Shown: in pieces, positions 1 through 64,000 of the stretch
Layout: the number at the start of each line of letters is the position of its first letter
Numbering within the stretch: the stretch's first letter is position 1
NCBI GenBank assembly: GCA_964057225.1
Contig: OZ059898.1
Coordinates: 20,646,001-20,710,000, forward strand
Length of the DNA stretch: 64,000 nucleotides
Source of the DNA: Auanema rhodensis
Lineage: Eukaryota > Animalia > Nematoda
Reading direction: 5' to 3'
Position numbers and translations under genes: made by a program
Notes under the pieces: model-generated
Seen by the model: the letters and a program-made list of their open reading frames with translations, nothing else
Databases searched by the model: none
What the model was told of the DNA's origin: nothing

Positions 1-3000
1 ATATCAGTTGATATCTCGGTGCATTTTTAAGCTAGCGCAAATCTGATAACACAGATCGACGCAGCTTAAAAATCCGCATCGAATGCACTATACTACATTG
101 AGAAAAGCTTAATACAAAAATTAGTTATGATCCCTTGAAAAATGATGCATTAGTGTATGTTGAGTTTCCATGTACACTCAACAATGCTTCCAAAAACACT
201 TTGACAAAAATTTTTTCGAAAAATTTCAAAATAATTTAGCAAAAAGTAGATGTTTTTAGATTCCATTTTTCAAGGCAAAGACGATGGACAATGTTATTCA
301 ACGAAAAAATTAATTCTTCAGGGTGAAAATCGAGGATATAAGTGTGAACTTATATCAGTTGATATCTCGGTGCATTTTTAAGCTAGCGCAAATCTGATAA
401 CACAGATCGGCGCAGCTTAAAAATCCGCATCGATTGCACTATACTACATTGAGAAACGCTTAATACAAAAATTAGTTATGATCCTTTGAAAAATGATGCA
501 TTAGTGTATGTTGAGTTTCCATGTACACTCAACAATGCTTCCAAAAACACTTTGACAAAAATTTTTTCGAAAAATTTCAAAATAATTTAGCAAAAAGTAG
601 ATGTTTTTAGATTCCTTTTTTCAAGGCAAAGACGATGGACAATGTTATTCAACGAAAAAATTATTCCTTCAGGGTGAAAATCGAGGATATAAGTGTGAAC
701 TTATATCAGTTGATATCTCGGTGCATTTTTAAGCTAGCGCAAATCTGATAACACAGATCGATGCAGCTTAAAAATCCGCATCGAATGCACTATACTACAT
801 TGAGAAACGCTTAATACAAAAATTAGTTATGATCGTTTGAAAAATGATGCATTAGTGTATGTTGAGTTTCCATGTACACTCAACATTGCTTCCAAAAACA
901 TTTTGACAAAAATTTTTTCGAAAAATTTCAAAATAATTTAGCAAAAAGTAGATGTTTTTAAATTTCTTATTTCAAGACAAAGACGATGGACATTGTTATT
1001 CAACGAAAAAATTAATTCTTCAGGGTGAAAATCGAGGATATAAGTGTGAACTTATATCAGTTGATATCTCGGTGCATTTTTAAGCTAGCGCAAATCTGAT
1101 AACACAGATCGACGCAGCTTAAAAATCCGCATCGAATGCACTATACTACATTGAGAAACGCTTAATACAAAAATTAGTTATGATCGTTTGAAAAATGATG
1201 CATTAGTGTATGTTGAGTTTCCATGTACACTCAACATTGCTTCCAAAAACATTTTGACAAAAATTTTTTCGAAAAATTTCAAAATAATTTAGCAAAAAGT
1301 AGATGTTTTTAGATTCCTTTATTCAAGGCAAAGACGATGGACAATGTTATTCAACGAAAAAATTAATTCTTCAGGGTGAAAATCGAGGATATAAGTGTGA
1401 ACTTATATCAGTTGATATCTCGGTGCATTTTTAAGCTAGCGCAAATCTGATAACACAGATCGACGCAGCTTAAGAATCCGCATCGAATGCACTATACTAC
1501 ATTGAGAAAAGCTTAATACAAAAATTAGTTATGATCCCTTGAAAAATGATGCATTAGTGTATGTTGAGTTTCCATGTACACTCAACAATGCTTCCAAAAA
1601 CACTTTGACAAAAATTTTTTCGAAAAATTTCAAAATAATTTAGCAAAAAGTAGATGTTTTTAGATTCCTTTTTTCAAGGCAAAGACGATGGACAATGTTA
1701 TTCAACGAAAAAATTATTCCTTCAGGGTGAAAATCGAGGATATAAGTGTGAACTTATATCAGTTGATATCTCGGTGCATTTTTAAGCTAGCGCAAATCTG
1801 ATAACACAGATCGACGCAGCTTAAAAATCCGCATCGAATGCACTATACTACATTGAGAAACGCTTAATACAAAAATTAGTTATGATCGTTTGAAAAATGA
1901 TGCATTAGTGTATGTTGAGTTTCCATGTACACTCAACATTGCTTCCAAAAACATTTTGACAAAAATTTTTTTGAAAAATTTCAGAATAATTTAGCAAAAA
2001 GTAGATGTTTTTAGATTCCATTTTTCAAGGCAAAGACGATGGACAATGTTATTCAACGAAAAAATTAATTCTTCAGGGTGAAAATCGAGGATATAAGTGT
2101 GAACTTATATCAGTTGATATCTCGGTGCATTTTTAAGCTAGCGCAAATCTGATAACACAGATCGGCGCAGCTTAAAAATCCGCATCGAATGCACTATACT
2201 ACATTGAGAAACGCTTAATACAAAAATTAGTTATGATCCTTTGAAAAATGATGCATTAGTGTATGTTGAGTTTCCATGTACACTCAACAATGCTTCCAAA
2301 AACACTTTGACAAAAATTTTTTCGAAAAATTTCAGAATAATTTAGCAAAAAGTAGATGTTTTTAGATTCCTTTTTTCAAGGCAAAGACGATGGACAATGT
2401 TATTCAACGAAAAAATTATTCCTTCAGGGTGAAAATCGAGGATATAAGTGTGAACTTATATCAGTTGATATCTCGCTGCATTTTTAAGCTAGCGCAAATC
2501 TGATAACACAGATCGACGCAGCTTAAAAATCCGCATCGAATGCACTATACTACATTGAGAAACGCTTAATACAAAAATTAGTTATGATCGTTTGAAAAAT
2601 GATGCATTAGTGTATGTTGAGTTTCCATGTACACTCAACATTGCTTCCAAAAACATTTTGACAAAAATTTTTTCGAAAAATTTCAAAATAAATTAGCAAA
2701 AAGTAGATGTTTTTAGATTCCTTTATTCAAGGCAAAGACGATGGACAATGTTATTCAACGAAAAAATTAATTCTTCAGGGTGAAAATCGAGGATATAAGT
2801 GTGAACTTATATCACTTGATATCTCGGTGCATTTTTAAGCTAGCGCAAATCTGATAACACAGATCGACGCAGCTTAAGAATCCGCATCGAATGCACTATA
2901 CTACATTGAGAAAAGCTTAATACAAAAATTAGTTATGATCCCTTGAAAAATGATGCATTAGTGTATGTTGAGTTTCCATGTACACTCAACAATGCTTCCA

Positions 3001-6000
3001 AAAACACTTTGACAAAAATTTTTTCGAAAAATTTCAAAATAATTTAGCAAAAAGTAGATGTTTTTAGATTCCTTTTTTCAAGGCAAAGACGATGGACAAT
3101 GTTATTCAACGAAAAAATTATTCCTTCAGGGTGAAAATCGAGGATATAAGTGTGAACTTATATCAGTTGATATCTCGGTGCATTTTTAAGCTAGCGCAAA
3201 TCTGATAACACAGATCGACGCAGCTTAAAAATCCGCATCGAATGCACTATACTACATTGAGAAACGCTTAATACAAAAATTAGTTATGATCGTTTGAAAA
3301 ATGATGCATTAGTGTATGTTGAGTTTCCATGTACACTCAACATTGCTTCCAAAAACATTTTGACAAAAATTTTTTTGAAAAATTTCAGAATAATTTAGCA
3401 AAAAGTAGATGTTTTTAGATTCCATTTTTCAAGGCAAAGACGATGGACAATGTTATTCAACGAAAAAATTAATTCTTCAGGGTGAAAATCGAGGATATAA
3501 GTGTGAACTTATATCAGTTGATATCTCGGTGCATTTTTAAGCTAGCGCAAATCTGATAACACAGATCGGCGCAGCTTAAAAATACGCATCGAATGCACTA
3601 TACTACATTGAGAAACGCTTAATACAAAAATTAGTTATGATCCTTTGAAAAATGATGCATTAGTGTATGTTGAGTTTCCATGTACACTCAACAATGCTTC
3701 CAAAAACACTTTGACAAAAATTTTTTCGAAAAATTTCAAAATAATTTAGCAAAAAGTAGATGTTTTTAGATTCCTTTTTTCAAGGCAAAGACGATGGACA
3801 ATGTTATTCAACGAAAAAATTATTCCTTCAGGGTGAAAATCGAGGATATAAGTGTGAACTTATATCAGTTGATATCTCGCTGCATTTTTAAGCTAGCGCA
3901 AATCTGATAACACAGATCGACGCAGCTTAAAAATCCGCATCGAATGCACTATACTACATTGAGAAACGCTTAATACAAAAATTAGTTATGATCGTTTGAA
4001 AAATGATGCATTAGTGTATGTTGAGTTTCCATGTACACTCAACATTGCTTCCAAAAACATTTTGACAAAAATTTTTTCGAAAAATTTCAAAATAATTTAG
4101 CAAAAAGTAGATGTTTTTAGATTCCTTTATTCAAGGCAAAGACGATGGACAATGTTATTCAACGAAAAATATAATTCTTCAGGGTGAAAATCGAGGATAT
4201 AAGTGTGAACTTATATCACTTGATATCTCGGTGCATTTTTAAGCTAGCGCAAATCTGATAACACAGATCGACGCAGCTTAAAAATCCGCATCGAATGCAC
4301 TATACTACATTGAGAAAAGCTTAATACAAAAATTAGTTATGATCCCTTGAAAAATGATGCATTAGTGTATGTTGAGTTTCCATGTACACTCAACAATGCT
4401 TCCAAAAACACTTTGACAAAAATTTTTTCGAAAAATTTCAAAATAATTTAGCAAAAAGTAGATGTTTTTAGATTCCTTTTTTCAAGGCAAAGACGATGGA
4501 CAATGTTATTCAACGAAAAAATTATTCCTTCAGGGTGAAAATCGAGGATATAAGTGTGAACTTATATCAGTTGATATCTCGGTGCATTTTTAAGCTAGCG
4601 CAAATCTGATAACACAGATCGACGCAGCTTAAAAATCCGCATCGAATGCACTATACTACATTGAGAAACGCTTAATACAAAAATTAGTTATGATCGTTTG
4701 AAAAATGATGCATTAGTGTATGTTGAGTTTCCATGTACACTCAACATTGCTTCCAAAAACATTTTGACAAAAATTTTTTTGAAAAATTTCAGAATAATTT
4801 AGCAAAAAGTAGATGTTTTTAGATTCCATTTTTCAAGGCAAAGACGATGGACAATGTTATTCAACGAAAAAATTAATTCTTCAGGGTGAAAATCGAGGAT
4901 ATAAGTGTGAACTTATATCAGTTGATATCTCGGTGCATTTTTAAGCTAGCGCAAATCTGATAACACAGATCGGCGCAGCTTAAAAATCCGCATCGATTGC
5001 ACTATACTACATTGAGAAACGCTTAATACAAAAATTAGTTATGATCCTTTGAAAAATGATGCATTAGTGTATGTTGAGTTTCCATGTACACTCAACAATG
5101 CTTCCAAAAACACTTTGACAAAAATTTTTTCGAAAAATTTCAAAATAATTTAGCAAAAAGTAGATGTTTTTAGATTCCTTTTTTCAAGGCAAAGACGATG
5201 GACAATGTTATTCAACGAAAAAATTATTCCTTCAGGGTGAAAATCGAGGATATAAGTGTGAACTTATATCAGTTGATATCTCGGTGCATTTTTAAGCTAG
5301 CGCAAATCTGATAACACAGATCGATGCAGCTTAAAAATCCGCATCGAATGCACTATACTACATTGAGAAACGCTTAATACAAAAATTAGTTATGATCGTT
5401 TGAAAAATGATGCATTAGTGTATGTTGAGTTTCCATGTACACTCAACATTGCTTCCAAAAACATTTTGACAAAAATTTTTTCGAAAAATTTCAAAATAAT
5501 TTAGCAAAAAGTAGATGTTTTTAAATTTCTTATTTCAAGACAAAGACGATGGACATTGTTATTCAACGAAAAAATTAATTCTTCAGGGTGAAAATCGAGG
5601 ATATAAGTGTGAACTTATATCAGTTGATATCTCGGTGCATTTTTAAGCTAGCGCAAATCTGATAACACAGATCGACGCAGCTTAAAAATCCGCATCGAAT
5701 GCACTATACTACATTGAGAAACGCTTAATACAAAAATTAGTTATGATCGTTTGAAAAATGATGCATTAGTGTATGTTGAGTTTCCATGTACACTCAACAT
5801 TGCTTCCAAAAACATTTTGACAAAAATTTTTTCGAAAAATTTCAAAATAATTTAGCAAAAAGTAGATGTTTTTAGATTCCTTTATTCAAGGCAAAGACGA
5901 TGGACAATGTTATTCAACGAAAAAATTAATTCTTCAGGGTGAAAATCGAGGATATAAGTGTGAACTTATATCAGTTGATATCTCGGTGCATTTTTAAGCT

Positions 6001-9000
6001 AGCGCAAATCTGATAACACAGATCGACGCAGCTTAAAAATCCGCATCGAATGCACTATACTACATTGAGAAACGCTTAATACAAAAATTAGTTATGATCG
6101 TTTGAAAAATGATGCATTAGTGTATGTTGAGTTTCCATGTACACTCAACATTGCTTCCAAAAACATTTTGACAAAAATTTTTTCGAAAAATTTCAAAATA
6201 ATTTAGCAAAAAGTAGATGTTTTTAAATTTCTTATTTCAAGACAAAGACGATGGACATTGTTATTCAACGAAAAAATTAATTCTTCAGGGTGAAAATCGA
6301 GGATATAAGTGTGAACTTATATCAGTTGATATCTCGGTGCATTTTTAAGCTAGCGCAAATCTGATAACACAGATCGACGCAGCTTAAAAATCCGCATCGA
6401 ATGCACTATACTACATTGAGAAACGCTTAATACAAAAATTAGTTATGATCGTTTGAAAAATGATGCATTAGTGTATGTTGAGTTTCCATGTACACTCAAC
6501 ATTGCTTCCAAAAACATTTTGACAAAAATTTTTTTGAAAAATTTCAGAATAATTTAGCAAAAAGTAGATGTTTTTAGATTCCATTTTTCAAGGCAAAGAC
6601 GATGGACAATGTTATTCAACGAAAAAATTAATTCTTCAGGGTGAAAATCGAGGATATATGTGTGAACTTATATCAGTTGATATCTCGGTGCATTTTTAAG
6701 CTAGCGCAAATCTGATAACACAGATCGGCGCAGCTTAAAAATCCGCATCGAATGCACTATACTACATTGAGAAACGCTTAATACAAAAATTAGTTATGAT
6801 CCTTTGAAAAATGATGCATTAGTGTATGTTGAGTTTCCATGTACACTCAACAATGCTTCCAAAAACACTTTGACAAAAATTTTTTCGAAAAATTTCAAAA
6901 TAATTTAGCAAAAAGTAGATGTTTTTAGATTCCTTTTTTCAAGGCAAAGACGATGGACAATGTTATTCAACGAAAAAATTATTCCTTCAGGGTGAAAATC
7001 GAGGATATAAGTGTGAACTTATATCAGTTGATATCTCGCTGCATTTTTAAGCTAGCGCAAATCTGATAACACAGATCGACGCAGCTTAAAAATCCGCATC
7101 GAATGCACTATACTACATTGAGAAACGCTTAATACAAAAATTAGTTATGATCGTTTGAAAAATGATGCATTAGTGTATGTTGAGTTTCCATGTACACTCA
7201 ACATTGCTTCCAAAAACATTTTGACAAAAATTTTTTCGAAAAATTTCAAAATAATTTAGCAAAAAGTAGATGTTTTTAGATTCCTTTATTCAAGGCAAAG
7301 ACGATGGACAATGTTATTCAACGAAAAAATTAATTCTTCAGGGTGAAAATCGAGGATATAAGTGTGAACTTATATCAGTTGATATCTCGGTGCATTTTTA
7401 AGCTAGCGCAAATCTGATAACACAGATCGACGCAGCTTAAAAATCCGCATCGAATGCACTATACTACATTGAGAAAAGCTTAATACAAAAATTAGTTATG
7501 ATCCCTTGAAAAATGATGCATTAGTGTATGTTGAGTTTCCATGTACACTCAACAATGCTTCCAAAAACACTTTGACAAAAATTTTTTCGAAAAATTTCAA
7601 AATAATTTAGCAAAAAGTAGATGTTTTTAGATTCCTTTTTTCAAGGCAAAGACGATGGACAATGTTATTCAACGAAAAAATTATTCCTTCAGGGTGAAAA
7701 TCGAGGATATAAGTGTGAACTTATATCAGTTGATATCTCGGTGCATTTTTAAGCTAGCGCAAATCTGATAACACAGATCGACGCAGCTTAAAAATCCGCA
7801 TCGAATGCACTATACTACATTGAGAAACGCTTAATACAAAAATTAGTTATGATCGTTTGAAAAATGATGCATTAGTGTATGTTGAGTTTCCATGTACACT
7901 CAACATTGCTTCCAAAAACATTTTGACAAAAATTTTTTCGAAAAATTTCAAAATAATTTAGCAAAAAGTAGATGTTTTTAAATTTCTTATTTCAAGACAA
8001 AGACGATGGACATTGTTATTCAACGAAAAAATTAATTCTTCAGGGTGAAAATCGAGGATATAAGTGTGAACTTATATCAGTTGATATCTCGGTGCATTTT
8101 TAAGCTAGCGCAAATCTGATAACACAGATCGACGCAGCTTAAAAATCCGCATCGAATGCACTATACTACATTGAGAAACGCTTAATACAAAAATTAGTTA
8201 TGATCGTTTGAAAAATGATGCATTAGTGTATGTTGAGTTTCCATGTACACTCAACATTGCTTCCAAAAACATTTTGACAAAAATTTTTTCGAAAAATTTC
8301 AAAATAATTTAGCAAAAAGTAGATGTTTTTAAATTTCTTATTTCAAGACAAAGACGATGGACATTGTTATTCAACGAAAAAATTAATTCTTCAGGGTGAA
8401 AATCGAGGATATAAGTGTGAACTTATATCAGTTGATATCTCGGTGCATTTTTAAGCTAGCGCAAATCTGATAACACAGATCGACGCAGCTCAAAAATCCG
8501 CATCGAATGCACTATACTACATTGAGAAACGCTTAATACAAAAATTAGTTATGATCGTTTGAAAAATGATGCATTAGTGTATGTTGAGTTTCCATGTACA
8601 CTCAACATTGCTTCCAAAAACATTTTGACAAAAATTTTTTCGAAAAATTTCAAAATAATTTAGCAAAAAGTAGATGTTTTTAAATTTCTTATTTCAAGAC
8701 AAAGACGATGGACATTGTTATTCAACGAAAAAATTAATTCTTCAGGGTGAAAATCGAGGATATAAGTGTGAACTTATATCAGTTGATATCTCGGTGCATT
8801 TTTAAGCTAGCGCAAATCTGATAACACAGATCGACGCAGCTCAAAAATCCGCATCGAATGCACTATACTACATTGAGAAACGCTTAATACAAAAATTAGT
8901 TATGATCGTTTGAAAAATGATGCATTAGTGTATGTTGAGTTTCCATGTACACTCAACATTGCTTCCAAAAACATTTTGACAAAAATTTTTTTGAAAAATT

Positions 9001-11406
9001 TCAGAATAATTTAGCAAAAAGTAGATGTTTTTAGATTCCATTTTTCAAGGCAAAGACGATGGACAATGTTATTCAACGAAAAAATTAATTCTTCAGGGTG
9101 AAAATCGAGGATATAAGTGTGAACTTATATCAGTTGATATCTCGGTGCATTTTTAAGCTCGCGCAAATCTGATAACACAGATCGGCGCAGCTTAAAAATC
9201 CGCATCGAATGCACTATACTACATTGAGAAACGCTTAATACAAAAATTAGTTATGATCCTTTGAAAAATGATGCATTAGTGTATGTTGAGTTTCCATGTA
9301 CACTCAACAATGCTTCCAAAAACACTTTGACAAAAATTTTTTCGAAAAATTTCAAAATAATTTAGCAAAAAGTAGATGTTTTTAGATTCCTTTTTTCAAG
9401 GCAAAGACGATGGACAATGTTATTCAACGAAAAAATTATTCCTTCAGGGTGAAAATCGAGGATATAAGTGTGAACTTATATCAGTTGATATCTCGCTGCA
9501 TTTTTAAGCTAGCGCAAATCTGATAACACAGATCGACGCAGCTTAAAAATCCGCATCGAATGCACTATACTACATTGAGAAACGCTTAATACAAAAATTA
9601 GTTATGATCGTTTGAAAAATGATGCATTAGTGTATGTTGAGTTTCCATGTACACTCAACATTGCTTCCAAAAACATTTTGACAAAAATTTTTTCGAAAAA
9701 TTTCAAAATAATTTAGCAAAAAGTAGATGTTTTTAGATTCCTTTATTCAAGGCAAAGACGATGGACAATGTTATTCAACGAAAAAATTAATTCTTCAGGG
9801 TGAAAATCGAGGATATAAGTGTGAACTTATATCAGTTGATATCTCGGTGCATTTTTAAGCTAGCGCAAATCTGATAACACAGATCGACGCAGCTTAAAAA
9901 TCCGCATCGAATGCACTATACTACATTGAGAAAAGCTTAATACAAAAATTAGTTATGATCCCTTGAAAAATGATGCATTAGTGTATGTTGAGTTTCCATG
10001 TACACTCAACAATGCTTCCAAAAACACTTTGACAAAAATTTTTTCGAAAAATTTCAAAATAATTTAGCAAAAAGTAGATGTTTTTAGATTCCTTTTTTCA
10101 AGGCAAAGACGATGGACAATGTTATTCAACGAAAAAATTATTCCTTCAGGGTGAAAATCGAGGATATAAGTGTGAACTTATATCAGTTGATATCTCGGTG
10201 CATTTTTAAGCTAGCGCAAATCTGATAACACAGATCGACGCAGCTTAAAAATCCGCATCGAATGCACTATACTACATTGAGAAACGCTTAATACAAAAAT
10301 TAGTTATGATCGTTTGAAAAATGATGCATTAGTGTATGTTGAGTTTCCATGTACACTCAACATTGCTTCCAAAAACATTTTGACAAAAATTTTTTCGAAA
10401 AATTTCAAAATAATTTAGCAAAAAGTAGATGTTTTTAAATTTTTTATTTCAAGACAAAGACGATGGACATTGTTATTCAACGAAAAAATTAATTCTTCAG
10501 GGTGAAAATCGAGGATATAAGTGTGAACTTATATCAGTTGATATCTCGGTGCATTTTTAAGCTAGCGCAAATCTGATAACACAGATCGACGCAGCTTAAA
10601 AATCCGCATCGAATGCACTATACTACATTGAGAAACGCTTAATACAAAAATTAGTTATGATCGTTTGAAAAATGATGCATTAGTGTATGTTGAGTTTCCA
10701 TGTACACTCAACATTGCTTCCAAAAACATTTTGACAAAAATTTTTTCGAAAAATTTCAAAATAATTTAGCAAAAAGTAGATGTTTTTAGATTCCTTTATT
10801 CAAGGCAAAGACGATGGACAATGTTATTCAACGAAAAAATTAATTCTTCAGGGTGAAAATCGAGGATATAAGTGTGAACTTATATCAGTTGATATCTCGG
10901 TGCATTTTTAAGCTAGCGCAAATCTGATAACACAGATCGACGCAGCTTAAAAATCCGCATCGAATGCACTATACTACATTGAGAAACGCTTAATACAAAA
11001 ATTAGTTATGATCCCTTGAAAAATGATGCATTAGTGTATGTTGAGTTTCCATGTACACTCAACATTGCTTCCAAAAACATTTTGACAAAAATTTTTTCGA
11101 AAAATTTCAAAATAATTTAGCAAAAAGTAGATGTTTTTAGATTCCTTTATTCAAGGCAAAGACGATGAACAATGTTATTCAACGAAAAAATTAATTCTTC
11201 AGGGTGAAAATCGAGGATATAAGTGTGAACTTATATCAGTTGATATCTCGGTGCATTTTTAAGCTAGCGCAAATCTGATAACACAGATCGACGCAGCTTA
11301 AAAATCCGCATCGAATGCACTATACTACATTGAGAAACGCTTAATACAAAAATTAGTTATGATCGTTTGAAAAATGATGCATTAGTGTATGTTGAGTTTC
11401 CATGTA
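1..11406. repeat. 351-bp tandem satellite array, ~32.5 copies, open at left window edge
   Basis: ATATCAGTTGATATCTCG recurs at 1, 352, 703 ... 7021 (20 x 351). Monomers differ by a few substitutions. The array stops at offset 174 of the 33rd unit (...TTTCCATGTA). Confidence 0.99.
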
Positions 11407-13685
11407 GTTTTTAGACTAATATGGACATGGGGAATCTAATTTTGAAAACCGCATCTCTTTATCTTTCACGTGAAGCGAGTTACATACCAAGTGCACATCA
11501 CGTGTACATTTAATTAGCATAAATTAAAGTTCACGTAAATTTCAAAGTCATGGTTACCATGAACCAATATCAATAAAAATTTGTTTTTAAACTAATATGG
11601 ACATGGGGAATCCAATTTCGAAAACCGCATCTCTTTATCTTTCACGTGAAGCGAGTTACATACCAAGTGCACATCACGTGTACATTTAATTAGCATAAAT
11701 TAAAGTTCACGTAAATTTCAAAGTCATGGTTACCATGAACCAATATCAATAAAAATTTGTTTTTAGACTAATATGGACATGGGGAATCTAATTTCGAAAA
11801 CCGCATCTCTTTATCTTTCACGTGAAGCGAGTTACATACCAAGTGCACAACACGTGTACATTTAATTAGCATAAATTAAAGTTCACGTAAATTTCAAAGT
11901 CATGGTTACCATGAACCAATAACAATAAAAATTTGTTTTTAAACTAATATGGACATGGGGAATCCAATTTCGAAAACCGCATCTCTTTATCTTTCACGTG
12001 AAGCGAGTTACCTACCAAGTGCACATCACGTGTACATTTAATTAGCATAAATTAAAGTTCACGTAAATTTCAAAGTCATGGTTACCATGAACCAATATCA
12101 ATAAAAATTTGTTTTTAGACTAATATGGACATGAGGAATCTAATTTTGAAAACCGCATCTCTTTATCTTTCACGTGAAGCGAGTTACATACCAAGTGCAC
12201 ATCACGTGTACATTTAATTAGCATAAATTAAAGTTCACGTAAATTTCAAAGTCATGGTTACCATGAACCAATATCAATAAAAATTTGTTTTTAAACTAAT
12301 ATGGACATGGGGAATCTAATTTCGAAAACCGCATCTCTTTATCTTTCACGTGAAGCGAGTTACATACCAAGTGCACATCACGTGTACATTTAATTAGCAT
12401 AAATTAAAGTTCACGTAAATTTCAAAGTCATGGTTACCATGAACCAATATCAATAAAAATTTGTTTTTAGACTAATATGGACATGGGGAATCTAATTTCA
12501 AAAACCGCATCTCTTTATCTTTCACGTGAAGCGAGTTACATACCAAGTGCACATCACGTGTACATTTAATTAGCATAAATTAAAGTTCACGTAAATTTCA
12601 AAGTCATGGTTACCATGAACCAATATCAATAAAAATTTGTTTTTAGACTAATATGGACATGGGGAATCTAATTTTGAAAACCGCATCTCTTTATCTTTCA
12701 CGTGAAGCGAGTTACATACCAAGTGCACATCACGTGTACATTTAATTAGCATAAATTAAAGTTCACGTAAATTTCAAAGTCATGGTTACCATGAACCAAT
12801 ATCAATAAAAATTTGTTTTTAGACTAATATGGACATGGGGAATCTAATTTCGAAAACCGCATCTCTTTATCTTTCACGTGAAGCGAGTTACATACCAAGT
12901 GCACATCACGTGTACATTTAATTAGCATAAATTAAAGTTCACGTAAATTTCAAAGTCATGGTTACCATGAACCAATATCAATAAAAATTTGTTTTTAGAC
13001 TAATATGGACATGGGGAATCTAATTTCAAAAACCGCATCTCTTTATCTTTCACGTGAAGCGAGTTACATACCAAGTGCACATCACGTGTACATTTAATTA
13101 GCATAAATTAAAGTTCACGTAAATTTCAAAGTCATGGTTACCATGAACCAATATCAATAAAAATTTGTTTTTAGACTAATATGGACATGGGGAATCTAAT
13201 TTTGAAAACCGCATCTCTTTATCTTTCACGTGAAGCGAGTTACATACCAAGTGCACATCACGTGTACATTTAATTAGCATAAATTAAAGTTCACGTAAAT
13301 TTCAAAGTCATGGTTACCATGAACCAATATCAATAAAAATTTGTTTTTAGACTAATATGGACATGGGGAATCTAACTTTGAAAACCGCATCTCTTTATCT
13401 TTCACGTGAAGCGAGTTACATACCAAGTGCACATCACGTGTACATTTAATTAGCATAAATTAAAGTTCACGTAAATTTCAAAGTCATGGTTACCATAAAC
13501 CAATATCAATAAAAATTTGTTTTTAGACTAATATGGACATGGGGAATCTAATTTTGAAAACCGCATCTCTTTATCTTTCACGTGAAGCGAGTTACATACC
13601 AAGTGCACATCACGTGTACATTTAATTAGCATAAATTAAAGTTCACGTAAATTTCAAAGTCATGGTTACCATGCACCAATATCAA
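11407..13685 (-). repeat. 176-bp satellite, inverted block of ~13 monomers
   Basis: Unit GTTTTTAGACTAATATGGACATGGGGAATC... is the reverse complement of the unit found from 13686 onward. Period is 176. Confidence 0.98.
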
Positions 13686-16600
13686 CAAAATTAGATTCCC
13701 CATGTCCATATTAGTCTAAAAACAAATTTTTATTGATATTGGTTCATGGTAACCATGACTTTGAAATTTACGTGAACTTTAATTTATGCTAATTAAATGT
13801 ACACGTGATCTGCACTTGTTATGTAACTCGCTTCGCGTGAAAGATAAAGAGATGCGGTTTTCAAAATTAGATTTCCCATGTCCATATTAGTCTAAAAACA
13901 AATTTTTATTGATATTGGTTCATGGTAACCATGACTTTGAAATTTACGTGAACTTTAATTTATGCTAATTAAATGTACACGTGATGTGCACTTGGTATGT
14001 AACTCGCTTCACGTGAAAGATAAAGAGATGCGGTTTTCAAAATTAGATTCTCCATGTCCATATTAGTCTAAAAACAAATTTTTATTGATATTGGTTCATG
14101 GTAACCATGACTTTGAAATTTACGTGAACTTTAATTTATGCTAATTAAATGTACACGTGATGTGCACTTGGTATGTAACTCGCTTCACGTGAGAGATAAA
14201 GAGATGCGGTTTTCAAAATTAGATTCCCCATGTCCATATTAGTCTAAAAACAAATTTTTATTGATATTGGTTCATGGTAACCATGACTTTGAAATTTACG
14301 TGAACTTTAATTTATGCTAATTAAATGTACACGTGATGTGCACTTGGTATGTAACTCGCTTCACGTGAAAGATAAAGAGATGCGGTTTTCAAAATTAGAT
14401 TCCCCATGTCCATATTAGTCTAAAAACAAATTTTCATTGATATTGGTTCATGGTAACCATGACTTTGAAATTTACGTGAACTTTAATTTATGCTAATTAA
14501 ATGTACACGTGATGTGCACTTGGTATGTAACTCGCTTCACGTGAAAGATAAAGAGATGCGGTTTTCAAAATTAGATTCCCCATGTCCATATTAGTCTAAA
14601 AACAAATTTTTATTGATATTGGTGCATGGTAACCATGACTTTGAAATTTACGTGAACTTTAATTTATGCTAATTAAATGTACACGTGATGTGCACTTGGT
14701 ATGTAACTCGCTTCACGTGAAAGATAAAGAGATGCGGTTTTTAAAATTAGATTCCCCATGTCCATATTAGTCTAAAAACAAATTTTTATTGATATTGGTT
14801 CATGGTAACCATGACTTTGAAATTTACGTGAACTTTAATTTATGCTAATTAAATGTACACGTGATGTGCACTTGGTATGTAACTCGCTTCACGTGAAAGA
14901 TAAAGAGATGCGGTTTTCAAAATTAGATTCCCCATGTCCATATTAGTCTAAAAACAAATTTTTATTGATATTGGTTCATTGTAACCATGACTTTGAAATT
15001 TACGTGAACTTTAATTTATGCTAATTAAATGTACACGTGATGTGCACTTGGTATGTAACTCGCTTCACGTGAAAGATAAAGAGATGCGGTTTTCAAAATT
15101 AGATTCCCCATGTCCATATTAGTCTAAAAACAAATTTTTATTGATATTGGTTCATGGTAACCATGACTTTGAAATTTACGTGAACTTTAATTTATGCTAA
15201 TTAAATGTACACGTGATGTGCACTTGGTATGTAACTCGCTTCACGTGAAAGATAAAGAGATGCGGTTTTCAAAATTAGATTCCCCATGTCCATATTAGTC
15301 TAAAAACAAATTTTTATTGATATTGGTTCATTGTAACCATGACTTTGAAATTTACGTGAACTTTAATTTATGCTAATTAAATGTACACGTGATGTGCACT
15401 TGGTATGTAACTCGCTTCACGTGAAAGATAAAGAGATGCGGTTTTCAAAATTAGATTCCCCATGTCCATATTAGTCTAAAAACAAATTTTTATTGATATT
15501 GGTGCATGGTAACCATGACTTTGAAATTTACGTGAACTTTAATTTATGCTAATTAAATGTACACGTGATGTGCACTTGGTATGTAACTCGCTTCACGTGA
15601 AAGATAAAGAGATGCGGTTTTTAAAATTAGATTCCCCATGTCCATATTAGTCTAAAAACAAATTTTTATTGATATTGGTTCATGGTAACCATGACTTTGA
15701 AATTTACGTGAACTTTAATTTATGCTAATTAAATGTACACGTGATGTGCACTTGGTATGTAACTCGCTTCACGTGAAAGATAAAGAGATGCGGTTTTCAA
15801 AATTAGATTCCCCATGTCCATATTAGTCTAAAAACAAATTTTTATTGATATTGGTTCATTGTAACCATGACTTTGAAATTTACGTGAACTTTAATTTATG
15901 CTAATTAAATGTACACGTGATGTGCACTTGGTATGTAACTCGCTTCACGTGAAAGATAAAGAGATGCGGTTTTCAAAATTAGATTCCCCATGTCCATATT
16001 AGTCTAAAAACAAGTTTTTATTGATATTGGTTCATGGTAACCATGACTTTGAAATTTACGTGAACTTTAATTTATGCTAATTAAATGTACACGTGATGTG
16101 CACTTGGTATGTAACTCGCTTCACGTGAAAGATAAAGAGATGCGGTTTTCAAAATTAGATTCCCCATGTCCATATTAGTCTAAAAACAAATTTTTATTGA
16201 TATTGGTTCATGGTAACCATGACTTTGAAATTTACGTGAACTTTAATTTATGCTAATTAAATGTACACGTGATGTGCACTTGGTATGTAACTCGCTTCAC
16301 GTGAAAGATAAAGAGATGCGGTTTTAAAAATTAGATTCCCCATGTCCATATTAGTCTAAAAACAAATTTTTATTGATATTGGTTCATGGTAACCATGACT
16401 TTGAAATTTACGTGAACTTTAATTTATGCTAATTAAATGTACACGTGATGTGCACTTGGTATGTAACTCGCTTCACGTGAAAGATAAAGAGATGCGGTTT
16501 TCAAAATTAGATTCCCCATGTCCATATTAGTCTAAAAACAAATTTTTATTGATATTGGTTCATGGTAACCATGACTTTGAAATTTACGTGAACTTTAATT

Positions 16601-16740
16601 TATGCTAATTAAATGTACACGTGATGTGCACTTGGTATGTAACTCGCTTCACGTGAAAGATAAAGAGATGCGGTTTTAAAAATTAGATTCCCCATGTCCA
16701 TATTAGTCTAAAAACAAATTTTTATTGATATTGGTTCATG
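13686..16740 (+). repeat. 176-bp satellite, ~17 monomers, majority orientation
   Basis: Unit CAAAATTAGATTCCCCATGTCCATATTAGTC... repeats with period 176 up to the LTR insertion. Confidence 0.98.
16736..16740. repeat. 5-bp target-site duplication TCATG (left copy; right copy 23614-23618)
   Basis: Satellite reads GGT-TCATG|TGTTTT...GCACA|TCATG-GTAACC. Removing the element plus one TCATG restores the 176-bp register. Confidence 0.96.
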
Positions 16741-17599
16741 TGTTTTGACTGGAGTCCTTTGAAGTAGGAGAGCGTAAAACAGGCATGGGTGGTTCAGTGG
16801 ATTTGAAGTGTAGAGAACGAGAACGCTAGGTTACTTGGACAACGATTTATTCAGAGAGAACTGGTAAAGACAACAGTGACAAAAAATAGAAAAATAGATG
16901 AACACAATACGAAGCAAGAATACAAAGTAATATGGAGCAGCAGCAACAGCAGAACGACGCTTGGAGCGGTCGTTGGATCAAGAGGTGAAGAATGGGAAAA
17001 GCTGCGAGCTTATATACGAATTCTACCGGGCGATATACAATACATATTAATGATGGCATGAAGAAATAGAGAAATAATTTACAACAAGAATACGAAATAA
17101 TATATAATAAATGAAATATAAAATAATCTAGGAATAATAGATACGTGGGCTGAATATTAGAATAGAATAGAATATAGAGAGAATACAGCATTTTGCCACA
17201 GATTGAATGTGCCTTCTGCTGTAAGTTGTGGGGGCAGGCCAAGTGTAGATGAGTCATGTCTTATCCTGTGCGGCATCTCCCAGATTTTGCAGGATGCGCG
17301 AGTGGGCGAATGAGTCATGAGCCATTTAGACCTCGATTGCAACTTACAAGATTATTGATTAAGCTAAACGAATTCTTAAGATTAAAATAGACTATAGGCA
17401 ATAAGAGAACAAGATTAACATAAAAGGTTAAGATGGATAGATGTGTTTAAGAGACAATAATGAAGGAACATCTGGTGAGTAATCGGATAAACTTGCATGT
17501 GTGTGTGCGGCACGTATGAGTCATAGGTGAATAAAATAGTGGGAATAAAGTGCATCGTTGTCCAAAAAGAGTATGGGAAAGATGGAGTGCGTTCGCACA
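16741..17599 (-). repeat. 3' LTR (859 bp)
   Basis: Direct repeat of 22755-23613, preceded on the minus strand by a purine-rich tract. One difference seen (17311 T vs 23325 G). Confidence 0.97.
16846..16851 (-). terminator. AATAAA polyadenylation signal in LTR (also 22860-22865)
   Basis: TTTATT on + strand, about 105 nt from the LTR 3' end and downstream of a TATA-like box. Confidence 0.6.
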
Positions 17600-17610
17600 C
17601 TCCCGCCGCC
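17600..17610 (-). other. Polypurine tract (GGCGGCGGGAG)
   Basis: G-rich tract immediately upstream of the 3' LTR TG on the minus strand, similar to interrupted PPTs of BEL/Pao elements. Confidence 0.8.
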
Positions 17611-17632
17611 GAATATGCTATAATAGCATTGT

Positions 17633-18349
17633 TCAGAAAAGGTCGACGTAGGAAGGCAGAGATTCCTTGCTCGTCGATGGCTTGTTTGGTGGTGTGGCTT
17701 CTGTCTTCTTCAGCTTTGGCTTTGAGGGAGTTTGAGTCCCTTGTGTGCAGATATCAGGTAAAGACCTCTTCTGGAAGAGGTTTTTGATGCAGCGAAGTTC
17801 CTCAATGATGAGGTTCAATGGTGCTGTGAGTTGTTGGATGTCCTTGCGGAGATCCTTCATCTCATTTACCAGAAGCTTGAGTTCTGGTTGCGCTTCCACT
17901 ACAATGATGTTGGATTTGCGTGGAGGCGATGTTTCACAGCTTCTCTTTCTTGATGGGGCCCTCAAAGGATCGTAGGGCATGTCCAATTTTACGTCGTCCA
18001 AGTGGTCCTTATGAATTCTTTCCACCAATTCGGTGAGTCGTTTCTCGTTGCCAAATAGTTGTAGATCAGTAAGCTCCTTTTCGAATACATTATAGGTCCT
18101 GGCTGTGTTGATAAAGTCCTTTATTTTGATGAAATAACAGAGAATATCAGTAGCGGCAAGTTGGATGTCTCTAGCAGGAGTATTCGTAATCGCTTCAAGT
18201 TGAAATAAAGTTTTCAGAGATAGATCCATGGATTGCAATAGGCCCTTGTAGTAATCATTTCTTTTGTCTAAGGACAGACGTAAGTATGATTGTTTTCTCT
18301 CGGCTGAGGAAGCAAGAGTATCGCGAATAGTGTTGGCGTGAGTTGACAT
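17633..18349 (-). CDS. 238-aa accessory ORF of unknown function between env and the 3' LTR
   Basis: Intact ATG-to-stop ORF ending just before the PPT, with basic patches (RAPSRKRS, PKPKLKK) and a heptad-like segment (LKLLVNEMKDLRKDIQQL). Confidence 0.75.
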   Translation of the reverse strand: MSTHANTIRDTLASSAERKQSYLRLSLDKRNDYYKGLLQSMDLSLKTLFQLEAITNTPARDIQLAATDILCYFIKIKDFINTARTYNVFEKELTDLQLFGNEKRLTELVERIHKDHLDDVKLDMPYDPLRAPSRKRSCETSPPRKSNIIVVEAQPELKLLVNEMKDLRKDIQQLTAPLNLIIEELRCIKNLFQKRSLPDICTQGTQTPSKPKLKKTEATPPNKPSTSKESLPSYVDLF

Positions 18350-18350
18350 G

Positions 18351-19190
18351 ATTAGGAATAAGAGTATGATAGCGACGTGGGTCTTCCGTTGAGTGATGAG
18401 GAACTTGAGTGATGCTTTCTCTAGTGAAGTATAGTGAATTTACTTCGCAAGAATAAGTGCTTTTGATCCACTGGATGCGTAGGAAAGTGATTTTGTCCTC
18501 GTTGTTGGTAAATGAGAGACATGCTTCCTGAGTGTATGGGCTGATGGTAAGTCGTTCTGATGTTCGGATTCGACATTCGTTTTGAGTGCATGACGATTCT
18601 TTTGTTGAAATCATGTTCAATTCTTGACATGCAGAGGTGTTTCCTATTTCTAACAGTATTATTGCAAGAAGAGGAATGACGGATTGCCTTCTTTTTGAGA
18701 AGAGTTTCTTCAATTTTCGTCCAATTGTCAGTGTGAGTGAGAAGATTATATAGCACCACAGACGAATTGGTTTGCCGATAACCCATGGTGTGTATAGTAG
18801 TCCGTAGCATAAGGCTGTGATCATATATACTATGAGTGTCAGTAGCAAGATTGAAGTCCAAGGCCAGCACGATGGATTGAGCAGGGTTGCTGTACAAAAT
18901 GTGCAGGTAACTGTAGAGCAGAAGTGGACTCCTGGGCATGTTAAGAACATGTGTTGAAGTCTGGAGTTGTGAAAAAATGTCCAACTGACTTGGTAGTCTG
19001 TCAATATTTCTGCTGTGGGAAGAGTGACGTCTCCGTTGTTACTACTGTTGAAGCATGTGTTTTGGATGCACACTTGTTGGTTTGCCGTACTGATTCCTTG
19101 GATATGAACTCCGTGGGAGTTGCATGAAATTGTTGGGTTTGCTGAGGCCATTGGTCCGAAAATCGCAAGTATTGTGAAGAAAGTGAGGAG
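18351..19190 (-). pseudogene. env: Phlebovirus-like envelope: signal peptide, short Cys-rich Gn-like domain, TM, second signal, first ~75 aa of Gc, then a deletion to the env tail
   Basis: LLTFFTILAIFGPMASA|NPTISC..., CPGVHFCSTVTCTFCTATLLNPSCWP, hydrophobic TM, and IGNTSA|CQE...QEACL...YFTR. At ~18404 the sequence jumps out of frame to the last 53 nt of the env tail. Confidence 0.85.
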
Positions 19191-21430
19191 TGTATTGGTT
19201 GTATCTCCGTACCATACTCGTGGTAAGTTACGTAAGTTGGTTCTTCTTTCTTCATGAACTTGTTCTTCTGGTGTTGCGTTGCCCTTGAGTTTTTCTGGGA
19301 TCTCGTTGTCTGAGATTTCCAATGGGTGCAGTAAGTTGACTGGTCTTTTTATTTCTCGACCTGTTTCCGAAATCAGCGTTGCTTCTCTGATGTTTCCTGA
19401 TCTGTCGGGGTGAACTTGAATTATTTTTCCTGTACTCCATTTGTGGCGGGGAATAGGAAGCTCGTTGATTAGGACGATTTGACCAATGGATGGAGTTAAC
19501 TTTGTTCCCGCTTTCTTAACTGAAATGTTGTGATGGTGTGTAGCGCGGATCTCTTTCAGGTATAGGTCTGTCCAGAGTTCCCAGAACTTGTTTGTGCGTT
19601 TCCTTGATGAGTGAATGGCTCGTTCTGTATCAGCTTGAGTTTGTAGCGCTGGGCTGTCAATGTAATCCTCATCCATTTCTTCTTCTGATTCGACAGAGAT
19701 GTTCAAGTCGATGTCTTTATAGATGAAATCGCATGGTCGTATGATCTCATCTTTGTTCGTATCTGTACCGATGTATGTGAGTGGACGTGTGTTTATTGTA
19801 GCTTCACACTCTGCAAGGGTTATTGTGAGCTCTTCAGTAGTTGGAGTACTGTGGAGTGTTTTGTAAAGAGCTTCCTTTACGGACCTAATAAGTCTTTCGT
19901 AAAAACCGCCTTGCCATGGGGCATAGGGGGTGATGTTGTGCCAGCGAATTTTGTATTGATTTCCGCTGTCTGTTGTAGTGAAGAGTTTGTTTGCAACCTT
20001 TTGACCAAGCTCAAAGGTGCTTGCGTTGTCGCAGGTTATGCTCGATGGGCATCCACGTCGTGCCCAGATTTCCGTAAACAGTTGAGAAATGCGGTAGTTG
20101 TGAGGTTGTGAATCACCTCAAGATGGATGAGTCTTGTCACCGTACAGGTGTAGATGCAGCTCCAGACTTTCGTATTTCCGTCTTTGACTGTGATGGGTCC
20201 GAAGTAGTCGAGACCTACATGTTTGAAGGGTTGGCTTCGTTGGAGTCGTCTGGATGGTACGTTTCCTGATGGAGGGTACGTAAATGGCCGGTTGTTAAGC
20301 CTTTGACAATTTGCGCACTTTCTTATGACTGCTTGTGTCTGGGAACGTAGTTGAGGAATCCAGTATTTTTGTCGTACTTCCGCCATGGTATGAGCAGTAC
20401 TTTTGTGAAATTTTTCATGAAAGTGCTCTATGAGGAGTCGTGCGGTTGGTGTTTTGGGAAGGATGATGATAGGAAGCTTAGCTGATTGCTCTAGCTCAGC
20501 GTTTTCCATTCGTCCTCTACTGTGCCAGAGGTGATCTCTGAGGAGTGGACGGAGATCGTTTCTTTGGGCTGCTGTCAGACGAACCATCAAGTTTCTTTGA
20601 TGAAGGTGTAGTAGATTTAGTTCTGCTTCTTCATAATGTTGAGGTGTACGAGCTTCAGTGAGTGGATAATGAGTTGCTATCCATTTTTCTTGTGCCTGTG
20701 TCCATGAGGAACAGTCTGATATCCATGGTTCTTCGTTTGGGTCGTCATCCGTAGTTGTCATGTGAACATTCACTTCATTCTGTGGAAGAGTGAATAATGG
20801 ACCATTGATTGCTCGTTCGAGTTGAGCTTGTGGATTCCACCAGTAATGGTCGCTTAGCTCTGCTGTGGTACAACCTCTTGTGGCGATGTCGGCTGGATTA
20901 TCCTTCGTGTTGATATAACCAAAGAAGGTCTTTATTTCCATATCTTCCAGTTGTTCTGCGCATTCGTTGATTTCTTTGATGCGGTTTTGTACCAAGACCC
21001 CAGTTGTTTTCTGGTCTGGTTTCTGTCGGATCCAAGCAAGTGCTATCTCAGAGTCGGATAGAAAGGTAGCAGTTTCTATCTTGATGTTGCCTCTGATTTC
21101 TTTGGCGATTTTCAGAGTGTTTGATACTCCTATTGTAAGAGCAGAGATTTCTGCTTTTGGGATTGTGATGGATGAACTCTTGGAGTGCAACTTTGATTTT
21201 GCAAACATGAGCCTGGGTTTGCGAGTTGATGCTGATAAGATGTAGACGCAAAATCCTAACGCTGATCCGCTGGAATCTGTGCAAGTGACCAGATGATATG
21301 AGTTTGTTGGGTCTGATGGTAGTGAGCGAGGAATCGCTTTTACCATGTGAAAATTGTCTGACAATTCTTTCCATTTTTGTTGTAGCTCATGGGGAAGTGT
21401 TGTGTCCCAGTCGAAGTTTTCTGTCCACAT
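19191..21430 (-). pseudogene. pol: pol 3' part: Pao-type RNase H region, integrase (HHCC, DDE core, C-terminal DUF5641-like domain); 5'-truncated with a 1-nt frameshift at ~20068
   Basis: Motifs CTDSS, FAKSKL, TIPKAE, SDSEIALAWI, NPADIATRG, H..H...YWIPQLR...CANC and VGLDYFGP. After the shift, my manual translation gives WARRGCPSSITCDNASTF...PWQGGFYERLIRSVK...NTRPLTY, open and in frame with ORF 18255-19706 (FWELW...KRPVNLLHPLE). Confidence 0.93.
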
Positions 21431-22269
21431 TGCGATTGTTCACCAGCCGAAGATACCGTGAATTGTCGATGCAAAGACTACTCTTTGAATACATCATTTG
21501 AAAATGTGAAAAGTGCCTTACCACTCATCACACCTGCCTACTCTATCGAATCTTCAAATCGCAAAGTTCACATAACTGTCAACCGTAACATTATGGCCGA
21601 ACTACACATCACAATTGATGGCAAATTCCAAAGCTCATTCAATTACAGCTCGGAATTTTGCGACATAACAGACTCCATGTTAACAGGCTGTTACAACTGT
21701 CAAAACGGAGCACAGGCTAAAATTATATGTTCCTCATCAACAAATACTCTCGCGGCAACAACTTGCGAAGGTACAGCATTCATGCTACACTGCAGCCCTG
21801 AAGGAACAATGAACACTATTCGACTTCCAATGACAACAGCTTCACCTCGAACACAGTGTTCATACACTTGCGGAAAACAAACGAAGTCATTTTTGCTCAC
21901 CGGAATATTATATTACGTGAATAATATGGAAGATCTCAACAAACACTACGTCGATGGCAATCACTCCTCCATTCATGAGTCAGTTATATCTTTCCCATGG
22001 CCTGATATCACTCATTTCTACGACATTTACCTTAACTGGTACAGAGAACTTCTATTTTGTCTCATACTGATATTATCCGCATTGGCCATTTCGTATTACA
22101 TCATGACGACATACTCCATCGCCATCGCGAGCAACACACTTTTCTTCGCTATCAGAATTATTAAAACCACGCTCCGCCTGCCCATCATTACGCTTCGTTT
22201 CCTCAGGCGCCTCCTCTTCCTCATCACTCAACGGAAGACCCACGTCGCTATCATACTCTTATTCCTAAT
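21431..22269 (+). pseudogene. env: Inverted fragment: C-terminal half of phlebovirus-like Gc with TM anchor and tail
   Basis: CDCSPAEDTVNCRC, LTGCYNCQNGAQAKIICSS, CSYTCG, LTGILYY, then a hydrophobic TM. 22217-22269 is the exact reverse complement of 18351-18403. The left breakpoint is approximate (within a few nt). Confidence 0.88.
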
Positions 22270-22415
22270 TTTTTTGTCACTGTTGTCTTTACCAGTTCTC
22301 TCTGAATAAATCGTTGTCCAAGTAACCTAGCGTTCTCGTTCTCTACACTTCAAATCCACTGAACCACCCATGCCTGTTTTACGCTCTCCTACTTCAAAGG
22401 ACTCCAGTCAAAACA
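22270..22415 (+). repeat. Inverted 146-bp copy of the LTR 3' (U5) terminus ending exactly at CA
   Basis: Reverse complement of 16741-16886 and 22755-22900, no mismatch seen. Confidence 0.96.
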
Positions 22416-22644
22416 TTAGCGCGGAGGTATATCCACGTAGGGTGGATATGTGTCTCCGGAGAGTATCCTCGTTAGCGAGGATTCTCTCTTGATCTTCAGA
22501 GTTAAGATCTTCGGTAATATTGTTCAACTCCTCAATGAGGGAGTTGATCATGTTGATGTCAAGGTCAATAGCCAGCATCTCTTTTTCACGAAGTTCAATC
22601 ATCCAGGTCATTTTGTTTGACTGGAGATTGATTTGACGAGTCAT
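22416..22644 (-). pseudogene. gag: Probable gag N-terminal fragment (MTRQINLQSNK...GYTSAL), truncated by the inverted LTR end
   Basis: First ATG-initiated open frame, ~110 nt after the PBS, with helical/coiled-coil composition. The assignment is by position, not by a diagnostic motif. Confidence 0.65.
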
Positions 22645-22739
22645 GAAAGATTTTCTTCGTCCGTCCTGTTTTTGAAGCTTAGTCAAAAACGAAGTACACC
22701 TAGCGATCCAAGCGTTGGCCCGAGAGGTATCGGAAGCCT

Positions 22740-22754
22740 CGGCCTCATGCACCA
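22740..22754 (-). other. Primer-binding site TGGTGCATGAGGCCG, probably tRNA-Gly
   Basis: TGG directly follows the 5' LTR CA. TGGTGCAT is complementary to the ...AUGCACCA 3' end of tRNA-Gly(GCC). Confidence 0.8.
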
Positions 22755-23613
22755 TGTTTTGACTGGAGTCCTTTGAAGTAGGAGAGCGTAAAACAGGCAT
22801 GGGTGGTTCAGTGGATTTGAAGTGTAGAGAACGAGAACGCTAGGTTACTTGGACAACGATTTATTCAGAGAGAACTGGTAAAGACAACAGTGACAAAAAA
22901 TAGAAAAATAGATGAACACAATACGAAGCAAGAATACAAAGTAATATGGAGCAGCAGCAACAGCAGAACGACGCTTGGAGCGGTCGTTGGATCAAGAGGT
23001 GAAGAATGGGAAAAGCTGCGAGCTTATATACGAATTCTACCGGGCGATATACAATACATATTAATGATGGCATGAAGAAATAGAGAAATAATTTACAACA
23101 AGAATACGAAATAATATATAATAAATGAAATATAAAATAATCTAGGAATAATAGATACGTGGGCTGAATATTAGAATAGAATAGAATATAGAGAGAATAC
23201 AGCATTTTGCCACAGATTGAATGTGCCTTCTGCTGTAAGTTGTGGGGGCAGGCCAAGTGTAGATGAGTCATGTCTTATCCTGTGCGGCATCTCCCAGATT
23301 TTGCAGGATGCGCGAGTGGGCGAAGGAGTCATGAGCCATTTAGACCTCGATTGCAACTTACAAGATTATTGATTAAGCTAAACGAATTCTTAAGATTAAA
23401 ATAGACTATAGGCAATAAGAGAACAAGATTAACATAAAAGGTTAAGATGGATAGATGTGTTTAAGAGACAATAATGAAGGAACATCTGGTGAGTAATCGG
23501 ATAAACTTGCATGTGTGTGTGCGGCACGTATGAGTCATAGGTGAATAAAATAGTGGGAATAAAGTGCATCGTTGTCCAAAAAGAGTATGGGAAAGATGGA
23601 GTGCGTTCGCACA
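22755..23613 (-). repeat. 5' LTR (859 bp)
   Basis: Direct repeat of 16741-17599, followed on the minus strand by the PBS. Confidence 0.97.
23023..23030 (-). promoter_or_regulatory. TATA-like box TATATAAG in the 5' LTR (also 17009-17016)
   Basis: CTTATATA on + strand, ~160 nt upstream of AATAAA, matching the usual U3-R-U5 order. Confidence 0.5.
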
Positions 23614-26600
23614 TCATGGTAACCATGACTTTGAAATTTACGTGAACTTTAATTTATGCTAATTAAATGTACACGTGATGTGCACTTGGTGTGTAACTCG
23701 CTTCACGTGAAAGATAAAGAGATGCGGTTTTCAAAATTAGATTCCCCATGTCCATATTAGTCTAAAAACAAATTTTTATTGATATTGGTGCATGTTAACC
23801 ATGACTTTGAAATTTACGTGAACTTTAATTTATGCTAATTAAATGTACACGTGATGTGCACTTGGTGTGTAACTCGCTTCACGTGAAAGATAAAGAGATG
23901 CGGTTTTCAAAATTAGATTCTCCATTTCCATATTAGTCTAAAAACAAATTTTTATTGATATTGGTGCATGGTAACCATGACTTTGAAATTTACGTGAACT
24001 TTAATTTATGCTAATTAAATGTACACGTGATGTGCACTTGGTATGTAACTCGCTTCACGTGAGAGATAAAGAGATGCGGTTTTTAAAATTAGATTCCCCA
24101 TGTCCATATTAGTCTAAAAACAAATTTTTATTGATATTGGTTCATGGTAACCATGACTTTGAAATTTACGTGAACTTTAATTTATGCTAATTAAATGTAC
24201 ACGTGATGTGCACTTGGTATGTAACTCGCTTCACGTGAAAGATAAAGAGATGCGGTTTTCAAAATTAGATTCCCCATGTCCATATTAGTCTAAAAACAAA
24301 TTTTTATTGATATTGGTGCATGGTAACCATGACTTTGAAATTTACGTGAACTTTAATTTATGCTAATTAAATGTACACGTGATGTGCACTTGGTATGTAA
24401 CTCGCTTCACGTGAAAGATAAAGAGATGCGGTTTTCGAAATTAGATTCCCCATGTCCATATTAGTCTAAAAACAAATTTTTATTGATATTGGTTCATGGT
24501 AACCATGACTTTGAAATTTACGTGAACTTTAATTTATGCTAATTAAATGTACACGTGATGTGCACTTGGTATGTAACTCGCTTCACGTGAAAGATAAAGA
24601 GATGCGGTTTTCGAAATTAGATTCCCCATGTCCATATTAGTTTAAAAACAAATTTTTATTGATATTGGTTCATGGTAACCATGACTTTGAAATTTACGTG
24701 AACTTTAATTTATGCTAATTAAATGTACACGTGATGTGCACTTGGTATGTAACTCGCTTCACGTGAAAGATAAAGAGATGCGGTTTTCAAAATTAGATTC
24801 CCCATGTCCATATTAGTCTAAAAACAAATTTTTATTGATATTGGTTCATGGTAACCATGACTTTGAAATTTACGTGAACTTTAATTTATGCTAATTAAAT
24901 GTACACGTGATGTGCACTTGGTATGTAACTCGCTTCACGTGAAAGATAAAGAGATGCGGTTTTCAAAATTAGATTCCCCATATCCATATTAGTCTAAAAA
25001 CAAATTTTTATTGATATTGGTTCATGGTAACCATGACTTTGAAATTTACGTGAACTTTAATTTATGCTAATTAAATGTACACGTGATCTGCACTTGTTAT
25101 GTAACTCGCTTCGCGTGAAAGATAAAGAGATGCGGTTTTCAAAATTAGATTCTCCATGTCCATATTAGTCTAAAAACAAATTTTTATTGATATTGGTTCA
25201 TGGTAACCATGACTTTGAAATTTACGTGAACTTTAATTTATGCTAATTAAATGTACACGTGATGTGCACTTGGTATGTAACTCGCTTCACGTGAGAGATA
25301 AAGAGATGCGGTTTTCAAAATTAGATTCCCCATGTCCATATTAGTCTAAAAACAAATTTTTATTGATATTGGTTCATGGTAACCATGACTTTGAAATTTA
25401 CGTGAACTTTAATTTATGCTAATTAAATGTACACGTGATGTGCACTTGGTATGTAACTCGCTTCACGTGAAAGATAAAGAGATGCGGTTTTCGAAATTAG
25501 ATTCCCCATGTCCATATTAGTTTAAAAACAAATTTTTATTGATATTGGTTCATGGTAACCATGACTTTGAAATTTACGTGAACTTTAATTTATGCTAATT
25601 AAATGTACACGTGATGTGCACTTGGTATGTAACTCGCTTCACGTGAAAGATAAAGAGATGCGGTTTTCAAAATTAGATTCCCCATGTCCATATTAGTCTA
25701 AAAACAAATTTTTATTGATATTGGTTCATGGTAACCATGACTTTGAAATTTACGTGAACTTTAATTTATGCTAATTAAATGTACACGTGATGTGCATTTG
25801 GTATGTAACTCGCTTCACGTGAAAGATAAAGAGATGCGGTTTTCAAAATTAGATTCCCCATATCCATATTAGTCTAAAAACAAATTTTTATTGATATTGG
25901 TTCATGGTAACCATGACTTTGAAATTTACGTGAACTTTAATTTATGCTAATTAAATGTACACGTGATCTGCACTTGTTATGTAACTCGCTTCGCGTGAAA
26001 GATAAAGAGATGCGGTTTTCAAAATTAGATTCTCCATGTCCATATTAGTCTAAAAACAAATTTTTATTGATATTGGTTCATGGTAACCATGACTTTGAAA
26101 TTTACGTGAACTTTAATTTATGCTAATTAAATGTACACGTGATGTGCACTTGGTATGTAACTCGCTTCACGTGAGAGATAAAGAGATGCGGTTTTCAAAA
26201 TTAGATTCCCCATGTCCATATTAGTCTAAAAACAAATTTTTATTGATATTGGTTCATGGTAACCATGACTTTGAAATTTACGTGAACTTTAATTTATGCT
26301 AATTAAATGTACACGTGATGTGCACTTGGTATGTAACTCGCTTCACGTGAAAGATAAAGAGATGCGGTTTTCAAAATTAGATTCCCCATGTCCATATTAG
26401 TCTAAAAACAAATTTTTATTGATATTGGTTCATGGTAACCATGACTTTGAAATTTACGTGAACTTTAATTTATGCTAATTAAATGTACACGTGATGTGCA
26501 CTTGGTATGTAACTCGCTTCACGTGAAAGATAAAGAGATGCGGTTTTTAAAATTAGATTCCCCATGTCCATATTAGTCTAAAAACAAATTTTTATTGATA

Positions 26601-27792
26601 TTGGTTCATGGTAACCATGACTTTGAAATTTACGTGAACTTTAATTTATGCTAATTAAATGTACACGTGATGTGCACTTGGTATGTAACTCGCTTCACGT
26701 GAAAGATAAAGAGATGCGGTTTTCAAAATTAGATTCCCCATGTCCATATTAGTCTAAAAACAAATTTTTATTGATATTGGTTCATGGTAACCATGACTTT
26801 GAAATTTACGTGAACTTTAATTTATGCTAATTAAATGTACACGTGATGTGTACTTGGTATGTAACTCGCTTCACGTGAGAGATAAAGAGATGCGGTTTTC
26901 AAAATTAGATTCCCCATGTCCATATTAGTCTAAAAACAAATTTTTATTGATATTGGTTCATGGTAACCATGACTTTGAAATTTACGTGAACTTTAATTTA
27001 TGCTAATTAAATGTACACGTGATGTGCATTTGGTATGTAACTCGCTTCACGTGAAAGATAAAGAGATGCGGTTTTCAAAATTAGATTCCCCATGTCCATA
27101 TTAGTCTAAAAACAAATTTTTATTGATATTGGTTCATGGTAACCATGACTTTGAAATTTACGTGAACTTTAATTTATGCTAATTAAATGTACACGTGATG
27201 TGCACTTGGTATGTAACTCGCTTCACGTGAAAGATAAAGAGATGCGGTTTTCAAAATTAGATTCCCCATGTCCATATTAGTCTAAAAACAAATTTTTATT
27301 GATATTGGTGCATGGTAACCATGACTTTGAAATTTACGTGAACTTTAATTTATGCTAATTAAATGTACACGTGATGTGCACTTGGTATGTAACTCGCTTC
27401 ACGTGAAAGATAAAGAGATGCGGCTTTCGAAATTAGATTCCCCATGTCCATATTAGTCTAAAAACAAATTTTTATTGATATTGGTTCATGGTAACCATGA
27501 CTTTGAAGTTTACGTGAACTTTAATTTATGCTAATTAAATGTACACGTGATGTGCACTTGGTATGTAACTCGCTTCACGTGAAAGATAAAGAGATGCGGT
27601 TTTCAAAATTAGATTCCGCATGTCCATATTAGTCTAAAAACAAATTTTTATTGATATTGGTGCATGGTAACCATGACTTTGAAATTTACGTGAACTTTAA
27701 TTTATGCTAATTAAATGTACACGTGATGTGCACTTGGTATGTAACTCGCTTCACGTGAAAGATAAAGAGATGCGGTTTTCGAAATTAGATTC
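23614..27792 (+). repeat. 176-bp satellite, ~24 monomers
   Basis: Same unit and period, lying between the LTR element and the LINE. Confidence 0.98.
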
Positions 27793-27852
27793 AGTTTTGT
27801 CAGTTGACCTAGTTTGTCAGTTGACCTAGTTTGTCAGTTGACCTAGTTTGTC
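27793..27852 (+). repeat. 3.5 tandem copies of 17-bp AGTTTGTCAGTTGACCT at the LINE 5' end
   Basis: Copies start at 27793 (one extra T), 27811, 27828 and 27845 (partial). Confidence 0.95.
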
Positions 27853-28051
27853 TGTCGTGAGTGGTTGTCTCCCTTTGGTTCTAATTGGTATTCACTGTTG
27901 CCGTCTTGTTTCTTCATCTGATTCAGTATCGTCGGACTGGTTTTAATAAGGTGCGCACTTTTCTCAAGTCGTTTCATTTCTTTCCTTTATAATTACTTTT
28001 GTGTTTTTTTCCTATTTTTTATATCTCGTGTTTTTCATTCCTTTTTTCACT

Positions 28052-29068
28052 ATGTCCTCTTCCCAATCTGTTTCAAAATCCGATTTTACCGCACTTTCTG
28101 ATTCTCTCAAAGAATCTTTCTCCCAATTTTCTTCTGAATTACGTGGCATTATTTTCTCTATCCAAACTACCGTTAATTCTAATTGTACCCGTATTGCGGA
28201 ACTAGAATCAAAGGTTGCCTCACTTTGTAGCTCGCTCAAAAATGGTACTTCTCAAGAGGTTGTATCTAATTTAGTTAACATAAGTTCAGAGAAGTCGAAA
28301 TTCCCTGACCGTGCTACAAAACTCCTTTGGTTCAATGTTCCATTGAGCAGTACGGACTTTTCCTCCGATCCCACTTCTCTTGTGTCGGATGTTCTTAATC
28401 TGTCCAAGAACACTGAAATATGTAGTTTATTAAGCTCTCGTGCAATTGTTGTTACCCGCTACAATTCTAAGACCAAACTCCCTGGCCCTATTGCTATAAA
28501 TTGCCCTAGTGAACAAATTCGTGATACTTGCATACAACTAATCCGCAATCACAAAGAAGTTCTTTCCGCTTCACTCAAAAAAACTTTTGTGAGAAGAGAC
28601 TATTTCCCTTTCGAAATAGAACTTGAACGTGAATTGAAGGAAAAGTGCAAGGTTATGAATTCTACTGGGACTAACACCCTTCATATTGTTCGTAATTTCA
28701 AAATTGTTAAGGTCATCAAAAAAATATCCTCAATTAGTTCTCCTACTCCAGCTCCTACCTGTACTCATCTTATTTCTCCTGTTTTCCCTTCTTCCCCAAA
28801 TATTGTACAAATTGCTCCTCCACCTTCCAAAGCAAGCCGTACTTCTCTTGAGGTCGACAGGTCTTCTTGTCAATTTCCTTCACCCTCAAGACGAAAAACA
28901 CGACATGCTCCTTATGCTCTGAGATCACTCTCTTGTCCCAGAGTTAAAAACCCAACAATACCTCTTACCGCACCTTCCCTATCCGACCCTACCTCAAGTC
29001 TCCCCCTAGTTCCTAATCATACTCCCTCCACCAAATCACTTCCACCTCCAAAACATAGCTTTCGTTAA
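28052..29068 (+). CDS. LINE ORF1 protein
   Basis: Open frame 28001-29068 with first ATG at 28052. N-terminal heptads (RIAELESKVASL), an FVRRD motif and a Pro/Ser-rich basic tail, positioned upstream of APE-RT. Confidence 0.85.
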   Translation: MSSSQSVSKSDFTALSDSLKESFSQFSSELRGIIFSIQTTVNSNCTRIAELESKVASLCSSLKNGTSQEVVSNLVNISSEKSKFPDRATKLLWFNVPLSSTDFSSDPTSLVSDVLNLSKNTEICSLLSSRAIVVTRYNSKTKLPGPIAINCPSEQIRDTCIQLIRNHKEVLSASLKKTFVRRDYFPFEIELERELKEKCKVMNSTGTNTLHIVRNFKIVKVIKKISSISSPTPAPTCTHLISPVFPSSPNIVQIAPPPSKASRTSLEVDRSSCQFPSPSRRKTRHAPYALRSLSCPRVKNPTIPLTAPSLSDPTSSLPLVPNHTPSTKSLPPPKHSFR

Positions 29069-31859
29069 TCATACTTCTTTCCCTGCCCCTCTCTCGGTCT
29101 ATTTCTCTAATGCTCGTTCTGTTTTGAACAAATTCCCCCATTTCAATTTTGTTTCCACTGCTTATAACCCTGACATCATTTGTTTCAATGAAAGTTGGCT
29201 AAATAGTGATATCTGTAGCTCAACTTTACCACTTTCTGATTTATATTATGTTATCCGTAGTGATAGGAGTGTTGATACTAGAGGAGGTGGTGTTTTGGTT
29301 TTGATCAAAAAACACCTCTCTTTAATCAATGTTACCTCACATTCTTTTAGTAATTATTGTCAAGTTGTATGTTTCACATTAGCTTCCCCCCCTTTTCTTA
29401 CTTTTTGTATATGTTACCGTGCCCCATCTTGCTCAACCGCATCTTTCAACCTTTTCCTTGATTATCTCAATTCTTGTGAAATGTTCAAAGAAAAATTTAT
29501 TCTCATTGGCGATTTTAATTTTTCTCGTATCAACTGGGAAAACTACTCTTTGACTAAAAACTCCCCCCAAGCCAAATCCTTCTTAGAATTTATTGTATCC
29601 AAAGGATGCTCCCAACTTGTGTCCTTTCCCACTCGTAGTACATTTACTCTGGATTGTGTTGTAACTAATGTATCTGAAACTGTTTCCGATATTGATTGTT
29701 TACCACCCTTTGGCACTTCCGATCATCAATCTCTTTTTTTCCATGTCGATTGTAATAATTTATTATCACCCCAACGTTTTAACGGTAATCTCAACCTTAG
29801 AACTATCTCCCAGTCCAGCCTCAGTTCTCCTAAACTCTCTATCTGTCATCCTAAACGTTTGCTTTCAAGAAATTTCAATGCGGCAGATTATAATAAAATT
29901 AACTATATAATCAGCTCTATTGACTTTGTACACTCTTTTTCACATCTCGATGTTTGTACGGCGTATGAATCATTCACTGAAATACTCAGAGATGTCATCC
30001 GCTGTAATGTCCCTAATTTCAAAGTTACTAAAACCAAGCAGTCCATTGCACGTTCCATATCTTTACTTAACAACAGACTTGCTAGGCTGTCTAAATGTTT
30101 TGGTGTCACGTCTTCTGTTAGATACCGTGCGCTTGTACGTAGATTAAACGGCTTGATCAAACGCCAACGTGCTTTTGAAGAACATAAAATTTCTCTTCAA
30201 GGTAATCAAAAATTGTTTTACAAATTTTGTCGCGGTCGTTTGGGTGGCTCAGTGGAAGCACCTTTTCTCAAACATAACAACAACACAATATCAGATTCTG
30301 TTGATAAAGCTAACTTACTATCAGAAATGTTTTCTGAACCTTTTTCCACGCCATACAATAGTCAATGTTCTCCATGTCCTACAAACAAGTCTGCTGTTAC
30401 CAGTCCACAAAAGCATGTCTACATCGAGGAACTTACAGTCTATAAGTTTCTCAGAAACCTTCCTAATCGTGTATGTACGTCACCTGATGGAATCCCCTAT
30501 TTATTTCTTAATAGGTGTGCTCCTTCTCTTGTTCGTCCTATTACATATTTTTTTATTGCGTTTGTGTCGTTTGGTGTTTGTCCGCCTATCTCTTTAACTG
30601 CTTCTATCTCTAAAGTTTTTGAACGCATCATAAGAAAAGAATTGATAGATTATTTACTTCGTAAAAATCTAATTTGTTCTTCTCAGCATGGTTTTCTTCC
30701 TGGTTGTAGCACGTCTACCGCACTTCTGAGTGCTCACTCTCAATGGAGATGCCTTAAAGAACGCCGCAACGCAATTTATACTGCTTTTATTGATTTCTCA
30801 AAAGCATTTGATAAAATAAATCATGATATTTTGCTACATAAATTACACTCTTTTGGTTTACATAGCTCGCTCATTAAATTTTTCAAACAATTTCTTGCTG
30901 GTAGATCATTCTCTGTTGTACAGGGCGATGTTTTATCTAAACCCCGGGAAATACATTGCGGTGTTCCTCAAGGGACTGTTTTGGGCCCTCTTTTCTTTCT
31001 TTTGTATGTTAATGATTTACTGGAAAAATTTACAGGCGACACTCAAGCTATTGCTTATGCTGACGATATTAAACTATTCTCGGCAAATGCTCCTAGCCTG
31101 CAGTGTTCACTTGATTTTCTTTCAGCTTGGTGTAAAAGCAATGATATGCTCATAAACGTTAAAAAGTCTAAAATCATGGTTATAGGGAAAGTTGAAGGCG
31201 CTGTGAGCTTTCAAATCAATGACTGTTTACTTGAATCCGTCAATAACTTTAAAGATTTGGGAGTTATTATAGACAAAAACCTTTCTTTTGGTCCCCACTT
31301 TCAATCAATTACCTCTACCGCTACCAAACGTTGTAAGCTCATTCTAAGATGCTTCAACAGTTCTTGCCCCAAACTACTATTCCGTTTGTTTTGTTGCTAT
31401 GTTAGACCTATATTGGAGTATGCCTCTGAGGTTTGGTCTCCATACCTCAAAAAAGACATTCAATTTATAGAGAGTGTTCAAAAAAGGTTTGTCAACGCTA
31501 TTTTTAAGCGTGCCAATCTTGAGATTCATGGCTACATAAATAAGCTCGAGTTCCTCAAGGCAGATGAGCTGATAAACAGACGTGTTATCGCTGATTTTTG
31601 CCAATATTTCAAAATAGCCAAGGGTAACTCAATCCTTAGTAAAACCTTGTTCAGACTAAAAGAGCATCAATATTCATTTCGTCAGCATGATTATCTTTTG
31701 GTAGCACCACAGTACTTCTCAAAAGCTGCACTATCAAGTTTTGAATATCGCTGGATCCAAGATTGGAATGAACTTCATCCCATGTTTGTTAATATTGAGA
31801 AAACGTATAATTTTCGTAGCTACCTGAAAAACTGTAAATTTCGCAATTGTAAAATTTAA
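29061..31859 (+). CDS. LINE ORF2: AP endonuclease + reverse transcriptase, with an in-frame deletion in the RT N-terminus; true start uncertain
   Basis: APE motifs NARSVLNK, NESWL, RGGGV, CYRAP, IGDFN, TLDCV, SDH. RT motifs PISLT, QHGF, IDFSKAFD, GVPQGTVLGP, YADD, KDLGV. CR1-type tail YVRPILEYASEVWSP...IESVQKRF. The frame is open from 29010. Confidence 0.92.
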   Translation, partial: FVNHTSFPAPLSVYFSNARSVLNKFPHFNFVSTAYNPDIICFNESWLNSDICSSTLPLSDLYYVIRSDRSVDTRGGGVLVLIKKHLSLINVTSHSFSNYCQVVCFTLASPPFLTFCICYRAPSCSTASFNLFLDYLNSCEMFKEKFILIGDFNFSRINWENYSLTKNSPQAKSFLEFIVSKGCSQLVSFPTRSTFTLDCVVTNVSETVSDIDCLPPFGTSDHQSLFFHVDCNNLLSPQRFNGNLNLRTISQSSLSSPKLSICHPKRLLSRNFNAADYNKINYIISSIDFVHSFSHLDVCTAYESFTEILRDVIRCNVPNFKVTKTKQSIARSISLLNNRLARLSKCFGVTSSVRYRALVRRLNGLIKRQRAFEEHKISLQGNQKLFYKFCRGRLGGSVEAPFLKHNNNTISDSVDKANLLSEMFSEPFSTPYNSQCSPCPTNKSAVTSPQKHVYIEELTVYKFLRNLPNRVCTSPDGIPYLFLNRCAPSLVRPITYFFIAFVSFGVCPPISLTASISKVFERIIRKELIDYLLRKNLICSSQHGFLPGCSTSTALLSAHSQWRCLKERRNAIYTAFIDFSKAFDKINHDILLHKLHSFGLHSSLIKFFKQFLAGRSFSVVQGDVLSKPREIHCGVPQGTVLGPLFFLLYVNDLLEKFTGDTQAIAYADDIKLFSANAPSLQCSLDFLSAWCKSNDMLINVKKSKIMVIGKVEGAVSFQINDCLLESVNNFKDLGVIIDKNLSFGPHFQSITSTATKRCKLILRCFNSSCPKLLFRLFCCYVRPILEYASEVWSPYLKKDIQFIESVQKRFVNAIFKRANLEIHGYINKLEFLKADELINRRVIADFCQYFKIAKGNSILSKTLFRLKEHQYSFRQHDYLLVAPQYFSKAALSSFEYRWIQDWNELHPMFVNIEKTYNFRSYLKNCKFRNCKI

Positions 31860-32328
31860 TATGTATTGTTGCTATTGTTAACTACATATATATTTCACTA
31901 TTTTTTTTGTTTTTTTCGTTTCTGTGAGCTTACTCTACCTGTTTTCTTGTCTCCTTTGTTTACCTGACTCAGTATTTCCCGCGTATCCGACCTATAGACA
32001 TGAGTCATACGGTCCGAGCGTGGTTATCACTCATTGACAGAACGGGCTTGACCTTTGTTTTCTTGGTATCACCGCACCTCGTCAACGGTAGAAGTGATAA
32101 GCTTCGAATTGTTTCTTATTTCAAAGCTGAGATCAGTAAAAGTCTTCTCACAACAATCGTCAAGAACATGGTGTTTCAAGTTTCACAAATCGAACATTAC
32201 GTTAGTGTTCTCTCTTTTTCTTATCTTTTTCTCAACTACCGAAAGGTTAATCTTTTTTTCACACAACAACATACATTTTTCACTCATATATTGTAACCTG
32301 TGGTATTGTTGAACTGAAATAAATAAAA

Positions 32329-35300
32329 TAATTTATGCTAAAAAATAATTTATGCTAATTAAATGTACACGTGATGTGCACTTGGTATGTAACTCGCTTC
32401 ACGTGAAAGATAAAGAGATGCGGTTTTTGAAATTAGATTCCCCATGTCCATATTAGTTTAAAAACAAATTTTTATTGATACTGGTTCATGGTAACCATGA
32501 CTTTGAAATTTACGTGTACTTTAATTTATGCTAATTAAATGTACACGTGATGTGCACTTGGTATGTAACTCGCTTCACGTGAAAGATAAAGAGATGCGGT
32601 TTTCAAAATTAGATTCCCCATGTCCATATTAGTCTAAAAACAAATTTTTATTGATATTGATTCATGGTAACCATGACTTTGAAATTTACGTGAACTTTAA
32701 TTTATGCTAATTAAATGTACACGTGATGTGCACTTGGTATGTAACTCGCTTCACGTGAAAGATAAAGAGATGCGGTTTCCAAAATTAGATTCCCCATGTC
32801 CATATTAGTCTAAAAACAAATTTTTATTGATATTGGTTCATGGTAACCATGACTTTGAAATTTACGTGAACTTTAATTTATGCTAATTAAATGTACACGT
32901 GATGTGCACTTGGTATGTAACTCGCTTCACGTGAAAGATAAAGAGATGCGGTTTTCAAAATTAGATTCCCCATGTCCATATTAGTCTAAAAACAAATTTT
33001 TATTGATATTGGTGCATGGTAACCATGACTTTGAAATTTACGTGAACTTTAATTTATGCTAATTAAATGTACACGTGATGTGCACTTGGTATGTAACTCG
33101 CTTCACGTGAAAGATAAAGAGATGCGGTTTTCAAAATTAGATTCCCCATGTCCATATTAGTCTAAAAACAAATTTTTATTGATATTGGTTCATGGTAACC
33201 ATGACATTGAAATTTACGTGAACTTTAATTTATGCTAATTAAATGTACACGTGATGTGCACTTGGTATGTAACTCGCTTCACGTGAAAGATAAAGAGATG
33301 CGGTTTCCGAAATTAGATTCCCCATGTCCATATTAGTCTAAAAACAAATTTTTATTGATATTGGTTCATGGTAACCATGACTTTGAAATTTACGTGAACT
33401 TTAATTTATGCTAATTAAATGTACACGTGATGTGCACTTGGTATGTAACTCGCTTCACGTGAAAGATAAAGAGATGCGGTTTTTGAAATTAGATTCCCCA
33501 TGTCCATATTAGTTTAAAAACAAATTTTTATTGATATTGGTTCATGGTAACCATGACTTTGAAATTTACGTGTACTTTAATTTATGCTAATTAAATGTAC
33601 ACGTGATGTGCACTTGGTATGTAACTCGCTTCACGTGAAAGATAAAGAGATGCGGTTTTCAAAATTAGATTCCCCATGTCCATATTAGTCTAAAAACAAA
33701 TTTTTATTGATATTGATTCATGGTAACCATGACTTTGAAATTTACGTGAACTTTAATTTATGCTAATTAAATGTACACGTGATGTGCACTTGGTATGTAA
33801 CTCGCTTCACGTGAAAGATAAAGAGATGCGGTTTCCAAAATTAGATTCCCCATGTCCATATTAGTCTAAAAACAAATTTTTATTGATATTGGTTCATGGT
33901 AACCATGACTTTGAAATTTACGTGAACTTTAATTTATGCTAATTAAATGTACACGTGATGTGCACTTGGTATGTAACTCGCTTCACGTGAAAGATAAAGA
34001 GATGCGGTTTTCAAAATTAGATTCCCCATGTCCATATTAGTCTAAAAACAAATTTTTATTGATATTGGTGCATGGTAACCATGACTTTGAAATTTACGTG
34101 AACTTTAATTTATGCTAATTAAATGTACACGTGATGTGCACTTGGTATGTAACTCGCTTCACGTGAAAGATAAAGAGATGCGGTTTTCAAAATTAGATTC
34201 CCCATGTCCATATTAGTCTAAAAACAAATTTTTATTGATATTGGTTCATGGTAACCATGACATTGAAATTTACGTGAACTTTAATTTATGCTAATTAAAT
34301 GTACACGTGATGTGCACTTGGTATGTAACTCGCTTCACGTGAAAGATAAAGAGATGCGGTTTCCGAAATTAGATTCCCCATGTCCATATTAGTCTAAAAA
34401 CAAATTTTTATTGATATTGGTTCATGGTAACCATGACTTTGAAATTTACGTGAACTTTAATTTATGCTAATTAAATGTACACGTGATGTGCACTTGGTAT
34501 GTAACTCGCTTCACGTGAAAGATAAAGAGATGCGGTTTTCGAAATTAGATTCCCCATGTCCATATTAGTTTAAAAACAAATTTTTATTGATATTGGTTCA
34601 TGGTAACCATGACTTTGAAATTTACGTGAACTTTAATTTATGCTAATTAAATGTACACGTGATGTGCACTTGGTATGTAACTCGCTTCACGTGAAAGATA
34701 AAGAGGTGCGGTTTTCGAAATTAGATTTCCCATGTCCATATTAGTTTAAAAACAAATTTTTATTGATATTGGTTCATGGTAACCATGACTTTGAAATTTA
34801 CGTGAACTTTAATTTATGCTAATTAAATGTACACGTGATGTGCACTTGGTATGTAACTCGCTTCACGTGAAAGATAAAGAGATGCGGCTTTCGAAATTAG
34901 ATTCCCCATGTCCATATTAGTCTAAAAACAAATTTTTATTGATATTGGTTCATGGTAACCATGACTTTGAAATTTACGTGAACTTTAATTTATGCTAATT
35001 AAATGTACACGTGATGTGCACTTGGTATGTAACTCGCTTCACGTGAAAGATAAAGAGATGCGGTTTTCAAAATTAGATTCCCCATGTCCATATTAGTCTA
35101 AAAACAAATTTTTATTGATATTGGTGCATGGTAACCATGACTTTGAAATTTACGTGAACTTTAATTTATGCTAATTAAATGTACACGTGATGTGCACTTG
35201 GTATGTAACTCGCTTCACGTGAAAGATAAAGAGATGCGGTTTTCAAAATTAGATTCCCCATGTCCATATTAGTCTAAAAACAAATTTTTTTTGATATTGG

Positions 35301-38300
35301 TTCATGGTAACCATGACTTTGAAATTTACGTGAACTTTAATTTATGCTAATTAAATGTACACGTGATGTGCACTTGGTATGTAACTCGCTTCACGTGAAA
35401 GATAAAGATATGCGGTTTTCGAAATTAGATTCCCCATGTCCATATTAGTCTAAAAACAAATTTTTATTGATATTGGTTCATGGTAACCATGACTTTGAAA
35501 TTTACGTGAACTTTAATTTATGCTAATTAAATGTACACGTGATGTGCACTTGGTATGTAACTCGCTTCACGTGAAAGATAAAGAGATGCGGTTTTCGAAA
35601 TTAGATTCCCCATGTCCATATTAGTTTAAAAACAAATTTTTATTGATATTGGTTCATGGTAACCATGACTTTGAAATTTACGTGAACTTTAATTTATGCT
35701 AATTAAATGTACACGTGATGTGCACTTGGTATGTAACTCGCTTCACGTGAAAGATAAAGAGATGCGGTTTTCGAAATTAGATTCCCCATGTCCATATTAG
35801 TCTAAAAACAAATTTTTATTGATATTGGTTCATGGTAACCATGACTTTGAAATTTACGTGAACTTTAATTTATGCTAATTAAATGTACACGTGATGTGCA
35901 CTTGGTATGTAACTCGCTTCACGTGAAAGATAAAGAGATGCGGTTTTCAAAATTAGATTCCCCATGTCCATATTAGTCTAAAAACAAATTTTTATTGATA
36001 TTGGTTTATGGTAACCATGACTTTGAAATTTACGTGAACTTTAATTTATGCTAATTAAATGTACACGTGATGTGCACTTGGTATGTAACTCGCTTCACGT
36101 GAAAGATGCGGTTTTCAAAATTAGATTCTTTATGTCCATATTAGTCTAAAAACAAATTTTTATTGATATTGGTTCATGGTAACCATGACTTTGAAATTTA
36201 CGTGAACTTTAATTTATGCTAATTAAATGTACACGTGATGTGCACTTGGTATGTAACTCGCTTCACGTGAAAGATAAAGAGATGCGGTTTTTGAAATTAG
36301 ATTCCCCATGTCCATATTAGTCTAAAAACAAATTTTTATTGATATTGGTTCATGGTAACCATGACTTTGAAATTTACGTGAACTTTAATTTATGCTAATT
36401 AAATGTACACGTGATGTGCACTTGGTATGTAACTCGCTTCACATGAAAGATAAAGAGATGCGGTTTTCAAAATTAGATTCCCCATGTTCATATTAGTCTA
36501 AAAACAAATTTTCATTGATATTGGTTCATGGTAACCATGACTTTGAAATTCACGTGAACTTTAATTTATGCTAATTAAATGTACACGTGATGTGCACTTG
36601 GTATGTAACTCGCTTCACGTGAAAGATAAAGAGATGCGGTTTTCAAAATTAGATTCCCCATGTCCATATTAGTCTAAAAACAAATTTTTATTGATATTGG
36701 TGCATGGTAACCATGACTTTGAAATTCACGTGAACTTTAATTTATGCTAATTAAATGTACACGTGATGTGCACGTGGTATGTAACTCGCTTCACGTGAAA
36801 GATAAAGAGATGCGGTTTTCAAAATTAGATTCCCCATGTCCATATTAGTCTAAAAACAAATTTTTATTGATATTGGTGCATGGTAACCATGACTTTGAAA
36901 TTTACGTGAACTTTAATTTATGCTAATTAAATGTACACGTGATGTGCACTTGGTATGTAACTCGCTTCACGTGAAAGATAAAGAGATGCGGTTTTCAAAA
37001 TTAGATTCCCCATGTCCATATTAGTTTAAAAACAAATTTTTATTGATATTGGTTCATGGTAACCATGACTTTGAAATTTACGTGAACTTTAATTTATGCT
37101 AATTAAATGTACACGTGATGTGCACTTGGTATGTAACTCGCTTCACGTGAAAGATAAAGAGATGCGGTTTTTGAAATTAGATTCCCCATGTCCATATTAG
37201 TCTAAAAACAAATTTTTATTGATATTGGTGCATGGTAACCATGACTTTGAAATTTACGTGAACTTTAATTTATGCTAATTAAATGTACACGTGATGTGCA
37301 CTTGGTATGTAACTCGCTTCACGTGAAAGATAAAGAGATGCGGTTTTCAAAATTAGATTCCCCATGTCCATATTAGTCTAAAAACAAATTTTTATTGATA
37401 TTGGTTCATGGTAACCATGACTTTGAAATTTACGTGAACTTTAATTTATGCTAATTAAATGTACACGTGATGTGCACTTGGTATGTAACTCGCTTCACGT
37501 GAAAGATAAAGAGATGCGGTTTTCAAAATTAGATTCCCCATGTTCATATTAGTTTAAAAACAAATTTTTATTGATATTGGTTCATGGTAACCATGACTTT
37601 GAAATTTACGTGAACTTTAATTTATGCTAATTAAATGTACACGTGATGTGCACTTGGTATGTAACTCGCTTCACGTGAAAGATAAAGAGATGCGGTTTTT
37701 GAAATTAGATTCCCCATGTCCATATTAGTCTAAAAACAAATTTTTATTGATATTGGTTCATGGTAACCATGACTTTGAAATTTACGTGAACTTTAATTTA
37801 TGCTAATTAAATGTACACGTGATGTGCACTTGGTATGTAACTCGCTTCACATGAAAGATAAAGAGATGCGGTTTTCAAAATTAGATTCCCCATGTTCATA
37901 TTAGTCTAAAAACAAATTTTCATTGATATTGGTTCATGGTAACCATGACTTTGAAATTCACGTGAACTTTAATTTATGCTAATTAAATGTACACGTGATG
38001 TGCACTTGGTATGTAACTCGCTTCACGTGAAAGATAAAGAGATGCGGTTTTCAAAATTAGATTCCCCATGTCCATATTAGTCTAAAAACAAATTTTTATT
38101 GATATTGGTGCATGGTAACCATGACTTTGAAATTCACGTGAACTTTAATTTATGCTAATTAAATGTACACGTGATGTGCACGTGGTATGTAACTCGCTTC
38201 ACGTGAAAGATAAAGAGATGCGGTTTTCAAAATTAGATTCCCCATGTCCATATTAGTCTAAAAACAAATTTTTATTGATATTGGTGCATGGTAACCATGA

Positions 38301-41300
38301 CTTTGAAATTTACGTGAACTTTAATTTATGCTAATTAAATGTACACGTGATGTGCACTTGGTATGTAACTCGCTTCACGTGAAAGATAAAGAGATGCGGT
38401 TTTCAAAATTAGATTCCCCATGTCCATATTAGTCTAAAAACAAATTTTTATTGATATTGGTTCATGGTAACCATGACTTTGAAATTTACGTGAACTTTAA
38501 TTTATGCTAATTAAATGTACACGTGATGTGCACTTGGTATGTAACTCGCTTCACGTGAAAGATAAAGAGATGCGGTTTTTGAAATTAGATTCCCCATGTC
38601 CATATTAGTCTAAAAACAAATTTTTATTGATATTGGTGCATGGTAACCATGACTTTGAAATTTACGTGAACTTTAATTTATGCTAATTAAATGTACACGT
38701 GATGTGCACTTGGTATGTAACTCGCTTCACGTGAAAGATAAAGAGATGCGGTTTTCAAAATTAGATTCCCCATGTCCATATTAGTCTAAAAACAAATTTT
38801 TATTGATATTGGTTCATGGTAACCATGACTTTGAAATTTACGTGAACTTTAATTTATGCTAATTAAATGTACACGTGATGTGCACTTGGTATGTAACTCG
38901 CTTCACGTGAAAGATAAAGAGATGCGGTTTTCAAAATTAGATTCCCCATGTCCATATTAGTCTAAAAACAAATTTTTATTGATATTGATTCATGGTAACC
39001 ATGACTTTGAAATTTACGTGAACTTTAATTTATGCTAATTAAATGTACACGTGATGTGCACTTGGTATGTAACTCGCTTCACGTGAAAGATAAAGAGATG
39101 CGGTTTTTAAAATTAGATTCCCCATGTCCATATTAGTCTAAAAACAAATTTTTATTGATATTGGTGCATGGTAACCATGACTTTGAAATTTACGTGAACT
39201 TTAATTTATGCTAATTAAATGTACACGTGATGTGCACTTGGTATGTAACTCGCTTCACGTGAAAGATAAAGAGATGCGGTTTTCAAAATTAGATTCCCCA
39301 TGTCCATATTAGTCTAAAAACAAATTTTTATTGATATTGGTTCATGGTAACCATGACTTTGAAATTTACGTGAACTTTAATTTATGCTAATTAAATGTAC
39401 ACGTGATGTGCACTTGGTATGTAACTCGCTTCACGTGAAAGATAAAGAGATGCGGTTTTCAAAATTAGATTCCCCATGTTCATATTAGTCTAAAAACAAA
39501 TTTTCATTGATATTGGTTCATGGTAACCATGACTTTGAAATTCACGTGAACTTTAATTTATGCTAATTAAATGTACACGTGATGTGCACTTGGTATGTAA
39601 CTCGCTTCACGTGAAAGATAAAGAGATGCGGTTTTCAAAATTAGATTCCCCATGTCCATATTAGTCTAAAAACAAATTTTTATTGATATTGGTTCATGGT
39701 AACCATGACTTTGAAATTTACGTGAACTTTAATTTATGCTAATTAAATGTACACGTGATGTGCACTTGGTATGTAACTCGCTTCACGTGAAAGATAAAGA
39801 GATGCGGTTTTCGAAATTAGATTCCCCATGTCCATATTAGTTTAAAAACAAATTTTTATTGATATTGGTTCATGGTAACCATGACTTTGAAATTTACGTG
39901 AACTTTAATTTATGCTAATTAAATGTACACGTGATGTGCACTTGGTATGTAACTCGCTTCACGTGAAAGATAAAGAGATGCGGTTTTCAAAATTAGATTC
40001 CCCATGTCCATATTAGTCTAAAAACAAATTTTTATTGATATTGATTCATGGTAACCATGACTTTGAAATTTACGTGAACTTTAATTTATGCTAATTAAAT
40101 GTACACGTGATGTGCACTTGGTATGTAACTCGCTTCACGTGAAAGATAAAGAGATGCGGTTTCCAAAATTAGATTCCCCATGTCCATATTAGTCTAAAAA
40201 CAAATTTTTATTGATATTGGTTCATGGTAACCATGACTTTGAAATTTACGTGAACTTTAATTTATGCTAATTAAATGTACACGTGATGTGCACTTGGTAT
40301 GTAACTCGCTTCACGTGAAAGATAAAGAGATGCGGTTTTCAAAATTAGATTCCCCATGTCCATATTAGTCTAAAAACAAATTTTTATTGATATTGGTGCA
40401 TGGTAACCATGACTTTGAAATTTACGTGAACTTTAATTTATGCTAATTAAATGTACACGTGATGTGCACTTGGTATGTAACTCGCTTCACGTGAAAGATA
40501 AAGAGATGCGGTTTTCAAAATTAGATTCCCCATGTCCATATTAGTCTAAAAACAAATTTTTATTGATATTGGTTCATGGTAACCATGACATTGAAATTTA
40601 CGTGAACTTTAATTTATGCTAATTAAATGTACACGTGATGTGCACTTGGTATGTAACTCGCTTCACGTGAAAGATAAAGAGATGCGGTTTCCGAAATTAG
40701 ATTCCCCATGTCCATATTAGTCTAAAAACAAATTTTTATTGATATTGGTTCATGGTAACCATGACTTTGAAATTTACGTGAACTTTAATTTATGCTAATT
40801 AAATGTACACGTGATGTGCACTTGGTATGTAACTCGCTTCACGTGAAAGATAAAGAGATGCGGTTTTCGAAATTAGATTCCCCATGTCCATATTAGTTTA
40901 AAAACAAATTTTCATTGATATTGGTTAATGGTAACCATGACTTTGAAATTTACGTGAACTTTAATTTATGCTAATTAAATGTACACGTGATGTGCACTTG
41001 GTATGTAACTCGCTTCACGTGAAAGATAAAGAGATGCGGTTTTCGAAATTAGATTTCCCATGTCCATATTAGTTTAAAAACAAATTTTTATTGATATTGG
41101 TTCATGGTAACCATGACTTTGAAATTTACGTGAACTTTAATTTATGCTAATTAAATGTACACGTGATGTGCACTTGGTATGTAACTCGCTTCACGTGAAA
41201 GATAAAGAGATGCGGCTTTCGAAATTAGATTCCCCATGTCCATATTAGTCTAAAAACAAATTTTTATTGATATTGGTTCATGGTAACCATGACTTTGAAA

Positions 41301-44300
41301 TTTACGTGAACTTTAATTTATGCTAATTAAATGTACACGTGATGTGCACTTGGTATGTAACTCGCTTCACGTGAAAGATAAAGAGATGCAGTTTTCAAAA
41401 TTAGATTCCCCATGTCCATATTAGTCTAAAAACAAATTTTTATTGATATTGGTGCATGGTAACCATGACTTTGAGATTTACGTGAACTTTAATTTATGCT
41501 AATTAAATGTACACGTGATGTGCACTTGGTATGTAACTCGCTTCACGTGAAAGATAAAGAGATGCGGTTTTCAAAATTAGATTCCCCATGTCCATATTAG
41601 TCTAAAAACAAATTTTTATTGATATTGGTTCATGGTAACCATGACTTTGAAATTTACGTGAACTTTAATTTATGCTAATTAAATGTACACGTGATGTGCA
41701 CTTGGTATGTAACTCGCTTCACGTGAAAGATAAAGAGATGCGGTTTTCGAAATTAGATTCCCCATGTCCATATTAGTCTAAAAACAAATTTTTATTGATA
41801 TTGGTTCATGGTAACCATGACTTTGAAATTTACGTGAACTTTAATTTATGCTAATTAAATGTACACGTGATGTGCACTTGGTATGTAACTCGCTTCACGT
41901 GAAAGATAAAGAGATGCGGTTTTCGAAATTAGATTCCCCATGTCCATATTAGTTTAAAAACAAATTTTTATTGATATTGGTTCATGGTAACCATGACTTT
42001 GAAATTTACGTGAACTTTAATTTATGCTAATTAAATGTACACGTGATGTGCACTTGGTATGTAACTCGCTTCACGTGAAAGATAAAGAGATGCGGTTTTC
42101 GAAATTAGATTCCCCATGTCCATATTAGTCTAAAAACAAATTTTTATTGATATTGGTTCATGGTAACCATGACTTTGAAATTTACGTGAACTTTAATTTA
42201 TGCTAATTAAATGTACACGTGATGTGCACTTGGTATGTAACTCGCTTCACGTGAAAGATAAAGAGATGCGGTTTTCAAAATTAGATTCCCCATGTCCATA
42301 TTAGTCTAAAAACAAATTTTTATTGATATTGGTTTATGGTAACCATGACTTTGAAATTTACGTGAACTTTAATTTATGCTAATTAAATGTACACGTGATG
42401 TGCACTTGGTATGTAACTCGCTTCACGTGAAAGATGCGGTTTTCAAAATTAGATTCTTCATGTCCATATTAGTCTAAAAACAAATTTTTATTGATATTGG
42501 TTCATGGTAACCATGACTTTGAAATTTACGTGAACTTTAATTTATGCTAATTAAATGTACACGTGATGTGCACTTGGTATGTAACTCGCTTCACGTGAAA
42601 GATAAAGAGATGCGGTTTTCGAAATTAGATTCCCCATGTCCATATTAGTTTAAAAACAAATTTTTATTGATATTGGTTCATGGTAACCATGACTTTGAAA
42701 TTTACGTGAACTTTAATTTATGCTAATTAAATGTACACGTGATGTGCACTTGGTATGTAACTCGCTTCACGTGAAAGATAAAGAGATGCGGTTTTCGAAA
42801 TTAGATTCCCCATGTCCATATTAGTCTAAAAACAAATTTTTATTGATATTGGTTCATGGTAACCATGACTTTGAAATTTACGTGAACTTTAATTTATGCT
42901 AATTAAATGTACACGTGATGTGCACTTGGTATGTAACTCGCTTCACGTGAAAGATAAAGAGATGCGGTTTTCAAAATTAGATTCCCCATGTCCATATTAG
43001 TCTAAAAACAAATTTTTATTGATATTGGTTTATGGTAACCATGACTTTGAAATTTACGTGAACTTTAATTTATGCTAATTAAATGTACACGTGATGTGCA
43101 CTTGGTATGTAACTCGCTTCACGTGAAAGATGCGGTTTTCAAAATTAGATTCTTCATGTCCATATTAGTCTAAAAACAAATTTTTATTGATATTGGTTCA
43201 TGGTAACCATGACTTTGAAATTTACGTGAACTTTAATTTATGCTAATTAAATGTACACGTGATGTGCACTTGGTATGTAACTCGCTTCACGTGAAAGATA
43301 AAGAGATGCGGTTTTTGAAATTAGATTCCCCATGTCCATATTAGTCTAAAAACAAATTTTTATTGATATTGGTTCATGGTAACCATGACTTTGAAATTTA
43401 CGTGAACTTTAATTTATGCTAATTAAATGTACACGTGATGTGCACTCGGTATGTAACTCGCTTCACATGAAAGATAAAGAGATGCGGTTTTCAAAATTAG
43501 ATTCTTCATATCCATATTAGTCTAAAAACAAATTTTTATTGATATTGGTTCATGGTAACCATGACTTTGAAATTTACGTGAACTTTAATTTATGCTAATT
43601 AAATGTACACGTGATGTGCACTTGGTATGTAACTCGCTTCACGTGAAAGATAAAGAGATGCGGTTTTTGAAATTAGATTCCCCATGTCCATATTAGTCTA
43701 AAAACAAATTTTTATTGATATTGGTTCATGGTAACCATGACTTTGAAATTTACGTGAACTTTAATTTATGCTAATTAAATGTACACGTGATGTGCACTTG
43801 GTATGTAACTCGCTTCACATGAAAGATAAAGAGATGCGGTTTTCAAAATTAGATTCCCCATGTTCATATTAGTCTAAAAACAAATTTTCATTGATATTGG
43901 TTCATGGTAACCATGACTTTGAAATTCACGTGAACTTTAATTTATGCTAATTAAATGTACACGTGATGTGCACTTGGTATGTAACTCGCTTCACGTGAAA
44001 GATAAAGAGATGCGGTTTTCAAAATTAGATTCCCCATGTCCATATTAGTCTAAAAACAAATTTTTATTGATATTGGTGCATGGTAACCATGACTTTGAAA
44101 TTCACGTGAACTTTAATTTATGCTAATTAAATGTACACGTGATGTGCACGTGGTATGTAACTCGCTTCACGTGAAAGATAAAGAGATGCGGTTTTCAAAA
44201 TTAGATTCCCCATGTCCATATTAGTCTAAAAACAAATTTTTATTGATATTGGTGCATGGTAACCATGACTTTGAAATTTACGTGAACTTTAATTTATGCT

Positions 44301-47300
44301 AATTAAATGTACACGTGATGTGCACTTGGTATGTAACTCGCTTCACGTGAAAGATAAAGAGATGCGGTTTTCAAAATTAGATTCCCCATGTCCATATTAG
44401 TCTAAAAACAAATTTTTATTGATATTGGTTCATGGTAACCATGACTTTGAAATTTACGTGAACTTTAATTTATGCTAATTAAATGTACACGTGATGTGCA
44501 CTTGGTATGTAACTCGCTTCACGTGAAAGATAAAGAGATGCGGTTTTTAAAATTAGATTCCCCATGTCCATATTAGTCTAAAAACAAATTTTTATTGATA
44601 TTGGTGCATGGTAACCATGACTTTGAAATTTACGTGAACTTTAATTTATGCTAATTAAATGTACACGTGATGTGCACTTGGTATGTAACTCGCTTCACGT
44701 GAAAGATAAAGAGATGCGGTTTTCAAAATTAGATTCCCCATGTCCATATTAGTCTAAAAACAAATTTTTATTGATATTGGTTCATGGTAACCATGACTTT
44801 GAAATTTACGTGAACTTTAATTTATGCTAATTAAATGTACACGTGATGTGCACTTGGTATGTAACTCGCTTCACGTGAAAGATAAAGAGATGCGGTTTTC
44901 AAAATTAGATTCCCCATGTTCATATTAGTCTAAAAACAAATTTTCATTGATATTGGTTCATGGTAACCATGACTTTGAAATTCACGTGAACTTTAATTTA
45001 TGCTAATTAAATGTACACGTGATGTGCACTTGGTATGTAACTCGCTTCACGTGAAAGATAAAGAGATGCGGTTTTCAAAATTAGATTCCCCATGTCCATA
45101 TTAGTCTAAAAACAAATTTTTATTGATATTGGTTCATGGTAACCATGACTTTGAAATTTACGTGAACTTTAATTTATGCTAATTAAATGTACACGTGATG
45201 TGCACTTGGTATGTAACTCGCTTCACGTGAAAGATAAAGAGATGCGGTTTTCGAAATTAGATTCCCCATGTCCATATTAGTTTAAAAACAAATTTTTATT
45301 GATATTGGTTCATGGTAACCATGACTTTGAAATTTACGTGAACTTTAATTTATGCTAATTAAATGTACACGTGATGTGCACTTGGTATGTAACTCGCTTC
45401 ACGTGAAAGATAAAGAGATGCGGTTTTCAAAATTAGATTCCCCATGTCCATATTAGTCTAAAAACAAATTTTTATTGATATTGATTCATGGTAACCATGA
45501 CTTTGAAATTTACGTGAACTTTAATTTATGCTAATTAAATGTACACGTGATGTGCACTTGGTATGTAACTCGCTTCACGTGAAAGATAAAGAGATGCGGT
45601 TTCCAAAATTAGATTCCCCATGTCCATATTAGTCTAAAAACAAATTTTTATTGATATTGGTTCACGGTAACCATGACTTTGAAATTTACGTGAACTTTAA
45701 TTTATGCTAATTAAATGTACACGTGATGTGCACTTGGTATGTAACTCGCTTCACGTGAAAGATAAAGAGATGCGGTTTTCAAAATTAGATTCCCCATGTC
45801 CATATTAGTCTAAAAACAAATTTTTATTGATATTGGTTCATGGTAACCATGACATTGAAATTTACGTGAACTTTAATTTATGCTAATTAAATGTACACGT
45901 GATGTGCACTTGGTATGTAACTCGCTTCACGTGAAAGATAAAGAGATGCGGTTTCCGAAATTAGATTCCCCATGTCCATATTAGTCTAAAAACAAATTTT
46001 TATTGATATTGGTTCATGGTAACCATGACTTTGAAATTTACGTGAACTTTAATTTATGCTGATTAAATGTACACGTGATGTGCACTTGGTATGTAACTCG
46101 CTTCACGTGAAAGATAAAGAGATGCGGTTTTCGAAATTAGATTCCCCATGTCCATATTAGTTTAAAAACAAATTTTTATTGATATTGGTTCATGGTAACC
46201 ATGACTTTGAAATTTACGTGAACTTTAATTTATGCTAATTAAATGTACACGTGATGTGCACTTGGTATGTAACTCGCTTCACGTGAAAGATAAAGAGATG
46301 CGGTTTTCGAAATTAGATTTCCCATGTCCACATTAGTTTAAAAACAAATTTTTATTGATATTGGTTCATGGTAACCATGACTTTGAAATTTACGTGAACT
46401 TTAATTTATGCTAATTAAATGTACACGTGATGTGCACTTGGTATGTAACTCGCTTCACATGAAAGATAAAGAGATGCGGTTTTCAAAATTAGATTCCCCA
46501 TGTCCATATTAGTCTAAAAACAAATTTTTATTGATATTGGTGCATGGTAACCATGACTTTGAAATTTACGTGAACTTTAATTTATGCTAATTAAATGTAC
46601 ACGTGATGTGCACTTGGTATGTAACTCGCTTCACGTGAAAGATAAAGAGATGCGGTTTTCAAAATTAGATTCCCCATGTTCATATTAGTCTAAAAACAAA
46701 TTTTCATTGATATTGGTTCATGGTAACCATGACTTTGAAATTCACGTGAACTTTAATTTATGCTAATTAAATGTACACGTGATGTGCACTTGGTATGTAA
46801 CTCGCTTCACGTGAAAGATAAAGAGATGCGGTTTTCAAAATTAGATTCCCCATGTCCATATTAGTCTAAAAACAAATTTTTATTGATATTGGTTCATGGT
46901 AACCATGACATTGAAATTTACGTGAACTTTAATTTATGCTAATTAAATGTACACGTGATGTGCACTTGGTATGTAACTCGCTTCACGTGAAACATAAAGA
47001 GATGCGGTTTTCGAAATTAGATTCCCCATGTCCATATTAGTCTAAAAACAAATTTTTATTGATATTGGTTCATGGTAACCATGACTTTGAAATTTACGTG
47101 AACTTTAATTTATGCTAATTAAATGTACACGTGATGTGCACTTGGTATGTAACTCGCTTCACGTGAAAGATAAAGAGAAGCGGTTTTCGAAATTAGATTC
47201 CCCATGTCCATATTAGTTTAAAAACAAATTTTTATTGATATTGGTTCATGGTAACCATGACTTTGAAATTTACGTGAACTTTAATTTATGCTAATTAAAT

Positions 47301-50300
47301 GTACACGTGATGTGCACTTGGTATGTAACTCGCTTCACGTGAAAGATAAAGAGATGCGGTTTTCAAAATTAGATTCCCCATTACCATATTAGTCTAAAAA
47401 CAAATTTTTATTGATATTGATTCATGGTAACCATGACTTTGAAATTTACGTGAACTTTAATTTATGCTAATTAAATGTACACGTGATGTGCACTTGGTAT
47501 GTAACTCGCTTCACGTGAAAGATAAAGAGATGCGGTTTCCAAAATTAGATTCCCCATGTCCATATTAGTCTAAAAACAAATTTTTATTGATATTGGTTCA
47601 TGGTAACCATGACTTTGAAATTTACGTGAACTTTAATTTATGCTAATTAAATGTACACGTGATGTGCACTTGGTATGTAACTCGCTTCACGTGAAAGATG
47701 AAGAGATGCGGTTTTCAAAATTAGATTCCCCATGTCCATATTAGTCTAAAAACAAATTTTTATTGATATTGGTGCATGGTAACCATGACTTTGAAATTTA
47801 CGTGAACTTTAATTTATGCTAATTAAATGTACACGTGATGTGCACTTGGTATGTAACTCGCTTCACGTGAAAGATAAAGAGATGCGGTTTTCAAAATTAG
47901 ATTCCCCATGTCCATATTAGTCTAAAAACAAATTTTTATTGATATTGGTTCATGGTAACCATGACTTTGAAATTTACGTGAACTTTAATTTATGCTAATT
48001 AAATGTACACGTGATGTGCACTTGGTATGTAACTCGCTTCACGTGAAAGATAAAGAGATGCGGTTTTCGAAATTAGATTCCCCATGTCCATATTAGTCTA
48101 AAAACAAATTTTTATTGATATTGGTTCATGGTAACCATGACTTTGAAATTTACGTGAACTTTAATTTATGCTAATTAAATGTACACGTGATGTGCACTTG
48201 GTATGTAACTCGCTTCACGTGAAAGATAAAGAGATGCGGTTTTCGAAATTAGATTCCCCATGTCCATATTAGTTTAAAAACAAATTTTTATTGATATTGG
48301 TTCATGGTAACCATGACTTTGAAATTTACGTGAACTTTAATTTATGCTAATTAAATGTACACGTGATGTGCACTTGGTATGTAACTCGCTTCACGTGAAA
48401 GATAAAGAGATGCGGTTTTCGAAATTAGATTCCCCATGTCCATATTAGTCTAAAAACAAATTTTTATTGATATTGGTTCATGGTAACGATGACTTTGAAA
48501 TTTACGTGAACTTTAATTTATGCTAATTAAATGTACACGTGATGTGCACTTGGTATGTAACTCGCTTCACGTGAAAGATAAAGAGATGCGGTTTTCAAAA
48601 TTAGATTCCCCATGTCCATATTAGTCTAAAAACAAATTTTTATTGATATTGGTGCATGGTAACCATGACTTTGAAATTTACGTGAACTTTAATTTATGCT
48701 AATTAAATGTACACGTGATGTGCACTTGGTATGTAACTCGCTTCACGTGAAAGATAAAGAGATGCGGTTTTCAAAATTAGATTCCCCATGTCCATATTAG
48801 TCTAAAAACAAATTTTTATTGATATTGGTTCATGGTAACCATGACTTTGAAATTTACGTGAACTTTAATTTATGCTAATTAAATGTACACGTGATGTGCA
48901 CTTGGTATGTAACTCGCTTCACGTGAAAGATAAAGAGATGCGGTTTTTAAAATTAGATTCCCCATGTCCATATTAGTCTAAAAACAAATTTTTATTGATA
49001 TTGGTTCATGGTAACCATGACTTTGAAATTTAAGTGAACTTTAATTTATGCTAATTAAATGTACACGTGATGTGCACTTGGTATGTAACTCGCTTCACAT
49101 GAAAGATAAAGAGATGCGGTTTTTAAAATTAGATTCCCCATGTTCATATTAGTCTAAAAACAAATTTTCATTGATATTGGTTCATGGTAACCATGACTTT
49201 GAAATTCACGTGAACTTTAATTTATGCTAATTAAATGTACACGTGATGTGCACTTGGTATGTAACTCGCTTCACGTGAAAGATAAAGAGATGCGGTTTTC
49301 AAAATTAGATTCCCCATGTCCATATTAGTCTAAAAACAAATTTTTATTGATATTGGTGCATGGTAACCATGACTTTGAAATTCACGTGAACTTTAATTTA
49401 TGCTAATTAAATGTACACGTGATGTGCACTTGGTATGTAACTCGCTTCACGTGAAAGATAAAGAGATGCGGTTTTTAAAATTAGATTCCCCATGTCCATA
49501 TTAGTCTAAAAACAAATTTTTATTGATATTGGTGGATGGTAACCCTGACTTTGAAATTCACGTGAACTTTAATTTATGCTAATTAAATGTACACGTGATG
49601 TGCACTTGGTATGTAACTCGCTTCACGTGAAAGATAAAGAGATGCGGTTTTCAAAATTAGATTCCCCATGTCCATATTAGTCTAAAAACAAATTTTTATT
49701 GATATTGGTTCATGGTAACCATGACTTTGAAATTTACGTGAACTTTAATTTATGCTAATTAAATGTACACGTGATGTGCACTTGGTATGTAACTCGCTTC
49801 ACGTGAAAGATGCGGTTTTCAAAATTAGATTCTTCATGTCCATATTAGTCTAAAAACAAATTTTTATTGATATTGGTTCATGGTAACCATGACTTTGAAA
49901 TTTACGTGAACTTTAATTTATGCTAATTAAATGTACACGTGATGTGCACTTGGTATGTAACTCGCTTCACATGAAAGATAAAGAGATGCGGTTTTCAAAA
50001 TTAGATTCCCCATGTTCATATTAGTCTAAAAACAAATTTTCATTGATATTGGTTCATGGTAACCATGACTTTGAAATTCACGTGAACTTTAATTTATGCT
50101 AATTAAATGTACACGTGATGTGCACTTGGTATGTAACTCGCTTCACGTGAAAGATAAAGAGATGCGGTTTTCAAAATTAGATTCCCCATGTCCATATTAG
50201 TCTAAAAACAAATTTTTATTGATATTGGTGCATGGTAACCATGACTTTGAAATTTACGTGAACTTTAATTTATGCTAATTAAATGTACACGTGATGTGCA

Positions 50301-53300
50301 CTTGGTATGTAACTCGCTTCACGTGAAAGATAAAGAGATGCGGTTTTCAAAATTAGATTTCCCATGTCCATATTATTCTAAAAACAAATTTTTATTGATA
50401 TTGGTTCATGGTAACCATGACTTTGAAATTTACGTGAACTTTAATTTATGCTAATTAAATGTACACGTGATGTGCACTTGGTATGTAACTCGCTTCACGT
50501 GAAAGATGCGGTTTTCAAAATTAGATTCTTCATGTCCATATTAGTCTAAAAACAAATTTTTATTGATATTGGTTCATGGTAACCATGACTTTGAAATTTA
50601 CGTGAACTTTAATTTATGCTAATTAAATGTACACGTGATGTGCACTTGGTATGTAACTCGCTTCACATGAAAGATAAAGAGATGCGGTTTTCAAAATTAG
50701 ATTCCCCATGTTCATATTAGTCTAAAAACAAATTTTCATTGATATTGGTTCATGGTAACCATGACTTTGAAATTCACGTGAACTTTAATTTATGCTAATT
50801 AAATGTACACGTGATGTGCACTTGGTATGTAACTCGCTTCACGTGAAAGATAAAGAGATGCGGTTTTCAAAATTAGATTCCCCATGTCCATATTAGTCTA
50901 AAAACAAATTTTTATTGATATTGGTGCATGGTAACCATGACTTTGAAATTTACGTGAACTTTAATTTATGCTAATTAAATGTACACGTGATGTGCACTTG
51001 GTATGTAACTCGCTTCACGTGAAAGATAAAGAGATGCGGTTTTCAAAATTAGATTCCACATGTCCATATTAGTCTAAAAACAAATTTTTATTGATATTGG
51101 TTCATGGTAACCATGACTTTGAAATTTACGTGAACTTTAATTTATGCTAATTAAATGTACACGTGATGTGCACTTGGTATGTAACTCGCTTCACGTGAAA
51201 GATAAAGAGATGCGGTTTTCAAAATTAGATTTCCCATGTCCATATTATTCTAAAAACAAATTTTTATTGATATTGGTTCATGGTAACCATGACTTTGAAA
51301 TTTACGTGAACTTTAATTTATGCTAATTAAATGTACACGTGATGTGCATTTGGTATGTAACTCGCTTCACGTGAAAGATACGGTTTTCAAAATTAGATTC
51401 TTCATGTCCATATTAGTCTAAAAACAAATTTTTATTGATATTGGTTCATGGTAACCATGACTTTGAAATTTACGTGAACTTTAATTTATGCTAATTAAAT
51501 GTACACGTGATGTGCACTTGGTATGTAACTCGCTTCACGTGAAAGATAAAGAGATGCGGTTTTTAAAATTAGATTCCCCATGTCCATATTAGTCTAAAAA
51601 CAAATTTTTATTGATATTGGTTCATGGTAACCATGACTTTGAAATTTACGTGAACTTTAATTTATGCTAATTAAATGTACACGTGATGTGCACTTGGTAT
51701 GTAACTCGCTTCACATGAAAGATAAAGAGATGCGGTTTTCAAAATTAGATTCCCCATGTTCATATTTAGTCTAAAAACAAATTTTCATTGATATTGGTTC
51801 ATGGTAACCATGACTTTGAAATTCACGTGAACTTTAATTTATGCTAATTAAATGTACACGTGATGTGCACTTGGTATGTAACTCGCTTCACGTGAAAGAT
51901 AAAGAGATGCGGTTTTCAAAATTAGATTCCCCATGTCCATATTAGTCTAAAAACAAATTTTTATTGATATTGGTGCATGGTAACCATGACTTTGAAATTT
52001 ACGTGAACTTTAATTTATGCTAATTAAATGTACACGTGATGTGCACTTGGTATGTAACTCGCTTCACTTGAAAGATAAAGAGATGCGGTTTTCAAAATTA
52101 GATTCCCCATGTCCATATTAGTCTAAAAACAAATTTTTATTGATATTGGTTCATGGTAACCATGACTTTGAAATTTACGTGAACTTTAATTTATGCTAAT
52201 TAAATGTACACGTGATGTGCACTTGGTATGTAACTCGCTTCACGTGAAAGATAAAGAGATGCGGTTTTTAAAATTAGATTCCCCATGTCCATATTAGTCT
52301 AAAAACAAATTTTTATTGATATTGGTGCATGGTAACCATGACTTTGAAATTCACGTGAACTTTAATTTATGCTAATTAAATGTACACGTGATGTGCACTT
52401 GGTATGTAACTCGCTTCACGTGAAAGATAAAGAGATGCGGTTTTCAAAATTAGATTCCCCATGTCCATATTAGTCTAAAAACAAATTTTTATTGATATTG
52501 GTGCATGGTAACCATGACTTTGAAATTTACGTGAACTTTAATTTATGCTAATTAAATGTACACGTGATGTGCACTTGGTATGTAACTCGCTTCACGTGAA
52601 AGATAAAGAGATGCGGTTTTCAAAATTAGATTCCCCATGTCCATATTAGTCTAAAAACAAATTTTTATTGATATTGGTTCATGGTAACCATGACTTTGAA
52701 ATTTACGTGAACTTTAATTTATGCTAATTAAATGTACACGTGATGTGCACTTGGTATGTAACTCGCTTCACGTGAAAGATAAAGAGATGCGGTTTTCGAA
52801 ATTAGATTCCCCATGTCCATATTAGTCTAAAAACAAATTTTTATTGATATTGGTTCATGGTAACCATGACTTTGAAATTTACGTGAACTTTAATTTATGC
52901 TAATTAAATGTACACGTGATGTGCATTTGGTATGTAACTCGCTTCACGTAAAAGATAAAGAGATGCGGTTTCCGAAATTAGATTCCCCATGTCCATATTA
53001 GTCTAAAAACAAATTTTTATTGATATTGGTTCATGGTAACCATGACTTTGAAATTTACGTGAACTTTAATTTATGCTAATTAAATGTACACGTGATGTGC
53101 ACTTGGTATGTAACTCGCTTCACGTGAAAGATAAAGAGATGCGGTTTTCAAAATTAGATTTCCCATGTCCATATTAGTCTAAAAACAAATTTTTATTGAT
53201 ATTGGTTCATGGTAACCATGACTTTGAAATTTACGTGAACTTTAATTTATGCTAATTAAATGTACACGTGATGTGCACTTGGTATGTAACTCGCTTCACG

Positions 53301-56300
53301 TGAAAGATAAAGAGATGCGGTTTTCGAAATTAGATTCCCCATGTCCATATTAGTCTAAAAACAAATTTTTATTGATATTGGTGCATGGTAACCATGACTT
53401 TGAAATTTACGTGAACTTTAATTTATGCTAATTAAATGTACACGTGATGTGCACTTGGTATGTAACTCGCTTCACGTGAAAGATAAAGAGATGCGGTTTT
53501 CAAAATTAGATTCCCCATGTCCATATTAGTCTAAAAACAAATTTTTATTGATATTGGTTCATGGTAACCATGACTTTGAAATTTACGTGAACTTTAATTT
53601 ATGCTAATTAAATGTACACGTGATGTGCACTTGGTATGTAACTCGCTTCACGTGAAAGATAAAGAGATGCGGTTTTCAAAATTAGATTCCCCATGTCCAT
53701 ATTAGTCTAAAAACAAATTTTTATTGATATTGGTTCATGGTAACCATGACTTTGAAATTTACGTGAACTTTAATTTATGCTAATTAAATGTACACGTGAT
53801 GTGCACTTGGTATGTAACTCGCTTCACGTGAAAGATAAAGAGATGCGGTTTTCAAAATTAGATTCCCCATGTCCATATTATTCTAAAAACAAATTTTTAT
53901 TGATATTGGTTCATGGTAACCATGACTTTGAAATTTACGTGAACTTTAATTTATGCTAATTAAATGTATACGTGATGTGCATTTGGTATGTAACTCGCTT
54001 CACGTGAAAGATGCGGTTTTCAAAATTAGATTCTTCATGTCCATATTAGTCTAAAAACAAATTTTTATTGATATTGGTTCATGGTAACCATGACTTTGAA
54101 ATTTACGTGAACTTTAATTTATGCTAATTAAATGTACACGTGATGTGCACTTGGTATGTAACTCGCTTCACGTGAAAGATAAAGAGATGCGGTTTTTAAA
54201 ATTAGATTCCCCATGTCCATATTAGTCTAAAAACAAATTTTTATTGATATTGGTTCATGGTAACCATGACTTTGAAATTTACGTGAACTTTAATTTATGC
54301 TAATTAAATGTACACGTGATGTGCACTTGGTATGTAACTCGCTTCACGTGAAAGATAAAGAGATGCGGTTTTCAAAATTAGATTCCCCATGTTCATATTA
54401 GTCTAAAAACAAATTTTCATTGATATTGGTTCATGGTAACCATGACTTTGAAATTTACGTGAACTTTAATTTATGCTAATTAAATGTACACGTGATGTGC
54501 ATTTGGTATGTAACTCGCTTCACGTGAAAGATGCGGTTTTCAAAATTAGATTCTTCATGTCCATATTAGTCAAAACAAATTTTTATTGATATTGGTTCAT
54601 GGTAACCATGACTTTGAAATTTACGTGAACTTTAATTTATGCTAATTAAATGTACACGTGATGTGCACTTGGTATGTAACTCGCTTCACGTGAAAGATAA
54701 AGAGATGCGGTTTTTAAAATTAGATTCCCCATGTCCATATTAGTCTAAAAACAAATTTTTATTGATATTGGTTCATGGTAACCATGACTTTGAAATTTAC
54801 GTGAACTTTAATTTATGCTAATTAAATGTACACGTGATGTGCACTTGGTATGTAACTCGCTTCACATGAAAGATAAAGAGATGCGGTTTTCAAAATTAGA
54901 TTCCCCATGTTCATATTAGTCTAAAAACAAATTTTCATTGATATTGGTTCATGGTAACCATGACTTTGAAATTCACGTGAACTTTAATTTATGCTAATTA
55001 AATGTACACGTGATGTGCACTTGGTATGTAACTCGCTTCACGTGAAAGATAAAGAGATGCGGTTTTCAAAATTAGATTCCCCATGTCCATATTAGTCGAA
55101 AAACAAATTTTTATTGATATTGGTGCATGGTAACCATGACTTTGAAATTTACGTGAACTTTAATTTATGCTAATTAAATGTACACGTGATGTGCACTTGG
55201 TATGTAACTCGCTTCACTTGAAAGATAAAGAGATGCGGTTTTCAAAATTAGATTCCCCATGTCCATATTAGTCTAAAAACAAATTTTTATTGATATTGGT
55301 TCATGGTAACCATGACTTTGAAATTTACGTGAACTTTAATTTATGCTAATTAAATGTACACGTGATGTGCACTTGGTATGTAACTCGCTTCACGTGAAAG
55401 ATAAAGAGATGCGGTTTTTAAAATTAGATTCCCCATGTCCATATTAGTCTAAAAACAAATTTTTATTGATATTGGTGCATGGTAACCATGACTTTGAAAT
55501 TCACGTGAACTTTAATTTATGCTAATTAAATGTACACGTGATGTGCACTTGGTATGTAACTCGCTTCACGTGAAAGATAAAGAGATGCGGTTTTCAAAAT
55601 TAGATTCCCCATGTCCATATTAGTCTAAAAACAAATTTTTATTGATATTGGTGCATGGTAACCATGACTTTGAAATTTACGTGAACTTTAATTTATGCTA
55701 ATTAAATGTACACGTGATGTGCACTTGGTATGTAACTCGCTTCACGTGAAAGATAAAGAGATGCGGTTTTCAAAATTAGATTCCCCATGTCCATATTAGT
55801 CTAAAAACAAATTTTTATTGATATTGGTTCATGGTAACCATGACTTTGAAATTTACGTGAACTTTAATTTATGCTAATTAAATGTACACGTGATGTGCAC
55901 TTGGTATGTAACTCGCTTCACGTGAAAGATAAAGAGATGCGGTTTTCGAAATTAGATTCCCCATGTCCATATTAGTCTAAAAACAAATTTTTATTGATAT
56001 TGGTTCATGGTAACCATGACTTTGAAATTTACGTGAACTTTAATTTATGCTAATTAAATGTACATGTGATGTGCATTTGGTATGTAACTCGCTTCACGTA
56101 AAAGATAAAGAGATGCGGTTTCCGAAATTAGATTCCCCATGTCCATATTAGTCTAAAAACAAATTTTTATTGATATTGGTTCATGGTAACAATGACTTTG
56201 AAATTTACGTGAACTTTAATTTATGCTAATTAAATGTACACGTGATGTGCACTTGGTATGTAACTCGCTTCACGTGAAAGATAAAGAGATGCGGTTTTCA

Positions 56301-59300
56301 AAATTAGATTTCCCATGTCCATATTAGTCTAAAAACAAATTTTTATTGATATTGGTTCATGGTAACCATGACTTTGAAATTTACGTGAACTTTAATTTAT
56401 GCTAATTAAATGTACACGTGATGTGCATTTGGTATGTAACTCGCTTCACGTAAAAGATAAAGAGATGCGGTTTCCGAAATTAGATTCCCCATGTCCATAT
56501 TAGTCTAAAAACAAATTTTTATTGATATTGGTTCATGGTAACCATGACTTTGAATTTTACGTGAACTTTAATTTATGCTAATTAAATGTACACGTGATGT
56601 GCACTTGGTATGTAACTCGCTTCACGTGAAAGATAAAGAGATGCGGTTTTCAAAATTAGATTTCCCATGTCCATATTAGTCTAAAAACAAATTTTTATTG
56701 ATATTGGTTCATGGTAACCATGACTTTGAAATTTACGTGAACTTTAATTTATGCTAATTAAATGTACACGTGATGTGCACTTGGTATGTAACTCGCTTCA
56801 CGTGAAAGATAAAGAGATGCGGTTTTCGAAATTAGATTCCCCATGTCCATATTAGTCTAAAAACAAATTTTTATTGATATTGGTGCATGGTAACCATGAC
56901 TTTGAAATTTACGTGAACTTTAATTTATGCTAATTAAATGTACACGTGATGTGCACTTGGTATGTGACTCGCTTCACGTGAAAGATAAAGAGATGCGGTT
57001 TTCAAAATTAGATTCCCCATGTCCATATTAGTCTAAAAACAAATTTTTATTGATATTGGTTCATGGTAACCATGACTTTGAAATTTACGTGAACTTTAAT
57101 TTATGCTAATTAAATGTACACGTGATGTGCACTTGGTATGTAACTCGCTTCACGTGAAAGATGAAGAGATGCGGTTTTCAAAATTAGATTCTTCATGTCC
57201 ATATTAGTCTAAAAAGAAATTTTTATTGATATTGGTTCATGGTAACCATGACTTTGAAATTTACGTGAACTTTAATTTATGCTAATTAAATGTACACGTG
57301 ATGTGCACTTGGTATGTAACTCGCTTCACGTGAAAGATAAAGAGATGCGGTTTTTAAAATTAGATTCCCCATGTCCATATTAGTCTAAAAACAAATTTTT
57401 ATTGATATTGGTTCATGGTAACCATGACTTTGAAATTTACGTGAACTTTAATTTATGCTAATTAAATGTACACGTGATGTGCACTTGGTATGTAACTCGC
57501 TTCACGTGAAAGATAAAGAGATGCGGTTTTTAAAATTAGATTCCCCATGTCCATATTAGTCTAAAAACAAATTTTTATTGATATTGGTTCATGGTAACCA
57601 TGACTTTGAAATTTACGTGAACTTTAATTTATGCTAATTAAATGTACACGTGATGTGCACTTGGTATGTAACTCGCTTCACGTGAAAGATAAAGAGATGC
57701 GGTTTTCAAAATTAGATTCCCCATGTCCATATTAGTCTAAAAACAAATTTTTATTGATATTGGTTCATGGTAACCATGACTTTGAAATTTACGTGAACTT
57801 TAATTTATGCTAATTAAATGTACACGTGATGTGCACTTGGTATGTAACTCGCTTCAAGTGAAAGATAAAGAGATGCGGTTTTCAAAATTAGATTCCCCAT
57901 GTCCATATTAGTCTAAAAACAAATTTTTATTGATATTGGTGCATGGTAACCATGACTTTGAAATTTACGTGAACTTTAATTTATGCTAATTAAATGTACA
58001 CGTGATGTGCACTTGGTATGTAACTCGCTTCACGTGAAAGATAAAGAGATGCGGTTTTCAAAATTAGATTCCCCATGTCCATATTAGTCTAAAAACAAAT
58101 TTTTATTGATATTGGTTCATGGTAACCATGACTTTGAAATTTACGTGAACTTTAATTTATGCTAATTAAATGTACACGTGATGTGCACTTGGTATGTAAC
58201 TCGCTTCACGTGAAAGATAAAGAGATGCGGTTTTCGAAATTAGATTCCCCATGTCCATATTAGTCTAAAAACAAATTTTTATTGATATTGGTTCATGGTA
58301 ACCATGACTTTGAAATTTACGTGAACTTTAATTTATGCTAATTAAATGTACACGTGATGTGCACTTGGTATGTAACTCGCTTCACGTGAAAGATAAAGAG
58401 ATGCGGTTTTCGAAATTAGATTCCCCATGTCCATATTAGTCTAAAAACAAATTTTTATTGATATTGGTTCATGGTAACCATGACTTTGAAATTTACGTGA
58501 ACTTTAATTTATGCTAATTAAATGTACACGTGATGTGCACTTGGTATGTAACTCGCTTCACGTGAAAGATGAAGAGATGCGGTTTTCAAAATTAGATTCC
58601 CCATGTCCATATCAGTCTAAAAACAAATTTTTATTGATATTGGTTCATGGTAACCATGACTTTGAAATTTACGTGAACTTTAATTTATGCTAATTAAATG
58701 TACACGTGATGTGCACTTGGTATGTAACTCGCTTCAAGTGAAAGATAAAGAGATGCGGTTTTCAAAATTAGATTCCCCATGTCCATATTAGTCTAAAAAC
58801 AAATTTTTATTGATATTGGTGCATGGTAACCATGACTTTGAAATTTACGTGAACTTTAATTTATGCTAATTAAATGTACACGTGATGTGCACTTGGTATG
58901 TAACTCGCTTCACGTGAAAGATAAAGAGATGCGGTTTTCAAAATTAGATTCCCCATGTCCATATTAGTCTAAAAACAAATTTTTATTGATATTGGTTCAT
59001 GGTAACCATGACTTTGAAATTTACGTGAACTTTAATTTATGCTAATTAAATGTACACGTGATGTGCACTTGGTATGTAACTCGCTTCACGTGAAAGATAA
59101 AGAGATGCGGTTTTCGAAATTAGATTCCCCATGTCCATATTAGTCTAAAAACAAATTTTTATTGATATTGGTTCATGGTAACCATGACTTTGAAATTTAC
59201 GTGAACTTTAATTTATGCTAATTAAATGTACACGTGATGTGCACTTGGTATGTAACTCGCTTCACGTGAAAGATAAAGAGATGCGGTTTTCGAAATTAGA

Positions 59301-62300
59301 TTCCCCATGTCGATATTAGTCTAAAAACAAATTTTTATTGATATTGGTTCATGGTAACCATGACTTTGAAATTTACGTGAACTTTAATTTATGCTAATTA
59401 AATGTACACGTGATGTGCACTTGGTATGTAACTCGCTTCACGTGAAAGATGAAGAGATGCGGTTTTCAAAATTAGATTCCCCATGTCCATATCAGTCTAA
59501 AAACAAATTTTTATTGATATTGGTTCATGGTAACCATGACTTTGAAATTTACGTGAACTTTAATTTATGCTAATTAAATGTACACGTGATGTGCACTTGG
59601 TATGTAACTCGCTTCACGTGAAAGATAAAGAGATGCGGTTTTCGAAATTAGATTCCCCATGTCCATATTAGTCTAAAAACAAATTTTTATATTGATATTG
59701 GTTCATGGTAACCATGACTTCGAAATTTACGTGAACTTTAATTTATGCTAATTAAATGTACACGTGATGTGCACTTGGTATGTAACTCGCTTCACGTGAA
59801 AGATAAAGAGATGCGGTTTTCAAAATTAGATTCCCCATGTCCATTTCAGTCTAAAAACAAATTTTTATTGATATTGGTTCATGGTAACCATGACTTTGAA
59901 ATTTACGTGAACTTTAATTTATGCTAATTAAATGTACACGTGATGTGCACTTGGTATGTAACTCGCTTCACGTGAAAGATAAAGAGATGCGGTTTTCAAA
60001 ATTAGATTCTTCATGTCCATATTAGTCTAAAAACAAATTTTTATTGATATTGGTTCATGGTAACCATGACTTTGAAATTTACGTGAACTTTAATTTATGC
60101 TAATTAAATGTACACGTGATGTGCACTTGGTATGTAACTCGCTTCACGTGAAAGATAAAGAGATGCGGTTTTCGAAATTAGATTCCCCATGTCCATATTA
60201 GTCTAAAAACAAATTTTTATTGATATTGGTTCATGGTAACCATGACTTTGAAATTTACGTGAACTTTAATTTATGCTAATTAAATGTACACGTGATGTGC
60301 ACTTGGTATGTAACTCGCTTCACGTGAAAGATAAAGAGATGCGGTTTTCAAAATTAGATTCCCCATGTCCATATTAGTCTAAAAACAAATTTTTATTGAT
60401 ATTGGTTCATGGTAACCATGACTTTAAAATTTACGTGAACTTTAATTTATGCTAATTAAATGTACACGTGATGTGCACTTGGTATGTAACTCGCTTCAAG
60501 TGAAAGATAAAGAGATGCGGTTTTCAAAATTAGATTCCCCATGTCCATATTAGTCTAAAAACAAATTTTTATTGATATTGGTGCATGGTAACCATGACTT
60601 TGAAATTTACGTGAACTTTAATTTATGCTAATTAAATGTACACGTGATGTGCACTTGGTATGTAACTCGCTTCACGTGAAAGATAAAGAGATGCGGTTTT
60701 CGAAATTAGATTCCCCATGTCCATATTAGTCTAAAAACAAATTTTTATTGATATTGGTTCATGGTAACCATGACTTTGAAATTTACGTGAACTTTAATTT
60801 ATGCTAATTAAATGTACACGTGATGTGCACTTGGTATGTAACTCGCTTCACGTGAAAGATGAAGAGATGCGGTTTTCAAAATTAGATTCCCCATGTCCAT
60901 ATCAGTCTAAAAACAAATTTTTATTGATATTGGTTCATGGTAACCATGACTTTGAAATTTACGTGAACTTTAATTTATGCTAATTAAATGTACACGTGAT
61001 GTGCACTTGGTATGTAACTCGCTTCAAGTGAAAGATAAAGAGATGCGGTTTTCAAAATTAGATTCCCCATGTCCATATTAGTCTAAAAACAAATTTTTAT
61101 TGATATTGGTGCATGGTAACCATGACTTTGAAATTTACGTGAACTTTAATTTATGCTAATTAAATGTACACGTGATGTGCACTTGGTATGTAACTCGCTT
61201 CACGTGAAAGATAAAGAGATGCGGTTTTCGAAATTAGATTCCCCATGTCCATATTAGTCTAAAAACAAATTTTTATTGATATTGGTTCATGGTAACCATG
61301 ACTTTGAAATTTACGTGAACTTTAATTTATGCTAATTAAATGTACACGTGATGTGCACTTGGTATGTAACTCGCTTCACGTGAAAGATGAAGAGATGCGG
61401 TTTTCAAAATTAGATTCCCCATGTCCATATCAGTCTAAAAACAAATTTTTATTGATATTGGTTCATGGTAACCATGACTTTGAAATTTACGTGAACTTTA
61501 ATTTATGCTAATTAAATGTACACGTGATGTGCACTTGGTATGTAACTCGCTTCACGTGAAAGATAAAGAGATGCGGTTTTCAAAATTAGATTCCCCATGT
61601 CCATATTAGTCTAAAAACAAATTTTTATTGATATTGGTTCATGGTAACCATGACTTTAAAATTTACGTGAACTTTAATTTATGCTAATTAAATGTACACG
61701 TGATGTGCACTTGGTATGTAACTCGCTTCAAGTGAAAGATAAAGAGATGCGGTTTTCAAAATTAGATTCCCCATGTCCATATTAGTCTAAAAACAAATTT
61801 TTATTGATATTGGTGCATGGTAACCATGACTTTGAAATTTACGTGAACTTTAATTTATGCTAATTAAATGTACACGTGATGTGCACTTGGTATGTAACTC
61901 GCTTCACGTGAAAGATAAAGAGATGCGGTTTTCGAAATTAGATTCCCCATGTCCATATTAGTCTAAAAACAAATTTTTATTGATATTGGTTCATGGTAAC
62001 CATGACTTTGAAATTTACGTGAACTTTAATTTATGCTAATTAAATGTACACGTGATGTGCACTTGGTATGTAACTCGCTTCACGTGAAAGATGAAGAGAT
62101 GCGGTTTTCAAAATTAGATTCCCCATGTCCATATCAGTCTAAAAACAAATTTTTATTGATATTGGTTCATGGTAACCATGACTTTGAAATTTACGTGAAC
62201 TTTAATTTATGCTAATTAAATGTACACGTGATGTGCACTTGGTATGTAACTCGCTTCAAGTGAAAGATAAAGAGATGCGGTTTTCAAAATTAGATTCCCC

Positions 62301-64000
62301 ATGTCCATATTAGTCTAAAAACAAATTTTTATTGATATTGGTGCATGGTAACCATGACTTTGAAATTTACGTGAACTTTAATTTATGCTAATTAAATGTA
62401 CACGTGATGTGCACTTGGTATGTAACTCGCTTCACGTGAAAGATAAAGAGATGCGGTTTTCGAAATTAGATTCCCCATGTCCATATTAGTCTAAAAACAA
62501 ATTTTTATTGATATTGGTTCATGGTAACCATGACTTTGAAATTTACGTGAACTTTAATTTATGCTAATTAAATGTACACGTGATGTGCACTTGGTATGTA
62601 ACTCGCTTCACGTGAAAGATGAAGAGATGCGGTTTTCAAAATTAGATTCCCCATGTCCATATCAGTCTAAAAACAAATTTTTATTGATATTGGTTCATGG
62701 TAACCATGACTTTGAAATTTACGTGAACTTTAATTTATGCTAATTAAATGTACACGTGATGTGCACTTGGTATGTAACTCGCTTCAAGTGAAAGATAAAG
62801 AGATGCGGTTTTCAAAATTAGATTCCCCATGTCCATATTAGTCTAAAAACAAATTTTTATTGATATTGGTGCATGGTAACCATGACTTTGAAATTTACGT
62901 GAACTTTAATTTATGCTAATTAAATGTACACGTGATGTGCACTTGGTATGTAACTCGCTTCACGTGAAAGATAAAGAGATGCGGTTTTCAAAATTAGATT
63001 CCCCATGTCCATATCAGTCTAAAAACAAATTTTTATTGATATTGGTTCATGGTAACCATGACTTTGAAATTTACGTGAACTTTAATTTATGCTAATTAAA
63101 TGTACACGTGATGTGCACTTGGTATGTAACTCGCTTCACGTGAAAGATAAAGAGATGCGGTTTTCGAAATTAGATTCCCCATGTCCATATTAGTCTAAAA
63201 ACAAATTTTTATATTGATATTGGTTCATGGTAACCATGACTTCGAAATTTACGTGAACTTTAATTTATGCTAATTAAATGTACACGTGATGTGCACTTGG
63301 TATGTAACTCGCTTCACGTGAAAGATAAAGAGATGCGGTTTTCAAAATTAGATTCCCCATGTCCATATCAGTCTAAAAACAAATTTTTATTGATATTGGT
63401 TCATGGTAACCATGACTTTGAAATTTACGTGAACTTTAATTTATGCTAATTAAATGTACACGTGATGTGCACTTGGTATGTAACTCGCTTCACGTGAAAG
63501 ATAAAGAGATGCGGTTTTCGAAATTAGATTCCCCATGTCCATATTAGTCTAAAAACAAATTTTTATTGATATTGGTTCATGGTAACCATGACTTTGAAAT
63601 TTACGTGAACTTTAATTTATGCTAATTAAATGTACACGTGATGTGCACTTGGTATGTAACTCGCTTCACGTGAAAGATAAAGAGATGCGGTTTTCAAAAT
63701 TAGATTCCCCATGTCCATATTAGTCTAAAAACAAATTTTTATTGATATTGGTTCATGGTAACCATGACTTTGAAATTTACGTGAACTTTAATTTATGCTA
63801 ATTAAATGTACACGTGATGTGCACTTGGTATGTAACTCGCTTCAAGTGAAAGATAAAGAGATGCGGTTTTCAAAATTAGATTCCCCATGTCCATATTAGT
63901 CTAAAAACAAATTTTTATTGATATTGGTGCATGGTAACCATGACTTTGAAATTTACGTGAACTTTAATTTATGCTAATTAAATGTACACGTGATGTGCAC
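32329..64000 (+). repeat. 176-bp satellite, ~180 monomers with local higher-order structure, open at right edge
   Basis: Uninterrupted period-176 array with rare indel monomers (eight with an 8-bp deletion, a few with 1-2 bp indels). Confidence 0.99.

Follow-up and report, generated by a model that had tools for sequence, protein, structure and literature searches.

A defective Atlas-like belpaovirus copy with a perfect 147-nt inverted repeat in nematode satellite DNA: a probable accident on one cDNA molecule and a potential incidental source of double-stranded RNA

A retroelement of the Atlas-like belpaovirus group, carrying an inverted piece of its own 3′ end just behind the start of gag, interrupts a satellite array in the 64-kb window analysed here (by window we mean the whole stretch of DNA). 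The interpretation that we favour, with moderate confidence, is that this element is a recent, non-autonomous and rearranged copy, that its rearrangement resulted from an accidental event on a single cDNA molecule, and that the copy constitutes a potential incidental source of double-stranded RNA (dsRNA). The positions of the features on which this interpretation is built are collected in Table 1.

Table 1. Positions of the LTR element, its parts and the surrounding satellite arrays in the 64-kb window
Feature	Position	Strand	Remarks
Whole LTR element, Atlas-like belpaovirus derivative	16741..23613	-	6,873 bp; sits in a 176-bp satellite monomer, with 5-bp target-site duplication TCATG
5′ LTR	22755..23613	-	859 bp, TG...CA; TATATAAG at LTR position 584, AATAAA at 749
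3′ LTR	16741..17599	-	859 bp; differs from 5′ LTR at one position, which is not in the arm region; purine-rich tract directly upstream
Hairpin arm 1	22754..22900	-	LTR positions 714-859 (3′ part of R with AATAAA, and U5) plus first post-LTR base
Loop	22417..22753	-	337 nt; primer-binding-type sequence starting TGG at the LTR edge, and first ~110 codons of a divergent gag
Hairpin arm 2	22270..22416	+	Inverted copy of the LTR end; LTR sense on + strand; outer end is the exact LTR terminus
Inverted block from the element's own 3′ end	21389..22416	+	Env Gc C-terminal part, 53-nt copy and arm 2; bounded here by the ORF start and the arm end
53-nt perfect inverted repeat, copy within inverted block	22217..22269	+	
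53-nt perfect inverted repeat, copy at normal 3′ position	18351..18403	- (element strand)	
Pol-env coding remnant, one broken unit	18255..21430	-	Partial Peptidase_A17, integrase zinc-binding domain, DUF5641, Gn-like region, Gc start (Phlebovirus_G2 1-82)
Orphan 238-codon ORF between env and 3′ LTR	17633..18349	-	Same frame as the env end; 33 nt between its stop and the LTR
351-bp satellite	1-11406		32.5 copies, 97% identical
176-bp satellite, first orientation	11407-13690		
176-bp satellite, opposite orientation	~13686 to 16740, 23614-27792, 32346-64000		97-98% identity

The two LTRs of the element differ at one of their 859 positions. Candidates for its two primer sites are a purine-rich stretch that immediately precedes the 3′ LTR and a TGG-initiated sequence that immediately follows the 5′ LTR. 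A tRNA scan of the 64-kb window returned no tRNA gene with which the latter sequence could be compared. When the host flanks are joined to each other across the element, they give 83 nt of pure satellite sequence, of which the window has exactly 100 further occurrences. The insertion of the element is clean, recent and of the integrase type. Note also that each LTR contains an ATG-initiated ORF of 136 codons on the minus strand (16847-17257 and 22861-23271), spanning U3/R and without a match in Pfam or NCBIfam; this ORF is probably fortuitous.

The window consists almost wholly of satellite DNA, formed by a 351-bp and a 176-bp unit that have no detectable similarity to each other. The two arrays abut directly at 11406/11407, and the 176-bp array flips its orientation head-to-head at approximately 13686-13690, thus holding an inversion junction. 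Two retroelements interrupt the 176-bp array, namely the LTR element (16741-23613, minus strand) and a non-LTR element (approximately 27793-32345, plus strand), and no further copies or intact relatives of the LTR element were found within the 64-kb window. The non-LTR element has an open 355-codon ORF1, for which an NCBIfam scan gave no match, and an open 911-codon ORF2 encoding an endonuclease and a reverse transcriptase (RT). Three 17-nt tandem repeats are found at its 5′ end (27796-27855) and a short A-rich tail at the other, the tail being flanked on either side by an 11-nt satellite motif (32329-32356); about 78 nt of the satellite monomer are apparently missing at this site.

Searches against Pfam detect a partial Peptidase_A17 domain, Integrase_H2C2, DUF5641 and positions 1-82 of Phlebovirus_G2 on the element strand, and positions 264-324 of Phlebovirus_G2 together with Phlebo_G2_C on the opposite strand. 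The element-strand piece additionally has a weak Gn-like match, and the best solved-structure match of the opposite-strand env piece is the Gc protein of Atlas virus (cryo-EM entry 7a4a, E 1.3e-12). The closest named relatives of the pol region are from Ancylostoma, Necator, Dictyocaulus, Heterorhabditis and Nippostrongylus, with a local identity to any database relative of at most about 48-57%; a nematode belonging broadly to this assemblage is very probably the host. For the C-terminal env piece, the word-index protein search was blank, which is explained by its length window, and an exhaustive search found 518 relatives. Exact protein look-up of eight ORFs of the window, including two that end in the arms, found none of them in the collection. 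Because LTRs, a target duplication, Bel/Pao pol domains and a Gn-Gc env are all present, the element can be placed, by these features, as a defective derivative of the Atlas-like group of belpaoviruses (Belpaoviridae). This agrees with the first-pass annotation, which had proposed an enveloped belpaovirus LTR element; the Bel/Pao pol domains and the phlebovirus-like Gn-Gc env lie in a minus-strand element. It adds a member to known kinds of elements and is not a new kind.

The reference point for this group is Atlas virus, an endogenous belpaovirus that is found intact in the hookworm Ancylostoma ceylanicum; its 9,204 nt include a single polyprotein gene of 2,828 residues and LTRs of 271 nt. 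Cer13 is a related nematode belpaovirus that likewise has a phlebovirus-like Gn-Gc env (PMC9094657). Like Atlas virus, the element in the window has LTRs and Bel/Pao pol domains, the frame of which runs on into Gn-like and Gc-like env regions, and the C-terminal part of its env matches 7a4a best. Unlike the intact Atlas virus, it measures 6,873 bp, has LTRs of 859 bp and is without most of gag, the protease and RT. It differs from Atlas virus also in that its env has lost the middle portion, the two remaining pieces lying on opposite strands, and in having the extra orphan ORF of 238 codons after env.

The defects of the copy were mapped by aligning it to complete Gag-Pol-Env relatives of 2,566-3,145 residues, in which the domains follow each other in the order DUF1759, DUF1758, RVT_1, Peptidase_A17, integrase, DUF5641 and Phlebovirus_G2. 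Matches to these relatives start only at about residue 1015-1087 (or at residue 1444 of 3145), past DUF1759, DUF1758 and RVT_1. No DUF1758 or RVT_1 match was found in the element, and hence no protease and no RT of its own (for the latter, a YVDN variant motif has been noted for nematode members). The gag gene has suffered one truncation, which leaves about 110 codons. In pol, one large deletion has removed the protease and RT and reaches through the first fifth of the A17 domain, and one frameshift lies in the integrase region; the two long frames contain no premature stop. In env, a segment of roughly 130-170 Gc codons is absent from the whole element, the C-terminal part of about 280 codons has been relocated and inverted, and the remaining join on the element strand changes the frame once. 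With most of gag, the protease and RT absent, the copy is non-autonomous; the first-pass annotation had made no mention of the loss of RT and protease.

Two further coding stretches stand apart from this comparison. The start of gag has no match in Pfam, in NCBIfam or by BLASTP against 150 relatives. The orphan ORF near the 3′ LTR begins about where the polyprotein of the relatives ends, and it is without a match in Pfam, NCBIfam, a word search and BLASTP against the same number of relatives. A BLASTP comparison of these two stretches with each other also found nothing. A single-sequence structural model of the orphan ORF is poor (mean pLDDT 50.8) and all-helical, with disordered linkers. The ORF may be an accessory gene; alternatively, it may be a C-terminal extension found only in this lineage.

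Repeat finding and blastn both delimit a perfect inverted repeat at the 5′ end of the element, the two arms of which are 147 nt long, 100% complementary and separated by a spacer of 337 nt. The last 146 nt of the LTR account for 146 of the 147 nt, and the 147th pair is formed with the first base past the LTR. Since the same 146 nt recur in the 3′ LTR, at 16741-16886, the arms are copied LTR sequence and not a chance match; there is no realistic expectation of meeting a perfect inverted repeat of 147 nt by chance. The first-pass annotation had described 22270-22415 as an exact inverted copy of 22755-22900, across a spacer of 339 bp. The inverted copy is real and perfect, and only the lengths need correction, from 146 to 147 nt for the arms and from 339 to 337 nt for the spacer. 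The same annotation had assigned the spacer to the primer-binding site and the start of gag, which is what the TGG-initiated sequence and the approximately 110 gag codons of the loop amount to. It had also noted a TATA-like box, found as TATATAAG on the element strand at approximately 23030-23023, and had expected the stem to cover U5 and the poly(A) signal; the arm indeed comprises the 3′ part of R, with AATAAA inside it, and U5.

The second arm is the end of an inverted block of about 1 kb, which sits just behind the start of gag, in the place where the rest of gag, the protease and RT would be expected. Read on the plus strand, this block leads from the C-terminal part of env, containing the end of the fusion domain, Phlebo_G2_C and a hydrophobic anchor, through the 53-nt stretch directly into the last 146 nt of the LTR, whereas at the 3′ end of the element the 53-nt stretch is followed on the element strand by the orphan ORF, the purine tract and the full 3′ LTR. 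This differing order after the 53-nt stretch indicates that the block is derived from the 3′ end of the element itself, with a stretch skipped internally. Its env portion, the C-terminal one, matches relatives on the opposite strand only, and the element strand ends at approximately guide residue 2165; being absent from its normal place, this part has been moved and not merely copied. The two retained env parts overlap by just the 53-nt repeat. The earlier description of the whole block as an inverted copy therefore applies to the LTR end and has to be changed to a relocation for env, and the approximately 840 nt of antisense env that had been reported beside the arm are confirmed by the ORF at 21389-22309 (plus strand), which matches Phlebovirus_G2, Phlebo_G2_C and solved Gc structures. 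Not a single difference separates the copies of the duplicated stretches (146/147 nt and 53 nt), which, together with an env frame that is still open over 306 codons, fits a single recent event.

As to the ORF at 21389-22309 itself, its ATG lies close to the border of the block, and its 306 open codons take in domain III of Gc together with the stem and the membrane anchor. In principle, a shortened Env product could be encoded by this ORF, which runs against the direction of the element.

The origin that we propose for this arrangement is a pre-integration accident on one cDNA molecule, which could have involved template switching during reverse transcription or, alternatively, an end-joining or autointegration-like event; one possible route would be for the linear DNA to have been joined by its U5 end to a site within gag. 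Three points favour the cDNA stage: arm 2 ends on its outer side precisely at the LTR terminus, one more base matches in the primer-binding region, and normal LTRs and a target duplication enclose the whole rearranged structure. By our estimate, the chance that independent deletions in two copies would divide env into parts with a 53-nt overlap is a few percent. Such a partition is thus hard to obtain from two independently shortened copies, and it points to the rearrangement of one molecule. A single-event origin needs four novel joins, and no one simple strand-transfer path was found that gives all of them; the joins that can be inspected have 0-1 nt of microhomology, which does not discriminate between the routes.

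Two simpler routes were considered and rejected. In autointegration, a reverse transcript is attacked at internal sites by its own ends (PMC2644782). Plain autointegration into a circle gives the join between gag and the LTR terminus, but the circle would be without two flanking LTRs and a host target duplication; its products being circles, autointegration cannot be the whole origin. A simple snap-back duplication is ruled out by the 337-nt spacer and by the internal skip in the block. As a variant of the proposed origin, the structure could have been inherited from a master copy of the same origin and spread in trans. No obvious block to reverse transcription is present in it, the internal arm being identical, and not complementary, to the minus-strand strong-stop DNA. 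We do not think that the rearrangement was selected, and there is no sign of selection on the structure.

An integration-based alternative explains the LTR terminus equally well. A second copy may have integrated in inverted orientation into the gag gene of a resident copy, after which deletions driven by palindrome instability would have removed most of the second copy together with parts of the host copy. Such nested events are common in repeat-rich regions, a second retroelement lies only 4 kb away, and the outer end of arm 2, an exact LTR terminus abutting gag, is what integrase would give. We nevertheless regard this course of events as unlikely. One insertion and three large deletions would have to fit into the period over which a single substitution arose in the LTRs, and it is left unexplained why the env part retained in inverted form is precisely what the resident copy lacks, apart from a 53-nt overlap. 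The match also takes in the first base of the primer-binding region after the LTR; integration would not produce this, although a single base has a one-in-four chance of matching.

Returning to the copy that we take to be the outcome of a cDNA-stage accident, its predicted RNA is strongly structured. When the element strand from 23000 to 22200 is folded as RNA, both arms pair in a continuous stem of 147 bp, with a minimum free energy of -442.6 kcal/mol as compared with -214.5 +/- 10 kcal/mol for shuffled sequences (z -22.7). The arm within the 5′ LTR (LTR positions 714-859) is located downstream of the TATA-type box at LTR position 584. A transcript promoted by the 5′ LTR, or read-through on either strand, would consequently carry both arms and would fold into a perfect 147-bp stem with a 337-nt loop; given such arms, it makes no difference to the stem which strand is transcribed. 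An element-strand transcript would continue after the stem into the approximately 840 nt of antisense env. The AATAAA of the 5′ LTR, which is the sole AATAAA of the LTR on the element strand, lies in arm 1 and could, judging from its position, end some transcripts before arm 2 is reached; neither the loop nor the inverted block contains an AATAAA on the element strand. A hairpin RNA of this kind would be a substrate for the dsRNA machinery, through ADAR editing and/or Dicer, and since it would suit this machinery, the copy is a potential incidental source of small RNAs, which could be directed against the R/U5 leader and env of the family. The satellite location may be heterochromatic, which would count against the production of hairpin RNA. 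It is possible, if not the outcome we would expect, that small RNAs or editing are detectable on the arms.

Natural loci with which such a copy may be compared are known in plants and in nematodes. Mu killer of maize is a DNA-transposon derivative with a hairpin of about 4 kb that arises by read-through from a flanking gene, and its silencing activity was shown genetically (PMC3440606). Like Mu killer, the copy in the window is a natural derivative containing a partial inverted duplication of family sequence that includes the terminal repeat (here the 147-nt and 53-nt repeats), and a hairpin RNA would be expected from it. Unlike Mu killer, it is an animal LTR retroelement with a predicted stem of 147 bp and a putative promoter in its own LTR. 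With the endogenous pararetroviruses of tomato (PMC9868043) it shares the nature of an endogenised reverse-transcribing virus in which inverted rearrangements represent potential dsRNA against relatives; the tomato case differs in concerning plant siRNA pathways and expressed intronic or intergenic loci, and it is documented by small-RNA data. Similarly to the ADAR-edited repeats of Caenorhabditis elegans, it has long (near-)perfect inverted repeats of transposon origin that would form a hairpin if transcribed, but the C. elegans repeats are mostly non-coding, of the DNA-transposon type and located inside expressed genes, in which the arms in the window differ from them (PMC7084138).

The first-pass annotation had put the copy forward as a candidate 'killer' locus. 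By analogy with Mu killer and MuDR, the copy could act as an effective trans-silencing locus, the hairpin being diced and the primary small RNAs recruiting an RNA-dependent RNA polymerase, so that the enveloped family would be heritably silenced. The presence of the element's own sequence as a perfect inverted duplication agrees with such a role, as do the arms consisting of R/U5, which every genomic RNA of the family would carry, and the antisense env that follows. The named relatives suggest a nematode host of clade V type, and in nematodes, RNAi is amplified by RNA-dependent RNA polymerases and is directed at repeats (PMC4323106). Fischer and Ruvkun state that the way in which LTR retrotransposons and viral env genes of Caenorhabditis nematodes are initially targeted for silencing "remains unknown" (PMC7084138), and in tomato, rearranged inverted-repeat viral integrations yield much siRNA (PMC9868043). 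Against this stands the finding that hairpin RNAs from palindromic repeats of C. elegans are ADAR-edited, which prevents RNAi in the wild type, and become Dicer substrates only once ADAR editing is lost (PMC7084138). Moreover, there is a single copy in the window and it lies in satellite DNA, the AATAAA of arm 1 may end some transcripts early, and nothing points to selection on the structure. We therefore consider effective trans-silencing by this copy distinctly unlikely. Of similarly low probability in our estimate is a measurable silencing effect on the whole family. The more specific idea, again drawn by analogy, that an LTR-driven hairpin copy would serve in a nematode as the primary dsRNA trigger, seeding small RNAs amplified by RNA-dependent RNA polymerase and heritable silencing of its family, appears similarly unlikely to us. 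If true, Mu killer would have a retroviral counterpart in an animal, and the question of how the initial recognition of such elements comes about would be answered.

It is very unlikely that the inverted piece was placed inside the element by an assembly or read artefact, that is, by a chimeric or fold-back read. The region lies within tens of kb of satellite DNA of 97-98% identity, which is hard to assemble, and polishing could make arms perfectly identical; however, fold-backs give one symmetric turn, while the 1-kb block in this element has two different borders that are not symmetric, skips a stretch internally and corresponds to sequence that is absent from another place in the element, and a clean target duplication surrounds the whole element. 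Still further from what we would credit is a use of the inverted block as protein, which would interfere in a dominant-negative manner with the fusion activity of related Env proteins: domain III of class II fusion proteins can, when isolated, act as a fusion inhibitor, and the 306-codon frame is open, has an ATG and retains domain III, the stem and the anchor region intact, but neither a promoter nor a signal peptide can be made out, antisense pol lies upstream, and an open frame is equally expected for any young fragment.

The accidental rearrangement of one cDNA molecule, which remains our preferred explanation, has produced a copy that, if transcribed, would be bound to make perfect dsRNA of the family leader along with antisense env, and that is in this respect a concrete candidate for a silencing trigger. 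If the copy is silent, or if its transcripts are merely edited by ADAR, it would be a well-resolved example of the inverted internal rearrangements that reverse-transcribing elements undergo. The element also adds to the picture of retroelements accumulating in the satellite arrays of nematodes.
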